A stretch of 64,000 nt of DNA from positions 256,542-320,541 of the IMG/VR virus record IMGVR_UViG_3300011113_000640. One strand, 5' to 3'. The position numbers were made by a program, and so were the translations under genes. Positions 1 to 64,000 of the stretch are shown in pieces. Position 1 is the stretch's first letter. Each line of letters starts with the position of its first letter. Under the pieces are notes generated by a model, which saw only the letters and a program-made list of their open reading frames with translations, was not told where the DNA came from and searched no databases.

Positions 1-10
1 AATTGATCAC

Positions 11-1291
11 ATGGATGGCAATGCTGGCCAAGCGCCAGGTACGATCAAAACTGTGAGATATTTTGACAATTATCGAGATGTGTTGACTAGGATCGCCAAC
101 ACAGTAGAACATGAATATGTGTGGATCATCAGCAGTGTGTGTGATTACACCAGATTTGATTTTTCGTGGCATCCAGAGTTTTGGCAAAGCACCATGCTCC
201 ATGTATTTGCCAGCGATGGTGAAAAGTTCGGCGACACGTTCTACATGCATGTGCCCAGCTTCCGTCAACGCATAGGTCAATTTGAACTGTTGGATTGGTA
301 TGACCTAAATTTTGTTGGCACATCAGTTCCACGCCGGCCTCTGCCAGTGATCGAACATGATCATGATACGCATGTTGAAGCTGTCAAAACTATTTCTTGG
401 ACTGGTCCGCTAGCGGTGTTTGCCAAAGAACCAGTCTCACAGGTTCCTCCAGTGCCTCTGTGGCGAGAAAAAACCAAGACTGTTGTGCCACTCAGTACCG
501 GAGCCAGTCAAGTCATTGTTCCCAAGACAGCAGTGCCGTATATCAAAACACAGCTCTATGATTATTCCTATATAGATCGAACACAACGACATCTGCACAA
601 CGAACAACCTCTAGACATAGTGTTTATAGAAAATGGCGAACCCAATGCCCTAGATAACTTGCGTGTATTGTCTTTGGCAACAGCCGGCCTAGACAATCGC
701 GTGGTTCGTAGTTCGGGCGTGAATGGACGTGTGGCAGCTTATCATGCCGCGGCAGAACTTAGCACCACTCCTTGGTTCTTTGCGGTGTTTGCCAAGTTGC
801 GAGTCAATGACGACTTTGATTGGACCTGGCAACCAGATCGCATGCAGGAACCCAAGCACTACATCTTTCACGCAAGGAATCCTGTGAATGGTTTGGAGTA
901 TGGACATCAGGCCATGATTGCCTATAACAAAAAACTGGTGTTGAACAATCCAGGCCAAGGATTGGACTTTACCTTGGATTCAGCACACGAAGTAGTGCCC
1001 ATACTTTCAGGCACAGCAGAATATGCCTACACCCCATGGATGGCTTGGCGCACAGCATTTCGCGAGTGTGTAAAATTGTGTGACCAAACTGATGTGGAAA
1101 GCAAACACAGACTTGACAAATGGCTGAACCGCGGCGCATTGGAACATGGTGAGTGGAGTATCCATGGTGCCGAAGATGCTGTGGAATACTACCGTGCAGT
1201 CAACGGAGACACGGCAGAACTGCGCAAGAGCTACGACTGGGCCTGGTTGGCCTCGTATGCTTTGTTGAAAAGAAATCTTGTGGCAGATTAG
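11..1291 (+). CDS. Putative glycosyltransferase-like protein (may begin upstream of the window)
   Basis: 426-aa ORF; C-terminal half (LDIVFIENGEPNA..., FAVFAKL, AWRTAFRECVKL) resembles GT-A-like phage proteins; converges on a nucleotide-sugar operon. Confidence 0.5.
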   Translation: MDGNAGQAPGTIKTVRYFDNYRDVLTRIANTVEHEYVWIISSVCDYTRFDFSWHPEFWQSTMLHVFASDGEKFGDTFYMHVPSFRQRIGQFELLDWYDLNFVGTSVPRRPLPVIEHDHDTHVEAVKTISWTGPLAVFAKEPVSQVPPVPLWREKTKTVVPLSTGASQVIVPKTAVPYIKTQLYDYSYIDRTQRHLHNEQPLDIVFIENGEPNALDNLRVLSLATAGLDNRVVRSSGVNGRVAAYHAAAELSTTPWFFAVFAKLRVNDDFDWTWQPDRMQEPKHYIFHARNPVNGLEYGHQAMIAYNKKLVLNNPGQGLDFTLDSAHEVVPILSGTAEYAYTPWMAWRTAFRECVKLCDQTDVESKHRLDKWLNRGALEHGEWSIHGAEDAVEYYRAVNGDTAELRKSYDWAWLASYALLKRNLVAD

Positions 1292-2367
1292 ATGTTATCC
1301 AACACTTGATCCACAATATATTCAACTTCTAAATCAGTTAGTTCGGGATACAAGGGCAAGGTCAACACTCTACGGGCCATGGCCGATGCCGCACTCAGCA
1401 CGTCAGGTCCTGCCAAGTGCTGATAGGCCGGTAACTCGTGCAAGGGTTCTCGGTAGTGTATCTTTGTTTCTATGCCGTGCAGGGCCAAATTACGTTGCAA
1501 GATATCGCGATTTGACACTTCAATCACAAACTTGTGATAGGCATGATGCTTGTGATTGCTTTCGTCGATAAGACTACGAGCCGCAGTGCCTTTGAGACGT
1601 TGCATCCAATAGCCACTGATCTTGGCTCTGCGCTCTTGCCAGGCATCAATATGTTGAGTTTTAACCAACATCTGAGCACAATCTGTTTCGCTCATACGAC
1701 TGTTTGATCCGGTGTCCATGTGTGTGGGCTTGCCGTTGTTGCGAGAGCTACGGGCATACTCCAAAAGATTAACATCGTCTGTGACAATGGCACCACCGTT
1801 GCCATAGTTGTTCAAGTTCTTCATAGGATCGAAGCTGATAGCGGCACTGTTGGCCACACGCCTGCATCCATAACCCAACCAGTGCTGTGCAGCATCTTCT
1901 ATGACCACTGCGGCATTGTTGTTGAGCCACTCATGTTTGTTGAGTGCATGTCCATACAAGCCCACGGCCACTAAGGCCTGTACACTCATGTTACGATCAA
2001 TCTTGCGCAGATCCATGATGCCGTAGTAGTCGGTATCAACTATGACCACGTCCCAGCCCACACGCATGAAAGCATTGATAGTGGCCGGATAGGTCATGGC
2101 CGGGACCAACACTCGGGGAGGATTGGGCCAGAACTTCTGCGACGCATAGTATTCGGCAATGATCTCTAAAGCGTGGGTGCCCGAGTGACATGTGGCCGCA
2201 TACTTGACACCATTTTTCTTGGCCAACCAGGATTCGAACTCAGCGGTGTAGTTTCCATCCATGAGATGACCAGACCTTAGGACCACATCAGTGACGTCTA
2301 AGATTTCATTGCGGAGATTATTATACTGTTTTTTTAGACCAGTAAACGGAATTGTCAAGCCATTCAT
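1288..2367 (-). CDS. DegT/DnrJ/EryC1/StrS family PLP-dependent sugar aminotransferase
   Basis: SGTHAL, VIEDAAQ, SFDPMKNLNNYGNGGAIVT (PLP lysine) motifs; start taken at MNGLTIPF. Confidence 0.9.
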   Translation of the reverse strand: MNGLTIPFTGLKKQYNNLRNEILDVTDVVLRSGHLMDGNYTAEFESWLAKKNGVKYAATCHSGTHALEIIAEYYASQKFWPNPPRVLVPAMTYPATINAFMRVGWDVVIVDTDYYGIMDLRKIDRNMSVQALVAVGLYGHALNKHEWLNNNAAVVIEDAAQHWLGYGCRRVANSAAISFDPMKNLNNYGNGGAIVTDDVNLLEYARSSRNNGKPTHMDTGSNSRMSETDCAQMLVKTQHIDAWQERRAKISGYWMQRLKGTAARSLIDESNHKHHAYHKFVIEVSNRDILQRNLALHGIETKIHYREPLHELPAYQHLAGPDVLSAASAMARRVLTLPLYPELTDLEVEYIVDQVLDNI

Positions 2368-3301
2368 AGTATCGTTGGAAGCCTTCTTCAATGTCTACTT
2401 TGGGATCATAGCCAAAATCTCTACGAGCCGCATCTATATTTAATGCTCCGCGGCTGGGAAAATCTGCATCTTTGTCGCGCACTTCAACTGTGCCTTTTCC
2501 TACTATCTGCACAGCCAAGTTGGCAGCATCCAGCAGGCTCCATGAATGGCTCTTGGTTATGTTATAGATGTTGTTGCCAGAGCAGTCGCTTAATGTCGCT
2601 GCAACAATACCAGTGGCAGCATCGTCAACATAGGTAAAATCCAAGGTTTCGCTGGCACCATTTACTTTCAGCACACCACCGCGCATGGCTGTGAGCAAGA
2701 ACTTGCTGATAACTCGATCTTCCACATCCAGTTCACCATACACAGCACTGGGACGTATGATCACATGATCAAAGAATCCTCGTCGGCTGTAATCTTGCAC
2801 CAGCCATTCACCGGCCAGCTTCATGATGCCATACTGTCCTTGCGGCCGGCATTCTGCGTCTTCACGCACATCGTCGGTAAAATCTCCGTAGACCATGCTT
2901 GAACTGATATAAACAAATCTCTTTACGTCATAATTTTTTGAAGCTTCTAACAAGTTGAGTAGACCCTGACTCATGGTCTGGCTGCCTAGTTGTGGATTTA
3001 CATTCACAACCTTTTGTCTAGGAAAACTAGCCAGGTGGATGACTGCGTCGGGTTGATGAGTGCGCATGATCCAATCTATGCCATCTTGATCGGTGATGTC
3101 CATGCTGTAGATTCTGTCAGTAGAGATCTTGCGTCTGCGCTCAACCATCAAATAATCTAATTCTTCTTGAGGTATTAGCCCATAGGTAGTCTTGGTGTCA
3201 ACGATGATCACACGGTGACCCTGTTGTTCTAGTCTAGCTGCCACATTGTGCCCAATAAGTCCTAGGCCACCTGTTACCAGGATTGTTCTTGTTGATTCCA
3301 T
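2321..3301 (-). CDS. NAD-dependent epimerase/dehydratase
   Basis: ILVTGGLGLIG Rossmann motif, YGIMK (YxxxK), LDFTYVDD. Confidence 0.9.
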   Translation of the reverse strand: MESTRTILVTGGLGLIGHNVAARLEQQGHRVIIVDTKTTYGLIPQEELDYLMVERRRKISTDRIYSMDITDQDGIDWIMRTHQPDAVIHLASFPRQKVVNVNPQLGSQTMSQGLLNLLEASKNYDVKRFVYISSSMVYGDFTDDVREDAECRPQGQYGIMKLAGEWLVQDYSRRGFFDHVIIRPSAVYGELDVEDRVISKFLLTAMRGGVLKVNGASETLDFTYVDDAATGIVAATLSDCSGNNIYNITKSHSWSLLDAANLAVQIVGKGTVEVRDKDADFPSRGALNIDAARRDFGYDPKVDIEEGFQRYYEWLDNSVYWSKKTV

Positions 3302-3528
3302 TTTAAGTAATACTCCGTTGCTAATTTGTCCTCTACTTCACCATACACAATAACTCGTGTTCCAAATGTGTGTGGGTCAGGACGGATAATGTATTGTGGA
3401 TCTGTACAGTTCGCTCTGATCCATTGTCCTTTTTCAGTCTCCATGAATTCGCCCAAGGGCAAGGCTGCATATATTTCAGGATCATCAACATCGCCCATGC
3501 CAAAACTGTGGAAGGTTATCTTAGGCAA
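3274..3528 (-). CDS. Small hypothetical protein; distant member of the W..F.L.W small-protein family
   Basis: 84 aa ending EDKLATEYYLKW, similar to the array at 7901-10182. Confidence 0.6.
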   Translation of the reverse strand: MPKITFHSFGMGDVDDPEIYAALPLGEFMETEKGQWIRANCTDPQYIIRPDPHTFGTRVIVYGEVEDKLATEYYLKWNQQEQSW

Positions 3529-4002
3529 TTATTGTTTCAATGCCTTGATGGTTTCTGCTTCTACCACACGTCGACGTAAACTACTACTGGAGAATGAATG
3601 ATCTCTACCGTTGAATACAATTTCAATGCCACGCTGATAGCATTCTTGTCGCCCACTGTAGTCCTTGTCCTCATACTCTACACCCAAGATTCGCACGTCC
3701 ACGGGTAGAATCAACAACAAGTCTACCAGATCCTGTTCAGTCTGATATACCACTACTTCATCCACATAACGACATGCGGCCAACTGTATCTGTCGTTCCA
3801 CAATGCTTTGCACGGGTTTGTTTTTAGTGTCTGGGCGATCTATAGTGGGGTCAGTTTGCAAGCCACAGATAAGATAATCGCAGTGATTTTTGGCTTCTGA
3901 TAGCATGGCGATATGCCCGGCGTGTAGCATGTCAAATGTGCTGAATGTGATACCGATCTTTTTGCCTTCGGCATGCAGTTGTTTGATGTGATTGAATATC
4001 AT
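3529..4002 (-). CDS. Cytidylyltransferase (glycerol-3-phosphate cytidylyltransferase/TagD-like)
   Basis: TFDMLHAGH (HxGH), RYVDEVVVY and HSFSSS motifs. Confidence 0.85.
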   Translation of the reverse strand: MIFNHIKQLHAEGKKIGITFSTFDMLHAGHIAMLSEAKNHCDYLICGLQTDPTIDRPDTKNKPVQSIVERQIQLAACRYVDEVVVYQTEQDLVDLLLILPVDVRILGVEYEDKDYSGRQECYQRGIEIVFNGRDHSFSSSSLRRRVVEAETIKALKQ

Positions 4003-4046
4003 AGTTGTATAATAACATGTTTAAGTAATAAACACAACCGTTTTGA

Positions 4047-5138
4047 CTAGACCAAATGCTGATAATTGTTGCACTGGCTAGTCAAATAATTTTCTAACTC
4101 CTTGCTGCGAAATCTATCTATATTGGCTAGTCGACGAGGCAAAGTCTCTTTCCAAATTCGCTCAACGTCCATGGTCATCACTTTATCGATCAAAGAATGA
4201 ATCATGTCTATCCGGTAATTCAAATTGGTTTCTAGATCGTAACTGTGACCATCAAAAATATCATCAAACAAATCAAACCCACATGATCTAAGATGATCTA
4301 CCGTTCCAGGATTGCCTAACCAAAGGCCAAACTGACCACTCATAAAAGGTTTCCAGGTCTTTTCGCTGATAAAAATAGTATCATTGAAGATAGAAGTTTC
4401 TGTAACTAAATTTATATAACTATCATTGAACGCAGGCAAATTTATCGAGTGAGGATCATCATTCATTGAATCAACGGTTTCTGGTAGCATTGACTCAAAT
4501 TCTTCAATTATATCTTTGTTGTAAAACGGTCTAGGACATTGATGTTTGACTGTTTTTTTGTCATACCAGTACCACATATGAAACAACAACTCTGCAAAGT
4601 AAGGTTTTTGTCGCAATTTAATAAAATTTTCAATACGATGATATCTTGCTATGTTATTCATGCAAGAAATTTTATACTGTCGTGGCCGATCAGAAATTTC
4701 TCCAAGGTCATATGTGTACTTTTGCCATAAAAACAAATATGGTAAAAAACACACGTGTTTTTTTGGCTGTTGCAAATAGTTTATACCACCAGAGAGCACT
4801 ATGAAATTATCGGTGTGTTGACTCAGTTGTTCAACGATACGATCTTCCCACGTTCTAAACGGATCGCACGACATGTTGACAATTATAAAATCATCAACCA
4901 TGTGCTGTTTTAGTTTTTCTGGGACTATGTTCCAACTGCGTCCTAGATCCACTAGCAAATTAATATGCGTGGAATTTCTTAGCAATTTGCTCCAGGAACG
5001 ATCAAGGTCAACACGGTTACAAATTCTTGCGGTATGGACTCCTAACCAAGGATCGTGTTTTACTGAGATGTTGTGATTAAAGGTTTCCAAGCAGTTTATC
5101 TGTTTCGGGTTGGACCAGATTGGCCACAGCAGTGACAT
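4047..5138 (-). CDS. Putative glycosyltransferase with GT10-like C-terminal motif (start uncertain)
   Basis: INLVTETS...ISEKTWKP motif shared with ORFs at 17329 and 61133. Confidence 0.45.
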   Translation of the reverse strand: MSLLWPIWSNPKQINCLETFNHNISVKHDPWLGVHTARICNRVDLDRSWSKLLRNSTHINLLVDLGRSWNIVPEKLKQHMVDDFIIVNMSCDPFRTWEDRIVEQLSQHTDNFIVLSGGINYLQQPKKHVCFLPYLFLWQKYTYDLGEISDRPRQYKISCMNNIARYHRIENFIKLRQKPYFAELLFHMWYWYDKKTVKHQCPRPFYNKDIIEEFESMLPETVDSMNDDPHSINLPAFNDSYINLVTETSIFNDTIFISEKTWKPFMSGQFGLWLGNPGTVDHLRSCGFDLFDDIFDGHSYDLETNLNYRIDMIHSLIDKVMTMDVERIWKETLPRRLANIDRFRSKELENYLTSQCNNYQHLV

Positions 5139-5379
5139 CTACCACAAAGTCTACGTCACGAATCTGCTCGTTGTTTTCGTTGAAAAAACGGGTAAGCATG
5201 CTTTCAACTTCTTCCAATTCAAGACCTTGTTTTAATAAAGTATGAACATTTATGGTCTTTTGACGGCCACCACTCAGTTTAACAACAACTTTTTTTATGC
5301 ACTCCAAGGGAACGTCAGTTTTGTTTACTTCGTTGACTATGCGTTCCCAGTGGTCTAAAAAGTCTTCATTGTGCAGCAT
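5077..5379 (-). CDS. Hypothetical protein
   Basis: 100-aa ORF tightly packed in operon. Confidence 0.65.
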   Translation of the reverse strand: MLHNEDFLDHWERIVNEVNKTDVPLECIKKVVVKLSGGRQKTINVHTLLKQGLELEEVESMLTRFFNENNEQIRDVDFVVDVTAVANLVQPETDKLLGNL

Positions 5380-6103
5380 CGGCCATCACTGACTTGGGTT
5401 TACGACCGCGTGCTTTGGGGGCAGGTGCGGCTTCAGTGACTGGAACTGCGGCCTTGGCAGAAACTGTGGGATCTAATTTCTCAGCTTCCTTCTTCATACG
5501 ACCAGCTTCGGCGATCATGGAACGGGCGTTCTGTTCCATGGACTTGGCCTGTGACAGCATGTTGGCAGCAATGTCTCTGTCAGATAGTGCACCATCCTGT
5601 CCAGCACGCAAGGGAGGAACCATACTGGCCACTGCTTCGCCCTTGGCAACCTGTGAGGCTTTGAATTCAGCTTCGGCTTTGCGCTTAACTTCGGGAGCAA
5701 CCAGGCCACGGCTGGCATCATTCTCAGCCATTTTCTTGATAGCAGCTTCGCCGGTTTTCATTTCGTTCAACATTTTGTTGAGTTCATCAAGACGAATGGT
5801 GGCTGTGGGTGTAGGTGTTACGATCACATCAGCTGTGCGTAGTTTTTTGATCATGCGCTCTTGATGCAAGGTGGCCAAGACAGCGCGACCATCGGGCAAG
5901 AAACTGCGATGCAAGGCATCAGCCAACTCTTCGCTTTGTTGAGCCACTTCGCTTTCCAAGGCTTTTTGTATAGAATCTTGCCAGTGTGCTGGCATGACTT
6001 CGGGATAGATCACCAAACACATGTGGTCTTCGCCAGGAACCTGACGGAACAGGATGCAGACCTTGCGGTCTCCGTGTTTGCCTACGTGTTTCATAAATGC
6101 CAT
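5366..6103 (-). CDS. Hypothetical protein with coiled-coil C-terminus
   Basis: 245-aa ORF with AGGAG RBS, Ala/Lys-rich tail. Confidence 0.75.
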   Translation of the reverse strand: MAFMKHVGKHGDRKVCILFRQVPGEDHMCLVIYPEVMPAHWQDSIQKALESEVAQQSEELADALHRSFLPDGRAVLATLHQERMIKKLRTADVIVTPTPTATIRLDELNKMLNEMKTGEAAIKKMAENDASRGLVAPEVKRKAEAEFKASQVAKGEAVASMVPPLRAGQDGALSDRDIAANMLSQAKSMEQNARSMIAEAGRMKKEAEKLDPTVSAKAAVPVTEAAPAPKARGRKPKSVMADAAQ

Positions 6104-6104
6104 G

Positions 6105-6308
6105 TTATTCTCCTTGGGATTGGTCTGCTTGAGCCTCTTGTTGCTCTTTGGCCTGTGCTATGACCGCTTGTAAAAATGCTGACAGCTTGTCGTAGACCGC
6201 GCCTACCTGACTGACTTCTGCGCCGCGGAATGCACCACGTGTGCAGGCCAGGTCAATGATGTTCTTGATGGTATCAAGATCTGCTATTGTAATTTGTTTG
6301 TCGTCCAT
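6105..6308 (-). CDS. Hypothetical protein
   Basis: Start taken at MDDKQIT, just downstream of a TAAATA motif. Confidence 0.6.
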   Translation of the reverse strand: MDDKQITIADLDTIKNIIDLACTRGAFRGAEVSQVGAVYDKLSAFLQAVIAQAKEQQEAQADQSQGE

Positions 6309-6353
6309 GCAGATATTTACGATTGAGAACACACACGACTTTATTTTTGCCGC

Positions 6354-6381
6354 AAAAAAACACCCCAAACTGGGGTGTTTT
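6354..6381 (-). terminator. Rho-independent terminator
   Basis: AAAACACCCCA-GTT-TGGGGTGTTTT followed by further T residues on the minus strand. Confidence 0.85.
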
Positions 6382-6397
6382 GGCTAAACTGACGGAG

Positions 6398-6568
6398 TTA
6401 TTTGTTACGAAACCAGTAGTTGGCCCCAGCTACAAACCAGCAAAGCACAGCATTTACGTACTGCTCCTGACCAAAGTAGATCAAGCCACTCATGATCATG
6501 GCACCAATGATGAACCAGGTTATTTCTACTGCGTTGGCCAAATACCAATGTCTAAAACGTTCAAGCAT
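6398..6568 (-). CDS. Small membrane protein
   Basis: Two hydrophobic segments; start MLERFRH overlaps the VWA gene stop. Confidence 0.6.
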   Translation of the reverse strand: MLERFRHWYLANAVEITWFIIGAMIMSGLIYFGQEQYVNAVLCWFVAGANYWFRNK

Positions 6569-7853
6569 GTGCTGTTTCCTTTTCATAGTAAGCATACTGA
6601 CCCCAGGGAGGAACTACCGTCGTGTTACCATGAATAATCCATACCGTGTCGGCATAGTTTTCATCACCCCAGGATCCAAATGGGTAACCGTCTGTGAACA
6701 CGACCAGGCGCTTGGGCTCGATCTGTTCTTCTTTCAAGTAGTTGTAGATAGCGTCAAAGTCTGTGCCACCACCACCCTTGACTTCATAATCGCAGATGCT
6801 GTCCAGGTTGTCACTGTTATATTGTGCTGGATTATACACTCCAGTATCAAAGGTAAAGATATGGATCTTGTAGCTCTGGAACTGGTCCATGATACCCTGG
6901 GTTTCTGCCAAGAAGTCTCGCAACATGCGTTCATCAATCGACCCCGATGCATCAATGCCTATGGCAATATCGATCAGCTCGTCATTCTTCATACCGGGCA
7001 TGACAGCGTCCATGTGCCAGCCACGTCGGCTGGCCCGCATCCAGGTAAAGTCACTCTTGATGGTACTTTCCAACTGCATACGCAACAACTCACGCCAATT
7101 CATCTTGGGTGCAGTCATGTCTTGGATAAGACGTCGGACACCTGCTGGCAAGTTGCCAGCACCATCACTCGCCGCGGCTGCGGCTAGCACTGCTTCTTTG
7201 ATTTCATCGCGGATCTTTTGACGCTCTTCGGCGCTCAGCTTGGGCTTCTTGCCTTTGCCATCTTTTTCGTCACCGTCATCGTCCGTATCACTGTCACCTT
7301 CGCCATCCAGATGATCATCTAGGAGCTTGTCTATGAGATCACTCATGTTAATCTTTTCTGCATTTTCATACAGATCATCGTAAATCTCTTCACTACTCTT
7401 GCCTTCATATTTTGAATCATACAGGCAAGGAACTGATGTGATAAACTCGCCCACACGGTGTTTTTTCAAGTCGCCGTTGACAGCATAATCATTGGCCACA
7501 TTGAACAGCATGGGATCACGATCACCTCTACGACCAAAATGATCATACACACAATGCAAGACCTCGTGACCAAACAAGAATTCGATCTCTTTGGGCTTGA
7601 GCATGTCAATGAATCTGCTATTGTAATAGAAATGACGACCATCTGTGGCCGCGGTGCCACACCATTCGTCGGCATTGACTAGTTTGAGTCGAGTAGCCAA
7701 GTTACCAAAAAAACTGGCACGGAGCAATAATCCCACACGAGCTGTGATCAGTTTTTCACGCACTTCACGGTCCAGTTTAGGATCCATGGGTCCAATCAAG
7801 TCTTTGAACTTGTCGGCTTCTTTCTTGTTCTGACTTGTAGCGGCTGTGCTCAT
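6561..7853 (-). CDS. VWA-domain protein with putative HEXXH metallopeptidase domain (DUF2201-like)
   Basis: HEVLH zinc motif, acidic linker, DASGS MIDAS, GGGGTDF and FTDG motifs. Confidence 0.85.
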   Translation of the reverse strand: MSTAATSQNKKEADKFKDLIGPMDPKLDREVREKLITARVGLLLRASFFGNLATRLKLVNADEWCGTAATDGRHFYYNSRFIDMLKPKEIEFLFGHEVLHCVYDHFGRRGDRDPMLFNVANDYAVNGDLKKHRVGEFITSVPCLYDSKYEGKSSEEIYDDLYENAEKINMSDLIDKLLDDHLDGEGDSDTDDDGDEKDGKGKKPKLSAEERQKIRDEIKEAVLAAAAASDGAGNLPAGVRRLIQDMTAPKMNWRELLRMQLESTIKSDFTWMRASRRGWHMDAVMPGMKNDELIDIAIGIDASGSIDERMLRDFLAETQGIMDQFQSYKIHIFTFDTGVYNPAQYNSDNLDSICDYEVKGGGGTDFDAIYNYLKEEQIEPKRLVVFTDGYPFGSWGDENYADTVWIIHGNTTVVPPWGQYAYYEKETAHA

Positions 7854-7882
7854 ACTGCTCCTATTATCTGACTGTATATAAT

Positions 7883-7911
7883 ATTATAGCAAAAACGGAT
7901 TTATTGGTCAA
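7883..7911 (-). promoter_or_regulatory. Sigma70-type promoter for the VWA gene
   Basis: TTGACC-17 bp-TATAAT; near-identical to the promoter at 11384-11412. Confidence 0.85.
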
Positions 7912-8233
7912 CCGTGCAGTTATTTAGATATTTTAGCACAAACCAAGTTTGTTGGGCTTGATCATAGAAATCCAGGTGTATTTCCATCTGATGGGTATAA
8001 CGACCAGACAAATCCCGACCAATGCTGAAAAGAAACTCATTTTCGTCATCGCTGTATTTTTCACTACAGGGCACCCAGGCCTTGTGTCTGCGCACAGTGA
8101 ATCCCAACTCTCGCTTGCAAACATAACTGATCAACACACGGGTTCCGTGGTCAATTCCAAGTCGGTATTGTATGGGTTCCCAATCCTTGGGATCATGGAA
8201 TATAATAAGGCCAGGTTTGATAGTTACTTTCAT
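7901..8233 (-). CDS. Small protein, array member
   Basis: Ends FYDQAQQTWFVLKY. Confidence 0.75.
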   Translation of the reverse strand: MKVTIKPGLIIFHDPKDWEPIQYRLGIDHGTRVLISYVCKRELGFTVRRHKAWVPCSEKYSDDENEFLFSIGRDLSGRYTHQMEIHLDFYDQAQQTWFVLKYLNNCTVDQ

Positions 8234-8439
8234 GGCAATCCTCGCACGGTGTCTATGGCCCTGCGAGCATACTGTTTAATCCGAGGTTCTTGACTCATGC
8301 GTTCTATGTCTTCTAATGCTGTCATCATGATTTCGGCTTCCTCGGCCATCTTGAAGCAACGGTTTCGCAAGTTGCTGGCTTCGATCCATGATCCAATAGC
8401 ACCAACCAATCTAGCGACAATGTAGGCCCAGTTGATCAT
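8230..8439 (-). CDS. Small hypothetical protein lacking the array motif
   Basis: 69 aa, 4-nt start/stop overlaps with neighbours. Confidence 0.7.
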   Translation of the reverse strand: MINWAYIVARLVGAIGSWIEASNLRNRCFKMAEEAEIMMTALEDIERMSQEPRIKQYARRAIDTVRGLP

Positions 8440-8759
8440 GTGCCAAACTTCAACAAGAACAAGGTATGCCTCTGTTCATCCAATATTTTATAGCGTAAAT
8501 CCACACCTTCGGGCTGTATGGTCATTTCTATGCCATAAACTTCACGCAGGTATCCCGGAAAACTCATGTCATGAACACCAGACTTCCAACGCTGATCCCA
8601 TTCCTGTTTGACTTTCATTAGACGTCGGTAGATATCTTGATTTTCACCCAATATGGTATCAATCCTGGCTTCGGGTGTGGCATAGTATTCATCCTTGGCC
8701 TTGTCCACCAAGCGTTGGCCAAATTCATACACACGAGTTCGAATATCGTCTTTACTCAT
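8436..8759 (-). CDS. Small protein, array member
   Basis: Ends ILDEQRHTLFLLKFG. Confidence 0.75.
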   Translation of the reverse strand: MSKDDIRTRVYEFGQRLVDKAKDEYYATPEARIDTILGENQDIYRRLMKVKQEWDQRWKSGVHDMSFPGYLREVYGIEMTIQPEGVDLRYKILDEQRHTLFLLKFGT

Positions 8760-9033
8760 CTTCCCACCACTTTATGGTCCGGGCACGCAGTTTGATCATG
8801 GTAAACTCACGATCATCCACACGACCTCTGTATATACCCCAGTGCGGTTTGACCAGGTAAACACCATTGGCATTCTCCAACCAAACTCTACGGCTATTGG
8901 ACATGAAGTCGTCGTGCGTCTTGAAACACATGCGGCCGCCTTCGGCCGGAGAACAGTTGGGCATGCACCAAAGATGCCACTGTTCCAGGTTGGCTTTTTG
9001 AGTGCGTTCATCAAGTTCGTAGTAGTAGTTCAT
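8752..9033 (-). CDS. Small protein, array member
   Basis: WHLWCMPNC ... VDDREFTMIKLR. Confidence 0.7.
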   Translation of the reverse strand: MNYYYELDERTQKANLEQWHLWCMPNCSPAEGGRMCFKTHDDFMSNSRRVWLENANGVYLVKPHWGIYRGRVDDREFTMIKLRARTIKWWEDE

Positions 9034-9260
9034 CGATCCCAGACCAATTTAAATGTAGTAGCGTCTCGGGCATCCTCAAATCTAAAAGCAAATCCTTCAG
9101 TTTTCTTCCAACCATGCAAGTGCCAACGACCATATCCTGGATGATGATCGCACCACTTGGTTATGGCATTAGGGCTACGGTCAGCGTTGTTTAACATGGT
9201 ATCCCAGGAAATCACAACTTCAGTCCAGTCAGGTGGCGGCCATGTTTCTAACTGTGTCAT
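9030..9260 (-). CDS. Small protein, array member
   Basis: KWCDHHPG ... FRFEDARDATTFKLVW. Confidence 0.75.
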   Translation of the reverse strand: MTQLETWPPPDWTEVVISWDTMLNNADRSPNAITKWCDHHPGYGRWHLHGWKKTEGFAFRFEDARDATTFKLVWDR

Positions 9261-9469
9261 TCGAACCGCATCCTAAAAAACGTTTCCTGAGCAGGATCAC
9301 GAAATATGAATCTGACCTCAGGATGTGCATGTGATGAGTCATCATAGCCGTCATAGGGATCTGGTCTGTATTCCCAGGTAAAATCTTGATTGATTACCAA
9401 GCCAGCGATCAAGACCTGTTCCTTGAGATCCAGGGCCTGTTGTGCGTTTTGAACAAGAATTCGTATCAT
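9257..9469 (-). CDS. Small protein, array member
   Basis: Ends FIFRDPAQETFFRMRF. Confidence 0.75.
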   Translation of the reverse strand: MIRILVQNAQQALDLKEQVLIAGLVINQDFTWEYRPDPYDGYDDSSHAHPEVRFIFRDPAQETFFRMRFE

Positions 9470-9636
9470 GCCCACCTTAACATAAAAATCATATAGTCCG
9501 AATCCAAATCAAATTCAAATACACCTTCGCTAATGAACCGCCAGGTGCCTTCACAGTGATCTCTACACCACTTGATACAAGGTGTCCAACCCACATACTT
9601 GGGACTATCAGGAGGCAATATGCTAGCCACTTTCAT
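9466..9636 (-). CDS. Small protein, array member (not in the supplied ORF track)
   Basis: Read manually: MKVASILPPDSPKYVGWTPCIKWCRDHCEGTWRFISEGVFEFDLDSDYMIFMLRWA; ATGA overlaps at both ends. Confidence 0.8.
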   Translation of the reverse strand: MKVASILPPDSPKYVGWTPCIKWCRDHCEGTWRFISEGVFEFDLDSDYMIFMLRWA

Positions 9637-9872
9637 TCCCACCTCAATTTAAACAACACAGCATGTCGCTCATCTCGGAACATGTAGGTGCTCTTGTAGT
9701 CTGTATATATGCTTTGAGCTGCTATGTCTTCGCCCAGCTTGTACCACTCCTGATCAAACTCACCAATGTTTGCCCGGCACCAGTCGCACACTTCTGGCCA
9801 AGGGTGGCTGGTATAGCAGATGTATGGCCATTCAGGATCAGGCAGGCGCATGCTGTCTCCACCGGAGTTCAA
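9633..9872 (-). CDS. Small protein, array member (start may be MRLPDPEW)
   Basis: DWCRANIG ... YMFRDERHAVLFKLRW. Confidence 0.75.
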   Translation of the reverse strand: MNSGGDSMRLPDPEWPYICYTSHPWPEVCDWCRANIGEFDQEWYKLGEDIAAQSIYTDYKSTYMFRDERHAVLFKLRWE

Positions 9873-10182
9873 ACATGGTCAGGGCTGGATCGCTGACGTA
9901 GATCCTGTATTCTTGATATCTACAACTCCAGGCCCAGTCGGTGTTGAGGTAGCTGAAATCGTGGATGTCTATGTTCATACGCACCTTGCTGGCAACCATT
10001 TCTCTGCGGGTGTCTACTTCCTGGCTCCACCCGTAGGTTTCGTTGAACCATTTTCTAGCACGGTCAAAGTCTAACACTCCTGTGCCCATGCCCCAGTCAC
10101 GATTTTTATGGAATTCAATCATGTAGTTGAATTCTTCCCAGTAAGCGTATCTACGATCCAGTCGGGTAACGGTATAGTTCAT
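9838..10182 (-). CDS. Small protein, array member
   Basis: KWFNETYG ... IYVSDPALTMFELRW. Confidence 0.75.
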   Translation of the reverse strand: MNYTVTRLDRRYAYWEEFNYMIEFHKNRDWGMGTGVLDFDRARKWFNETYGWSQEVDTRREMVASKVRMNIDIHDFSYLNTDWAWSCRYQEYRIYVSDPALTMFELRWRQHAPA

Positions 10183-10251
10183 ATGCAGTTAATCAAAGGC
10201 GGAAGGCTGTGAGACACAGCCTTGTTGAACCACAGCCTTCCGGGCCTATTC

Positions 10252-11337
10252 CTAGGCCGAAGCTTGCAAAATATACTTGCCGAAGCGGTTGTGGAACTCA
10301 TCAAAGTTCTTGAGCTTGGTAGGCTGGAACGGAAGATTGTAGGTGGTAAGTGCAATACGGGCACCCATGACCACAAGCTCAGTCTCAAAGTTTTGCATCA
10401 TGTACTTGAAGAAATGGTCGGCCATTTCATGGAACTGTTTGTCTGGCACTTTCTTCTCGATAGCACCTTTGAGCTCGTAGCACATGCTGATAACCAGAGA
10501 GTACATGGCACTGACTTCTTTGACATTGAGATCTTTCTCTTTGCCGCTCAGGATGTCTTCGGGCTTGGGCATGCGTCCAGCAACCTTGCGGTGTGCCATG
10601 AATTTCACAGCCAGACCTTCGCCTACTGTACCTGCAATCAAGTTCATGATGGTGTCATCATCGCCGTCTTCATCTTCAAGAATCTGGCTTACGAATGTCC
10701 ATGACCTTGGTGTAGCAAAGGCACGGCTGGCTGATTTGGGATCAAAGTCATACAGGTCCTGCTTGGCAAAACTCAAATAACCAACCACGTCTTTGTGGAT
10801 GTTGTTGTTGACTGCCCACTCTTGATATGACGCAAAGTCCACACGCATTTCTTGGTGTATGAAACGATTTGCCAAGGGCGTGGGCATGCGATAGGTCACA
10901 CCCTTGTCGCTTTCGCGATTACCGGCAGCAACCAAGACCACGTTTTCAGGCAAGAAGTATTTGCCCACACGACGATTCAGGATCAACTGATAGGCCGCGG
11001 CTTGCACCGAAGGAGCGGCACTATTCATCTCATCCAAGAATAGCACCACGATGGGATACTGGCTGGCAAATTCCGCAGTTGGCAAATCCACTGGCTCGGC
11101 CCAGTCCATTTTGCCCGACTCTTTGTTGTAAAACGGAATACCACGGATATCCGTAGGCTCCATCTGACCAAGTCGGAGATCGATCATGTAACCACCAAGT
11201 TCGGCAGCAATATCGGCCACCAGTTCACTTTTACCGATACCAGGAGGACCCCAGAGGAATAAGGGGCGTTTTTTGCTGAATGCTTTGAGCAAGCTCTTAC
11301 GGGCCTGCACCGATGTTACGGTTCTTGTTTCTGACAT
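10252..11337 (-). CDS. MoxR/dynein-related AAA+ ATPase
   Basis: Walker A GPPGIGKS, Walker B LFLDE, AAGN sensor, ALANRF-like arginine finger (PLANRF). Confidence 0.9.
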   Translation of the reverse strand: MSETRTVTSVQARKSLLKAFSKKRPLFLWGPPGIGKSELVADIAAELGGYMIDLRLGQMEPTDIRGIPFYNKESGKMDWAEPVDLPTAEFASQYPIVVLFLDEMNSAAPSVQAAAYQLILNRRVGKYFLPENVVLVAAGNRESDKGVTYRMPTPLANRFIHQEMRVDFASYQEWAVNNNIHKDVVGYLSFAKQDLYDFDPKSASRAFATPRSWTFVSQILEDEDGDDDTIMNLIAGTVGEGLAVKFMAHRKVAGRMPKPEDILSGKEKDLNVKEVSAMYSLVISMCYELKGAIEKKVPDKQFHEMADHFFKYMMQNFETELVVMGARIALTTYNLPFQPTKLKNFDEFHNRFGKYILQASA

Positions 11338-11383
11338 GGCTGTGTCCTATAAAAAGTTGAAGAAATTTTACTACTATAGAACT

Positions 11384-11412
11384 ATTATACAACAAACGGA
11401 ATTATTGGTCAA
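11384..11412 (-). promoter_or_regulatory. Sigma70-type promoter for the AAA ATPase operon
   Basis: TTGACC-17 bp-TATAAT. Confidence 0.85.
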
Positions 11413-12550
11413 CCTGTGTGTAAGTGCCAATTTTATACAAGTGACTTAGATGCCCACGTAACCCTTCATACACGGTTCCGCTGTTGAACCATTGTTTGCC
11501 ACAGATTCTTTCTAGTTCGTGTAAACTATTTACCCATTTGGTTTTGGCTTCAAATTCGCCTTCGATGAACCAGCGGCTTAACTCGTTCCATACAGCTCGC
11601 GTGGGCTTTTTGATTTGCCAGGTATCATGTTTCCAGTCTGGATAAATGCTGAAATTCACTTCGCGATAATAGTCTTCGTCGTGAAAATTGGCAATGTTGT
11701 TGGTGTGCTTGATAAGATGTATCCGATTGGTTGACTTCAGCCAGTTTACCACCACGTGACTTTGTTTGACCGCCAACTCGGGCAGATTTGGCGACCAATA
11801 AAAGTATTCATCGTTTTCCCAATACTCGCCAAGAATATCATTGGTAGGCAAGGTTCCGGTGGTCATGATCACATCTAAAAAAGCAAAATAAATGTTTGTA
11901 TCATCTCTCAACAGTCGGGGTTTGTCTACCCCATAAACAAACCCAACCTTTTTGCCCCGGTGTAATAATTCATTGTGCTCGCGAAATATCTTGTGAAATC
12001 GCGATCGTACCATACAGGTAGGATCAAATCTAACTCCAGCGGTCCAGAACCAATCAGGATTGTTGGCTGCTTCTAGTATGTTCTTGGTCCAGTCATATAC
12101 ATTGACCTTGATGTTGTGATCGGCCACCAACCTGCGAAGTTGCGGCAAGGCCTGCTGGATTTCTCGGGTGTAGTAGCCTGGTGTAGTATCAGATCCCAAA
12201 CGTGCATATTCTTGTTCTTCAGCTTCGAATGCTCCAAACATATAAACTTCGTCCAGCTTGATGTTGTTTTTGATAAAAGTTCGAAGGATATACCAGGAAT
12301 CAACTCCTCCGGAATAAAACAGCACCAAATGATCATAGGCTTCTCGCAGTTGCAAGGCACGTTGACGATACAGCTCTTCCAGAGCTACCGGAGGATCTAG
12401 GTCCCAGCGGGCAGTACCAAAGATACTGTCATGATAATCCCATTCTATATGTTGCCCAGAAGAGTTGGCTTCCAGTATGGCTTCTAGTTTGTTGAAAAAG
12501 GGCCGACCATTGCAGGTATAAACCCCTTTGTTGTGATACAAATATGTCAT
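11402..12550 (-). CDS. PP-loop (adenine nucleotide alpha-hydrolase-like) protein
   Basis: LFYSGGVDS PP-loop; no QueC zinc-binding cysteine cluster. Confidence 0.6.
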   Translation of the reverse strand: MTYLYHNKGVYTCNGRPFFNKLEAILEANSSGQHIEWDYHDSIFGTARWDLDPPVALEELYRQRALQLREAYDHLVLFYSGGVDSWYILRTFIKNNIKLDEVYMFGAFEAEEQEYARLGSDTTPGYYTREIQQALPQLRRLVADHNIKVNVYDWTKNILEAANNPDWFWTAGVRFDPTCMVRSRFHKIFREHNELLHRGKKVGFVYGVDKPRLLRDDTNIYFAFLDVIMTTGTLPTNDILGEYWENDEYFYWSPNLPELAVKQSHVVVNWLKSTNRIHLIKHTNNIANFHDEDYYREVNFSIYPDWKHDTWQIKKPTRAVWNELSRWFIEGEFEAKTKWVNSLHELERICGKQWFNSGTVYEGLRGHLSHLYKIGTYTQVDQ

Positions 12551-13461
12551 TGGGCGATGTTGTTTCTATGTCTGTAAAGTAATTGTTCTAACAATCTCAC
12601 ATGTTTGTTATAATACATGGTCACAGGAACATTGTCAAATTGACTGGGTCGCATGTCACTGAGACTTTGTATGGTAGCAAGGCCAATTTGACTGGTGGCC
12701 TGTGTCAGGATTCGTGCAATCTCATCCTGACGCTGAGATCGCATGGTACGATTGGCAATCACAATATTGAACACTGTGGGTGCAGTTATGCCTTGTTCCG
12801 CCAGAGTTTTCACTGCCGGCAAGTCTGGATGACGCTTGGGGCAACTCATGGCCAACATTTGTAGCCGTGGATTTCTGGCTTTCATTTGTTGATAGTTGGC
12901 CACTCGTTCCAATACCATGTTCACAGAACCATCACCGGTCATCAGCAACAAGGCATCCATGTTGCTTTTGAAAGGCACATACCGCACTGTGAAACCATAG
13001 CGTGATGCTAATTGTAAAGCGGTCAAGTGTGCGGCATTGCCTATGCCCACACCGCCCACGACCAATTCACGCCGACCTTGTAGGCTGGCCACACCCTGAC
13101 GTTCATCGCCGACATTGGTTATAACCCCCCAGCAGGCATCGCCCATGCTCCATACAGGATCATAGTCCGTGAGATTCAAGCGTCCGGCCACGGTTTGTTC
13201 TACAAATTTGGGTGCCACGATGGCTACACGGTTCTGTGGTTGTTCGTCCATGTACCGCACGGCCAAGATTTGTTCGCCGCCGGGCCGGAATTCCAATATA
13301 AAATTGTATTGTGATTGGTTGCGATTGGCCTGTTCTATAATTCGAAACATAGCCGGCGATCCTGAGTGGCTGGCACTGTAAGGACTTACTATGGTTATAG
13401 TTTCTGCACTCAATACAAAATTTGACCAAAAGGTCAACATTATTAATGCTAATTTTATCAT
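12547..13461 (-). CDS. Bug/TctC family (tripartite tricarboxylate transporter-type) periplasmic solute-binding protein
   Basis: Signal peptide, EFRPGG, YVPFKS, RHPDLPAVKTLAEQG. Confidence 0.8.
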   Translation of the reverse strand: MIKLALIMLTFWSNFVLSAETITIVSPYSASHSGSPAMFRIIEQANRNQSQYNFILEFRPGGEQILAVRYMDEQPQNRVAIVAPKFVEQTVAGRLNLTDYDPVWSMGDACWGVITNVGDERQGVASLQGRRELVVGGVGIGNAAHLTALQLASRYGFTVRYVPFKSNMDALLLMTGDGSVNMVLERVANYQQMKARNPRLQMLAMSCPKRHPDLPAVKTLAEQGITAPTVFNIVIANRTMRSQRQDEIARILTQATSQIGLATIQSLSDMRPSQFDNVPVTMYYNKHVRLLEQLLYRHRNNIAQ

Positions 13462-13530
13462 TGTTTCTCCTAAATTTTTAATTTTTAAGAGCTTGCAGAA
13501 GAACTCTGCTACGGCTCGGCGTTATGTATT

Positions 13531-13559
13531 ATGATACAATAAAGACATCACTATGTCAA
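13531..13559 (-). promoter_or_regulatory. Sigma70-type promoter for the Bug/PP-loop operon
   Basis: TTGACA-17 bp-TATCAT. Confidence 0.65.
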
Positions 13560-13617
13560 GCGTCGATTTGAATGCCGACGTCGGAGTGATCCGGCGTTGC
13601 AGGATTTATTTATATGT

Positions 13618-13782
13618 TCAACGGCCTCGGCCGGCACTTCTTGTTGGAGGTTTTTTGCCTATCACAGGTGCCCGTTGTTTGACGGTTTTCCTTTCCACCT
13701 GTGGAGCATCATCATTTTCAGGATGATGGATTCCTTTTTTCTTGTCTGCGGCCTTCTTTAAGAAATCGCTCATTTTGCTCAT
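13618..13782 (-). CDS. Small basic hypothetical protein
   Basis: Start MSKMSDFL with AAGGA RBS directly after tRNA-Thr. Confidence 0.65.
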   Translation of the reverse strand: MSKMSDFLKKAADKKKGIHHPENDDAPQVERKTVKQRAPVIGKKPPTRSAGRGR

Positions 13783-13799
13783 AGTTGTTTCCTTGTTAA

Positions 13800-13883
13800 T
13801 GGTGCCCCCGGGGTGAATCGAACACCCTTTGAGTTTCCTCGACGGATTACAAATCCGTTGCAATCCCACTATGCGACAGGGGC
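13800..13883 (-). tRNA. tRNA-Thr(UGU) with a long variable arm
   Basis: GCCCCTG/CGGGGGC acceptor, ACGGA-TTTGTAA-TCCGT anticodon arm, 14-nt variable region, TTCGATT T loop, encoded CCA. Confidence 0.85.
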
Positions 13884-13896
13884 TTGGTTGTGATCA

Positions 13897-14367
13897 TTAA
13901 ATGATTTTTCCTGTCGCAGCATCAACTGTCACAGGTGTGTGTTGCGCAAATGTAAATGTGTATGCAGGATTTTTCTGACTGGCCGTCTGTTTCAATGTGC
14001 AGTCAGACCAAACTTCTGTTATGCCGCTTTTGGTCAAAATCTCCACGGCCTGACTGCAATTTATCGCAGGCGGATAAGTCCAGGGCTGACAATCCTTTAC
14101 ACGACTGTCATCTGGAAAGGGACCTGTGGCATGACCCGTGTTGCTGATCACAATGGCTGTAGGCCGATTGTCACGGGCACCCAGCCAGCAAGTGTAACAG
14201 TCACCACCATTGACACTGTTGGCCAACAGGAATTTACTTCCGTGTTGTACCAAATCAATAACACTTTTGGCGCCCCAGACCTGCTGATCAAAACTCAACG
14301 TCGACATCAGTCCAACTTGTCTGACATAACTCAAAATGCGATTCAGTATGTTGTTAAAGATTTTCAT
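13897..14367 (-). CDS. Hypothetical protein
   Basis: 156-aa ORF; C-terminal VTVDAATGKII is PepSY-like (weak). Confidence 0.6.
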   Translation of the reverse strand: MKIFNNILNRILSYVRQVGLMSTLSFDQQVWGAKSVIDLVQHGSKFLLANSVNGGDCYTCWLGARDNRPTAIVISNTGHATGPFPDDSRVKDCQPWTYPPAINCSQAVEILTKSGITEVWSDCTLKQTASQKNPAYTFTFAQHTPVTVDAATGKII

Positions 14368-14585
14368 GATTGCTCCGGGGATATTTGATCAGCCATGTCA
14401 ATTGCAGGCTCTTTGTAGCCAGCTCTGCGTTTCAACAAGTCGATCCTGCGTTGAATTTTGGCCTGTTTCTTATTGGCCTGTGTTTTTTCTTTTAATTCGG
14501 TGAGTTGCTTTACACTGAGACTGACGATCCGGACCTCACCGTTTTTGGTGTAGCCAGGTTTTTTGCGATTGAGAGTTTTTGCCAT
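14364..14585 (-). CDS. Small basic hypothetical protein
   Basis: 73 aa Lys/Arg-rich ORF. Confidence 0.65.
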   Translation of the reverse strand: MAKTLNRKKPGYTKNGEVRIVSLSVKQLTELKEKTQANKKQAKIQRRIDLLKRRAGYKEPAIDMADQISPEQS

Positions 14586-14640
14586 GATTGTGATCCTGTT
14601 TGATAATTTTACTTAGTGTTATCACGGCAAGTTTTTAAAA

Positions 14641-15492
14641 TTATTGACATTCCTGCCAGGTCCAAAATCCGTTGTAAAATTCCGGCAAACGCCGGGCTGT
14701 TGGATCCCACGAAAACAGGAATTTTTTTCCAGCCCGAGGAACTAGTAATTTTTGTGGCGGAGGCCAATCGGTGGTATAGCTTATGCCTAGACATGGCAAT
14801 CCTTGATAACTGGTATGATCTTTGACAACCACCGTGGCAGATTTGTATTCTGTGAGATCCAAAACGAACTCAATTTTTTGATCACAGGTGCCGGGTCCAA
14901 TCTTGACTATGCCGTCAAATGTTTGACTGGGTTTTATCAAGTTTGTGTTGTTCACAGCATCGTAAAAACCTCGGGGCAAGGAATCATAGTTCAGCATGAC
15001 TCTTGGTTGGCAGTCTGATAAATTGTTATCGAGCTGACCTTCGTAGACCGCAACATCTATGGCCCAGACATCAGGCACACTGACGTAAGGTGTTTTGAAT
15101 ATCTGGTTGGCATGACTCCAGATTTTTTTCATGGTTGAGTTGGTTATAAACTGACATCCTAAGGGTTCGCACAGAAAAATGTCAATATTTTGGGGAACAT
15201 CGTCGGGAGTCAGTGAGAGAAAATCAGCAGTGCTCACTGAGTGCCTGCCATGGTATCCTGCGTGATCCAGGATGTCACGGGTCAACGCAGTTCTGGCCGA
15301 TCTAACGTCAACTCCGTAGTAGTGGCTGGCACCAAATTCAAGACAGTATGCACCCAGCAAACCAACGCCGGTGCCTACTTCGAATACAGTTCGATCTTTG
15401 ACAAGATTTTTAAGGATTTCTCGATACCAATTAGATCTAGGTGTATCATTGATGTAGGTCAAGGCCACATTTACTTCAGGATGTCTTATCAT
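14641..15492 (-). CDS. Class I SAM-dependent methyltransferase, PRMT-like
   Basis: INDTPRSNWY pre-motif, VFEVGTGVGLL motif I, DIFLCEPLG. Confidence 0.75.
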   Translation of the reverse strand: MIRHPEVNVALTYINDTPRSNWYREILKNLVKDRTVFEVGTGVGLLGAYCLEFGASHYYGVDVRSARTALTRDILDHAGYHGRHSVSTADFLSLTPDDVPQNIDIFLCEPLGCQFITNSTMKKIWSHANQIFKTPYVSVPDVWAIDVAVYEGQLDNNLSDCQPRVMLNYDSLPRGFYDAVNNTNLIKPSQTFDGIVKIGPGTCDQKIEFVLDLTEYKSATVVVKDHTSYQGLPCLGISYTTDWPPPQKLLVPRAGKKFLFSWDPTARRLPEFYNGFWTWQECQ

Positions 15493-16078
15493 GATCTAGG
15501 TTGACCCATGTGGTTATTTCTCCTATGCAAGTATTGGATTTAGAATTTATACAAAGTTCTAGCTGGCTGATAATATCTTGGACATTGACGCCATGGCCAG
15601 TCCAAGTAGGTCTGGAACGACCTATGGGAGTATCCAGTCTATCTACTGTTATCAAACTGGTACGAAAATTTACCTGGCCAATTCGAAAGGCCTGAGTCCA
15701 TTGTAGACTTGCATGTTTGAGAGCCGCCTTGTTGGAATTGTAGCTTTCCCAACCCGGAAAAGGTGCAGATGTATCTTCACTGCCCACCCCACCTATGTTT
15801 ATGATATGTCCACCCTTGCCACGTTCTTGCCACAGCATAGCCACTTCGGTCAGCAGCTGAGTTTGACCATATAGTGTTTGGCTTTGACCAAACACTCCAT
15901 CATAGGCGTTGTTGACGAATACATCATAATTCAAACTGAGTTCGGCTATCTTAGCACGCTGGGTCAAAATATCATGACCGGTTGATCTACTGACACTGGT
16001 GGCATCAAACTTTTTAACCAATTCTAAACCCAGACCTTGGTTGCCACCTGTGACTAGAAAAGTTTTGAGATTGGCCAT
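15476..16078 (-). CDS. Short-chain dehydrogenase/reductase
   Basis: TGGNQGLG, VFVNNA, YNSNK (YxxxK). Confidence 0.85.
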   Translation of the reverse strand: MANLKTFLVTGGNQGLGLELVKKFDATSVSRSTGHDILTQRAKIAELSLNYDVFVNNAYDGVFGQSQTLYGQTQLLTEVAMLWQERGKGGHIINIGGVGSEDTSAPFPGWESYNSNKAALKHASLQWTQAFRIGQVNFRTSLITVDRLDTPIGRSRPTWTGHGVNVQDIISQLELCINSKSNTCIGEITTWVNLDHDKTS

Positions 16079-16084
16079 TTAATT

Positions 16085-16160
16085 TGGTACACCCAAGGGG
16101 ATTCGAACCCCTGTTGCAGCCGTGAAAGGGCCGAGTCCTGGGCCTCTAGACGATGGGTGC
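16085..16160 (-). tRNA. tRNA-Glu(UUC)
   Basis: 76-nt cloverleaf, CGGCC-CTTTCAC-GGCTG anticodon arm, GGTTCGAATCC, encoded CCA. Confidence 0.95.
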
Positions 16161-16163
16161 ATG

Positions 16164-16322
16164 TTACTTCATTCTCAACTGCTGAGCAAATTTTTTGACA
16201 ATCAGATTTGCCTTCTTGTTGGATTCTGTGATGCTTCTGCTGGCAGCCGATCGTTTTTCGGTCTTGGTCCACTGTCCAGCGATAGTTCTGCTTAGTTCAC
16301 CTGCACTTTGACGCTTTGCCAT
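16164..16322 (-). CDS. Small basic protein (52 aa; not in ORF track)
   Basis: Read manually: MAKRQSAGELSRTIAGQWTKTEKRSAASRSITESNKKANLIVKKFAQQLRMK. Confidence 0.65.
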   Translation of the reverse strand: MAKRQSAGELSRTIAGQWTKTEKRSAASRSITESNKKANLIVKKFAQQLRMK

Positions 16323-16324
16323 GT

Positions 16325-16546
16325 TTATTTTACCTTTATCAAATAATCAGTCATATTAAAAGTGCCACTCTGTACTTCTTTGAGTGCATCAATGGGCGTG
16401 ACCCAAGAGTTGGTTTCTCGAGCCCGGCGCTTCATTTCTCTCAGTCGTTGCGCAGCAGCGATCACAAGATCATATCGGCCGCCGGCATAGGCCACACAGC
16501 GTTCGGTATCAATTTCACTGCTACGACTTTCGATTCTGGTGCTCAT
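16325..16546 (-). CDS. rpoZ: RNA polymerase omega subunit homologue
   Basis: RYDLVIAAAQRLREM ... ALKEV matches the RpoZ core pattern. Confidence 0.75.
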   Translation of the reverse strand: MSTRIESRSSEIDTERCVAYAGGRYDLVIAAAQRLREMKRRARETNSWVTPIDALKEVQSGTFNMTDYLIKVK

Positions 16547-16568
16547 GACTTCTCCTTGTAAAAAGTTA

Positions 16569-16597
16569 ATTATACACTAAAATATGGCGCTGGTCAA
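16569..16597 (-). promoter_or_regulatory. Sigma70-type promoter for the rpoZ operon
   Basis: TTGACC-17 bp-TATAAT. Confidence 0.8.
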
Positions 16598-16615
16598 ACA
16601 CTTTATAAATATCCA

Positions 16616-17332
16616 ATGTGCCCGCAACACCTTAGTTCACATTTTGCCAATCAAGAACTTAATTGGATTCAGACTGACTCATATGAACAATATCAAAAAA
16701 ATCTCATTGAAAAACAAGATGAACTAGAACAGTTTGGTTGGATCGATCAAACTTTTACCTATCGATATAACAGTCAAGGATTCAGAAGTGCCGAGTTTGA
16801 AGAATCTGTTCCCAGTGCGATGTTTCTTGGATGTAGCCACACGCTGGGAGTAGGATTACCTATGGAAGCTACCTTTTCGCACATAGTCAGCACCAGTTTA
16901 AATCTTAAAAATTTCAATCTGGGTGTTCCGGGTAGTAGCAATGATACTGCATTCCGTTTGGCGCATTATTACATTCCTCGATTGAAACCAACCATTGTGG
17001 TTTTTCTATCAACTGAACGAACCAGATTTGAATTGTTTACAGAAAACAACGAAAACGATATTTTATCCTATAACAACATGACCAATTCTCTTCAATTTGT
17101 CAGAGAAGAGTTGAAGCTATTTTATCGTCATTGGATAATGAATAACAACAACGTTGATATGCATTATGCAAAAAATGTTGGAGCCATTCAACAGCTATGT
17201 TCTGCAAACAATATCAAATTTTATCACAGAGAATTTTTAAAGTTTCCGTTGATAGACAAAGCAAGAGATCTAGCGCACTATGGAATTAAATCTAACAATA
17301 TTGTCGCCAAGAAAATTCTAGCAGATCTTTAA
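16616..17332 (+). CDS. SGNH-hydrolase-like hypothetical protein
   Basis: FLGCSHTLG, NLGVPGSSND and D..H near the C-terminus; preceded by TATAAATA at 16604-16611. Confidence 0.55.
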   Translation: MCPQHLSSHFANQELNWIQTDSYEQYQKNLIEKQDELEQFGWIDQTFTYRYNSQGFRSAEFEESVPSAMFLGCSHTLGVGLPMEATFSHIVSTSLNLKNFNLGVPGSSNDTAFRLAHYYIPRLKPTIVVFLSTERTRFELFTENNENDILSYNNMTNSLQFVREELKLFYRHWIMNNNNVDMHYAKNVGAIQQLCSANNIKFYHREFLKFPLIDKARDLAHYGIKSNNIVAKKILADL

Positions 17333-18267
17333 CCTATTAGCTTGGCCAGGTGTGATCTATTGTAGCGAGCAATAGTTTGTAAATTGTCAATGATGTCAAT
17401 GGTAGACATTGTTTCTTTCATGGCTTGCCATCTAGCCGGCCCTTCGAGTCGATCGTAGCTTTCATCCCAACAACTACTATAAGTTTGGAATCCAATATCT
17501 TGTAACCTTTTTAAATAATTTCGCGGACCATAAACCAACACAGGCTTGCCAGCCATGATAGGCCTTACAGTTTTTTCAGTGGGAAAGAATGTATCACCCA
17601 GTGTATATGTTTCGGCAACAATTTCAATTTGGAATTGATTGTAGTAACCTAGTATGCCGCTGTTGGTCTTTGGCTCTCTGACAAATTGATCTCTAACCCT
17701 GTGTCCGTCAATGCTGGTAACTGGACAACAAGTAAGCCACCCAATAATGTCGGTGTTGAGCCAATCATCGGGTTTTTCTAAATTAATTGGAGCAGTTTCT
17801 TTGATCCAAGGCGGCGCCTCGTCTGTGTTCATAACACTTAACAATGTGTTTCCTTGTTGCCAAAGATCATAGAGTATTCTTGCTCGAGCAAAAGTTCTGC
17901 GACCCATAAAGTAGCCAAACAAGCAAGCACCATCGGCAACAGGTGCAACATCGGTCCAGTACTTGCGGCTCATTTCAAAAAAATGACTAAGGGAGACTTT
18001 ACCTATGTTTAAATTTGCGTACGGTGTTTGCTCGTGCATGTTAGGATTTCTAGCAATACTGATTGTTTTGGGGTCTCTGCCGGTGGCAACACAGTGTTGA
18101 TTTAACATGTCCACAATGCCCAGTGCTTGCATGCTAGGACCTTCATAACGGAAATCTATTTCGACATGGGCAGAAGGATCAATATTGCTGAGACAATTTT
18201 TAACCTCCGCTGGGTTGCTCCAAGAATCTCCACACACTCTTAAAGGAATAACAATCGGTTTATTCAA
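17329..18267 (-). CDS. Putative glycosyltransferase with GT10-like C-terminal motif
   Basis: IEIVAET...FFPTEKTVRPIMAGKP. Confidence 0.45.
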   Translation of the reverse strand: MNKPIVIPLRVCGDSWSNPAEVKNCLSNIDPSAHVEIDFRYEGPSMQALGIVDMLNQHCVATGRDPKTISIARNPNMHEQTPYANLNIGKVSLSHFFEMSRKYWTDVAPVADGACLFGYFMGRRTFARARILYDLWQQGNTLLSVMNTDEAPPWIKETAPINLEKPDDWLNTDIIGWLTCCPVTSIDGHRVRDQFVREPKTNSGILGYYNQFQIEIVAETYTLGDTFFPTEKTVRPIMAGKPVLVYGPRNYLKRLQDIGFQTYSSCWDESYDRLEGPARWQAMKETMSTIDIIDNLQTIARYNRSHLAKLIG

Positions 18268-18314
18268 ACTACTCTTTGCTTTCTTTTTTCAATATTTAAT
18301 AATTATAGTTAATC

Positions 18315-18391
18315 TGGTGCCCCGGGAAGGATTCGAACCTTCAACAGCTCCCTTCTGAGGAGAGTGCGTCTACCTGTTGCGCCACCGGGGT
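18315..18391 (-). tRNA. tRNA-Leu(CAG) with a short variable loop
   Basis: CTCTC-CTCAGAA-GGGAG anticodon arm, Leu-like D arm, 5-nt variable loop, A73, encoded CCA; A1-C72 mismatch. Confidence 0.85.
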
Positions 18392-18397
18392 TGACCT

Positions 18398-18988
18398 TTA
18401 CGTTACTTGCGTGGTACCGTTGCCGTTTTTAAAACCAATCTCGCCACCTTCTGCTTCAATCCTTTTGATCACATCTTCAAACAGGATAGGAGCAAAGTCG
18501 GTTTGTTCCACGCACACGCAATGATAACGAACATCAACTATGTCGGTGATCTTGCCATTGAATCCTGGCAACATCACCCGGTTGGCATGCAAGTGCCCGT
18601 GGATGTTGACACCAAAGCGACCAAGGCTTTCTGAGTGAATAGGAATATGGCTGAGTATCATGCCATTCATCACATGGTATCCACGCAGGCTACGGAAGTA
18701 AGGAGTGTAATCCTCATCCTTAAAGATATCGTGATTACCACGGATAAGAATCTTGTCACCATTGAGTCTATTCATAATAGGTAAACTCTTGCGGTTGATC
18801 ACTACATCACCCAAGTGATATACTTTATCGTTTGGACGCACACGCTCGTTCCAGGCCCGGACCATGAACTCGTCCATTTCGTTGGGATCTGTCCAAGGGC
18901 GAAGTTTTGTAACTCCATCGTTACGTGTGAAGCGACATACACCTGCGTGACCAAAGTGCGTATCGCTGACTAAAAATACTGCTGGCAT
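18398..18988 (-). CDS. Calcineurin-like metallophosphoesterase
   Basis: DTHFGH, HLGD, GNHD, GHLH motifs; start MPAVFLVSD. Confidence 0.9.
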   Translation of the reverse strand: MPAVFLVSDTHFGHAGVCRFTRNDGVTKLRPWTDPNEMDEFMVRAWNERVRPNDKVYHLGDVVINRKSLPIMNRLNGDKILIRGNHDIFKDEDYTPYFRSLRGYHVMNGMILSHIPIHSESLGRFGVNIHGHLHANRVMLPGFNGKITDIVDVRYHCVCVEQTDFAPILFEDVIKRIEAEGGEIGFKNGNGTTQVT

Positions 18989-19013
18989 AAGTGCCTCCTT
19001 TCTTTGTAAAACA

Positions 19014-19087
19014 TGGCGCCGGTCTAAGGAATCGAACCTCAATTAACGGTTTTGGAGACCGCTGTAATGCCATTATACCAGACCGAC
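19014..19087 (-). tRNA. tRNA-Trp(CCA)
   Basis: GCGGT-CTCCAAA-ACCGT anticodon arm, G73, encoded CCA. Confidence 0.95.
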
Positions 19088-19093
19088 CAAACT

Positions 19094-19171
19094 TGGAAGT
19101 GAGGGTGAGATTCGAACTCACGGCTTTAGGGATTTGCAGTCCCTTGCATTGGGCCACTCTGCCACCTCACT
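19094..19171 (-). tRNA. tRNA-Cys(GCA)
   Basis: AGGGA-CTGCAAA-TCCCT anticodon arm, U73, encoded CCA. Confidence 0.95.
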
Positions 19172-19254
19172 GTAATAAGCTCATAACAAAAATGTATTGG
19201 ATCCCTGGCAAAATCGCATATCGAATGCGATATATATTACTAGGAGTTATACAC

Positions 19255-19416
19255 ATGGAATACATTTTAACCTTATTTGTTTACTTCAACGGAGATCTCA
19301 TCCGTAAACTGGAACAACCAGTGGCCACTGCGGCCGTATGTCAACAACTCAGTGCAGGTCTCAACTTCCGTGATCCTGCTGTGACAGCCTTTGCCACTTG
19401 TCGTCCCAGATCATAA
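19255..19416 (+). CDS. Small protein inserted antisense within the tRNA cluster
   Basis: TAGGAG RBS then MEYILTLFVYFNG...TCRPRS (53 aa). Confidence 0.6.
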   Translation: MEYILTLFVYFNGDLIRKLEQPVATAAVCQQLSAGLNFRDPAVTAFATCRPRS

Positions 19417-19417
19417 T

Positions 19418-19491
19418 TGGTTGCGGGTGACGGAGTTGAACCGCCAACTGGAGCTTATGAGACTCCCGAGATACCATTTCTCTAACCCGCG
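19418..19491 (-). tRNA. Initiator-type tRNA-Met(CAU) with non-canonical anticodon stem
   Basis: C1-A72 mismatch, G2-C71, C3-G70, A11-U24, A73; anticodon stem GGAGT/GCTCC. Confidence 0.85.
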
Positions 19492-19497
19492 TCTGTT

Positions 19498-19671
19498 TCA
19501 CTGTTCCTGTTCCATTCTACGGAACTGTTCCTGCGCCCGAATCATAGCAGACGCACGATCGATCTTGTTCTGAAACAGTTGTTGCTTTTGTGCTTCGGTC
19601 AAGAATGCCGAACTCACATCATAAGCCTGTTTCACAATAGCGTCGTTGAGTTTTTTGTAATCAATTGACAT
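19498..19671 (-). CDS. Small hypothetical protein (57 aa), first gene after the attenuator
   Basis: Start MSIDYKKL with strong AGGAAAGGA RBS. Confidence 0.7.
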   Translation of the reverse strand: MSIDYKKLNDAIVKQAYDVSSAFLTEAQKQQLFQNKIDRASAMIRAQEQFRRMEQEQ

Positions 19672-19690
19672 CTTTTTCCTTTCCTCTATA

Positions 19691-19724
19691 AAATAAAAAA
19701 CCCCGGAGTGTTTAGTTCCAGGGC
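19691..19724 (-). terminator. Intrinsic terminator (attenuator terminator)
   Basis: GCCCTGGA-9 nt loop-TCCGGGGT followed by TTTTTATTT. Confidence 0.8.
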
Positions 19725-19750
19725 TTTTGAATATCGTATGATGTTTCGTA

Positions 19751-19852
19751 CTATTCCGTGCCCTGAATCTCATCCTCGCAAATCTGCCATAGACCAACCA
19801 CCTCATTGAAGTTGGGTTGTGGTACAAGATAGGTCACTTTGCGATTCAACAT
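19751..19852 (-). CDS. Putative leaderless leader peptide (33 aa)
   Basis: MLNRKVTYLVPQPNFNEVVGLWQICEDEIQGTE; ATG is the 7th nt after the TATAAT box. Confidence 0.6.
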   Translation of the reverse strand: MLNRKVTYLVPQPNFNEVVGLWQICEDEIQGTE

Positions 19853-19858
19853 AGTAGT

Positions 19859-19887
19859 ATTATATAGAGTTATTTATATCTTGTCAA
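19859..19887 (-). promoter_or_regulatory. Consensus sigma70 promoter with TATAAATA late motif in its spacer
   Basis: TTGACA-17 bp-TATAAT; TATAAATA at 19871-19878. Confidence 0.9.
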
Positions 19888-19902
19888 CCGGGTTTGGTCA
19901 AC

Positions 19903-19933
19903 AAAAAAGCCCCCGGGGGAGCTTTTTTTTTTT
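19903..19933 (-). terminator. Terminator after the porin gene
   Basis: GC-rich inverted repeat flanked by A and T tracts. Confidence 0.75.
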
Positions 19934-19949
19934 GGATCACTTTTAAAAA

Positions 19950-20690
19950 TTAATTAAAAGTTTTTGTCAAGCCAACTACCACGGCATTCTTGTAGAGCTT
20001 TTGACCGCTCACAGTGTTTGCAGTTTCAAAAGTTCTTGTTGTGCCAGAGTTGGTGAAATACTTTACACTGACGTCAAAGTCTTTGGGTAGACTGTAAACA
20101 AAACCAGCATTGATGTCATTGTAATCGTAGGCTGTGCTGTTGGCCACATTGGTACGACCATAGTGTGCTACAACAGCCAGATTCTTGATCACAGGAACTG
20201 GTAACTTGCCATCTGCTTGCACGTAGGTTGTGCCTTGAGCATTGGCTGTACCGAAATAGCCATCTCCCAAGGTTCTGCTATACTTGGCAGAAATGATGTC
20301 TTTGTAACCTAGGCCGACATAGCCTTCATAGGTGTCAAAGTTTGAACCAGTTTTTGCTGAAGTGGTGGCACGTGGATAGAAATAGTTGTAGCTACCGATG
20401 TCGATCGAGATGCCCTTGAAGATTTCTTTCTTGTAACCAGCGTAGAGATCACTCTCTACACCTGCACCATTGGTGTAGACTTGGCTAGAAACACTGCTGT
20501 TCCAGTTACCAATGTACAAGCCACTCTTGTGTGCATAGTCGATGCCGCCCTGAACTGCAGGAGCATTTTGGGTTTGGCTAACACCGCGGAAACGGTAGTC
20601 GCTGGTCAAACCTAAATTGCCGGTGAGTTGAGCTTGAGCCGAGGCAACAAAGCCAGCGGACAAGGCCAATGCTAATAATAATTTTTTCAT
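19950..20690 (-). CDS. TorF-family putative porin (TIGR02001-like outer-membrane protein)
   Basis: Signal peptide, SDYRFRGVSQT, PAVQGGIDY, terminal aromatic beta-strand (TKTFN). Confidence 0.85.
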   Translation of the reverse strand: MKKLLLALALSAGFVASAQAQLTGNLGLTSDYRFRGVSQTQNAPAVQGGIDYAHKSGLYIGNWNSSVSSQVYTNGAGVESDLYAGYKKEIFKGISIDIGSYNYFYPRATTSAKTGSNFDTYEGYVGLGYKDIISAKYSRTLGDGYFGTANAQGTTYVQADGKLPVPVIKNLAVVAHYGRTNVANSTAYDYNDINAGFVYSLPKDFDVSVKYFTNSGTTRTFETANTVSGQKLYKNAVVVGLTKTFN

Positions 20691-20766
20691 GCTTGAAGTT
20701 TCCTTTTAAAAGAATGCTGGGTGATCACCCAACTCTTTATTTAGTGGTTTTTACTTAGTGACCAAC

Positions 20767-20793
20767 AAAAAAGCCTGATTTCTCAGGCTTTTT
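20767..20793. terminator. Bidirectional terminator
   Basis: AAAAAAGCCTGA-TTTC-TCAGGCTTTTT. Confidence 0.85.
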
Positions 20794-20814
20794 ATTTTGA
20801 AACAACAAAAACTA

Positions 20815-21369
20815 TTAGAAATTCCGAGTATAATTAAAATTTATAATTTTTTGATCTACATCACCTTGCACACGATCATATCTTACACCAATTGTATCTT
20901 TTTTGGTAACAGCATAACCTACTCCGGCTCTCCAGGTGCGAGTAGTATCGTTCATGGCAGTGTTAAATGGAGTGCGAAAACGCCAGCCAGCACGAACAGT
21001 AAAGCCTGATGAGCCAAATGGAGCGGTAACCCCGGGTTCTACGCTATAGTATCCATAACTGCCAGTGCTGATATATCGTTCGCCAACACCTGTGCGAGTG
21101 TACAAGGTCGCAAACTTTGTCGGCAACAATCCAGTTACTCCGGCTTCAAGGCGAGTGCTGGCCAATGCATTGCTACCATTTTGGTTGATTTGTAAAACTC
21201 CTACATCACCAAGAAAGTTTTTGTTGATGTTTTCTCTGACTGCCAAGCTCCAACTGTTTTGATCTGCTGATTTGACATTGTCGACATTGCCATATTCGAC
21301 CGTGGCGGATCCTGCGTGGACCAAACCTGCGGCAAACACCAAACTTAGAATAGTTAATAGTTTTTTCAT
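20815..21369 (-). CDS. Outer-membrane beta-barrel protein
   Basis: Signal peptide, alternating amphipathic strands, C-terminal FNYTRNF BAM-type motif. Confidence 0.75.
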   Translation of the reverse strand: MKKLLTILSLVFAAGLVHAGSATVEYGNVDNVKSADQNSWSLAVRENINKNFLGDVGVLQINQNGSNALASTRLEAGVTGLLPTKFATLYTRTGVGERYISTGSYGYYSVEPGVTAPFGSSGFTVRAGWRFRTPFNTAMNDTTRTWRAGVGYAVTKKDTIGVRYDRVQGDVDQKIINFNYTRNF

Positions 21370-21436
21370 AATTGTCCTTAAAGGTAATTTAATGATATCG
21401 TATCTAGATTTAGTTATGACTCAAGATTAACGGATC

Positions 21437-21462
21437 AAAAAAAACCCGCCGAAGCGGGTTTT
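21437..21462 (-). terminator. Terminator after tmRNA
   Basis: AAAACCCGC-TTCG-GCGGGTTTTTTTT. Confidence 0.9.
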
Positions 21463-21464
21463 GA

Positions 21465-21745
21465 CATTTTTGGTAACAAGGCATGTCTGCCCCGGAGATC
21501 ATGCCGCTAAGGCAAAGACCTCGTCGTTAGCTGCGTTTGCAGTTATCATTTTGCTTCTACGACCAGGCTTTCCCAGTCCTAACGGGTTTCGCATTCCCGT
21601 GTTGCCGTCCGCATTGGCTCACCATGTCGATCCTGATTCATCCCCACCCAAGCATACTGGACAATACACTTGGGTGGAGATGCTGGGATTTGCACCCAGG
21701 TCCATAGTGCCTTCACTTGGAAGGGATTACAACAATTCGAAAAAC
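21465..21745 (-). ncRNA. ssrA: Circularly permuted two-piece tmRNA (outer ends approximate)
   Basis: Acceptor piece (T arm CTGGG-TGCAAAT-CCCAG, CATCTCCA) precedes the coding piece (5' GGGGATG at 21645); G3-U70 pair; tag ORF ANAANDEVFALAA* at 21499-21540. Confidence 0.9.
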
Positions 21746-21746
21746 G

Positions 21747-22004
21747 TTAACTCAACTTACGTGCCATTTGAGGCGCTGGCGTAAACGAATTCACTATAGC
21801 CAAATAACCGTCGGCTGACGCTTCAGTGCTGAATAATCTTATAAAATTGTCTGAGTAAGTGATTCCGTCTGAATTTGTAGTCGTCTGAGTATTAACTGAC
21901 ATGGTAACCGCTGCCACGGCTGGATCAGTGAGATATGCACTTAATTGATTCGTTTCTGCTTCAGTGCGAGCACGTCCGTAAATAACTTCTGTAAAATATA
22001 GCAT
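21747..22004 (-). CDS. Hypothetical protein
   Basis: 85 aa, AAGGA RBS, TATAAATA upstream at 22029-22036. Confidence 0.65.
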   Translation of the reverse strand: MLYFTEVIYGRARTEAETNQLSAYLTDPAVAAVTMSVNTQTTTNSDGITYSDNFIRLFSTEASADGYLAIVNSFTPAPQMARKLS

Positions 22005-22088
22005 GGCAATTCCTTATATTAATGTTGTTATTTATACGAACTCAAGATATACGAACTCAAGACTTATGTTTGGATTAACAATCAAATC

Positions 22089-22261
22089 CTACTTGCCAAA
22101 CAAATGAGCCACAATGCCCATGCCCACAAATACTGTCATGGCCGCAACGGCCGCCCAGGGGATGTTTTTTAATATGTTCATTGCTCGTCCTGATGTTCGT
22201 TGATCCACATGATACCATAACAAACTACCACAGCCAACAAGGCAAAAAATATCAACCACAT
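22089..22261 (-). CDS. Two very small hydrophobic ORFs (22178-22261, 27 aa; 22089-22181, 30 aa)
   Basis: Read manually; ATGA-coupled; each a single TM-like segment. Confidence 0.5.
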
Positions 22262-22263
22262 GA

Positions 22264-22455
22264 TTAATTATAGCCTTTTATGTGATTGTTGTCAATCGGG
22301 GGATTTCCTCGGGCCATGACATTTTCTAACTGCCGGGCACGATCACGTTCGGGCGGCAACGGACCACAACCCAGTCTTGCCCACTCGTCTTCGGAGTAGT
22401 AATAGCGTTCCACGGGCGGTTTCTTTTGCTGTTCCACGGTCATCGTATTTACCAT
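22264..22455 (-). CDS. Small hypothetical protein
   Basis: 63-aa ORF after tRNA-Ile2. Confidence 0.6.
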   Translation of the reverse strand: MVNTMTVEQQKKPPVERYYYSEDEWARLGCGPLPPERDRARQLENVMARGNPPIDNNHIKGYN

Positions 22456-22459
22456 GTTT

Positions 22460-22534
22460 TGGTAGGCCTTGAAAGAATTGAACTTTCACTCCATCGATTA
22501 TGAGTCGATTGCTTTACCATTAAGCTAAAGGCCC
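22460..22534 (-). tRNA. tRNA(CAU), most likely Ile2 (lysidine type)
   Basis: GGGCCTT acceptor, ATCGA-CTCATAA-TCGAT arm resembling bacterial Ile2, paired 1-72, encoded CCA. Confidence 0.85.
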
Positions 22535-22543
22535 AATAATTGT

Positions 22544-22572
22544 ATTGTAGCATCATGGCCCATAGTTGTCAA
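22544..22572 (-). promoter_or_regulatory. Sigma70 promoter for tRNA-Ile2, overlapping the amidohydrolase 3' end
   Basis: TTGACA-17 bp-TACAAT. Confidence 0.75.
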
Positions 22573-23530
22573 GCCTGTCACGCAAACCAAGGTAATTTTT
22601 GAAATAAAGAAGATCCTTTTGTTGAGCGGTAATGGGCAAAGATTCTACTGTGTTTACATCATGCAAGCTGTTGGCACCGCCCATGTCTCGGTCATGTGGC
22701 CAGTCTGTGGCAAACAACATGCGATTCCATCCCAATAGTTCGGCATTTTCAATAAAACCCGGCATTTCTGGTTCGGTGGTAAACCAAAAATTTCTGCGGA
22801 GATATAGCATGGGATCTGCAAATCCCAACTCCAGCATGCGGTCCTGCAGTTCATAGATCCAGTTGGTATCACGTTCGGCAATTACAATTTTGAGATCGGG
22901 GTAGCGATCCAGGGTTCCACCAATGATAAGGCTGGCTATGGTTCTTTTCCAAAAATGATGTGCTGGCCAGATTTCTTTAAGTAGTTGTAGTTCTTTGGCC
23001 CAGATGCTGGTGTCAGATTCAATAACGTCATTGATTTCGGTATGGTGCAGATACACCGGCATTTTTGTCTTGGCTATTTTCGCAAACAACACATCGTATT
23101 CTGGCATGAATCCCCAGGCTGGTGTTTCGCTCAAAAACACAGCCAAAAAATTCTGTTCAGCACGCAGTTCTAATTCTGCCAGGCTAGCCGTTAGATCCTG
23201 CAGGGCCAACCAAATAGTGGCACTGAAACCAGAGTTGTGGCTGACAATTTGATGCAGGTGTTCATTGTAGATCTGCATGACTTTGCGACCCACGTGTTTG
23301 GGTAATCTATAGTTGATGTTCAAACTGATGCCCATGAAGTTCAGCAACTGGTGATCAATTTTGAGTGCAGAGAATTCTTTCAGGCGATCATCGATATTGG
23401 TATAGCTGTGTCGTTTTTTTTCACAATACTGCTGATACCATTCCTGTATGTCAGGATGATCAAACACCGCAGGTGGAGGAGTATAGTGTGCATCAGCGTC
23501 AATGATCATATGATATTTATTGTTGTTCAA
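22553..23530 (-). CDS. Amidohydrolase family 2 metallo-hydrolase
   Basis: DADAH, YLHH, MLFATDWPH motifs. Confidence 0.85.
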   Translation of the reverse strand: MNNNKYHMIIDADAHYTPPPAVFDHPDIQEWYQQYCEKKRHSYTNIDDRLKEFSALKIDHQLLNFMGISLNINYRLPKHVGRKVMQIYNEHLHQIVSHNSGFSATIWLALQDLTASLAELELRAEQNFLAVFLSETPAWGFMPEYDVLFAKIAKTKMPVYLHHTEINDVIESDTSIWAKELQLLKEIWPAHHFWKRTIASLIIGGTLDRYPDLKIVIAERDTNWIYELQDRMLELGFADPMLYLRRNFWFTTEPEMPGFIENAELLGWNRMLFATDWPHDRDMGGANSLHDVNTVESLPITAQQKDLLYFKNYLGLRDRLDNYGP

Positions 23531-23898
23531 GGCCCGTAGTTGTCAAGAAATTGTTCCAAATTACCGTAGAGATTGACCATGACCGCTTCTCGGCTTCCAA
23601 AAAACACTATCTTTTTGGGTATGCCTTTGGTTGCCGAAATATAGTAAGGCATCTGCATTTTTCTATCCAATTTGAGCATGAGACGCTTGTTGAACGTCAA
23701 GGGATCTGTGATGGCATACTCGTAGTGCTCAAGATCCAACCGCCGAGACAATACATCATATCCAATGCCGGTCAAGCGCATGCCACCGGTACGTCTGATG
23801 TTGAACCACCAACTTGGCAAAGCTGTGTCCACAGGCACACGATCACTTTCGGGCAAGAGCTCGATGAGTTGTTGAGTCAGTAGATGTTTGTCACGCAC
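23527..23898 (-). CDS. Hypothetical protein (GTG start inferred)
   Basis: Longer ORF-track start overlaps the next gene; WWFNIRRTGGMRLT core. Confidence 0.65.
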   Translation of the reverse strand: MRDKHLLTQQLIELLPESDRVPVDTALPSWWFNIRRTGGMRLTGIGYDVLSRRLDLEHYEYAITDPLTFNKRLMLKLDRKMQMPYYISATKGIPKKIVFFGSREAVMVNLYGNLEQFLDNYGP

Positions 23899-23899
23899 A

Positions 23900-24187
23900 T
23901 CAAGGATATACCTGATCACCGGCTCGTAGCAACACCACGGTGAATCGGTCGGTCTTGAACTGTGTGTTGAGTTTCTTGGCCAAGTTGCGGGCATGTCCAG
24001 GATTGCTGAAACTAACCTTTTTGTATTTGGGCCCAGGATACTGCACCAGGAGATTTGATGTTTTGAGATTGATGGGTTGATTGTCAAAGAACACAGCCCA
24101 GATACCTTCACTGGCCAGGACCTGTTCGGTCTTGTAAGTGGTCTTGTTGGTGTGTTCGATCAACACCGTGGGTTTTGGGCGACTCAT
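23900..24187 (-). CDS. Hypothetical phage protein
   Basis: 95 aa, MSRPKPTVL...YKKVSFSNPGHA. Confidence 0.75.
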   Translation of the reverse strand: MSRPKPTVLIEHTNKTTYKTEQVLASEGIWAVFFDNQPINLKTSNLLVQYPGPKYKKVSFSNPGHARNLAKKLNTQFKTDRFTVVLLRAGDQVYP

Positions 24188-24232
24188 GTCATTATATTCC
24201 TATATTTTATTTATCTAAAAATATGGGTATAT

Positions 24233-24439
24233 TTAGAATGTGCCGCCTCCTATTTTGACCTCTACAACAGGCTCTTGACCAATTTTGTTAATTCGATCAT
24301 GTAAAACATGTAGCTCAGCCAACAGTCTGGTGATATCTGCATGCAGGGCACGGGCATCCGTCATGCTCATCACAAAGTCTCGATTGCCACGAGCATCATG
24401 CCCTTCTACTCGGTCAATGAACTTATTGAGATGAAGCAT
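24233..24439 (-). CDS. Hypothetical protein
   Basis: 68-aa ORF in operon. Confidence 0.65.
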   Translation of the reverse strand: MLHLNKFIDRVEGHDARGNRDFVMSMTDARALHADITRLLAELHVLHDRINKIGQEPVVEVKIGGGTF

Positions 24440-24881
24440 CGCCGGCTTGTTGTTCGGTGTAGAATGGCCCTTGATAGGGATATCGTTGTAGCACTATGAG
24501 TTTGGGAGCCAACACAGTGCGCCAATGACGTCCGCGGCGCACATTGTACCAACCTGCGGCAAACCACGATTTGCTCTTGGTTGTTTTGGTGTACACCGGC
24601 AACTGTTGCGGAACGTCCCACATGGGATTATGCACACGGCCTGCCACGGGATAACCATGCACATGGTCTAGCACTGCCCGAGGTCGAGTTTTTTTGATTG
24701 CAGGTTCAAACTGTATGTTCACCCGCTGTGCTGCCAGGCGTATGGTCTTGAACTGTGCTATCTGATTGTTGATCTTGACCTGATAACCGCCGGCACAGGC
24801 TTCCACATTGCCAACCTTTTGATCTCCGTCTTGCAAGATCCAAAACTTTTTGTCTATCACGGGTTTAGCTATTAGTTTCAT
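24423..24881 (-). CDS. Hypothetical protein
   Basis: Start MKLIAKP adjacent to the RNase H stop. Confidence 0.7.
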   Translation of the reverse strand: MKLIAKPVIDKKFWILQDGDQKVGNVEACAGGYQVKINNQIAQFKTIRLAAQRVNIQFEPAIKKTRPRAVLDHVHGYPVAGRVHNPMWDVPQQLPVYTKTTKSKSWFAAGWYNVRRGRHWRTVLAPKLIVLQRYPYQGPFYTEQQAGDASSQ

Positions 24882-25875
24882 TGAGCACTCCTTTGTATGT
24901 TTCATTCATCCAACGCCCAAAGCTGTCGGCGCTTTCACTGCATTTGTTTAATTCGTATTTGCCACAGAACTGCATGAATCTCACGCCCACTTGCCCCACA
25001 TCCTTGTGACTGACCTGTTCACGTATGGCTGCATCCACTGTGGCCTTGACGTCTGCAGGTTGTGCTGTCAAATCAATCAAGGTCCTGTTGCGTTCATAGT
25101 CATCCAACACACGATGTTCTACACCGTCGGGATCTGACCAGCGTTGCAACATCATGTTGTTCCAGTTGTAGCCTTTTTTGTCTTTGTCCGCAAACGCTTC
25201 CTGGAGTCCAACCTTGTTCTTAGTGCCCTTAGTTCTGACACCGGGATACGCTGAGAAGACGTTATCCGAACTATCTCCTCGCATACACTTTTCAAAGAGT
25301 AGCCATTCTGGGTTCGGCGTTGACTTAGGTTCTTTAGTTTTCTTATCGATAACCGCTTTGCCTTTGGCATCAAAGATTCCTTCCGTGGTGATTAGTTCGT
25401 CGGTGATTCCATTGTATTGTTTGACGTTGGCGGCTACCAGTTGGACAAAGTCAGTGTCACTGCTGATAACAACATGCTCATCTTGGGGATGTAGTGCGAT
25501 CCAGCGAGCTATGACGTCGTCGCCTTCGGCTGTAGCACAACGAATCACGCTACAGTTGGTTTTCTCACTCAAGTATTTAGTCAGATTATCATAGGTTTCC
25601 CAGAACATCTTGTCTTCTTCGACTTCCGCTTCTGTGAGTGCGGCACGGGCCACAGCACGGTTGTTTTTGTAGGGTTTGTACATGTCCTTGCGCCAGCTAC
25701 GGCCCTCCAGGGCAAACACCATATGATCGGCTTCAAAACGCCGGGCCATTTTGTTGGCGGCCATTAGGGTAACATGCAGGGCGAAACCTACTTTTTCCCA
25801 GGTATCGCTGGCACGGAAAGCACCGTGTCGGGCACGGAAGAAAAGATTGGCAGTATCTACGAGAACATATTTCAT
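24865..25875 (-). CDS. rnh: T4 RNase H-like 5'-3' exonuclease / flap endonuclease
   Basis: LVDTAN, AEGDDVIA, SSDTDFVQL, RGDSSDNV motifs. Confidence 0.9.
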   Translation of the reverse strand: MKYVLVDTANLFFRARHGAFRASDTWEKVGFALHVTLMAANKMARRFEADHMVFALEGRSWRKDMYKPYKNNRAVARAALTEAEVEEDKMFWETYDNLTKYLSEKTNCSVIRCATAEGDDVIARWIALHPQDEHVVISSDTDFVQLVAANVKQYNGITDELITTEGIFDAKGKAVIDKKTKEPKSTPNPEWLLFEKCMRGDSSDNVFSAYPGVRTKGTKNKVGLQEAFADKDKKGYNWNNMMLQRWSDPDGVEHRVLDDYERNRTLIDLTAQPADVKATVDAAIREQVSHKDVGQVGVRFMQFCGKYELNKCSESADSFGRWMNETYKGVLNETNS

Positions 25876-25907
25876 GTTAATATTATAACATGGATCTGGT
25901 CAAAAAG

Positions 25908-26612
25908 TCAAACGAATTTTTGTTTGATGATGTAATCTATTATAAATCGGTGGAATGCCGAATGCCCATCTCGTCCAAAATGCCAACTATTGGGCATGAC
26001 TGTTTCTATGCCTTGAGACCGTATGATAGCATCGTAGGTCTTTGTGGGATCATAAGGTGCGATATAATTTTTGCCCCAATTGTAGTGGGTTTTAATTGAA
26101 GAAAAATCATTGTTGCCATTGAAAAATATATGACGGATTTTTTGGCGTTCGAGCTCCTGATGGAATTGCCAGATTTCTTCATGCGCTTGTTGCACTTTCT
26201 GTCGCCAGTCTACATTTACAACAAACTCCTTGTATCTGGATTCCAGACCAGGCGGCACCCAATCCATGCCACTGGCTCCAATTTGATAGTATTTTCCATC
26301 ATACAACCACTCTTCGCGTTCCCAGGTGCTCCACTGTATGACAACCAGTTGATCGGGAAAATCTGCACCTGCTCCAGCCAGCCATTCCAGGGTGGTACGC
26401 ATGATGCGGCTGTTTGCGCTGGCACTTTCTGCGTCACAGCGAAATGCGGATTTAAGGGTAGTGGCCAGCAATCGACCCCAGCTGACTGCCAGGTTGTCTG
26501 GATGCGGTGCACGGCCTAAGTAAAATAGGGATGAATCATCTTCGGCGAAGGCATGTGGATTTACAGCTTCAGCTGCCGCGGTGTGACTGTCACCGTTGAC
26601 ATACAACATCAT
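25908..26612 (-). CDS. SGNH-like hypothetical protein
   Basis: VNGDSH, IQWSTWEREEW, WHFGRDGH. Confidence 0.6.
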   Translation of the reverse strand: MMLYVNGDSHTAAAEAVNPHAFAEDDSSLFYLGRAPHPDNLAVSWGRLLATTLKSAFRCDAESASANSRIMRTTLEWLAGAGADFPDQLVVIQWSTWEREEWLYDGKYYQIGASGMDWVPPGLESRYKEFVVNVDWRQKVQQAHEEIWQFHQELERQKIRHIFFNGNNDFSSIKTHYNWGKNYIAPYDPTKTYDAIIRSQGIETVMPNSWHFGRDGHSAFHRFIIDYIIKQKFV

Positions 26613-27259
26613 AACAAGTTTGTCTTGACATAGTTGGCCAGTTCAGTGCCCCAGGCCTGGTGACCAGCCACACCATAATGGAAAGGATCTCCGGCTATGG
26701 CTTGAACATTGTTGGCTTCAAACCACTTGCTCATACACCCATGGGAATCATAAGGTCGATAAAATGCACCATGCCAATCTTTGTGATCTGATAAATCTTT
26801 GAAATTGTCATAAGTGGTCCAGAACAAATGCGGAACGCCACGTTCATTCAGTTGTTCATGCACCTGATAAATTCTTTCATGCCATATCTCTAAACAGGCC
26901 TGCATGTAGTCTCTAGTCAAGGTGGTTTTCCATTGCTCGTATCGGGCTTTCATTGCTGCCGGGACACCAAAATCTGGGCCACCACACACTGAAATATTGT
27001 TGTACAACCAGGGCCATTCCTCGCGCTCCCAACTGGTCCAACCGATTAGCAGAAAGGTATCTGGACTCCAGGTTTCGTCAGATAGAAAATACTCTACATG
27101 AGTTTGTATCCAGTAATTGCTGGCACCATTTTTGCCCCAACAACGAAAAGGTTGGTTCAATGAGTCTGCAAACACAGGAACCGTGTTGGTAGAATCTATG
27201 GGTTGATCGGATTCAGTGCAGGCAGGATATACGTTGCTGTCACCAATGGCCAGGATCAT
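26609..27259 (-). CDS. SGNH-like hypothetical protein (paralogue of 25908-26612)
   Basis: AIGDSN, IGWTSWEREEW, FHYGVAGH. Confidence 0.6.
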   Translation of the reverse strand: MILAIGDSNVYPACTESDQPIDSTNTVPVFADSLNQPFRCWGKNGASNYWIQTHVEYFLSDETWSPDTFLLIGWTSWEREEWPWLYNNISVCGGPDFGVPAAMKARYEQWKTTLTRDYMQACLEIWHERIYQVHEQLNERGVPHLFWTTYDNFKDLSDHKDWHGAFYRPYDSHGCMSKWFEANNVQAIAGDPFHYGVAGHQAWGTELANYVKTNLL

Positions 27260-27645
27260 GATACTTCGCTCCTGCCGTCGCCGATGTTGCGAGTCTTGAC
27301 CACTCGATCGCGTTCGGGATTCATTGCTTCATACTGCTCAAATGTTTCCAAAACCACGTTACGGCACACTGCCGTAAACCAACGATCCACGATGTCTGAA
27401 TCGGTATCCTTGGCATCCATCTGATAACCAGCACGTATGAGATTGGCCACAAATTTGTCATTCCAGTCAAGTTCAAATGCACCAGCTTGCATGTTTTCAG
27501 GGTCGACTTCCATACTGAGTATGGTCACATAAGGCTCGCCCTTTTCTGTGGCCAATTCTTTTTCGCTTTTTTCTACTTTCTTGGGTCGTGGTTCTGCTTT
27601 GGGTTCGGGTTTTTTCTTTTTAAAGAAACGATCTAGTAGTCCCAT
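27256..27645 (-). CDS. Hypothetical phage protein
   Basis: 129 aa, GAFELDWNDKFVANL core. Confidence 0.75.
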   Translation of the reverse strand: MGLLDRFFKKKKPEPKAEPRPKKVEKSEKELATEKGEPYVTILSMEVDPENMQAGAFELDWNDKFVANLIRAGYQMDAKDTDSDIVDRWFTAVCRNVVLETFEQYEAMNPERDRVVKTRNIGDGRSEVS

Positions 27646-27652
27646 GGAATCC

Positions 27653-28888
27653 TTATAGTCTGGTATTACCGTAATGTACTACAGTTATTCCCGGTGCGTC
27701 AACCATTTTGCGCCATGGATCGACCACAACTGATCCTGGCAAAATTGGGCAGTATGGTAGTGTGTCTGGAGTATTGCCAGTGTATTCGTATGTGATCTTG
27801 CGATTGTGTGCCCATAAGAACACCGCAGGATAATCCAAAGCGTCTACCACTTCGTCTCGGTTGTCTGCAAGCGGATCGACATAGACCACAGGCAAGCCTG
27901 CTTCCTTGATATAAAATCCAACCAGGGTTGAGTATGAGCCAATGCAATATTCTACATCTGGCTTGTAGGCTTTACCGTGTATCACAACAGGCAAATTGTA
28001 TTTCTTGGCTTGTTCGACCAAAAATAATGCCAAGTTTTTTGCTTGAACTTCTCTGGCATGCATCACAGTATCAAACAGGTCGTATCCAATGTTGTATTCT
28101 TCGGCCAACCAACGCAGAGCAATGTTGTCGCGGGGATGGCATGCACCTGCATCGCCCATGCCGGCGGTCATGTACTTGGGTCCCATGATACGCATGGTGC
28201 TACGGGCCAAGGCATTGGTCACAACATCCACATTGATATTGCCAATCTTCAAGGCAAAGTCCTGGATCATGTTTACCAAGCCAACCTTGGCACTAATAAA
28301 TGTGTTGTAGAAAATCTTGATAGCTTCGCATTCGTCCCATGTGCCAATTTCATAGCGTGGATTGTTCTGCATGATGGTTTCATACAAGTCGTGAAGTTCA
28401 CCGGCAACACCGGTCAAACTACCATCTTCGGTGCCCAACATGATCATTTCTGGGTTGACCATGTCCCACTTTACACTGCCCATGGCAATCAAGTAAGGGT
28501 TATAAACAAACTCGTGTCGGGCATCTAATAAAGGAACAAACTTCTTGCGAGTAGTTCCTGGCAATACTGTGCTAATTAGCACCACTTTCTTGGGCGTGGT
28601 AGCGTACTGATTTACATTTTTAATAGCATCAACAACAGCATCGTGACCAAAGTCTCGAGGAGTCATATGGCTTGACGGAACACTGCCATCGTAGCCTTCG
28701 GCATGTGGAGTGGGCACTGCAATAAAGATCCACTCGCTTTTGTCGACTAATTCTTCAATGCTACATACTTTTACACTATCGCTGGTGCGTGGGTAAATGT
28801 CGTAACCGCGTACTTCATGCTTTTCAGCAAATACTTCGGCACAGTCTAGCCCAAGTTTACCTATACCAATAAATCCTATTTTAGCCAT
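27653..28888 (-). CDS. UDP-glucose/GDP-mannose dehydrogenase family protein
   Basis: GIGKLG, AVPTP, IKIFYNTF, AGACHPRD (catalytic Cys), AYKPDV. Confidence 0.9.
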   Translation of the reverse strand: MAKIGFIGIGKLGLDCAEVFAEKHEVRGYDIYPRTSDSVKVCSIEELVDKSEWIFIAVPTPHAEGYDGSVPSSHMTPRDFGHDAVVDAIKNVNQYATTPKKVVLISTVLPGTTRKKFVPLLDARHEFVYNPYLIAMGSVKWDMVNPEMIMLGTEDGSLTGVAGELHDLYETIMQNNPRYEIGTWDECEAIKIFYNTFISAKVGLVNMIQDFALKIGNINVDVVTNALARSTMRIMGPKYMTAGMGDAGACHPRDNIALRWLAEEYNIGYDLFDTVMHAREVQAKNLALFLVEQAKKYNLPVVIHGKAYKPDVEYCIGSYSTLVGFYIKEAGLPVVYVDPLADNRDEVVDALDYPAVFLWAHNRKITYEYTGNTPDTLPYCPILPGSVVVDPWRKMVDAPGITVVHYGNTRL

Positions 28889-28945
28889 GCGAGTCCTTTA
28901 TTCTTAGAGTGCTACAGACTAATTTATCTGGTATCTGTGTGGCCT

Positions 28946-29701
28946 TTAGGATTTTTTAAACACAGGTATGGGCAACATCTTGTGCAGGCTACGGGCCCGG
29001 ATCCTGCGATACTGTAACAACAGGTTGCGATCTGCGTCATACGCAGGGTCAACGCCCTGTTCATCCCAGGACATGGCACGCTCTAACTGTGCATAAGTGA
29101 GTCCGCCCAGCTGATCTTGATCAGTGCGACCGTCGGACCAAAGTCCATCTGTGGGTGCTGCATCAATGATATCTTGTATGATACCCAGTTCTCGTCCTAG
29201 ATCCCACACTTCGGTTTTCATTAGGTCACCAATGGGACTGATGTCCACGCCACCATCGCCGTATTTGGTATAAAAGCCCACACCAAAGTCTTCGACACGA
29301 TTGCCGGTGCCCACCACGATGCCGTGATTGTGCTGTGCTATCTGATACAGTGTGGTCATTCTCAATCTGGCTCGACTGTTGGCCATGCCCAACAAGTTGT
29401 CGTACGGTCCTAGTGTGGTTTCAAACTGATCAAACACTGGCGTGAGATCCACTGTTTCGTGTTTGACATTGCTGAAGTTTTCGGTGAGCCAAGCACCGTG
29501 TCTCAGGCTGAGATCATGCAGTTCGGGCCGTTGTCGTATGGGCATGGTCACTGCCGTGACTGGCATGCCAGTTTTAGCACACAGGGTACTAACCACACTA
29601 GAATCTATGCCCCCACTGATACCCACTACCAACCACTCGATGTTGTTGTCGGCAGCGTAGTCTCGTATCCATGTCGATATGTCGTTTGCAAGTTGTTTCA
29701 T
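28946..29701 (-). CDS. nadE: NH3-dependent NAD+ synthetase
   Basis: GISGGIDS, ANSRARLRM, GFYTKYGDGGVD, APTDGL. Confidence 0.92.
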   Translation of the reverse strand: MKQLANDISTWIRDYAADNNIEWLVVGISGGIDSSVVSTLCAKTGMPVTAVTMPIRQRPELHDLSLRHGAWLTENFSNVKHETVDLTPVFDQFETTLGPYDNLLGMANSRARLRMTTLYQIAQHNHGIVVGTGNRVEDFGVGFYTKYGDGGVDISPIGDLMKTEVWDLGRELGIIQDIIDAAPTDGLWSDGRTDQDQLGGLTYAQLERAMSWDEQGVDPAYDADRNLLLQYRRIRARSLHKMLPIPVFKKS

Positions 29702-29705
29702 AATT

Positions 29706-29939
29706 TTATTCCTTTAGTTGCCACATTAAATGCTCCTGACGAGCATGCCATTTGTATTCAATCACAGGTGTTCCTGGACCGGTCCAGGTAGCAATTCCAC
29801 GATAGGCCAAGGTTCCGGGCCATAGTCTACGTCCTGTGATCTCGCAGGTTTTGGGCCATACCACCCTGCACAGTTTCCACTCGGCCCGAATATAAAAACT
29901 GCCATTGGGGCGATTGATACGTTCTGGTATTGGACTCAT
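29706..29939 (-). CDS. Small hypothetical protein
   Basis: ATGA-coupled to the queE stop. Confidence 0.6.
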   Translation of the reverse strand: MSPIPERINRPNGSFYIRAEWKLCRVVWPKTCEITGRRLWPGTLAYRGIATWTGPGTPVIEYKWHARQEHLMWQLKE

Positions 29940-30811
29940 TTGCCCCAGCCGTTGCCCCACAGGTCCACATGCAATCTAGGACTGTAGTTCCAGCCCTGCG
30001 CACAACAGATGTCTGCTATGCGTAGTTTATTTTTATCGTAGGGTTCAACCACGCCACCCTGTGGCATCAAATAAATTGTGCCCTTAAATCCTGCACGGCG
30101 ATACGCATCCGTGGCACGTATGGCCTCCGCAATGTGCTCATCGGTTTCAACCACAAACTTCAAATAAGTGTGTCCGATGTCGGCATAGCTCATCACAACT
30201 TCGGGACGTATGGCTTCATCCCAAGACTCGCCAGAAGCCGACAACTTGGCACTGACACTAAATGTCAACGCTGACGGACCTTTCTTGCCCAATTTAGGAT
30301 TCAGGGTCCAGTCCAACAAAAAGTGTCGGAAGTCTTTGTGCAACTCTTGAGTACCATTGGTTTCAAAGGTGATGTTCTTCAAGTCCAACATTCTTGGATG
30401 GCTCAACAGTTCGCTGTAGGCACGTTGCCAGCCCAGCAAAGGCTCGCCGCCGGTAATTACCAAATGCACATCGTTGCCATTGTTCTGCATCCATGCATTG
30501 TTGGGTGTCAGTGCCAACATCTTATCCACAAGTTCTTCTGTGGTGTAGTTAGGACTGAGATGTTTGAATGCTGGATGCCACGATGCATAACTGTCACAAC
30601 CTGTTTCTACCAAGGGCAGATCATTGAATGTGGGATACATGTGAACAACTTCGGCCACATCGTCGGCACCTGTTGACTTTTCGCCTGGCTTGCATCCAAA
30701 ACCTGCACAGGTAAAGTTGCAACCATAGGTTCTCAAGAACACACTGGGCACCCCTACAAAACGACCTTCGCCTTGTAAGCTATAAAATACTTCAGATACT
30801 TTTATTTTCAT
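29936..30811 (-). CDS. queE: 7-carboxy-7-deazaguanine synthase (radical SAM)
   Basis: EVFYSLQGEG, FLRTYGCNFTC, ITGGEP, ETNGT, SPRLHVDLWG. Confidence 0.9.
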   Translation of the reverse strand: MKIKVSEVFYSLQGEGRFVGVPSVFLRTYGCNFTCAGFGCKPGEKSTGADDVAEVVHMYPTFNDLPLVETGCDSYASWHPAFKHLSPNYTTEELVDKMLALTPNNAWMQNNGNDVHLVITGGEPLLGWQRAYSELLSHPRMLDLKNITFETNGTQELHKDFRHFLLDWTLNPKLGKKGPSALTFSVSAKLSASGESWDEAIRPEVVMSYADIGHTYLKFVVETDEHIAEAIRATDAYRRAGFKGTIYLMPQGGVVEPYDKNKLRIADICCAQGWNYSPRLHVDLWGNGWGK

Positions 30812-31404
30812 TCACATCCTCTTGTGGCGTAATCTCTGGGGGCATGTTCATGCTTGCTGTGCATTTTAAATCCATTTTCTAACAACAAAGGAATGGCTGT
30901 GGCACACTTGCCACTCAATTGATTAGTGTCATAATTATAATAGGTATCATCCATAATTACAACCGATTGTTCATCTAAATAAGGCAAACAATATTCTAAT
31001 TGCAATCGATGTTCTTCTTGACAATTGGCATTGTTCATTGTTATTCCTCTTAGGGAATATTCTCTAATCTGTCGTCGAACCCAGGCAGGAATATCTACTG
31101 TATTATAAATCCAATCAAAGTTGTCCAAATATAAAACTTTGATTTTTTTATTTAGACCTGGCAAAGTGTTCTTGCACCAATCACTGCCGGAACTTGCCAC
31201 TACCCAATTGATTTCTGGATAATCCTGTTCTCTCTTACCGTGCTCAACATCAACAGAATAAAATTCTATATTGCGTTTTTTTGCCCACTCATACAACCAT
31301 ACAGAACTACCGTCACCATTCTCACTGCCAATTTCCAACACAATGTTGTTTTGATCAACAGTAAGAGTAGTGTTTTCTAATTTAGTATAAGGTTTGGTGC
31401 CCAC
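30808..31404 (-). CDS. Class I SAM methyltransferase-like protein (family member 1)
   Basis: VLEIGSENGDGS, LYLDNFDW, MDDT, GKCATAIP. Confidence 0.6.
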   Translation of the reverse strand: MGTKPYTKLENTTLTVDQNNIVLEIGSENGDGSSVWLYEWAKKRNIEFYSVDVEHGKREQDYPEINWVVASSGSDWCKNTLPGLNKKIKVLYLDNFDWIYNTVDIPAWVRRQIREYSLRGITMNNANCQEEHRLQLEYCLPYLDEQSVVIMDDTYYNYDTNQLSGKCATAIPLLLENGFKMHSKHEHAPRDYATRGCE

Positions 31405-31469
31405 TTATTTCCACCTCTCTCGCATTTTCATTTAATGGTTGTTACAACCAGATGCCAATAGTCTACCTG

Positions 31470-32018
31470 TTATCTTTGCCACCATGACTCCCAAGGAAAT
31501 ACAATCCAAACGTCTTCTTCGGCTTTGTTTATTGTGATAGCCGAATATGCGACATCTAGTTTACTTTTACTGCTTTCATTGTCATACAAGCAGGCCACAC
31601 GCACATTGTTGCCCCAGACTCCAGACCAGCGTTCGTGTTCAGGAAGACACCCACTGATCCAATCTTGTTGTATCCAGTTGAGTGTGGCACCGGTGTCGTT
31701 GATATCATCTACTATCAAGATATTTTTGGCATGCAAGGCAAAATCAAACTCGGCTAATAAACGTTCTTCTTTGGGCATATAACCAAAAGCATCTTCGGCC
31801 ATCCACAAGTTGCTTTCTTGTTCGGCACCATCACGTAGACTTACTTTCAGTGTTTCCATTCTGCACTCTAGATACTGGCTGATTAAATTTGCTGGAACCA
31901 GGCCGCCGCGGGTGAGACCAACCACATAGTCAGGCCTCCATCTGTCCAAGTTAATTTGACGCAGGATTTCCTGTGTTTGACGCTCAACGTCCTGCCAAGT
32001 ATGATAGATTTTTTTCAT
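31470..32018 (-). CDS. Type I phosphoribosyltransferase (purine PRT-like)
   Basis: VVGLTRGG, ILIVDDINDTGAT PRPP loop, WIVFPWE. Confidence 0.85.
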   Translation of the reverse strand: MKKIYHTWQDVERQTQEILRQINLDRWRPDYVVGLTRGGLVPANLISQYLECRMETLKVSLRDGAEQESNLWMAEDAFGYMPKEERLLAEFDFALHAKNILIVDDINDTGATLNWIQQDWISGCLPEHERWSGVWGNNVRVACLYDNESSKSKLDVAYSAITINKAEEDVWIVFPWESWWQR

Positions 32019-32023
32019 ACTTT

Positions 32024-32053
32024 ATTATACAATAATCCAAGGTGAGTTGTCAA
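32024..32053 (-). promoter_or_regulatory. Sigma70 promoter for the PRTase-queE-nadE operon
   Basis: TTGACA-18 bp-TATAAT. Confidence 0.7.
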
Positions 32054-32992
32054 TTAACGTGTGAGCCATTTGGGATTGTCTTGATACCATTCAACTGTTT
32101 CGGTCAGACGTTGTTCAAATGATCTGGGTGCTTGCCATCCTAAACTGTACAATTTTTCCGGATTCACACTGAAACACAAGTCGTGTCCAGGACGATCAAC
32201 TGGAACTAAACGATAAGATAATTCGCAACCCATTATCTGGGCAATGTGTTGGGCAAACTCAAGATTGTTGATAAACTTGTTGCCGGCACTGTTCCATTTT
32301 TCACAACGAGCGGACTGTGTTTCTAATATAAATCTAGTATGGCTGGCCACATCGCCGGCATAGAACCAACGACGTCCGCCAATCAATTCACTAGGCCCTA
32401 CGTGTATGTCCAAGGTTTCATTGTTGAGTACTTTGCGTATGATAATCACCGGCAAGCGATTGCTTTGACAACGTGGACCAAAGGTATTGTTGATGTGTAT
32501 GATGCTGGCAGGAACAGCAAACGAGTTGGCATAGGCCAGACACAATTCTTCACCAGCGGCTTTGCCGGCCGCATAAGGGCTATTGCTGTTGTAGGCATCT
32601 GTGAGTTGGCTGTCTTGACCAATGGTCACGGGTCCGTAAACTTCGCCCGAACTGTAATACATGAATCGTTGCGTGCCAGTGTGTCGGGCATGTTCCAGCA
32701 GATTCAGTGTGCCCAACACATTGTCCATGATGGATGCGGTCGGGTTACTAAGACTGTCAGCAGCACTGGGATTGGCACCAGCATGCAGTATGATATCAGC
32801 GGCCGGCAGACCCGTACAAGGGTTTTTGATATCGTGTTCGATGATTTCGACGCTGTCAATCAAGTGTTGTAGCCGATCCATGTTGGTGGTTCCTGGACGC
32901 ACCACGCATATCACACGATGATCTCTGACAAATTCTTCCGCCAGGTAATGACCGATGAATCCATTGGCCCCGGTGATCAATACTGTTTTCAT
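32054..32992 (-). CDS. NAD-dependent epimerase/dehydratase (4,6-dehydratase-like)
   Basis: TGANGFIG, SPYAAGK, RPGHD; start MKTVLIT. Confidence 0.88.
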   Translation of the reverse strand: MKTVLITGANGFIGHYLAEEFVRDHRVICVVRPGTTNMDRLQHLIDSVEIIEHDIKNPCTGLPAADIILHAGANPSAADSLSNPTASIMDNVLGTLNLLEHARHTGTQRFMYYSSGEVYGPVTIGQDSQLTDAYNSNSPYAAGKAAGEELCLAYANSFAVPASIIHINNTFGPRCQSNRLPVIIIRKVLNNETLDIHVGPSELIGGRRWFYAGDVASHTRFILETQSARCEKWNSAGNKFINNLEFAQHIAQIMGCELSYRLVPVDRPGHDLCFSVNPEKLYSLGWQAPRSFEQRLTETVEWYQDNPKWLTR

Positions 32993-33672
32993 TGTGTCCA
33001 CTTGTATATGATATCGGTGTCTTTGACTAGCACTTTTTCGTATTCCAACTCTGCGAAAAAGACATCCATCATGTCTTGGCTTATGCCATATCTTTTGGCC
33101 CAGGGTTCGCACCATTCAATCATGACGACGGGATGGAACTTTTCAATGGTGTTTTTGGCTCCCATCAAGGCAAAATATTCATAGCCTTCAATATCCAATT
33201 GTATAAGATCACAGGCCGGCAAGTTTATTTCATCAATGATCACAGTGGGCACATTGCCGGCCTGTGTGCCCACATGGATGGCACCTGCATCTTGACCGCG
33301 ATTTATTTCAACAAACTTGTGTTCGTTGCCCACGCAGGCCTGTGTTTTTATCACATTGGAGTCGCAATTCAAGGTCAGGCACATGAAATTCATTGGATCC
33401 GGTTCAAAAGTGTACACCGTACCAAATCTTTTGCTGAACTGGCGCACAAGTTGGCCACAGTTACCACCGGCCTGCACCATCACACCAGGAGAATCCACAT
33501 GGGTCATCAGCAGGTCAAGAAATTCTGGTTCTATGCGGTACTGGTGCATGTAATTCCAACAGGCCCGGTCGTAACGAGGCCACCACAGATCTTTTAGTTC
33601 GACATGCGGCGAATCGTGTCTGAGCTCGATTAATTCACCCAGATTACCAGGAATGGTTTTATAATCGTCCAT
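32989..33672 (-). CDS. FkbM family methyltransferase
   Basis: QAGGNCG, YTFEPD, LIQLDIEGYE. Confidence 0.88.
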   Translation of the reverse strand: MDDYKTIPGNLGELIELRHDSPHVELKDLWWPRYDRACWNYMHQYRIEPEFLDLLMTHVDSPGVMVQAGGNCGQLVRQFSKRFGTVYTFEPDPMNFMCLTLNCDSNVIKTQACVGNEHKFVEINRGQDAGAIHVGTQAGNVPTVIIDEINLPACDLIQLDIEGYEYFALMGAKNTIEKFHPVVMIEWCEPWAKRYGISQDMMDVFFAELEYEKVLVKDTDIIYKWTQ

Positions 33673-34151
33673 CAGGTCCTTCGCACATTCAAATAAGCTG
33701 GTTGATTGCTGTACAAAAATTCACTCCAAACAGATTCTAATTCTTCAACAGTGTTAGGCTGATAAATTTTGATGTTAGGGAACACTTCAACAGCACGAAC
33801 AGCATCTTCGGCCCAGTGACTGAAACCCAAATGACCATAGTCCTGATCACGGCCGACTCCTACCAGTTTGACCGGTGCAAGTTCATGATCAAGATAGTTG
33901 CGTAGCCACTCATAAGGGCGGAAGATCACAAACGGAGTAATGCTGTAACACACAGGTATCTTGCCGCAATGAGTAAGTCCTACAGCAGTTCCCAGCATGA
34001 GTTGTTCTGCAGCACCTACATTAAGAGCACGGTCTGGTGCTACTTCTCTTGATCGATTAAGCACACCAAACCCAAGATCACCTGATAACAACCATACATC
34101 GGGATCTTTGGCCAATGAGTCAGCCATGAGTTCACCAAATCTATTTCTCAT
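33672..34151 (-). CDS. Transketolase-like protein, pyrimidine-binding subunit
   Basis: LSGDLG, NVGAAEQ, FSH motif. Confidence 0.85.
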   Translation of the reverse strand: MRNRFGELMADSLAKDPDVWLLSGDLGFGVLNRSREVAPDRALNVGAAEQLMLGTAVGLTHCGKIPVCYSITPFVIFRPYEWLRNYLDHELAPVKLVGVGRDQDYGHLGFSHWAEDAVRAVEVFPNIKIYQPNTVEELESVWSEFLYSNQPAYLNVRRT

Positions 34152-34756
34152 AGTTGCTCTAGATCCTCGGGTTTGAGCACATAGTAGTGCGTGAGTATGC
34201 CCTTGGCAAACGACCAATCCGGTGGCGCAGTTTCACGTATGTTGATTCTTGGCAAAAATGCCCGCAACCTACGGATGATATATTCTTTGTCGATAAAGTC
34301 ATAGGCAATCATGCCATTGACATTGACGTATACTTCTAAATTGTCTAACTTGGCTTCGTAGATAAAACGTAATGCTTCCCATATACTTCCTTCACCACAC
34401 TCACCGTCACTGATCAAACAATGCACTCGACGAGTACGATCAGCCAGAGCATATCCACAAGCCACAGTAAGGCCCATGCCTAAACTACCAGAGCTACAAG
34501 GCAGTCCGTCTTCGATGTTTCTGTGTGGATGGACTCCGTGTTTGTGAAATAAGTGTTCAGCATCTTTGCCAAGATATTTTTCTAAAATCACGTACCAAGC
34601 CAGGGCCGCGTGACCAGAACTTAAGATAAACGGTTCGTTGGGTTGTCGATTTTTGTAAATTTCTTCAATGATATTGACAGCATTAAGATTGGAACTTAGA
34701 TGTCCAATCTTTTCTCGATAGCTGATATCAATGATTCTTTGTTCAACGTCGTTCAT
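34148..34756 (-). CDS. Transketolase-like protein, N-terminal TPP-binding subunit
   Basis: GHLSS, LSSGHA, GSLGMG, SDGECGEGSIWE...N TPP motif. Confidence 0.88.
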   Translation of the reverse strand: MNDVEQRIIDISYREKIGHLSSNLNAVNIIEEIYKNRQPNEPFILSSGHAALAWYVILEKYLGKDAEHLFHKHGVHPHRNIEDGLPCSSGSLGMGLTVACGYALADRTRRVHCLISDGECGEGSIWEALRFIYEAKLDNLEVYVNVNGMIAYDFIDKEYIIRRLRAFLPRINIRETAPPDWSFAKGILTHYYVLKPEDLEQL

Positions 34757-36072
34757 AGATATAAACTCATAAATCCATCAACCTTTTCTCCAATGTACTC
34801 AATCTGTTCAGGAGTAATAACTGGACTGCATCCATGGAAGTAGGTATTCTTCATTGTGAATGTGGCCACAGGATAATTGTCACGTGCTGCCACAGGATCC
34901 ATCAAATGACTATACGCAGGTTGCAACATGATGTTGCCAGCAAAGTATGGGCGTGTCTGTATCAAGTTTTCTTCAAGATAATCAACAATGTCCATGCGTG
35001 AGAACGGAGCATCCGCACGTATGGTCAATGGGAAAGCAAACCAACTGACATCGGCTTTGTCTCTGGCACGTGGCAAGTGGAAAAACTGTTCATACTTTTC
35101 ATAGATGGCAAACAATAGATTGTAGTTGCGTTGACGTAAAGCATGTATCTCTGGCAATTTTTTAAGTTGCTCAAGTCCCATGGCTGCTTGTAGTTCAATG
35201 GGTTTTAAGTTATAACCAATTTCATCATACACATACTTGTGATCAAAAATCTGATCTGGCATTTCTGGTATCCACTCATTGAATCGCTTGCCACAGGTGC
35301 CACATTTTAATTTGTTGGCCTCGGGTCCTACGCAATAGCAACCGCGTCCCCACTCACGCAGGCTACGCACAATGATTTCTTGTTGTGGATCATTCATGGC
35401 CACAAAGCCACCTTCGCCCATGGTCATGTGATGTGCCGGATAAAAACTGCATGACGCCATTTCACCAAAGCTACCTAACGGCTTGCCGTCATAGGTTGTG
35501 CCTAGTCCATCACAGCAGTCTTCAAGCAGAACAAGATTGTACTTGTTAACTAGTTCCATAACCCGGTCCATATTAGGTGGATTGCCTAAAACATGAGCAA
35601 AGGTAATAATCTTAATATCTGTATCTGCCGCAAGCAAACGCTCTGCATGGTCCAAATCAATGTTTAGTGTATCAATTTCAATATCACAGAACACTGGCGT
35701 AAATCCATTTTGCAAGGTTGGATTCAGTGTGGTTGGAAATCCTGCGATTGGCATCAGTACTTTGGTGCCGGGTGGAAAATTATGTCCACGCTTGCTTTTC
35801 ATGGCGGTCATCATCAAGAGATTTGCGCTACTACCACTGTTGGTAAGCACGCCGCGTGTCTTGCCAAACTCCCTAGGAAATTTTTGTTCAAAGCGCAGGC
35901 TTTTGTTGCCCATGACCAGCCACCCATTAAGCAAGGCTTCTGCGGCCGCCACATACTCGTCGGATGAAAAATGCGGGCCAGCATAATTAACAAAGTCTTT
36001 GCCGGCCACCCAGGTTTTGTCTGCCTGTTTGGCGTCAATGTACTGTTTAATCAAGTTTAAAATTTCATTCAT
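34753..36072 (-). CDS. rfbH: CDP-4-keto-6-deoxy-D-glucose 3-dehydratase (RfbH/DdhC-like)
   Basis: NSGSSANLL, SFYPAHHMTMGEGG, EWGRGCYC, HKYVYDEIGYNLK, TRPYFAGN. Confidence 0.88.
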   Translation of the reverse strand: MNEILNLIKQYIDAKQADKTWVAGKDFVNYAGPHFSSDEYVAAAEALLNGWLVMGNKSLRFEQKFPREFGKTRGVLTNSGSSANLLMMTAMKSKRGHNFPPGTKVLMPIAGFPTTLNPTLQNGFTPVFCDIEIDTLNIDLDHAERLLAADTDIKIITFAHVLGNPPNMDRVMELVNKYNLVLLEDCCDGLGTTYDGKPLGSFGEMASCSFYPAHHMTMGEGGFVAMNDPQQEIIVRSLREWGRGCYCVGPEANKLKCGTCGKRFNEWIPEMPDQIFDHKYVYDEIGYNLKPIELQAAMGLEQLKKLPEIHALRQRNYNLLFAIYEKYEQFFHLPRARDKADVSWFAFPLTIRADAPFSRMDIVDYLEENLIQTRPYFAGNIMLQPAYSHLMDPVAARDNYPVATFTMKNTYFHGCSPVITPEQIEYIGEKVDGFMSLYL

Positions 36073-36799
36073 AGTCGACTCCGAGTTCTTGGCAAAGCAC
36101 TTTCATGATTTCAATGACTTTCAAGCTACCTCGACTGGCAGCAAAATGCAAAATGTTTGCATCGGCAATCGGCACTCCGGAATTCCAGAGTCTGGTAGCT
36201 TCTAGTTCAGCAGGATGGTCGCTTCTTAAGTTATGACACATGTAATTCATTTCTGGGTGTAGTCGATCTGTTTCTGGAATATCTTGTGCCCAAAACATTG
36301 CGTTGTGTCTTAGTTGGTCAAATCCCCAGTGCCGATCCGGATGTGTTTCCCTTGCTTGAAAATACTTTTCACCCAGGTCCCAAATTTCTTTTGACATGGT
36401 ATGCGGATAATATTGCACGTCATCATTGAAATGATGTCGAAATTCTCTATGATTCCGCGGTTCTGTGTAGTTGAACAATCTGTATTCTTTGTAGCGGTCT
36501 CCAAACAAACTGGTGGGTCGTATCATAAAAGTATCAGCACCGGACCAAAAAACGTTGCAGGGTTCGCTGTCCCATAATGCTTTGATCTCGTTCCAGTTGG
36601 CCTCAGTACAGGTGTCGCTGTCGTCGGCAGGATCGGTCCATAACACAGCTTCGAAAGGCTCCAGACAAAATTTGCGAAATGAAGACAGCCTTATCTTGTA
36701 CATTTCACCATAGGCCTTGTACAGGTCTTGATTCTTTTCTATGTGCCAGCCATTACGGATAGGCCTTACTGAAGAAACCAAATAATTTTTAACTGTCAT
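36065..36799 (-). CDS. Hypothetical, possible nucleotide-diphospho-sugar transferase
   Basis: GADT and ILHF motifs, glycan-operon context. Confidence 0.45.
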   Translation of the reverse strand: MTVKNYLVSSVRPIRNGWHIEKNQDLYKAYGEMYKIRLSSFRKFCLEPFEAVLWTDPADDSDTCTEANWNEIKALWDSEPCNVFWSGADTFMIRPTSLFGDRYKEYRLFNYTEPRNHREFRHHFNDDVQYYPHTMSKEIWDLGEKYFQARETHPDRHWGFDQLRHNAMFWAQDIPETDRLHPEMNYMCHNLRSDHPAELEATRLWNSGVPIADANILHFAASRGSLKVIEIMKVLCQELGVDYE

Positions 36800-37419
36800 T
36801 TCGATCTGCCTAATATAGCACCGCTGTTGTGACGATGCCCTTCACTGTGTAATAGCCGATAACCTTCGGATAACAAATAAGGAATAGCCGCTGAACACTT
36901 GCCAATAAACACACCTTCATCTGGCTCGTACCAGGTGTCGTCGCATACAATAATACTATTATCGCACATCAATGGCATTAACCGAATAGCTTGTTTTAAG
37001 TGGGCTTGTTGACTATTTAGATTGGTCATTTCGATTCCCATTTTTTGTAAATAACGTTCTTTTTGTGCCGGCACAAAAGGTTTGGCTTTTCTATTGACCC
37101 AATAGTCCCAATCAAAATTATCTAAGTAAACTAAACTTACTCGAGACTCGGGTTCTAGATTTCTAAAATTGTCCAGAAAGTCTTCACCTTTGGCCTGTAT
37201 GACTCGAACATGATTGGGCATGTTCACAAATCTTTCTTTGAGGCCGTCGATTTGATCTTGGTCATAGTCTACAGCATAAAATCTTGTGGCACGGTCTTTG
37301 GCCAGGTCTGCAAAAAACTTGGTGCTGCCTTCGCCACGATCAACACCAATCTCAATCCAAACACCTGGATCAATTTGATGTATAAAATTTTCTACATTTC
37401 GATAGTATGTGCCCATCAA
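36796..37419 (-). CDS. Class I SAM methyltransferase-like protein (family member 2)
   Basis: WIEIGVDRGEGST, VYLDNFDW, VCDDTW. Confidence 0.65.
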   Translation of the reverse strand: MMGTYYRNVENFIHQIDPGVWIEIGVDRGEGSTKFFADLAKDRATRFYAVDYDQDQIDGLKERFVNMPNHVRVIQAKGEDFLDNFRNLEPESRVSLVYLDNFDWDYWVNRKAKPFVPAQKERYLQKMGIEMTNLNSQQAHLKQAIRLMPLMCDNSIIVCDDTWYEPDEGVFIGKCSAAIPYLLSEGYRLLHSEGHRHNSGAILGRSK

Positions 37420-38106
37420 TTAACTCGCTTTAGTAAATCTGCCTAATATAGCACCACTGTTTTGTCTATAGCCTTGATTGTTCAACACTTCATAACCGTG
37501 CAACAATAGGTAAGGTATCACAGCCGAACACTTGCCAACGAATACTCCTTCATTGGGATGGTACCAGGTATCGTCACACACTATGATACTTTTTTCAGTC
37601 ATCAACGGCATCAGTCTCATGGCCTGAAGCAAGTGGGCTTTTTGGCTGTTGATATTGGTCATCTCAGTGCCCATGTAGTCTCTATAGTGTTGCTTTTGTG
37701 CAGGTACAAAAGATTCTTCTTGACCGCCAACCCAATAGTCCCAGTCAAAGTTGTCAAGATACACCAACGAAAATTTCTCGCCAGGATTGTTGCGTGCGAA
37801 TTGTTCCAGAAAGTTTTCACCAAAAGCATGTACTAGTTCTACGTGATCTGGCAAAGGCCCTTCGGCTAATCGAAATTGTCCGTCGGCACCTAATACCGCT
37901 TGTCCTTGCGATGACAACACCGCACGAGCCCTTGCGATTTGATTTTCATCTGCGTCAACACCGTAAAACTTAACGCCTTTTGTTTTTGCTATGTCAGCAA
38001 AGAATTTAGTACTACCTTCTCCGCGGTCAACGCCAATCTCAACCCACGCACCAGAGGGATCGACTGCATCCATAAATCGTTCTACTTCTTTGTAATATGT
38101 TCCCAT
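37420..38106 (-). CDS. Class I SAM methyltransferase-like protein (family member 3, tandem paralogue)
   Basis: Same motifs as 36796-37419 with high local identity. Confidence 0.65.
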   Translation of the reverse strand: MGTYYKEVERFMDAVDPSGAWVEIGVDRGEGSTKFFADIAKTKGVKFYGVDADENQIARARAVLSSQGQAVLGADGQFRLAEGPLPDHVELVHAFGENFLEQFARNNPGEKFSLVYLDNFDWDYWVGGQEESFVPAQKQHYRDYMGTEMTNINSQKAHLLQAMRLMPLMTEKSIIVCDDTWYHPNEGVFVGKCSAVIPYLLLHGYEVLNNQGYRQNSGAILGRFTKAS

Positions 38107-38109
38107 AGA

Positions 38110-39060
38110 TCACCAAATAAAATTTAACATGTAATACTCTATAACTCTTTGTAATTCTTGATCAAAGTTGGCCAGGGGTTGCCACCCCAAGGCCTTGAGT
38201 TTAGAGTCATTGATTGCATAACGCACATCTTGGCCTTGTCGGTGGCTGCCAGTGATGTAATCTTCCCAACGATCTTCAGCTCCACCACCGGGATAGTAAT
38301 GCAACAGCTTTTTGATAACTTCCTTGTTGGGCATTTCTGCATTGCCTGAAATGTTATAAATTTCGTTGATGCTACCGTGATCGATCACAGTCATTACTGC
38401 ACGAGCAGTGTCTTCGACATGCAACCAAGTCCTCTGCGGCTCACCACGATCATGCAGGTCAATTTTCCTGCCTATTTTGAGATACTTGATTGACTTGGGG
38501 ATTAATTTTTCAACATATTGACCAATACCATAGTTGTTGGTAGGACGCACAATTACATATCGGATGCCATAGGTTCTTGCCCAGGCCAGGATCAACATGT
38601 CGGCCGCTGCCTTTGAAGCTGAATAAGGATTGCTGGGTTTCAGCAGATCAGTTTCGGCGTGGGCACCCGAATCGATATCACCATACACTTCGTCGGTTGA
38701 AAAATGCAACAATGTTGGTTGCTTTTGAACAGGCTGTTGTCGGATCAGTTCCAACAGACGGTGTACTCCGTTGATGTTACTGTGCAGGAATACCTCAGAA
38801 CTCATGATCGAATTGTCCACATGAGTTTCAGCTGCTGTGTTTATGATATAATCGCAGTCATACAGTCGGTCAAGATCATTGATGTCTTTGTGTATGAACT
38901 TAAATGTATCGTATTTTTGAAACTCACTTAGAAAATCAAAATTGCTGGCATAGGTACCTTTGTCCACACCAATCACATGCCATCCACGTGCCAGACATTG
39001 TCGTGTGACATGTACTCCTATGAATCCCAAACAACCTGTGACATATACAATTTTTTTCAT
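38110..39060 (-). CDS. rfbB: dTDP-glucose 4,6-dehydratase
   Basis: TGCLGFIG, AAETHVDNSI, STDEVYG, PSNPYSASK, LIPK. Confidence 0.9.
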   Translation of the reverse strand: MKKIVYVTGCLGFIGVHVTRQCLARGWHVIGVDKGTYASNFDFLSEFQKYDTFKFIHKDINDLDRLYDCDYIINTAAETHVDNSIMSSEVFLHSNINGVHRLLELIRQQPVQKQPTLLHFSTDEVYGDIDSGAHAETDLLKPSNPYSASKAAADMLILAWARTYGIRYVIVRPTNNYGIGQYVEKLIPKSIKYLKIGRKIDLHDRGEPQRTWLHVEDTARAVMTVIDHGSINEIYNISGNAEMPNKEVIKKLLHYYPGGGAEDRWEDYITGSHRQGQDVRYAINDSKLKALGWQPLANFDQELQRVIEYYMLNFIW

Positions 39061-39878
39061 TTCATCTTTATTTGGAATTGTCGCATCTGATTGTTTATAT
39101 CATTTTCTCTGAGTCGTTGCCAGGGATCTTGTTGTTGAGCTTTGACGGCATCCCAGAAAGTGGGATTCAGCCCCTGAGATTTAAGATAATCGTTGAGCTT
39201 GTCGCATTCTTTAAAGCGTTTGGTTGAGGTAGGAGGATAATGGAAGTCTTTGGGATTGCTGGGATTACCCTCTAATAGTTCTCGCTGTTTGTAGGTGGCA
39301 TCAAGATTATTGCCGGTAAGATCGGCTCGGTCATGCGTGACATGCACATCGATCCTTTGGTATATGTCCACACAATAAGCATTTTGACTCAACCAAGCAT
39401 CATTCATGCTATGCAGGCTGAGATGTCCTATAACATCCAGCCAGGCTCGAGGAACTATGGGAAATATGCTGTAGGGGTGATCATTGTGGGTATGCACCGC
39501 CAACAGTTTGAATTGTCCAGTGTACCGGCAAATTTCCGTATCCCAGGCTTCGCTGTCCATTACAGCATCGTCATTCCAGAAAAACACCCAATCTGCCGAA
39601 CTGGCCCGGGCCAAGGTGTTTACATAATCATGCAGTTGGCTGTAGCCCATGGGCTCAAATGTCATGGCAGTATAGTTCACTCCCATGTCATCCAGTCTGG
39701 GTTGCAACACAGTTTGGAAATGTTCAATGCCCACAGTGTCATCTGTGTCCAGGCCCAATAACACTTGTATGCTATCAAGATCCGCGGCCTTTTCTAACAG
39801 GCCAATTAGACTGCGTGTCAAGGCATTGGTGCGGCCTCGTGTGGGAAGTAATATTGCTATTTTATAGTCGTTTGCCAT
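39057..39878 (-). CDS. Glycosyltransferase, GT2-like
   Basis: LLPTRGR, FFWNDD. Confidence 0.75.
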   Translation of the reverse strand: MANDYKIAILLPTRGRTNALTRSLIGLLEKAADLDSIQVLLGLDTDDTVGIEHFQTVLQPRLDDMGVNYTAMTFEPMGYSQLHDYVNTLARASSADWVFFWNDDAVMDSEAWDTEICRYTGQFKLLAVHTHNDHPYSIFPIVPRAWLDVIGHLSLHSMNDAWLSQNAYCVDIYQRIDVHVTHDRADLTGNNLDATYKQRELLEGNPSNPKDFHYPPTSTKRFKECDKLNDYLKSQGLNPTFWDAVKAQQQDPWQRLRENDINNQMRQFQIKMK

Positions 39879-39920
39879 AGTGCGAATATTTATATACGCC
39901 GTTTACGGTGCAAACAAATA

Positions 39921-40370
39921 CTAACCTTCGTAGATGGCACTGTTGGCACCGTGTTCGGCACATTCTACACGCACACAGTAACAACGGTCATTGGTCTTTT
40001 TGCGGATTAGTTGATCAGCAAAGTTAAAAGCATGTTCGGCAAACTTCTCTGCACCCACTCCATTGAATATTCTAATCTCTACTAGGTCCAATGCTTGTAA
40101 TTCTTCAAACTTAGCCAAGTGTGGATCTCGTTTATCCAGGGCCAACTTGTGATCAAAATGATCTTCCAACCAGGCTTTTAGTTCTTTGAGTCCGCCAAAG
40201 TCCACTGCCCAGTTTTTATCGTCCAGACTGTCACAACCAAAAGTGAATGTGAACGCCAGACTGTAACCATGTAGCAAGTGACAGTGACTGTGATCAGCAT
40301 TGGGCTGTCTAAATACAGCACTCAAGCCAATGTTGTGCCCGTAGTGTTTTGTTGAATAATACTTTGCCAT
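39921..40370 (-). CDS. queD: 6-carboxytetrahydropterin synthase
   Basis: HCHLLHGY, VDFG, FDH, AEKFAE, VECAE. Confidence 0.88.
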   Translation of the reverse strand: MAKYYSTKHYGHNIGLSAVFRQPNADHSHCHLLHGYSLAFTFTFGCDSLDDKNWAVDFGGLKELKAWLEDHFDHKLALDKRDPHLAKFEELQALDLVEIRIFNGVGAEKFAEHAFNFADQLIRKKTNDRCYCVRVECAEHGANSAIYEG

Positions 40371-40388
40371 TATAATTCTCCTATGTTA

Positions 40389-40417
40389 ATTATAGCATAG
40401 GCGGCAGAGTTTGTAAA
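40389..40417 (-). promoter_or_regulatory. Sigma70-like promoter for queD and the glycan operon
   Basis: TTTACA-17 bp-TATAAT. Confidence 0.65.
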
Positions 40418-40445
40418 GCGGGAGTGACGCCAAGACCGCTGGATA

Positions 40446-40670
40446 TTATTTTTTGTTTTTGGGTGCTACAGATTTTTCCGGTGCTGTTTTTCTTGCAGAT
40501 TTGGTCTGGGTGGTATCTGTCATGTCAATGAGTTGTTGCACCGTATCAAGAGCTTGTGTAGTAGCAAACATCTGCCAAAGTTGATTGTTGGCTACCTCAA
40601 TGCTGGTGAATTCTAGTTCAATGATCTGATCATTTTTTAACTGGAGTTGGAATTTTCTTTGTTGGCTCAT
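40446..40670 (-). CDS. Small hypothetical protein
   Basis: 74 aa with AGGA RBS. Confidence 0.6.
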   Translation of the reverse strand: MSQQRKFQLQLKNDQIIELEFTSIEVANNQLWQMFATTQALDTVQQLIDMTDTTQTKSARKTAPEKSVAPKNKK

Positions 40671-40678
40671 GTGTGTCC

Positions 40679-40858
40679 TTAATCGTAGTAAACGTATCCT
40701 GATTGTTTATTAGTTATGTTTGCACCAGGTCGATCTATTTCTTTTGAGGGCTTGTCCCAAAGTCTAGCGCGACCTTCTCTCTGCTGTTGTTCGGTGTCGG
40801 GGTGCTGTTGTTTATACCGTGTTAACCATTGATCAAATTCGCTGATGTATTTTACCAT
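40679..40858 (-). CDS. DUF3460-like protein (not in ORF track)
   Basis: Read manually: MVKYISEFDQWLTRYKQQHPDTEQQQREGRARLWDK... Confidence 0.7.
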   Translation of the reverse strand: MVKYISEFDQWLTRYKQQHPDTEQQQREGRARLWDKPSKEIDRPGANITNKQSGYVYYD

Positions 40859-41223
40859 TTTTTGTAATTGCCTTTGCCGGGTATTGTATTACGGACACCG
40901 CCCACTGGATCTTCTACATCGCCCTTTTGACGTGGAATAAGATGTATGTGTGGATACATCACAGTTTGACCCGCTGCTTCTCCTGAATTATAACCAATGT
41001 TGAATGCATCGCATTCTCCTTCTGCAACCATGTGGATGCCGTCGGCTAGGGCATCTTCAAAGGCCCTGACTATCCAATTAGGATTGTCGTTGTCTTTGGG
41101 CACATACAATCTATGACCGGGTGTGCATGGATAGCGATCAAGATACACCATGGTCGTGGTTTTTTCATCTACCTGTTGGTCCCAGGGTGCTATGCCTGCC
41201 TTTTGTGCTTCGATCAATTTCAT
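40852..41223 (-). CDS. HIT family nucleotide hydrolase
   Basis: PCTPGH, AAGQTVMYPHIHLIPR. Confidence 0.9.
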   Translation of the reverse strand: MKLIEAQKAGIAPWDQQVDEKTTTMVYLDRYPCTPGHRLYVPKDNDNPNWIVRAFEDALADGIHMVAEGECDAFNIGYNSGEAAGQTVMYPHIHLIPRQKGDVEDPVGGVRNTIPGKGNYKKW

Positions 41224-41224
41224 T

Positions 41225-43711
41225 TTAGTCAAACCAGTATCTAATTTCGTGCATGACACGATAATGATTCAGCCCACTGGTAGCAGTGGTCATCGCGCTG
41301 AATCGATATTGTGTGTTTTTGTTTATCATGCTTGTGTATAAACCTCTGACATAAGGTGTGACCTGATTCTGTACCGACATCTTTTTATGAGTATACTGTA
41401 TGTTACCTTGATTGTCAATACTGGTCGGCAGTTTTGCTTCTACTGAACCACTTAACACTACAGGTTTGACACCACCATACAACCCAAAATGTCCTCCTCT
41501 CTTGACATCACCAAATCTATAACCAGTTTCTGCCCAGGCACCGGTCATGTTATTTACACGGGTGATCAATCCTGGATTGATGTTGGTAGACACGTGCATC
41601 AAGCTGGCCTGCGCACTAAATCCTCTGTGTCGGAAAGTTACCACATTATCCAAGATGCCAGAACTGTTTATGCTTCCCCAACTGCCACCAAACGCTATCC
41701 AAGGGTTGGCGTTGAGATTGGTGTACTGCACCCCATAGGTAAATTTGCCTTTGCTGTAGACCTTGGGCAGGCCCACGGTGTATTGCGTGGGTCGGTTCAA
41801 TCCCATCCCTGTGTTGTCTCTGCCGGCAAAATCGGTGCCAACTCGCATGCCGTTGACCGTGGTCAAAGCACCGTTGACAAGATATTCTGCATGGCTGGTC
41901 AGTTCATATTGATCATTGTGTTCGGTATTGAAACCAAATGCATTCATGCGGTTGACATTCATTACCGAAATGTTGCTGTTGTAGCCTCGGCCCAGTTGAT
42001 CCATGACCACAACTGATCCATCACCAAGATTGACTCCTGTCAAATATCCTGTTATGGGCTTGAGGCCGCTGAGGGTGGCCAAACTCAGTTGCCCTACTGG
42101 TTTGAATATGTCTTCTTCGCTGATCACAGCCACACCGTTGAAATAGGTTGCCGCGGTTCTGGCCAAAACTTCATTGGCCTGAGGCAAGGTCATGTATGGC
42201 CATTTTTGCAAAATAAGATTTACTGCACTCTGGGCAGTGGTCACTGTGGATGCGCCAAGTTCACTCATATACACAGCCAACTGGCGATCAGATCCATTCA
42301 TAAAGCTCACAGCTGTCAACAAATAAAGTTTGCCGCCTGGACCACGCATCACGTTGACAGTATTGCCCATGTTGTCGCCGTTTTGCATTTCTGCGGCCTG
42401 TTTGACAAAATCAGTCAATAATTTTTGGTGTGCTGCCACGTACTTGCCGTCGGAGCTCTTTAACAAAAATTGATGGCTGGTGTTATTGCCACTGAAATCG
42501 GCTCCGCTGACCAAGATATCTTCTTTGCCGTCGCCGTTGATATCAACAAATTTGGGCTTGTATGTTGAGTAGGTGTTGGTGTTATAGCCAACTAGCACGT
42601 CGTCAGTGACATCAGTGAAATTGCCGCTGCCGTTGTTTTTCAAAAACTGTATTTCACTGAATTTCGATGCACTGTGATTGGGTCTACTGAAAATCAACAC
42701 GTCGAGTTTGCTGTCGTCGTTGAAATCATAACTGACAGCTCGCACATTATGACTGCCACCAAAATTATTACTGGCCCATTTGGGCAGCTCAAACCTGGGT
42801 GTAGGCAAGGTGTGTAATACAGTGAACACCGCTTCGTTGGAAGCATTCAAAGACCAGGAGAACAGTTTGGTAGCGGCACTGCCCGCGGTCCACTGGTCAG
42901 TGGCTATGATTTGTCCTTGTCCATTGCCCAGAAAATCACCAATGGCCACAGCACTGGCTCCGCGTATAACAGGATTGGTCTGACTTTGAGTATGCACCGA
43001 GAAACTGCTGATGCGGTTGTTCAAGGCTATGGTTGTGTTGGTTCCATAGTCAGCAATAACAATGTCCTTGTAACCGTCGCCGTTGAGGTCTCCAACCGCA
43101 CTATCATGGCTCCAGATAGGAACAGTGGTCAGCGTCTGTCGTTCAAAACTTGTACCGTTATTACGGAAGAAGTATGCAGGACCATAGTGTTGCATGTCAG
43201 TACCAGGAGACACAAACAGATCATGGCGTCCAGTTTTAAAGAAGTCGTCGAGTTTGATGCTGGGTTCTGTGCCCAGGATCACATTGGTGTCATTGGGGAA
43301 CCATTGTGCGGTTTTGTCTACCAGTTGACCGTTGTTCCAACTAAACATGCTGAGCCTAAAACTGCCCCACTCTGGCACTGTGGCCGGCTGTGTCATTCTA
43401 CCTGCGATGAGCACATCATCTTTACCGGTACCGGTAAGATCTGCTGTAAATGTGTCAGCCACAGCCCAGGCATGTCCATTGTTGACTCCGGGTGCATTGA
43501 TCAAGGGATCAATTGTGGCTACCTTGACAGGTGTGGCATAGGGCACTTCAGTTCTGAGATAAGGATTTGATGATACCGGAGGAACCATAACTGGCGGAGC
43601 CATGTATGCAGTTCCTGGATTGCCAGCGCCTCCACCACCACCACCACCACCGCAACCGGTAATGACGATAACTGTGCCAAAAAGACAAGTCCAAAGCAGT
43701 TTGCGCCGCAT
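41225..43711 (-). CDS. Large lipoprotein with FG-GAP/VCBS repeats and beta-rich C-terminal domain
   Basis: Lipobox ITG-C plus Gly8 linker; repeats DLTGTGKDD, DLNGDGYKD, DFNDDSKLD, DINGDGKED. Confidence 0.8.
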   Translation of the reverse strand: MRRKLLWTCLFGTVIVITGCGGGGGGGGAGNPGTAYMAPPVMVPPVSSNPYLRTEVPYATPVKVATIDPLINAPGVNNGHAWAVADTFTADLTGTGKDDVLIAGRMTQPATVPEWGSFRLSMFSWNNGQLVDKTAQWFPNDTNVILGTEPSIKLDDFFKTGRHDLFVSPGTDMQHYGPAYFFRNNGTSFERQTLTTVPIWSHDSAVGDLNGDGYKDIVIADYGTNTTIALNNRISSFSVHTQSQTNPVIRGASAVAIGDFLGNGQGQIIATDQWTAGSAATKLFSWSLNASNEAVFTVLHTLPTPRFELPKWASNNFGGSHNVRAVSYDFNDDSKLDVLIFSRPNHSASKFSEIQFLKNNGSGNFTDVTDDVLVGYNTNTYSTYKPKFVDINGDGKEDILVSGADFSGNNTSHQFLLKSSDGKYVAAHQKLLTDFVKQAAEMQNGDNMGNTVNVMRGPGGKLYLLTAVSFMNGSDRQLAVYMSELGASTVTTAQSAVNLILQKWPYMTLPQANEVLARTAATYFNGVAVISEEDIFKPVGQLSLATLSGLKPITGYLTGVNLGDGSVVVMDQLGRGYNSNISVMNVNRMNAFGFNTEHNDQYELTSHAEYLVNGALTTVNGMRVGTDFAGRDNTGMGLNRPTQYTVGLPKVYSKGKFTYGVQYTNLNANPWIAFGGSWGSINSSGILDNVVTFRHRGFSAQASLMHVSTNINPGLITRVNNMTGAWAETGYRFGDVKRGGHFGLYGGVKPVVLSGSVEAKLPTSIDNQGNIQYTHKKMSVQNQVTPYVRGLYTSMINKNTQYRFSAMTTATSGLNHYRVMHEIRYWFD
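41390..41418 (-). promoter_or_regulatory. Internal sigma70 promoter inside the lipoprotein CDS
   Basis: TTGACA-17 bp-TATACT. Confidence 0.7.
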
Positions 43712-43742
43712 GCTAACACCTACAAGAGTTTACAATAAAACT

Positions 43743-43771
43743 ATTATAGCACCACGGGTATTTTGTGTCAA
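43743..43771 (-). promoter_or_regulatory. Sigma70 promoter for the lipoprotein gene
   Basis: TTGACA-17 bp-TATAAT. Confidence 0.9.
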
Positions 43772-43777
43772 ACTAGG

Positions 43778-44206
43778 TTAGTACACGCTAACTTCTTGTT
43801 CTAAATAGCGAATCAGCTCTTTGTCTGTGGGTTCTACGGTGTAGTTCTGCTTGAAAAAGATTTCGTAGCTGTCCGAACCGTATTTGCCTATGCCGTAGAG
43901 CTTGGTGGCATCCACACCATCCCAAGTGGCAAAGTCCAAGGTCATTCGTCGGAGACGTTCGTAACGCACATTGACCATGCCCAGACTCCAGATCACGTCT
44001 TTGACTTCCCGTTCAGTGGCGCCATAAAAAGCTCGGGGCCCGCGCCATTTCGACCAGAACACAGGCGCCACGTGTTTAACTGGTTTACGACCAGTTTGGT
44101 TCAGCATGATCACGGCCACCATGTGTTGCCAGGCACCATGGGTATACTGAAAACCATCTGGCAACTGTTGTTGCACCATGAGGTCATCACGGAGAGGCTG
44201 GATCAT
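43778..44206 (-). CDS. HhH-GPD DNA glycosylase, MBD4-like
   Basis: MLNQT, LYGIGKYGSDSYEIF, DKELIRY. Confidence 0.8.
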   Translation of the reverse strand: MIQPLRDDLMVQQQLPDGFQYTHGAWQHMVAVIMLNQTGRKPVKHVAPVFWSKWRGPRAFYGATEREVKDVIWSLGMVNVRYERLRRMTLDFATWDGVDATKLYGIGKYGSDSYEIFFKQNYTVEPTDKELIRYLEQEVSVY

Positions 44207-44409
44207 TTGGCTTCGGGTTTAGTTTGCGACTGGATAGGTGTGCATCGCATCTCAGGTGGCTCGCACAATTCCCATCGGCCATTCCTGGTATCCATCCTGT
44301 ACATTTGGCCGTTGAGCACTATGGGAGTAAAGGCACCATTGTCCACGCTGGGGTGGACGAATGTGTATCCTGTGAGAACTACTAGCACGCTTGTGAGTAT
44401 GATTTCCAT
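44203..44409 (-). CDS. Small membrane-anchored protein
   Basis: N-terminal hydrophobic helix. Confidence 0.55.
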   Translation of the reverse strand: MEIILTSVLVVLTGYTFVHPSVDNGAFTPIVLNGQMYRMDTRNGRWELCEPPEMRCTPIQSQTKPEAK

Positions 44410-45248
44410 TATCTAGGTGCGAACTCTTGTTGCAGTTTGATATTGTCCATGAACTCTTTCTTGGTGCCAGGATCAGTCTTAAACGCACCTCGGAGCACCG
44501 TGGTCTGTGTCAGGCTCGAATGTGCCATGATGCCGCGATTTTCACAGCAACCATGAGTGGCTTGGATATAAACACCAATATGTTCAGAATCTGTAGCACG
44601 AGCAATCTCTCGGGCAATGTCGTTGGCTAGTTCCTCTTGAAGAGTACCCCGGCGAGCACACCATTGAGCAATCCTAGTATACTTACTAAGACCAATGAGC
44701 TTGTTAGCCGCAATGATTCCGATGTAAGCAACTCCAGACACAGGCTGATGATGATGACTACACATACTGCGCAATTCACTGCGTACAACCAACATACCTT
44801 CATATCTATCCTCACTATCGTTAGGGAAAGCAGTGGCATCAGGGCGGGGTTCATACCTACCTGCCATGATTTCGTTGAAATACATCTTGGCCAATCTACG
44901 TGCTGTGCCAGCACTGTTGGGATCTGTTTCTCTATCAATCAACAAGGTATCCAGCACTCGTTCAAATGCTTCTGTGGCTTCATCAATCAACTGTTTGCGT
45001 TCTTGCTCTGATTCGATAAACTCACTGACGTTGTCTCCGGCCCAGAATCGTTTACCGCTGGCCCGCATGCTGTCTCGGATAACCTGGCTCAGTGGGCGAC
45101 CTTCGTCGGGATCTACTACAGCATCCTCATAACCAGGATGATATGGCGCCTCTGCCACAATACGGCTTTGTTGTAAGGCATCGAATGTTTTTTGGCTGGC
45201 ATTATTTTTCACTGCGTTCTCTCTATCTTCACTGGTAAATGTTGTCAT
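44409..45248 (-). CDS. folE: GTP cyclohydrolase I
   Basis: SMCSHHHQP, GLSK, LQE, HGCCENRG. Confidence 0.93.
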   Translation of the reverse strand: MTTFTSEDRENAVKNNASQKTFDALQQSRIVAEAPYHPGYEDAVVDPDEGRPLSQVIRDSMRASGKRFWAGDNVSEFIESEQERKQLIDEATEAFERVLDTLLIDRETDPNSAGTARRLAKMYFNEIMAGRYEPRPDATAFPNDSEDRYEGMLVVRSELRSMCSHHHQPVSGVAYIGIIAANKLIGLSKYTRIAQWCARRGTLQEELANDIAREIARATDSEHIGVYIQATHGCCENRGIMAHSSLTQTTVLRGAFKTDPGTKKEFMDNIKLQQEFAPR

Positions 45249-45273
45249 AGTTTTCTTTCATTATACAGGTTAT

Positions 45274-45861
45274 TTAGATTTTTGCAAGATCAAATGGAAT
45301 TTTTCTCAAGTCTGGATAAATTCCTGGTTGCGATTTGGGGTCAATAGTTGGTAATAGTTCCAAGCCCTTGGCACACAATTCCAAAGTAGGGCAATAATGC
45401 CACCCTAAAATTAATTCTGTTTCTTCTTGCCAAGGTATGTGTAAGTCTCGCCCATCTGCTCTTTGTCGACTAAACACTTTGTATGCTTCTGCATCGTCCA
45501 GCAATATTGCTCCCGCCTTGCCCAACTGCAAAGGTTTGGTCCAACCAAAGCTCAAACATTGAAATTGACCTGCACGATACATGTTGCGTTCCAAGCGTCT
45601 GGCACTGTCCCATATACGAGAATTGGCAAATTGATATTCGCCTCGCCAGGTTTGATCAGTAAGTTTGTAATCAACACCCAGATGAGTCAGCATCATAGGA
45701 ACACTGAGATAAGTGTATGCTGTAAAACTGGTTTGTTTTACCCGATCATATCTGAAACATAGTTCAAGAGCATGTGTACAACCATCTGTGAGTACCACAT
45801 AAGGTGCGCCAGTGTACTCGGCCAAGGCTGATTCAAAGTCAAACAAGGCTTGAAAACTCAT
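45274..45861 (-). CDS. Short DegT-like PLP-dependent protein
   Basis: TDGCTHAL, DSAR, SFGWTKPL; lacks the C-terminal domain. Confidence 0.7.
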   Translation of the reverse strand: MSFQALFDFESALAEYTGAPYVVLTDGCTHALELCFRYDRVKQTSFTAYTYLSVPMMLTHLGVDYKLTDQTWRGEYQFANSRIWDSARRLERNMYRAGQFQCLSFGWTKPLQLGKAGAILLDDAEAYKVFSRQRADGRDLHIPWQEETELILGWHYCPTLELCAKGLELLPTIDPKSQPGIYPDLRKIPFDLAKI

Positions 45862-46220
45862 TCGCTTAGATGATCCTTTTTGATTTCTCGCACCGAACAT
45901 CCTAGTTGTTCAGCTATGGAATTTTTTAGCTGTATTCTCTGATTATTTAAATTTCTTATCATGATAGCTCTACGGCCTAATTCTTCCAACGACAATTCAG
46001 ATTCTCTGCCTGATTTTAATTCTGCTTCTAAATTCCAAATTTCACTGTGTATGCCATGCAGTTGAGCTAATTCTTGTTCGACCATGCCAAGATCGTATCC
46101 GCTGTCGTTGAGCTGACGATCATAGAAATCAAATTCTTCCTGATTCGCTCCATTGGTCTTGGCTAATTTTAACTTGGCAATGGCAAATCTGTCTACCAGT
46201 TCGATCACAGGAAATATCAT
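45858..46220 (-). CDS. Hypothetical protein
   Basis: 120 aa helical protein, ATGA-coupled. Confidence 0.7.
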   Translation of the reverse strand: MIFPVIELVDRFAIAKLKLAKTNGANQEEFDFYDRQLNDSGYDLGMVEQELAQLHGIHSEIWNLEAELKSGRESELSLEELGRRAIMIRNLNNQRIQLKNSIAEQLGCSVREIKKDHLSE

Positions 46221-47245
46221 AGATACATGGTCTCAAGTCGTTTAGGATCATCTAAAATCTTTTGTATTTCAATATTGTTGACATTGGGCCTGCATGGTCG
46301 GCATAGGCCAACATTGGTTCGATTGTAAATCTCTTGGTGTCGTTTGCCCAACCACAGGTCTCGGAAATCGCCGGAATCCCAAGAACCTAGTTCAAACTGT
46401 GGATCACCTTTGCCTTCACAACACACATAAATCTTGCCATTGGCACAAAACACTGGAAAATGAAACATTTGGTGGCATTTTTTATAAGTTCTTGGCAGGG
46501 TCTTGTTGGTGTTAACCCAATATTTTACATTGTGCTTTTGTCCAAGATGTTCTAACATGGTCAAGGTAGCATCCGTCAACGTATGTGCCTGATTGTTTAC
46601 TATCACTGGTCTAAAATACAACATTCTGCCGCCCAGGCGTTTGACCAGGGCAAACAAGTCATCCATGGCTTGATAATTGTCATTGAGCGGATTGATCAAG
46701 CATTTGAAATCTACATTGGCTCCGGCTTCGATCAAGGCCCGGGCATTGTCACACACCTTGTTGAACAAACTCCTGGCTGTAAGACTGCGTCGGATCTGTT
46801 CATACAGATCCTCAGTGCCAGCATCTATATCTATGCCAATCCAGGCTATCTTGCGTAGTTTTTCCACGGACACACTGCTCAACAATTTGTCTAGATTGCT
46901 TCCATTGGTAGTGATACTACAAAAAAATCCCAAGTCAATGGTGTGTTCTATCACATGTTCATAACCAATCAATACCGTGGGTTCGCCGCCGCCTGGATAG
47001 GTAATGGTGTGCGTGGTACCATAACTTCGAGGACTGTGCGCTCGCCACCCGGCCAATTTATCCAAGAGGTCAATGTATTCAGTGTATTTTTTTTGCACCG
47101 GTTCTTGAGCTCTAAATTCTGCCGAGTTGCAATAGTAACAATCTTGATTGCACACATTGGTCAGATCGATGTCTACCTGCGCAGGCAAGATACCCATGCT
47201 GTCTTGATTTTTCATCCAGTGGACGAGTTCGGCAAATTGATACAT
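46217..47245 (-). CDS. Radical SAM protein with SPASM/twitch domain
   Basis: CNQDCYYC, GGGEP, C-terminal C..G..YVCC and CRPC. Confidence 0.9.
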   Translation of the reverse strand: MYQFAELVHWMKNQDSMGILPAQVDIDLTNVCNQDCYYCNSAEFRAQEPVQKKYTEYIDLLDKLAGWRAHSPRSYGTTHTITYPGGGEPTVLIGYEHVIEHTIDLGFFCSITTNGSNLDKLLSSVSVEKLRKIAWIGIDIDAGTEDLYEQIRRSLTARSLFNKVCDNARALIEAGANVDFKCLINPLNDNYQAMDDLFALVKRLGGRMLYFRPVIVNNQAHTLTDATLTMLEHLGQKHNVKYWVNTNKTLPRTYKKCHQMFHFPVFCANGKIYVCCEGKGDPQFELGSWDSGDFRDLWLGKRHQEIYNRTNVGLCRPCRPNVNNIEIQKILDDPKRLETMYL

Positions 47246-47248
47246 GTT

Positions 47249-48199
47249 TTACTTAGTGCTATACCAAGCCCAGGCATGACGAACCATGTCCTCAAGCCCA
47301 TATTGTGGTTGCCAAGAACTGACCTTTGCAAATTTGGTACTGTCGGCTGTAAGTATGGCCGGATCTCCTGGCCTTAAAGGTCCTACTCCTAAGTTTACAC
47401 GTTGACCCGTGATCTGTTCGGCCATGTTGATGATCTCTCGATTGCTGTGGCCGGTGTTGGTACCAAGATTGTATAGGCCAGTGGGTATTTTCGTGTCGCA
47501 GACCAGGATATGTGCATCGGCCAAGTCTTCCACGTGTATGTAATCTCTGATACAGGTACCATCCACAGTAGGGTAGTCCGTGCCATTGAGGGTAAAGTGT
47601 GTGTTGTCTCTAATGCTTTCTAAGACTCTAGCGACGATGTGTGTGGCTCCAGGTCTTTGTCCATGTCGTGCCTGGCTGTCTGCTCCGCAGGCGTTGAAAT
47701 AACGAAAGCTCACATAGTCCAAGTCATAGGCACGATGATAACTCTGCAACATCCAATCCACCATGAGCTTGCTTTGACCATAGGGGCTAATGGGCTCTGC
47801 AGGATCTATTTCCTGGCAGGGTGTTATTACAGGATTACCATATGTGGCCGCACTTGAACTAAAGATCAATCTGGTTTTAATTTGTTTTTGTACCAACCAA
47901 TCGCAAAGTATCTTGGTCCGAACAAAGTTGTTCTCGTAGTATTCCTCAGGATCCAACATGCTAGGACCCACAAGACTGGTGCCGGCACAGTGTATGATGG
48001 CATCGGGCTGGAATGTTTCTATGGCACGCAGAGACACTTCACCGGCAAAATCTGCCACCAGCCACTTGGCACCGCAGTCGATCAAGGGATTGGGATCAAG
48101 ACTACGATCAATAGCAAACACACTGTGCCCACGATCCAATAAACCAAGAACTGTTTGGCCACCTATGTAGCCAGCACCACCGGTGACTACTACTCTCAT
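47249..48199 (-). CDS. galE: UDP-glucose 4-epimerase
   Basis: TGGAGYIG, SPYGQSK, FRYFNACG, IRDYIHVEDLA, RPGDP. Confidence 0.9.
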   Translation of the reverse strand: MRVVVTGGAGYIGGQTVLGLLDRGHSVFAIDRSLDPNPLIDCGAKWLVADFAGEVSLRAIETFQPDAIIHCAGTSLVGPSMLDPEEYYENNFVRTKILCDWLVQKQIKTRLIFSSSAATYGNPVITPCQEIDPAEPISPYGQSKLMVDWMLQSYHRAYDLDYVSFRYFNACGADSQARHGQRPGATHIVARVLESIRDNTHFTLNGTDYPTVDGTCIRDYIHVEDLADAHILVCDTKIPTGLYNLGTNTGHSNREIINMAEQITGQRVNLGVGPLRPGDPAILTADSTKFAKVSSWQPQYGLEDMVRHAWAWYSTK

Positions 48200-49395
48200 A
48201 CTTTTCTCACGTGATATTTGGCCTGGCTCACATGGTCTCTGTAGCGATTGCCTGCACGGTTCCAAGACTCACCCTTGCCCTCCAGGATATCTACGATACG
48301 ATCCACAGTACCGTCGGTCCAGTCTGAGATAAGACCCTGGTTGTGATGCGGTGCTCCCAGCAAGTTTTCTAACTTGTGGAAGGCATCATCAATGCTCCAA
48401 GGCACATACAGGCGATTAGGATCGTCAGCAAAGGTTTCAGGGAAACTGCGATAAGCAGGATACAGCACGTTGCAACCAAGAGTATCGGCTTCTGATACTG
48501 TGTTAGATACCCAGTCTTGTAAAGCACAATTAAACAACACACGAGTATCGTTGAGAAGATTGTAATAATCATTTTTCTTCAAGTCCTCATAGATTTTGAG
48601 TCGGCCTTGTGATTCTAACTCTCTGGCCCGCAGGATATAACGCACATTGTTGCTTCGTAGTGGTCCGCCTTGAAACACAGCGAACTCGATATCCTTGTGT
48701 CGTCCTTGAGCCAGATACATTTCAATCAAGTCCATGTAAAAGTCTGGTTGTTTCTCTTGATCAAATCTCGCGGCAAAGCCCACACGCATTTTTCTTTGGT
48801 CAAATGGTTTCATATTTTCTGCGCCACCAATGCGTTCCAGCACTTCTTGTTTGCCAAATGCTAATCCACTGATGTTGTAGATTGGAGCAGTCCATCCTGC
48901 AATACGCATGTGGGCAACCATTTCTTCGTTGGTGGCCAATACCCCTGTCACGAATTGGTTAACCATCTTTTCATACGTCGACATCCACTCCGCCATGCCC
49001 CATACATGAACAAAGTCATCCGGATCAATGGCTTGAGCAAGACAACGTACATAAATGCGAGGACGCTGAGACTCAGGCACTTGATCCAGAATATAAGGTA
49101 AGCTCTCGATACCGGGCTGAAACATGTCTTCAAAGTAGATAATATCTTCACGGGTGACTTCTCCATTCCTCATCATTTGCACCAGATTCATCATCTGGCT
49201 CATGCTAAAGTAACTGCGGCCATGTGCATCCAATACCTGGCCCACGCTGATGCTTTGCGTGTTGTCAATGGTGGATCCCGGAACATACACAACATCTAGA
49301 CCGCGGCGTTCAAATACCCTGCGATTCCATTCTGTGAGTTGTAGGGTGTAACGAGCTTCGTAGCTCTCTAGACCCATGTAGAACAATTTTCTCAT
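48196..49395 (-). CDS. GT-B fold glycosyltransferase
   Basis: ARFDQEKQP, QDWVSNTVSEA (E-x7-E-like), VLYP. Confidence 0.75.
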   Translation of the reverse strand: MRKLFYMGLESYEARYTLQLTEWNRRVFERRGLDVVYVPGSTIDNTQSISVGQVLDAHGRSYFSMSQMMNLVQMMRNGEVTREDIIYFEDMFQPGIESLPYILDQVPESQRPRIYVRCLAQAIDPDDFVHVWGMAEWMSTYEKMVNQFVTGVLATNEEMVAHMRIAGWTAPIYNISGLAFGKQEVLERIGGAENMKPFDQRKMRVGFAARFDQEKQPDFYMDLIEMYLAQGRHKDIEFAVFQGGPLRSNNVRYILRARELESQGRLKIYEDLKKNDYYNLLNDTRVLFNCALQDWVSNTVSEADTLGCNVLYPAYRSFPETFADDPNRLYVPWSIDDAFHKLENLLGAPHHNQGLISDWTDGTVDRIVDILEGKGESWNRAGNRYRDHVSQAKYHVRKV

Positions 49396-49613
49396 ATGTT
49401 GCGACCCAGCCTGCGAGCATCTTCCACCCACATGTTCTTGGCATTTTTGCCCTGGCTGAACTTGTTGTACTGTTGCCAGGCATAGGCCTTGAAGTTGTAG
49501 AGATCTTCCTCGCGGAATCTGTAGCCATAGTCGCGACAGAACTCCAGGAAGTTGCTCAACTCTTCTAGTGTTTGTAATGCACGTGGATTGGGACGGTATT
49601 CACGCTTGCCCAT
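49392..49613 (-). CDS. Small hypothetical protein
   Basis: 73 aa, AAGGA RBS. Confidence 0.7.
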   Translation of the reverse strand: MGKREYRPNPRALQTLEELSNFLEFCRDYGYRFREEDLYNFKAYAWQQYNKFSQGKNAKNMWVEDARRLGRNI

Positions 49614-49624
49614 GATGTTTCCTT

Positions 49625-50074
49625 TTAAATTTTGATTGATTGATAAGGGCGAGAAGTTTCATACTTGATAAGGCAACCGTTCTCGCCATCTTCGGCCACC
49701 TCAATCCATACAGCACGCTCGGGATAACGTGCAGCTATCTGTGTATATAGGTCATCTGCGATCATCTCGCAACTTTTCCAGTCTAGAGCTAGAACGGTAT
49801 TTTGACCATGATACAACGACTCGAGCCATCGTTTGAACTGGATAAACTCGATGTCCCGGTCATTGTGCCACACATCGATCCACACCCGGAAATGAAAAAT
49901 GTGCCTATGAGGACTAGCAAGAAACGATACATCATACTCTCCTGCTGTATTTAACTTGGGATCAGTGGCAGCTGCCGGATAACAATGGATTCCTTCTCGA
50001 CGGAACGTGACCCAGATCTTACGCTCTGCATGTTCCTTGATGCGTTCTATATTTTCTCTTTCGCTTTGAATCAT
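49625..50074 (-). CDS. QueD-like (tunnel-fold, 6-pyruvoyltetrahydropterin synthase-like) protein
   Basis: HCY, HRHIFHF, DRDIEF, SCEMIA, VAEDGE. Confidence 0.75.
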   Translation of the reverse strand: MIQSERENIERIKEHAERKIWVTFRREGIHCYPAAATDPKLNTAGEYDVSFLASPHRHIFHFRVWIDVWHNDRDIEFIQFKRWLESLYHGQNTVLALDWKSCEMIADDLYTQIAARYPERAVWIEVAEDGENGCLIKYETSRPYQSIKI

Positions 50075-50298
50075 AGTGCGTTCCTCATTTCAGTGATCCA
50101 CTCATCCACACGTGCCTCGGCTTCCTTCTGCGTCATGGCCGGCACAGTAATACGGTATGGTGTGCCTGGTCTATGACTGATATCATAGCGTATGGTTCCA
50201 TTGAGTATCATATCGTTTTCATCACGCAACACTGTAAACTCTTGCAAGTTCATAGCACGATAAATCAGTTCTTCTGCTTGCTGTTTTACATCATTCAT
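50071..50298 (-). CDS. Small hypothetical protein
   Basis: 75-aa coupled ORF. Confidence 0.6.
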   Translation of the reverse strand: MNDVKQQAEELIYRAMNLQEFTVLRDENDMILNGTIRYDISHRPGTPYRITVPAMTQKEAEARVDEWITEMRNAL

Positions 50299-50813
50299 TT
50301 AAGCACCTCATCTTGGGTATATTTAGACCAGTCAGTGAATACTGACCTCCGTTGTAACGCATGTAGACTGTGGCACCATACTCCAGGATTGGTTGCCGCA
50401 AAATCTCGATCATCCAGTTTGAGTGTGGCATTGTAGCCAAACTGACGTATGTAAGGTAGTTTGACCGAAATCATGGGAATAAAGTTATGGAACTCTACCA
50501 AACTGCTTTCCAGTAAGCCTTCGGCCTGTGCTACATCCAGGTCCAAGGTACAATAGTTGGGAATCTGTTCTAGACAAACACGGATCATCCATTCCCAATC
50601 ACGCCAACCATCGCCGTCGTTTTTATCTAACGCTGGAAAACTTTGATTGGCACCAAAGTAAATGTGTTCACAATCATTGTTGTTGAATTGTTGTAGAACA
50701 ATCTGTGGATCTTGTATGCCCACCACAAACAAGGTCTTGAGACCATATGCTGGCGAGTGTTCTACTTCGGTTCCAATAAAGAAACTTACCGCTTCATGTC
50801 CTTGTCGGTTCAT
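50295..50813 (-). CDS. Hypothetical protein in the deazaguanine cluster
   Basis: GTEVEHSPAYG, HIYFGAN, GVWCH. Confidence 0.75.
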   Translation of the reverse strand: MNRQGHEAVSFFIGTEVEHSPAYGLKTLFVVGIQDPQIVLQQFNNNDCEHIYFGANQSFPALDKNDGDGWRDWEWMIRVCLEQIPNYCTLDLDVAQAEGLLESSLVEFHNFIPMISVKLPYIRQFGYNATLKLDDRDFAATNPGVWCHSLHALQRRSVFTDWSKYTQDEVLK

Positions 50814-52381
50814 CGTATCTGATCATGTTCGAGTTGATCTAATCGGGCCTGTTGGTCCGGGCTAAATTGTTCTTCTAATTGTACACTGTCTGACTCGTTG
50901 TCGTCAACTGTTTCGAACAGTTGGTTGAACATGGGTCTGCCGCTCTTGGCTTTTTTGCCTTTGAATCCACGTGTGCCAATAATTTCCATCCAATAGCGAT
51001 CATACTTTTCAATGATCTTTTCGGCTTCTGCACGATCTGGTGTGGCAAATATCGCATCTACAATATCTCGGAAATATTCATGATCACCATCTTCTTTACG
51101 CATCATGTAGGGATACCGGCCAGAATCGTATTCTCTATTGGCACGCTGTACCGCTTCGATGTGCATCCAAACATTGTGACCCATCAACAATGCGTAACTA
51201 AAGCTATCCCACGATGTCTTGCCTTCTTTGCCAATCTTGTTTAAGTCTCCTGGCTTGTAGATACAGATGTCTTTCATCTGTAGTTGTTTGCTGATAGGAC
51301 TTTCGTCAAAGTGATCAATGAGTCCATCGGCCAACACAGCCGGTCCAAACTGGCGTGTGTCTGTGGCATACTTCTTGTCGTCCACAATGGGACTCATTCT
51401 GTAACACCATTTGCCTTCGTGTGGAAGATCAATGTGATGATACACTTGACCGTTGGCAGTTGCCAAGAATGGACTGGCACAATCAAATGATATAGTAAAT
51501 GCTGGATTAACATATCGGCGAACCGCACGTTGGATGTCGGTAAGCAACACTGCCCATTCAAGTTTACTTGTGCCCAAGAAGTGCATCCAATCATGTACGC
51601 CTTCTTGCAATAGGCCATCATGCCGCAAGGCCACAAGTCTACGCAAAATCAGGTGTACGTCACACATGTTCTGACCGCCCATGGCCCAGCCATCAAAGTG
51701 TGTGTCTGGATACTTTGCAGGATCACAATACTCTTTCATGATTTCATACCAGTCGTCGGCATTCTTGTGATTGTCGCCTTGTAATACGTTCAGGATCTTG
51801 GTACCGCCATTGGCTTTGCCTTTGCGATTGGCCATGAAGTATTCGTTGTTGTACTTGGTGGCATCAATTGCCTGCTGCAGAGTTTTAATCTGGCAGGCAT
51901 CGCTTGCCTTTTGATCATGGATTACCCAGGTTGGAATATCCAATGTCATACAATAGTCACTGACACTGTCCAACCAAGTTAGCACTGCCTTGCGTTTGGT
52001 TTCAGCTTTTTTACAGCCCGAATTGGCCTTCCAGTCACCTTCCCACAGGCCCTTGGCAATCTGGAATCCACCTGAATCGCCCAGCATCAAGGTATTAGGA
52101 TCACGGTTACGCACCATGTCTTCTGACCAGTCCTGTTTGTTCAAATCAAGATTGGCATGGCCACCCGAATATAGAGACCACCGGTAAGGAAACAGACCTT
52201 TTTGGCTGTTGAGCCAGTTCATCTGCTCCATGTCCTGGATACCAGCGGGCATCCTTGCTGGATCCACATAAGGTCCAGCAGGATCACGTTGCTTGCCTAC
52301 GAATGTAGCATAGAAACCACTGATAGCCGGCAAGAACACAGCATAATCATTTTGCTTGGCGGTAAGGTTATCTTGACTCAT
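50810..52381 (-). CDS. tRNA-guanine transglycosylase-like protein, candidate DpdA DNA transglycosylase
   Basis: GDSGGFQ, TLDIP, VLQG, GWAMGG, HFLG, SFD TGT-fold motifs; start MSQDNLT. Confidence 0.8.
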   Translation of the reverse strand: MSQDNLTAKQNDYAVFLPAISGFYATFVGKQRDPAGPYVDPARMPAGIQDMEQMNWLNSQKGLFPYRWSLYSGGHANLDLNKQDWSEDMVRNRDPNTLMLGDSGGFQIAKGLWEGDWKANSGCKKAETKRKAVLTWLDSVSDYCMTLDIPTWVIHDQKASDACQIKTLQQAIDATKYNNEYFMANRKGKANGGTKILNVLQGDNHKNADDWYEIMKEYCDPAKYPDTHFDGWAMGGQNMCDVHLILRRLVALRHDGLLQEGVHDWMHFLGTSKLEWAVLLTDIQRAVRRYVNPAFTISFDCASPFLATANGQVYHHIDLPHEGKWCYRMSPIVDDKKYATDTRQFGPAVLADGLIDHFDESPISKQLQMKDICIYKPGDLNKIGKEGKTSWDSFSYALLMGHNVWMHIEAVQRANREYDSGRYPYMMRKEDGDHEYFRDIVDAIFATPDRAEAEKIIEKYDRYWMEIIGTRGFKGKKAKSGRPMFNQLFETVDDNESDSVQLEEQFSPDQQARLDQLEHDQIR

Positions 52382-52484
52382 TGCGTCCTGAAAGCCATCC
52401 AGCAAGTTTTCCAATACCCACGCTTAAAAAAATAAGACCGAATATCAACACTACACTGAGTCCTAAACCAATCAACAGGTCCAT
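52368..52484 (-). CDS. Small membrane peptide (38 aa; not in ORF track)
   Basis: MDLLIGLGLSVVLIFGLIFLSVGIGKLAGWLSGRNESR; start overlaps the clamp stop. Confidence 0.55.
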   Translation of the reverse strand: MDLLIGLGLSVVLIFGLIFLSVGIGKLAGWLSGRNESR

Positions 52485-53206
52485 TATTTGCTCTGTGCTG
52501 GCAGGATATAGTTGTAAACAGCAAGACCTGAATCCACAGTGATCATGGCCGCACCATCATCACTGATTTTAAATGTCTTGTCGCCGGTCAAATCAAGTAT
52601 GCTGATTACCAGGCCAATGGGCCATGACCAAGAACGCTTGAGTGTGCCCGTTACACCAGGATGGAACACAAAGTTACCCGAATGAGTTGAGTGATCGCCA
52701 AAGCTAAACTTTAGGTCACCGTTTTCGGTTTTGGCCTGGAAGTTTACTTCTTCAGCATTGGCTTGTGCCTGCATTTTCAGTCGCTGGATAGCGGCCACAG
52801 TCGGAACAAACTCAATGTGCCAATTTACACCTTTAAATTTCACAGTCTTGAGTTTTTCGTTGATGATTTCACTTGCCATGAATCTGTAGTTGTTTTTGAA
52901 GTCGCCAGTGGCGTTTTCAAAGTTGATGCCGTCGGGTGCTCCGGTATCTTTTCTCGTGATTGACAGTCTGGCGTTGTCTTTATATTCCGACAGGCCCAGT
53001 AAGATGCGCAGTTTGCTCAAGTTGGGCATGCCAAAGTTGCCAATGAATTCGGCCACGGGTGCGGCAAATGCGCCTTCTACTACCACGCTACGATCCTCGG
53101 CTACTGCGCCAATCACTGTGGATTTGTCATCACCGGTGATCTTGATTAGGTCAATGCAACCTAATTTCTGTGTGTGTTCTACTAAATCTAATAAATGATC
53201 TTTCAT
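52484..53206 (-). CDS. Sliding clamp / DNA polymerase processivity factor (gp45-like)
   Basis: 240 aa, two-domain size, near PolB, C-terminal YNYILPA; AGGAG RBS. Confidence 0.7.
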   Translation of the reverse strand: MKDHLLDLVEHTQKLGCIDLIKITGDDKSTVIGAVAEDRSVVVEGAFAAPVAEFIGNFGMPNLSKLRILLGLSEYKDNARLSITRKDTGAPDGINFENATGDFKNNYRFMASEIINEKLKTVKFKGVNWHIEFVPTVAAIQRLKMQAQANAEEVNFQAKTENGDLKFSFGDHSTHSGNFVFHPGVTGTLKRSWSWPIGLVISILDLTGDKTFKISDDGAAMITVDSGLAVYNYILPAQSK

Positions 53207-53226
53207 GTGTTATTCTCCTTGTGTTG

Positions 53227-53255
53227 ATTATACAGTGTTTATTTAGATTTTGCAA
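53227..53255 (-). promoter_or_regulatory. Composite promoter for the clamp gene
   Basis: TTGCAA-17 bp-TATAAT with TAAATA in the spacer. Confidence 0.65.
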
Positions 53256-54216
53256 CAGGTTTGGGTAGGATTTTTGCCAAGGTCTGGCCTCCTTTGAGAG
53301 ATTTTAATTTTCCTGGTTTTTTTAGCTCCAACCAAACTGATGGGCCCTCGTCTTGGTGTCTGAATACTTCTTCAAAGCCCAGATAGTCAATCCAACCCAT
53401 GACCAAACTGGCAGGGGTATAACAGGTTATTTCTTGTTCTACCATTTGAATTGCCTGGTATCTATCACAATCGTTGTAGGTTATTATGGCCACACCACCT
53501 GGTGTGAGTTTTTCATAAATCTCTGTCAGATATTTTTGTATCATTTCGAAAGGTTTATAATTCAAATAATTGTAAACCAAACAGAAAGCTAGTTGGTTGT
53601 CTGGCACCGCAGAAAACAGAGACTCGTCAAAACTTTCCTCAATGATGCTGACTCGCAATCTGCTCCGGTAGGTTGGATTAAATTTTTCTAAAACTGGATC
53701 CAGCAAATACATGTTTTCATCCAGCACATAAAGTATGTCGCTGCCACTCATGTGATCAATGAACCCTTCCTGAGTAGGGTGTACGATCATGGCATTGTAG
53801 TGCCAATCACAATAGGCAGCCACACGACGGTGTAGCACAGTGCGGCTGTCGTTGTCTAAAATTAATAACTTGTTTTTGTGTAGGTCAACCGATTCAGGTT
53901 GTTGAAACAATTTTGTTTCTAGTTGCTTTTCGTAGTTGCTCAAACTTTTCTGTAGCCAGAATTTTCCTTCCTGTTCGACTTTTATTTTTACTTCATTTTT
54001 AAATTCATTTATGGCTTTTTCAAAGTCTTGGAAGGCATGCTGTAAGGTTTTATTCTTGTCTGCTAGATTTAGATGACAATTTTTTTCTATTCCAGAGTCA
54101 CCCAAGTTGGTTTGATGTATGATGTGCTGAAATCTTTGCTGGCTAAGTTCACTGATATCCTGCATAGACAAAATATCTAGTTGATTTTTAAGACGGACAA
54201 GTTCTACGAAATTCAT
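53239..54216 (-). CDS. Coiled-coil protein with C-terminal methyltransferase-like domain
   Basis: FCLVYNYLNY, LTPGGVAIITYND; start MNFVELV. Confidence 0.55.
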   Translation of the reverse strand: MNFVELVRLKNQLDILSMQDISELSQQRFQHIIHQTNLGDSGIEKNCHLNLADKNKTLQHAFQDFEKAINEFKNEVKIKVEQEGKFWLQKSLSNYEKQLETKLFQQPESVDLHKNKLLILDNDSRTVLHRRVAAYCDWHYNAMIVHPTQEGFIDHMSGSDILYVLDENMYLLDPVLEKFNPTYRSRLRVSIIEESFDESLFSAVPDNQLAFCLVYNYLNYKPFEMIQKYLTEIYEKLTPGGVAIITYNDCDRYQAIQMVEQEITCYTPASLVMGWIDYLGFEEVFRHQDEGPSVWLELKKPGKLKSLKGGQTLAKILPKPVAKSK

Positions 54217-54217
54217 G

Positions 54218-56875
54218 TTACCACTCAAATAAAGTTTGGAACGTGTTTTCTGTGTTGGTGGCACTGGCTAAATCCCATCCCAACACACCCAGCAAGTTGT
54301 CAATCTTTTGATCCACCACGGTGGCTTCCATTTCTGTGTCATCAAAGGGAAGTTCCTTGAACCATGCAGGCAAATGTATTTCGTCTGTGGGATAGCCTAT
54401 GCTGGTCCAACCCAGGGGATTTGACTTGAGTTTGCACACGATGGTCTTCATGCCATCAACAATCTGCATGCTGTACTTGTCTGAGTTCATCCTGCGTAAG
54501 TTGTTCCAGTTGATGGCCGCACGCACATGGCCGGGCATGTTAGCCTTGCCCAAGCGTTCTTCTTCCTTGGCATACTTGGTTAGATTGTTCACACGCTTGG
54601 GACTTCCTTTCTCCCAACCTGGACGCTCTTTGAACGCATACTTGAACTCACGTATCTTTTCAATAATCTCGTCGCGTGTCCGGCCTGTGAGCACATCGTT
54701 GAGAATCTCACTGAGGAAGTCCTGGATGACCTTGGGCGTATCTGATCTCTTGAGATCCAAGCCCATGGCCTTGACTCGACCTGGTTCGCCATGCGTGTCC
54801 ACACGCTTGTTCTCTTTGTCATAGTACATGACAGCATAACGTTTCTTGGTAATGAACAAGCCCTTGCTAGCCACAATCTCACGACCGCCACGTATGACTT
54901 CGCCCATGGCTCTGGGCACATGAAATGCCTGTTCCATGAATCCAGGAAAACTTTCATTGACCTGATCTGCGATTGAATTGTATAGTTGTACCGCAATCTC
55001 ACGCGACCAGGTCATATTGCCGGCTTCGATCTCAGGTTTTAACACAGGATATGCCGAAAAGTAGCAGGAGTCTGTGTCACCATAGATGATGGCTTCGCCT
55101 ACATGGTCGTACACACCTGTGATACACTCGTTGACATAAGCATCCATGTGTCGAGCAATGGCACGACCTGTGAGTGTAGTTGATTGACCGATGCGTTTAT
55201 CAAAGAATCTACAACCAGGATTGAGAATAGCACCATACAATGAATTCAAGTTAATCTTTTTGACCAACTGACGCTTGTCCCAGTATTCTTCATCCTCGGG
55301 ATTCTTGCACTCCTTGAGCCGGGCCTGCATTTCTTTGCGTTCAGCATACCAGCGTTTGAGCAGGCCAGGGATCACTGCCTCTCGCTCATAGGTAAAGATA
55401 GTGCCATTGGCTGTGATCATCCAGGGCTGGTTGCTGTCAAAGATCATGCGCCAGACTTCATAGGCACTGTGTACTGATTCTTCGCCATCTTGCCAGTCTA
55501 TGGTGATTTCTGTGCCACGTTGTTGTTCTATCACAGCCGTGTATTCAAGTGACCCAAACAGGCCTTCCCATGCAGCCGCAAAACTGGAGCCTGATCGCAT
55601 CTTGTCGCTGATATAACGTTCGGTCATGATGGGTCGCAGTTGAGCCACAATGGTCTCGGGTCCCATGTTCAAAGCACGAATGGCCGATGGATATAGACTG
55701 TTGATGTCTATGCTTCCTACATACTCGTGTATGCCCTTGCGTGGATAGGCCACATATGCACCTGCGGCCTGTGTGTCTTCGTCACTGTAGCGTTCTTTGC
55801 GATTGGGCACAACAAGCCCACGCTCGTGTGCTTCGTTGATGATGGCCTGTTCAGTCACGGCCACAGCGCCCATGGTGGTCTGTAGCAACACCGTGTTCTC
55901 ATGTGCTAGTGTATTGGCCAAATCCAAGAACTTTAGTTTCTTGTCTAGCTGTGCCAGGCCGTTGACGTCTTGTCGGTTGTACTCGATAAACTTTTTAAAG
56001 TTCTGATTGTATAAAGCATCTAGTGTGCCTTCAAACTTGGTTTTGCCTTCCAAGCCTTCGTATTCAAGAATAGCATCAAGACTGTAACTATGACGCTCTT
56101 CATAGGTGTATTTCCTATACAGTTGCATATAGTCCATGTGTACACGACCAATCAAGTCATAGGTCTGACTCTCATTGCCAAAGCGTTCAAAGGTACGCCC
56201 CTTGGGGTGCTGATTCCACAAACAGAATCTGCGAGTATCATCCTTGCTCAGCACACGGGTCACACGATTTACTGTGTAAGGAATATCATAGCCCTCACTG
56301 TTCCAACCACTCAAGGCGTCGGCATCTTCTATGATGTCCAAGAATGTGTTCAGCATGTCTTCCTCACGCTCAAACAACAAGGTATCTGAAAACTCTGCAC
56401 AGATTTCTTGTGCAGTTTCCCAGGTCATGTGTTTGGGCGGAACTACCAAGGTGATTAGTCTATCAACCCAGCCTAGATATACTGATATGGCTGTGATGGG
56501 ATTGAACGGATCCTCAGGCGGACTGAATCCACGATCCGAGTCAAAGTCTACCTCAATGTCAAAGAACGCTACATTTAGCTTGGGACCGTCTTGGCCTTTG
56601 TAGTTTTCTTCCAGGCAACGGAATATGGGATTGATATCCGACTCGTACAACTGCTTGCCGCTTTGTATGCGGATCTCTTTGCGGAACTCTTTGTTGTTTC
56701 TTGTGCTGAATCTTGACACAGGTGTGCCATAGATGCTGACAAACTTGCCGCGGGGATCATCGTAATAGAATATGTAGTTGGCTGCGTACTCTTGATAGCG
56801 ACGTTCACCGTCTCGGCGTTCAACCACATGTATGCGATCGTGCTCACGATCAAATAGTGCGTCTATGTAACTCAT
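54218..56875 (-). CDS. Family B DNA polymerase (T4 gp43-like)
   Basis: Exo FDIEVD, GWNSEGYD, YNRQD; Pol DINSLYPS, KINLNSLYG, YGDTDS; KKRY. Confidence 0.97.
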   Translation of the reverse strand: MSYIDALFDREHDRIHVVERRDGERRYQEYAANYIFYYDDPRGKFVSIYGTPVSRFSTRNNKEFRKEIRIQSGKQLYESDINPIFRCLEENYKGQDGPKLNVAFFDIEVDFDSDRGFSPPEDPFNPITAISVYLGWVDRLITLVVPPKHMTWETAQEICAEFSDTLLFEREEDMLNTFLDIIEDADALSGWNSEGYDIPYTVNRVTRVLSKDDTRRFCLWNQHPKGRTFERFGNESQTYDLIGRVHMDYMQLYRKYTYEERHSYSLDAILEYEGLEGKTKFEGTLDALYNQNFKKFIEYNRQDVNGLAQLDKKLKFLDLANTLAHENTVLLQTTMGAVAVTEQAIINEAHERGLVVPNRKERYSDEDTQAAGAYVAYPRKGIHEYVGSIDINSLYPSAIRALNMGPETIVAQLRPIMTERYISDKMRSGSSFAAAWEGLFGSLEYTAVIEQQRGTEITIDWQDGEESVHSAYEVWRMIFDSNQPWMITANGTIFTYEREAVIPGLLKRWYAERKEMQARLKECKNPEDEEYWDKRQLVKKINLNSLYGAILNPGCRFFDKRIGQSTTLTGRAIARHMDAYVNECITGVYDHVGEAIIYGDTDSCYFSAYPVLKPEIEAGNMTWSREIAVQLYNSIADQVNESFPGFMEQAFHVPRAMGEVIRGGREIVASKGLFITKKRYAVMYYDKENKRVDTHGEPGRVKAMGLDLKRSDTPKVIQDFLSEILNDVLTGRTRDEIIEKIREFKYAFKERPGWEKGSPKRVNNLTKYAKEEERLGKANMPGHVRAAINWNNLRRMNSDKYSMQIVDGMKTIVCKLKSNPLGWTSIGYPTDEIHLPAWFKELPFDDTEMEATVVDQKIDNLLGVLGWDLASATNTENTFQTLFEW

Positions 56876-56943
56876 TTTTCTCCTGGCGACTTACGGCTCG
56901 CTCATACCATTCTACATGCCCGTAATGTGGGCGACCCATATCT

Positions 56944-57891
56944 TTATTTAGACTCTTGAATCTGATATCTATCAAAAAGTTTTTTAACTCTAGAAAAATC
57001 TTGATTATAAATCTGTTGAAACTCTTGCGTGGAAATCAACCAAGGCCTGCCATGAACTTGTGCTATTGTAGCACGAACTTGGCTGTCTTGCAATGATAAT
57101 CTGATATCATTCGATATTTTTTGAACAAGTTGAGGATTGGTGTTTGAGTGTACGTAGGTCGCTAACCATGCTCGTTGAGTATCTATTCCAAATCCTAAAA
57201 CTTCTCTGATTGTTGGAACATCAGGGAACGCTGGGTCTCTGCTGTTAGTGGCTACAGCAATAAAGCTGATGCGCTGACCTTTTTCATATGATTCGCTTGA
57301 TCCGAATGAAGTACATGAAAAAGATAACTCATGATTTGAAATATCTGTAAACCAAGGTCCAAACTCTCTATAAGGAACGTGTGCCGCATTAATACCTAGA
57401 TTACTAGCTATTTCAGCACCGCATAGATGTCCCCATGAACCTACTCCCCATGAACCAAACTGAGATTTAGACTTCAGTGCATCAACCAAAGCAGTTTTTG
57501 TGTTTTTATTTCTTGGCCCTACTATGACTACTGATGTAGTATAAACACCAGTGACTGGGCTTATTTTATCTAATAGATCAAGTCTGCGATGAAACATGGG
57601 ACCATGTATGAACTGAGACCAATCTGCAAAATATATTGTATGGCCATCGGCCGGTTCCTTGACAAAGTAGTCTAGACCAACTATTCCGCTGGCACCTGGA
57701 CGATTTTCTACCACCACTGGCACGTTCCACTGTTTATTCAGTTGGATAGCTATTCTGCGTATCACGGTATCCGGAGCAGATCCCACTGGAAGGCCAATGA
57801 CTATTTTTACAGGTTTGGTTGGATACTCTGTTGCCCAACTGGGTGCTATTAAAGAAACAAGCAGTATAAACGCAACAAAGAAGATTCTCAT
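56944..57891 (-). CDS. Second Bug/TctC family solute-binding protein
   Basis: Signal peptide, YPTKPVKIVIG, VVVENRPGASG, HVPYR, FPDVPT. Confidence 0.88.
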   Translation of the reverse strand: MRIFFVAFILLVSLIAPSWATEYPTKPVKIVIGLPVGSAPDTVIRRIAIQLNKQWNVPVVVENRPGASGIVGLDYFVKEPADGHTIYFADWSQFIHGPMFHRRLDLLDKISPVTGVYTTSVVIVGPRNKNTKTALVDALKSKSQFGSWGVGSWGHLCGAEIASNLGINAAHVPYREFGPWFTDISNHELSFSCTSFGSSESYEKGQRISFIAVATNSRDPAFPDVPTIREVLGFGIDTQRAWLATYVHSNTNPQLVQKISNDIRLSLQDSQVRATIAQVHGRPWLISTQEFQQIYNQDFSRVKKLFDRYQIQESK

Positions 57892-59330
57892 GCCAACATG
57901 CTCCGTGACACCTTGCCACTGTCTGTTCTTGGCAAGCTCTCTACTATGTTGACTACTTGTGCGCATTCAACTTTTTCTAACTTTGTACGCATAAACTTTC
58001 TAATGCTTTCTTCTAGTGTCATTTTGTCAATATCTGCAGGAACAGGAACAACAAATGCTTTCAGTTGGTCAATGCCCTGTTTGTTGGGGCCAATTCCAAC
58101 TGCGGCCTGTTCTACACCTGGATGGGACAGTAAAACTGTTTCGATGTTACTGAGATTTACATATTGTCCTGATATTTTTACAATGTCGCTGTTGCCTCGC
58201 CCTTGGAAATAATATTTTCCATCTCTGTAAACAATAAGATCTCCAGTTTGTGTCCACCCATCAATAATTCGTTTGTCAAAGTAATCATTGTTCCAATATC
58301 CCAAACATCTGGTGGAACTTTTGAGTTGTAGATACCCAACCGTACCCGGATCAACTACAATATTATTTTCATCAACTATTCGAATTTCACACTCATCCAT
58401 GACCGTGCCAAGATCTTCGCCGACGCCTTCATAGTTTACAAAACATTGTAATCCGTGTTCTCCAAGTCCGTAAACACAATGAAGTTTTTGTCCACTGGCC
58501 ATACGCCAATCATTGATGACTTTTTGATACAACCGGTCGCCGCCGACAATACAATGCATGTCGTCTATATCAAAGGTGTAGCGACTGGCCAGCTGTGCGT
58601 AGATGGCCGATACCGCAAGAAAAATATTTGGTTTGAATGTGTCAATATTTTTCTTAATCTTGAACGGCAGTGCAAGATCGTTGTCCAACAACATGTGACT
58701 TCCACACCATAATGAATACAACAAACTACTGATACCAAATGGACTGGTTAGTTTTGCTACACTATAGATTTTTGATCCAACTTGGTAGCCATGACAATGG
58801 CCTGTGATACGAGCAATGTTTCTTGCGCTGCGATGACAATGAGTGATACCTTTAGATTTTCCAGTGGTTCCCGAAGACCATACAATGTAGCAAGGATCTT
58901 CAGAGTGCATGTCAATGTGAGTGGAATGTGTGGCAAAGTTTGATGTCAACTGCTCGACTGTATAAACCAAACTATTTGTCAACGACGAAAAAGACTCAAC
59001 ATATTGTTCTTCTGTGATTACCAGACGAGCTGTTATTTCATTCAACATGTATTGAACATTGTGTATTTTTGCTCTTGGGTTGGTCATAACTGCTATACCA
59101 CCTGCTAAAATCACAGACAAGAATGTTACCACTGTATTGATTGAATCTAGCATGGCAATCTGTACACAATCTCCTTTTTTGAGACCATGCTTTTGCAATG
59201 CTTGGCTGAGAGAATAGACCTGCTGTTCAAGTTGATCGTAAGAAATCTCAGATCCTTGGGCTTCTGTGATAGCGATCAGATCTTTGTTTTTGTGATTTCT
59301 TTGGAATATTTCAACAGTTAAGTTATACAT
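57888..59330 (-). CDS. ANL-family AMP-forming acyl-CoA ligase (benzoate-CoA-ligase-like)
   Basis: SSGTTGKSKG, YGLGE, WTQTGD, VKISG, LPRTDSGK. Confidence 0.9.
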   Translation of the reverse strand: MYNLTVEIFQRNHKNKDLIAITEAQGSEISYDQLEQQVYSLSQALQKHGLKKGDCVQIAMLDSINTVVTFLSVILAGGIAVMTNPRAKIHNVQYMLNEITARLVITEEQYVESFSSLTNSLVYTVEQLTSNFATHSTHIDMHSEDPCYIVWSSGTTGKSKGITHCHRSARNIARITGHCHGYQVGSKIYSVAKLTSPFGISSLLYSLWCGSHMLLDNDLALPFKIKKNIDTFKPNIFLAVSAIYAQLASRYTFDIDDMHCIVGGDRLYQKVINDWRMASGQKLHCVYGLGEHGLQCFVNYEGVGEDLGTVMDECEIRIVDENNIVVDPGTVGYLQLKSSTRCLGYWNNDYFDKRIIDGWTQTGDLIVYRDGKYYFQGRGNSDIVKISGQYVNLSNIETVLLSHPGVEQAAVGIGPNKQGIDQLKAFVVPVPADIDKMTLEESIRKFMRTKLEKVECAQVVNIVESLPRTDSGKVSRSMLA

Positions 59331-59337
59331 ATCACTG

Positions 59338-59976
59338 TCACAATGTCCTATGTTCTAAACTACCGGCCGATAAAGATTTTCTGTCATGGTAGTATGTGCC
59401 GGAATTATTTATAGACTTGGTCACTGTTGATCCTATTAAAATATTACAATAATCTGCAATTTGCAAAGTCTGGTTCACTTTTCCTACTATCCTACTTGAT
59501 ACTCCAACCACAGTCCCTTGCCCTAGTTCACAGTTGCTTAAAAAGCAATAAGCACTGACATGACAAAAGTCATTGATTTTGACATGATGACCCAACATGA
59601 TAAAACTAGAAATCAAGCAATGATCTCCTATTTTCACATCATCGTTGGGTAGACTCTGATTGTAACAGTCGACATAGCAACCTCTACCAATTTCTGTTGT
59701 TGGGGAGATACGATTCTGTTCATGAACCAAACTGAAAAAGACACCGCCCTGAGCGTTGATCTTGTCAACGATTTTTTGTTTTAATGCTACGTCTGAAGTT
59801 ATAGCAATGAACTGTTGGTTTTCAAACCATTGTTGAGATTGTTGATCTAGATCCTCTAAGGATATCAGCATTGAACCTAAGAACTCCTTTTGGATCAATC
59901 GAGACATGTTGCCAAGTCCAACAAAACATAGTTGCCGACCTTGGTCGTGTAATATCCTGAATCCAGATTGGTGCAT
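59338..59976 (-). CDS. Hexapeptide-repeat acyltransferase (NeuD/PglD-like)
   Basis: Left-handed beta-helix repeats IGRGC, IGDHC, LGQGT, ILIGS. Confidence 0.8.
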   Translation of the reverse strand: MHQSGFRILHDQGRQLCFVGLGNMSRLIQKEFLGSMLISLEDLDQQSQQWFENQQFIAITSDVALKQKIVDKINAQGGVFFSLVHEQNRISPTTEIGRGCYVDCYNQSLPNDDVKIGDHCLISSFIMLGHHVKINDFCHVSAYCFLSNCELGQGTVVGVSSRIVGKVNQTLQIADYCNILIGSTVTKSINNSGTYYHDRKSLSAGSLEHRTL

Positions 59977-59979
59977 AGA

Positions 59980-60240
59980 TTATAGAGTTTTCCCCACAGT
60001 GGTCAAGATTTGTTCCAGCAATTCGTGATCCTGTTGCTCTCTACCAAATTCACTCTTGTGTGCTAAACGAATGGCCTTCTTGAGAACATTGGGTTTGATT
60101 TCAAGTTCTTCGGCAATGGCCTTGACTGTGTCATTGAGGCCACCTGTGAGTGTTTCAATCTCATGCATGACCTGCATGCCTTCGTTGATGACTTGGTTTA
60201 GTTTCCGGGTTTGTTCTGTGTTGAAGTTTTTGTTTGCCAT
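59980..60240 (-). CDS. T4 DsbA/GapR-like double-stranded DNA-binding protein
   Basis: 86 aa, LNDTVKAIAEELEIKPNVLKKAIRLAHK pattern; AAGGAG RBS. Confidence 0.7.
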   Translation of the reverse strand: MANKNFNTEQTRKLNQVINEGMQVMHEIETLTGGLNDTVKAIAEELEIKPNVLKKAIRLAHKSEFGREQQDHELLEQILTTVGKTL

Positions 60241-60264
60241 TTAAATCTCCTTTGGTAAAATACT

Positions 60265-60293
60265 ATTGTAACAAAAAAAATATGGGTTGTCAA
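60265..60293 (-). promoter_or_regulatory. Sigma70 promoter for the dsbA-like operon
   Basis: TTGACA-17 bp-TACAAT. Confidence 0.85.
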
Positions 60294-60305
60294 TATTAGT
60301 TGATT

Positions 60306-61136
60306 TTATTTGAAAACCACAGTTTTGGTATGATCCACAAAACTATCTAAATCTTTGGCGCTGGGACACTGCCTGCAAACAGCGTGTGGCACTCCAAAAT
60401 TTTTAACAAATTTTTCCAGATCACGGTCGTCACAATCGGGATCAAGTCCGTCGACTAGATAAGGTTGCCATTGATCCCAGTTGGGTCGACGGAATTGATC
60501 CAGCAGTTCTGGTGTCAATCCCAATGTGCCACACTTGTATAATTTGCCATTGTACAACAACGGGCAACGTTGTTGAATACAAACTTCAAACGCTTCGTGA
60601 GGAAGATTGTTGTGCGGCGCCATGTTGGCGTAATCATTGCGAAAGGTTTTTAAGAATGTTTTGGGTTGTGCAATTTGAAATCGAAACTGATTTGTGGTCG
60701 CCCAGCGGTCGATGCCGAATTCATGCACCGGTTGCCAATCATAGCTGTTGCGCACACGCTGCATGACATTGGCCAGTTCCGGAGTCGGTGTGTGCTGGCT
60801 TATTTTAAGCACTGAATTGCCCAGTTGATGCAAAAGTTCTACAACATCCCAGTGTCGATGTAACAACGTGCCATTGGTCACAAATCTAATTTGGGTTTCT
60901 GGGAGCAAGGATCGCAATCCTGTCAGCCATTCACGTATTTCAGGATTGATCAAAGGTTCTCCGCCCATGACACCTATGCCTTCCAGGGTAATTCTCGTGA
61001 TCCAGGGTTCCAACCAGTTGCGTCCTTGTGACCAAGTAATGTATCCATTGTGCTTTAGATCGCTGAAGGTGGTACATCCCTCGCAACTTAGATTGCAGGC
61101 TCTGATGGTCATGACTTCTAAAAATTCCAGATTCAT
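60306..61136 (-). CDS. Radical SAM protein
   Basis: CNLSCEGC, MGGEPL, VTNG, C-terminal cysteines. Confidence 0.88.
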   Translation of the reverse strand: MNLEFLEVMTIRACNLSCEGCTTFSDLKHNGYITWSQGRNWLEPWITRITLEGIGVMGGEPLINPEIREWLTGLRSLLPETQIRFVTNGTLLHRHWDVVELLHQLGNSVLKISQHTPTPELANVMQRVRNSYDWQPVHEFGIDRWATTNQFRFQIAQPKTFLKTFRNDYANMAPHNNLPHEAFEVCIQQRCPLLYNGKLYKCGTLGLTPELLDQFRRPNWDQWQPYLVDGLDPDCDDRDLEKFVKNFGVPHAVCRQCPSAKDLDSFVDHTKTVVFK

Positions 61137-62209
61137 AGTTTGCTCAAGATAGTATCAATTGCTTTTAAATTTACATCTTCAGCTTGATGCCAAAATGAGC
61201 CAGACATGATATGTTCTTTGTTGTGCAAACAACTGTCGCGAGTTTGTTCGTATAATTCTTGTGCGGTATGATCTTTCAAATTTTTTATGACAGTCAGCAT
61301 GCCGGACATGCGATGCAAATCACCCGGTGCTTGATCATAGGTCAAATCAATACCATAATCAAATTTGAATCCCAATGAAGTCAGTGTGCTATAAGTATTA
61401 AATTGTCCGTTGTTTATAAAAGCAGTTTCACTCAACAAGCATTTCAAAGTTTTTTCTGTGACAAAAGGTCCTGGGTAGAACTTTTTTTGGTTATTGACAG
61501 TGGTAAGACTGTAATGAAAACTTTCATTGTTGATGTTTATGGCAGAATTTACATAGGCCGGATGATGAAAATCGTACACTTGCATGACATCTAGATTAGA
61601 AAATTTATCGAAGATAATATTTTTTTTGTGTAAATTTTCCAAAAAATATTGTGTGTGTTGATCTATAACCAAGTTACCAGTGGATTGCCAGCTGTGTATA
61701 TTTTTTTCTTCAATGTTGTCATGCAATGATATCAAACAATTTTCAAGGTCGTGGTGTTGGGCCAAGGCACTCAATGCAATTATTTTGCTTTGGGTGCCGC
61801 GATGACACAATGCACTGATTTTGTATCTTATGTTTTTGTTGACCTGAGCACCAAATTGCTGATTCATGACATCTAGTTGATAGTGCCATTCAATGGCAGG
61901 CACAAAATACACGTTTGGCAAATTATCAAACCTGCCATAATCTTTGTACAAGCAACAAAAAAATATAGGGGCCTGGACCAATTGGGCCTGTCGTTCAATC
62001 CACTCTACGTTTGGGCCTTCGGTTTTGATCACATAACCAGAATAACCAGGTGGTAAGTTTTTGTCTTGATTGTACCAATCCACGCTGGCCCAAAAAATCC
62101 CGCGACCAATCAAAGGTCTGAGAAAATCCCAGCCATAGAAATTGGTGGTGTCAGAGATTTCTTCCCAGATTCTGGGTAGGAAAAAATTTGGTTGAGAAGT
62201 TTTGCTCAC
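61133..62209 (-). CDS. Putative glycosyltransferase with GT10-like C-terminal motif (GTG start)
   Basis: ININNES...FVTEKTLKCL. Confidence 0.45.
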   Translation of the reverse strand: MSKTSQPNFFLPRIWEEISDTTNFYGWDFLRPLIGRGIFWASVDWYNQDKNLPPGYSGYVIKTEGPNVEWIERQAQLVQAPIFFCCLYKDYGRFDNLPNVYFVPAIEWHYQLDVMNQQFGAQVNKNIRYKISALCHRGTQSKIIALSALAQHHDLENCLISLHDNIEEKNIHSWQSTGNLVIDQHTQYFLENLHKKNIIFDKFSNLDVMQVYDFHHPAYVNSAININNESFHYSLTTVNNQKKFYPGPFVTEKTLKCLLSETAFINNGQFNTYSTLTSLGFKFDYGIDLTYDQAPGDLHRMSGMLTVIKNLKDHTAQELYEQTRDSCLHNKEHIMSGSFWHQAEDVNLKAIDTILSKL

Positions 62210-62290
62210 TTTGGCCTTGATAGGTAGCGAATCTATTTATAGCCCGGCAGCAGCCGCCGACACATAACCCTAAGGGTCCTAAGGTGTGTT

Positions 62291-62881
62291 CTATTTGCGT
62301 CCGATTACCATGTAACGAGTGTATTCAGTTTCAGGATCACGCAGTTGCATGCGTCCGTGATACAAGACTTCGCTCAAGGGAAAACGGTCTACGATATCTT
62401 GTGTGCTCGAAAAACTGCGATTGGGATCATGATCACGACCTTGCATGACCACAAGTGTACCCGCAGGTATGTTCAAAAACCAACTACGTCCCTGCATGTC
62501 GGTCAGGCTGGTATTGATCACAACTCCTGATTCGCCCAGTTGACGATAGTCTAATTTGTTAGAATCTGCCAGCATGTATTCCACATTGTCGGCACTGGCT
62601 AAGTCCAATAACTTACGGCTGGTCGTCAAAAACTCCTTGTTCTTTTCTACCAAGATGATTTTGTCTGCTGTGATTCCGGGTTGTAACTTCATGTACAAGG
62701 CCAAGTTGCCATACCAGGAACCCAGGATGTAGACTGCGCTGAAATCTCTTTGTATGCGTTCTAGTTCGCTCAACAACCAGACCTTGCTGGCTGTGAGGTC
62801 GCGGGTGAAACTGCCAGCTAGGCTGTAGCCACTGCTCTCGTCCAAGTTAGACTGGTGCGTATGGAAGTCTTGGAGTATCAC
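62291..62881 (-). CDS. Class I SAM-dependent methyltransferase-like protein
   Basis: YILGSWYG, VINTS, VVMQG. Confidence 0.65.
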   Translation of the reverse strand: MILQDFHTHQSNLDESSGYSLAGSFTRDLTASKVWLLSELERIQRDFSAVYILGSWYGNLALYMKLQPGITADKIILVEKNKEFLTTSRKLLDLASADNVEYMLADSNKLDYRQLGESGVVINTSLTDMQGRSWFLNIPAGTLVVMQGRDHDPNRSFSSTQDIVDRFPLSEVLYHGRMQLRDPETEYTRYMVIGRK

Positions 62882-62918
62882 TGTTGTGGTCCTCGGGATA
62901 TACTGGATAAGGGTTCAT
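62847..62918 (-). CDS. Putative 23-aa Pro-rich peptide overlapping the methyltransferase start
   Basis: MNPYPVYPEDHNSDTPRLPYAPV; ATGA-coupled to the deaminase stop. Confidence 0.4.
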   Translation of the reverse strand: MNPYPVYPEDHNSDTPRLPYAPV

Positions 62919-63553
62919 TTGCCATCCACGTGCAGTTGGCTGCCTTTGTTGAAACTGGGACTAAATGGACTGTTGGCAACCTGTCCACCCTTGCTTTGAC
63001 TCCAGGCATAGCCTGCTCTGTGACCGCTACAGTCTTTGGTACACGGACTGCCCAAGAAGTTGAGTTCATCCAGTTTGGCCTTGAGCCAGGTGTCAGCAAA
63101 GACCTTGCATAACTCTTGGATCTTTTTGTTTCGAGTAATCTGCAAGTGATATGTCTTGCCCTGTGCATCAGTCTGTTGGCTGGGATCTCTGTAGCCGGCA
63201 TAGACCTTGTGGACATCGCTGTTGGTAATCAAATCTTCACAACTTGATCCAACACGATCAGGCATGGGTTGGGTGCATGGACTACAGGTTGTGACGATGA
63301 TGCTGCCGGTGGGTATGCGACCATACTTGTTTTCGTAACGGTCCATGGCAACTCGTTCGGCATGCACACTCTTGCCGTCTTGTTTGTAGTTCAACGCACC
63401 AACCAATCGGTTGTCAGGATCCAACACAGCCGCGGCAACCATGCCATAGTGATCAGGTCGCTGTTGTTGTCCTTGTATGACCATGTCACACAGCTTGACT
63501 AGGATGCGGTCTAACTTGTCATGATTGGTGATACGAAAATCACTGATCTTCAT
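62915..63553 (-). CDS. Cytidine/deoxycytidylate deaminase-fold protein with extra C-terminal Cys/His domain
   Basis: VHAE and SPC...C zinc motifs; tail PCTKDCSGH; start MKISDF. Confidence 0.75.
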   Translation of the reverse strand: MKISDFRITNHDKLDRILVKLCDMVIQGQQQRPDHYGMVAAAVLDPDNRLVGALNYKQDGKSVHAERVAMDRYENKYGRIPTGSIIVTTCSPCTQPMPDRVGSSCEDLITNSDVHKVYAGYRDPSQQTDAQGKTYHLQITRNKKIQELCKVFADTWLKAKLDELNFLGSPCTKDCSGHRAGYAWSQSKGGQVANSPFSPSFNKGSQLHVDGK

Positions 63554-63956
63554 CTGTGATCGGGCCTCCTTCAACCCAGGCATCACAGGTACGCTTGGCT
63601 GCGCACTTAAATTTGAGAAACTTGCAGTAACCCAAGGTGCCTGCATCTATAGTGCTCATGGGATCGCTGCCAGGTTCTGTGCCAATGCCTCGGGCAATGC
63701 AGTCTTGCATTTTTGATGTTTCATCAAAGGCCGCACAGTTGCCACACCTAGCAGATTTGGCATCTTCGGGATTGCTCATGTTCCACTCGTCTGCCTTGGC
63801 CTGCCAAAATTCTTCGTTGGGTGCATTGGGATCCAAGGGGCCGTAGCCGTATTCATCTATGGCCTTTTGGCGGTTCTTTAAATTTAGGTCAATGCTCTGC
63901 GTGGCTGGCGGGCAACCTGACTCTATGGCTTCTACTAGGTTGATTAGATTTCTCAT
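63540..63956 (-). CDS. Cys-rich hypothetical protein
   Basis: CGNCAAF, GYC, KRTC. Confidence 0.75.
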   Translation of the reverse strand: MRNLINLVEAIESGCPPATQSIDLNLKNRQKAIDEYGYGPLDPNAPNEEFWQAKADEWNMSNPEDAKSARCGNCAAFDETSKMQDCIARGIGTEPGSDPMSTIDAGTLGYCKFLKFKCAAKRTCDAWVEGGPITDEDQ

Positions 63957-64000
63957 TTTTTCTTGTTGCCCCAGTTGGCGGCACCTTTCTTACGGCATTG
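63953..64000 (-). CDS. 3' end of a gene running off the window
   Basis: ...QCRKKGAANWGNKKK*; TGA overlaps the next ATG. Confidence 0.55.
   Translation of the reverse strand, partial: QCRKKGAANWGNKKK

What the first reader, a model, noticed from the sequence alone, without database searches (positions are those of the whole stretch)
32054..39878. Compact operon for a branched-chain 3,6-dideoxy sugar
Seen: GT2, RfbB, two methyltransferase-like paralogues, a putative transferase, RfbH, split transketolase-like subunits, FkbM methyltransferase and a second dehydratase/reductase. Established: RfbH-type 3-dehydratases plus a TPP-dependent enzyme build branched sugars such as yersiniose. Inference: the phage makes a rare methylated branched sugar for virion, host-surface or DNA decoration.
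Basis: partly seen in the sequence, partly recalled or inferred. Interest (0 to 1): 0.6.

Follow-up and report, generated by a model that had tools for sequence, protein, structure and literature searches.

The report
Phage operon for branched deoxysugar
A 320-kb freshwater jumbo phage carries a ten-gene operon that most likely builds and transfers a rare methylated, carbon-branched 3,6-dideoxy sugar, and related phages swap the branch-adding enzyme like a cassette, which points to a fast-evolving phage glycan whose target is still unknown.

Summary
Ten back-to-back minus-strand genes (32054-39878) encode a GT2-like transferase, a dTDP-glucose-type 4,6-dehydratase, two paralogous methyltransferases, a GT8/GT34-like transferase, an RfbH/E1-type 3-dehydrase, a minimal split transketolase-like ThDP enzyme (202 + 159 aa), an FkbM methyltransferase and an SDR. 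The SDR lacks the dehydratase Asp-Glu pair, so it is a reductase.

The main new evidence is comparative. In 80 related viral loci the slot just downstream of RfbH holds a ThDP enzyme in 70 of 79 informative cases. It comes from three different superfamilies: 35 YerE/AHAS-type, 19 mini-transketolase, 16 E1 alpha/beta-type. These types alternate among phages whose RfbH is 88-97% identical. This supports C-4 branching of the RfbH product, as in yersiniose, and argues against a pentose-phosphate role.

The operon is not self-sufficient. The genome has no sugar nucleotidylyltransferase and no E3-type reductase, so host supply is inferred. The acceptor is unresolved: virion proteins are my best guess, then host envelope. 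DNA is disfavoured because the genome lacks a hydroxymethylase and DpdA.

I rate it a new variant of a known kind. All evidence is computational.

The parts
40389..40417 (-). sigma-70-like promoter (TTTACA, 17 nt, TG-TATAAT; 11 of 12) followed by AGGAG and the QueD start; probable start of the transcription unit that runs into the sugar operon
   Evidence: consensus match only
39921..40370 (-). QueD-like 6-carboxytetrahydropterin synthase; first gene of the probable transcription unit, not part of the sugar chemistry
   Evidence: phrog_2389 E 2e-39; PF01242
39057..39878 (-). GT2-like GT-A glycosyltransferase (273 aa) with an NDD (DXD-type) motif
   Evidence: phrog_14945 E 9e-8; Atlas GT2 cluster score 0.99; AF2 pLDDT 87.6; Foldseek TarP 6h2n E 7e-10 and RmlT 8bz5; invariant N102-D103-D104
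38110..39060 (-). NDP-glucose 4,6-dehydratase, dTDP-glucose type (316 aa), with STDEVYG and YSASK catalytic motifs
   Evidence: TIGR01181 304 bits versus TIGR02622 70 bits; motifs
37420..38106 (-). Methyltransf_24-type SAM methyltransferase, paralogue 1 (228 aa)
   Evidence: PF13578 E 1e-5; 57% identical to the next gene
36796..37419 (-). Methyltransf_24-type SAM methyltransferase, paralogue 2 (206-207 aa)
   Evidence: PF13578 E 3e-7; a third paralogue at 30808-31404 is 34% identical
36065..36799 (-). retaining-type GT-A glycosyltransferase, GT8/GT34-like (244 aa); always directly upstream of RfbH in relatives
   Evidence: AF2 pLDDT 91; Foldseek glycogenin 8cvz E 8e-7 and PBCV-1 A64R 2p73 E 3e-5; viral GT8/GT34 folds; a GT34 gene holds the same slot in L049 and L085
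34753..36072 (-). RfbH/E1-type PMP- and [2Fe-2S]-dependent NDP-4-keto-6-deoxyglucose 3-dehydrase (439 aa)
   Evidence: NF011936 435.5 bits above the 423 cut-off; 3bcx E 2e-100, His in place of the Schiff-base Lys; H214, C186/187, C245, C247, C260 invariant in 79 phage homologues
34148..34756 (-). ThDP enzyme, PP-domain subunit (202 aa), transketolase/DXS-like, truncated; motifs GH, SSGH, HGVHP, SDGE..EGS..NVNG
   Evidence: PF13292 and PF00456; NF004559 75 bits; human TK 3mos E 1e-13 and split TK 6yak E 6e-12; invariant motif residues
33672..34151 (-). ThDP enzyme, Pyr-domain subunit (159 aa); cofactor-activating Glu kept (AAEQ); no transketolase C-terminal domain
   Evidence: PF02779 E 7e-16; 6yaj E 2e-13 with alignment; predicted complex with the PP subunit, ipSAE 0.89 versus best control 0.00
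32989..33672 (-). FkbM-family methyltransferase (227 aa)
   Evidence: PF05050 E 5e-13; TIGR01444 50.1 bits above 37.7
32054..32992 (-). extended SDR (312 aa), predicted ketoreductase; SSGEVYG and YAAGK, lacks the dehydratase Asp-Glu pair
   Evidence: PF01370 E 3e-38; motifs; gene call of 312 aa
32024..32053 (-). perfect sigma-70 consensus promoter (12 of 12) directly after the SDR stop; start of the next unit (PRTase, methyltransferase, QueE ...)
   Evidence: consensus match only

Best explanation
The operon is a glycan-tailoring module of a lytic, Atu_ph07-like jumbo phage. The steps below are inferred unless marked otherwise.

1. Host-made NDP-glucose (probably dTDP-glucose) is converted by the 4,6-dehydratase to NDP-4-keto-6-deoxyglucose.
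2. The RfbH/E1-type enzyme removes the 3-hydroxyl to give NDP-4-keto-3,6-dideoxyglucose. It uses PMP and a [2Fe-2S] cluster, with electrons from a host ferredoxin/flavodoxin system.
3. The two-subunit minimal transketolase-like ThDP enzyme adds a two-carbon unit to the C-4 carbonyl, creating a tertiary-alcohol branch. The branch is acetyl if the donor is pyruvate, or glycolyl if the donor is hydroxypyruvate or a ketose phosphate.
4. The 312-aa SDR reduces the side-chain carbonyl.
5. FkbM and the two Methyltransf_24 paralogues methylate the sugar.
6. The GT8/GT34-like and GT2-like transferases attach it to an acceptor.

Shown by sequence: the family assignments, the catalytic motifs, and the positional interchange of ThDP enzymes. 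Inferred: substrates, order of steps, donor and acceptor.

For the acceptor, my best guess is phage (virion) proteins (about 0.4), then host envelope glycans (about 0.3), another target or a soluble product (about 0.2), and DNA (about 0.1 or less).

The slot after RfbH is a recombination hotspot where phages exchange the branching enzyme and its partner reductase. This diversifies the glycan.
For: - Family and motif evidence for each enzyme.
- The TK-N/TK-C heterodimer is predicted at ipSAE 0.89 against a best control of 0.00. That mark was reached by 51 of 78 solved complexes and 2 of 108 mismatched pairs. The runs agree in 100% of contacts and partner pLDDT is 94. The interface covers the GSLG and post-SDG helices and the AEQ segment.
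- Of 79 informative related viral loci, 70 carry a ThDP enzyme directly downstream of RfbH: 35 TPP_enzyme_N/M/C (YerE/AHAS-type, fused or split), 19 mini-TK and 16 E1_dh plus Transket_pyr. Each comes with a reductase.
- The three types occur beside RfbH proteins that are 88-97% identical to the window's. They need at least 23 changes on the RfbH tree.
- The TK-type and E1-type PP subunits are not detectably similar.
- In another phage lineage the same set (GT34, RfbH, TK-N, TK-C, FkbM, SDR, RfbB) forms a compact unit with no Que genes nearby.
- Cellular homologues of the mini-TK pair lie beside SDRs. In L131 they lie inside a polysaccharide locus with FkbM, an RfbH-like gene, methyltransferase and GT2 genes.
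- The literature establishes YerE plus YerF branching of CDP-4-keto-3,6-dideoxyglucose. It also reports alpha-KADH-type and proposed split-TK-type branching of keto sugars (PMC12247030, PMC9306805, PMC4753412).
Against: - There is no biochemical evidence of any kind.
- No sugar-1-phosphate nucleotidylyltransferase (PF00483, PF12804) and no E3-like reductase (PF00175) exists in the 320-kb genome, which is about 93% complete. The first step and the electron supply therefore depend on an unknown host.
- The 4,6-dehydratase is of the dTDP type, whereas characterised E1 enzymes use CDP sugars.
- Ketone-accepting transketolases have never been shown in vitro (PMC12247030).
- The PP subunit is about 70-100 residues shorter than in known split transketolases, so activity is not assured.
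- The donor, branch identity, methylation sites and acceptor cannot be read from sequence.
- The change count on the RfbH tree comes from a quick tree of very similar sequences and may be inflated.
Confidence: 0.7

Rival explanations
1. The transketolase-like pair is an auxiliary metabolic gene that boosts pentose-phosphate flux, like cyanophage talC. On this view the operon makes only an unbranched 3,6-dideoxyhexose (abequose/paratose-like), with the SDR acting as the 4-ketoreductase.
For: - Best sequence matches are genuine transketolases and DXS.
- Some relatives have RfbH without any ThDP enzyme (9 of 79), so an unbranched product is viable in this phage family.
Against: - The transketolase C-terminal domain is absent and the PP domain is truncated (202 + 159 aa).
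- The Asp of the GEDG..H motif in 6yaj, which in transketolases contacts the acceptor's C2 hydroxyl (from my own knowledge), is Leu here (GHLGFSHW).
- The genes are translationally coupled inside the sugar operon.
- The same slot holds YerE/AHAS-type or E1-type ThDP enzymes in sister phages.
- Cellular homologues sit beside SDRs in polysaccharide loci, not beside pentose-phosphate genes.
Confidence: 0.07
2. Target variant: the sugar is added in the cytoplasm to host envelope glycans (O-antigen, capsule or glycoprotein precursors) early in infection. This would block superinfection, or stop progeny from adsorbing to debris.
For: - Host-type sigma-70 consensus promoters flank the operon, suggesting early expression.
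- The GT2-like enzyme's best fold matches are TarP (prophage-encoded), TarS and RmlT, which decorate cell-wall polymers.
- Cellular homologues of the module are in surface-polysaccharide loci.
- Cassette diversity resembles O-antigen locus diversity.
Against: - A crude hydropathy scan finds no ORF of at least 150 aa with more than 6 hydrophobic segments, so there is no Wzx/Wzy/WaaL-like protein.
- No Gtr-type genes were seen in the window.
- The phage appears lytic, so the benefit window is short.
- Fold matches among GT2 enzymes are generic.
Confidence: 0.3
3. Target variant: the sugar decorates phage DNA, or a 7-deazapurine made by the flanking FolE/QueD/QueE/PRTase genes, as an anti-restriction hypermodification.
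For: - In this phage family the operon sits between QueD and QueE and probably shares QueD's promoter.
- The region lies among replication genes: PolB and a 5'-3' exonuclease.
- A methyltransferase paralogue lies in the Que segment.
- Phage DNA glycosylation with diverse sugars is known; Pyle et al. 2024 is cited in PMC12619734.
Against: - There is no ThyA-type dCMP/dUMP hydroxymethylase, and ThyX is present.
- There is no DpdA/TGT and no true QueC.
- The same sugar module occurs in other phage lineages without any Que genes within 10 kb.
- No known DNA glycosyltransferase family was detected.
Confidence: 0.08

Closest known systems
Yersiniose A pathway of Yersinia pseudotuberculosis (DdhA-D, then YerE and YerF)
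   Same: A 4,6-dehydratase, then an E1/RfbH 3-dehydrase with His-for-Lys and a [2Fe-2S] motif, then a ThDP-dependent carboligase acting on the 4-keto-3,6-dideoxy sugar, then an NAD(P)H reductase. Sister phages carry a YerE/AHAS-type enzyme in exactly this slot (PMC12247030, PMC9306805).
   Different: - The ThDP enzyme here is a two-subunit transketolase/DXS-like protein, not a YerE-type flavoprotein.
- The dehydratase is dTDP-type rather than CDP-type.
- There is no cytidylyltransferase and no E3 reductase.
- Three methyltransferases are added.
- The module is encoded by a phage.
Split-gene transketolases proposed to branch keto sugars in miharamycin/amipurimycin biosynthesis
   Same: A split transketolase-family ThDP enzyme in a sugar-tailoring cluster, proposed to transfer a two-carbon (hydroxyacetyl) unit to a keto sugar (PMC12247030).
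   Different: - Those are in actinomycete secondary metabolism, act on a different sugar core and are untested in vitro.
- The phage subunits are much smaller (202 + 159 aa) and lack the C-terminal domain.
AviB1/AviB2 (avilamycin) and paulomycin E1 alpha/beta-like enzymes (alpha-KADH2 type)
   Same: A two-subunit ThDP enzyme that attaches a C2 branch at C-4 of a deoxysugar, followed by ketoreduction (PMC4753412). Sixteen sister phages carry a mini E1 alpha/beta pair at this position.
   Different: It is a different ThDP superfamily from the window's enzyme; the PP subunits show no detectable similarity.
Virus-encoded glycan machinery: PBCV-1 A64R, giant-virus sugar pathways, mycobacteriophage virion glycosylation, cyanophage sugar islands
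   Same: Virus-encoded GT-A transferases plus nucleotide-sugar tailoring genes. The 244-aa transferase folds like A64R and glycogenin. Cyanophage S-H68 carries an RfbH-like gene (40% identity) in a sugar island.
   Different: No deposited phage record carries the mini-TK pair above 35% identity. S-H68 has no ThDP enzyme. I found no report of a branched-sugar pathway in a phage.

Membership tests
E1 / RfbH (DdhC) NDP-4-keto-6-deoxyglucose 3-dehydrase | Scores above the curated family cut-off and aligns full-length to the solved E1 structure | tested here: met
   NF011936 435.5 bits against a 423 cut-off; 3bcx E 2e-100 over residues 3-437
E1 / RfbH (DdhC) NDP-4-keto-6-deoxyglucose 3-dehydrase | His replaces the PLP-binding Lys of aminotransferases | tested here: met
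   YPAHH aligns with E1 YPAHH; the H220K mutant entry 3bb8 shows the position. H214 is invariant in 79 phage homologues.
E1 / RfbH (DdhC) NDP-4-keto-6-deoxyglucose 3-dehydrase | Cysteine ligands of the [2Fe-2S] cluster (C..CxC..C motif) | tested here: met
   C186/C187, C245, C247 and C260 align with the E1 cysteines and are invariant. The last spacer is 4 residues longer.
Complete CDP-3,6-dideoxyhexose (ddh/asc) pathway | Glucose-1-phosphate nucleotidylyltransferase (DdhA/RfbF) | tested here: not met
   No PF00483 or PF12804 match in the whole 320-kb genome; controls were positive
Complete CDP-3,6-dideoxyhexose (ddh/asc) pathway | CDP-glucose 4,6-dehydratase (DdhB/RfbG) | tested here: inconclusive
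   A true 4,6-dehydratase is present (TDE, YxxxK), but it scores as dTDP-type: TIGR01181 304 bits versus TIGR02622 70 bits, both below their cut-offs.
Complete CDP-3,6-dideoxyhexose (ddh/asc) pathway | E3 (DdhD/AscD) flavin/[2Fe-2S] reductase | tested here: not met
   No PF00175 match. Only one sub-threshold Fer2 match far from the operon.
YerE-type branched-sugar pathway | ThDP-dependent carboligase encoded next to the 3-dehydrase | tested here: met
   TK-N starts at the RfbH stop. A ThDP enzyme fills this slot in 70 of 79 related loci.
YerE-type branched-sugar pathway | The carboligase belongs to the decarboxylase superfamily (TPP_enzyme_N/M/C) | tested here: not met
   The window's enzyme hits PF13292/PF00456 and PF02779 only. 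YerE-type enzymes occur in sister loci such as L041 and L062.
YerE-type branched-sugar pathway | Side-chain ketoreductase (YerF-like) | tested here: inconclusive
   An SDR lacking the dehydratase residues follows. Its substrate is not testable in silico.
Transketolase (EC 2.2.1.1) | PP domain with the ThDP/metal motif GDG-x(25-30)-N and catalytic histidines | tested here: met
   SDGE..EGS..NVNG, GH, SSGH and HGVHP are invariant in 11 homologues. The first Gly is Ser.
Transketolase (EC 2.2.1.1) | Pyr domain with the cofactor-activating Glu | tested here: met
   NVGAAEQ aligns with NMGIAEQ of split transketolase 6yaj
Transketolase (EC 2.2.1.1) | C-terminal domain (PF02780) and a full-length PP domain | tested here: not met
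   The subunits are 202 and 159 aa with no third domain. Solved split-TK subunits are 309 and 341 aa.
Transketolase (EC 2.2.1.1) | Acceptor-binding Asp of the GEDGxTHQ motif | tested here: not met
   The query has GHLGFSHW opposite GEDGASHQ of 6yaj. The role of this Asp is from my own knowledge of transketolases.
GT-A glycosyltransferases (GT2; GT8/GT34) | GT-A fold with a DXD-type motif | tested here: met
   Confident models, pLDDT 87.6 and 91.2. Best folds are TarP/RmlT for the 273-aa protein and glycogenin/A64R for the 244-aa protein. Invariant NDD and GAD(T)/D127 residues.

The most novel reading that the evidence does not exclude
The branched, methylated sugar is attached to a 7-deazapurine made by the flanking FolE/QueD/QueE/purine-PRTase genes. 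It would be attached either in the phage's DNA or as a nucleotide or nucleoside. That would be a glycosylated 7-deazaguanine hypermodification built at the nucleotide level without DpdA, and swapping the ThDP cassette would vary it to escape modification-dependent defences.
Probability: 0.06. Interest if true: 0.95.

Novelty: new variant of a known kind. Interest (0 to 1): 0.62.

Why it matters
- Branched 3,6-dideoxy sugars are known from bacterial O-antigens and antibiotics, not from viruses.
- The operon offers a minimal (361 aa in total) two-subunit transketolase-like enzyme as a candidate ketone-accepting ThDP carboligase. No such transketolase-type enzyme has been shown in vitro or solved structurally (PMC12247030).
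- A widespread freshwater jumbo-phage family exchanges three unrelated kinds of ThDP branching enzyme at one locus. That amounts to natural combinatorial biosynthesis and implies strong diversifying selection on a phage-made glycan.
- Finding the acceptor (virion, host surface or nucleic acid) would reveal a new layer of phage-host interaction in lakes.
- The loci are also a ready-made panel of enzymes for making tertiary-alcohol sugars.

Tried and rejected
- DNA searches of deposited phages found nothing similar to the operon or to the rest of the window.
- The PDB sequence search gave nothing for the 273-aa, 244-aa or Methyltransf_24 proteins, so the two transferases were folded instead.
- I considered that the first gene might be the missing nucleotidylyltransferase. 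I rejected this because its fold matches GT2 transferases.
- I considered the last SDR as a second 4,6-dehydratase. I rejected this on motifs.
- I considered the NadE-like gene as QueC. It passes the NadE cut-off and gives only a faint QueC match, so this stays open.
- I looked for RNA evidence. No RNA run holds the stretch, so expression and transcript ends are untested.
- One exact look-up for a distant locus (L039) found no record.

Full report
**Context.** The window is the last 64 kb of a single 320,541-bp IMG/VR virus contig, estimated about 93% complete. Its family-B DNA polymerase is 49% identical to that of Sinorhizobium phage Phosso and 45.5% identical to that of Agrobacterium phage Atu_ph07. 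This places it among Atu_ph07-like jumbo phages. A comparable 318-kb Lake Biwa genome has been described (bioRxiv 10.1101/655167). The window carries seven tRNAs and a permuted tmRNA. The tmRNA scores as the betaproteobacterial type, RF01850, at 129 bits. Near-identical DNA occurs in lake, river and other freshwater metagenomes from several studies.

**Observation.** Ten minus-strand ORFs fill 32054-39878 with overlapping or abutting ends.
- a dTDP-glucose-type 4,6-dehydratase (TIGR01181, 304 bits; STDEVYG and YSASK motifs);
- two Methyltransf_24 proteins that are 57% identical to each other;
- RfbH (NF011936, 435.5 bits against a cut-off of 423);
- a Transketolase_N/DXP_synthase_N protein of 202 aa and a Transket_pyr protein;
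- an FkbM methyltransferase;
- a second extended SDR.

Public gene calls set the Pyr subunit at 159 aa and the SDR at 312 aa. The two proteins without Pfam hits were modelled:
- The 273-aa protein (pLDDT 87.6) is a GT2-like GT-A enzyme. Its best matches are TarP, RmlT and TarS.
- The 244-aa protein (pLDDT 91.2) is a GT8/GT34-like GT-A enzyme resembling glycogenin and the chlorovirus capsid glycosyltransferase A64R.

The last SDR has SSGEVYG in place of the dehydratase's TDE motif. I therefore read it as a reductase, not a second dehydratase. Contigs from an independent study match 32611-37997 without a single difference and bridge the RfbH/TK-N and FkbM/SDR junctions. The arrangement is therefore real.

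**RfbH.** The protein aligns end to end with the solved Yersinia E1 dehydrase (E 2e-100). It has His where aminotransferases have the Schiff-base Lys, and it keeps the cysteines of the unusual [2Fe-2S] motif. These residues are invariant in 79 phage homologues. It is a genuine E1-type 3-dehydrase.

**The ThDP enzyme.**
- The PP subunit keeps the cofactor/metal motif (SDGE..EGS..NVNG) and the GH, SSGH and HGVHP histidines. All are invariant across homologues down to 61% identity.
- The Pyr subunit keeps the activating Glu (AAEQ).
- The pair is predicted to form a complex at ipSAE 0.89 against a best control of 0.00. That mark was reached by 51 of 78 solved complexes and 2 of 108 mismatched pairs. 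Contact agreement between runs is 100% and partner pLDDT is 94. Solved split transketolases exist, so this shows likeness rather than proof of binding.
- The enzyme lacks the third transketolase domain. Its PP subunit is 202 aa, against 309 aa in the solved split enzyme.
- It has Leu where transketolases have the acceptor-binding Asp.

It is thus a stripped-down transketolase/DXS-like carboligase with a changed acceptor site.

**Comparative evidence.** A scan of IMG/VR found 372 viral stretches encoding an RfbH relative, and the best 80 were fetched.
- RfbB and RfbH are the constant core. The other genes come and go.
- The slot directly downstream of RfbH holds a ThDP enzyme in 70 of 79 informative loci:
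 - 35 of the YerE/AHAS type (TPP_enzyme_N/M/C), either fused at 585 aa or split at about 335 + 246 aa, and often preceded by a class I/II aminotransferase;
 - 19 of the mini-transketolase type, as in the window;
 - 16 of a mini E1 alpha/beta type (E1_dh plus Transket_pyr).
- Each type travels with a reductase. The TK and split-AHAS types come with the 312-aa SDR and FkbM. The fused-AHAS and E1 types come with an RmlD-like protein of about 269 aa.
- The three types sit beside RfbH proteins 88-97% identical to the window's. They need at least 23 changes on an RfbH tree, against 36-43 for shuffled labels. That count comes from a quick tree of very similar sequences, so it is rough.
- The TK-type and E1-type PP subunits are not detectably similar.

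Interchange of three ThDP families at one position next to E1 is what one expects if all of them act on the E1 product. It is the strongest argument for C-4 branching.

In a different phage lineage the same set (GT34, RfbH, TK-N, TK-C, FkbM, SDR, RfbB) forms a compact unit with no queuosine-type genes nearby. Cellular homologues of the mini-TK pair (33-51% identity) occur in metagenome-assembled genomes of Patescibacteria, Omnitrophota and Gammaproteobacteria, in most loci with an SDR close upstream. In one gammaproteobacterial locus they lie among FkbM, SDR, RfbH-like, methyltransferase and GT2 genes.

**Comparison with what is known.**
- YerE plus YerF branch CDP-4-keto-3,6-dideoxyglucose to yersiniose.
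- AviB1/B2-type E1 alpha/beta enzymes branch antibiotic sugars.
- Split transketolases are only proposed, in miharamycin and amipurimycin biosynthesis, and have never been shown in vitro (PMC12247030, PMC9306805, PMC4753412).
- I found no paper linking yersiniose-type sugars to phages.
- Deposited phage genomes contain RfbH-like genes at about 40% identity in cyanophage sugar islands, but without a ThDP enzyme. They contain no mini-TK above 35% identity.

**What is missing.** The genome has no sugar-1-phosphate nucleotidylyltransferase and no E3-like reductase. NDP-glucose and reducing equivalents must therefore come from the host. From my own knowledge, SpnQ-type 3-dehydrases work with general ferredoxin or flavodoxin reductases.

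**Target.**
- There is no ThyA-type hydroxymethylase (ThyX is present) and no DpdA. The usual handles for DNA glycosylation are therefore absent.
- A crude hydropathy scan finds no ORF with more than six hydrophobic segments, so there is no Wzx/Wzy-like protein.
- Consensus sigma-70 promoters sit before QueD (11 of 12, with an extended -10 element and a Shine-Dalgarno sequence) and directly after the operon (12 of 12). This suggests early, host-polymerase transcription. These are pattern matches only.
- I rank the targets as virion or other phage proteins first, host envelope second, DNA last.

**Verdict.** The operon is a new variant of a known kind of pathway. Its interest lies in the phage setting, the minimal transketolase-type branching enzyme, and the cassette exchange.

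Noticed in passing
window 44409-45248, 39921-40370, 29936-30811, 31470-32018, 28946-29701, 40852-41259: FolE, QueD and QueE are present, but there is no true QueC and no DpdA/TGT anywhere in the genome. Beside them lie an XPRT/HGPRT-like phosphoribosyltransferase, a NadE that passes its cut-off, and a HIT protein. This could be a nucleotide-level 7-deazapurine route (toyocamycin-like) or NAD+ repair. The sugar operon splits this set in the loci of this phage family that span the region.
   Followed up: partly
window 45274-49431 and 27653-28888: There is a second group of sugar genes: GalE (TIGR01179, 301 bits against a 262 cut-off), a radical SAM/SPASM protein, a weak GT-B glycosyltransferase, a short DegT-like remnant (only Pfam positions 28-86) and an NDP-sugar dehydrogenase. 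The glycan investment is larger than the ten-gene operon.
   Followed up: partly
window 21439-21764; tRNAs at 13800-22534: A permuted tmRNA scores as the betaproteobacterial type (RF01850, 129 bits; tag ANAANDEVFALAA), alongside seven tRNA genes. Together with a TctC/Bug-family binding protein (56944-57966), this hints at a betaproteobacterial host. The similar Lake Biwa jumbo phage was predicted to infect LD12.
   Followed up: partly
L062:11317-12483 (also L002, L003, L008-L011, L013, L021, L022, L024, L030, L071-L073): In split-AHAS cassettes a class I/II aminotransferase (PF00155, E 6e-72) sits between RfbH and the ThDP enzyme. It may supply an unusual 2-oxo-acid donor or aminate the branch.
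   Followed up: no
window 41225-43711: An 828-aa FG-GAP/VCBS-repeat protein is conserved upstream of the locus in related phages but is only 36-67% identical between them. That is much more divergent than its neighbours, as expected of a host-interacting or surface protein. It has its own perfect sigma-70 consensus promoter at 43771-43743.
   Followed up: no
window 56944-61136: A TctC-family periplasmic binding protein, an AMP-binding (acyl-adenylate) enzyme, a hexapeptide acyltransferase and a radical SAM protein lie just beyond the DNA polymerase. Together they look like another small tailoring module of unknown role.
   Followed up: no
window 30808-31404: A third Methyltransf_24 paralogue, 34% identical to the operon's pair, sits between the PRTase and QueE. 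One methyltransferase family thus spans both the sugar segment and the 7-deazapurine segment.
   Followed up: partly
L018:6088-6894: The GT2-like gene homologue in this related contig contains an in-frame stop codon. This may be a pseudogene or a sequencing error.
   Followed up: no
G000:C1:135420-135755 (outside the window): Another GT2-family gene (PF00535, E 1e-6) lies elsewhere in the phage genome. Its neighbourhood was not examined.
   Followed up: no
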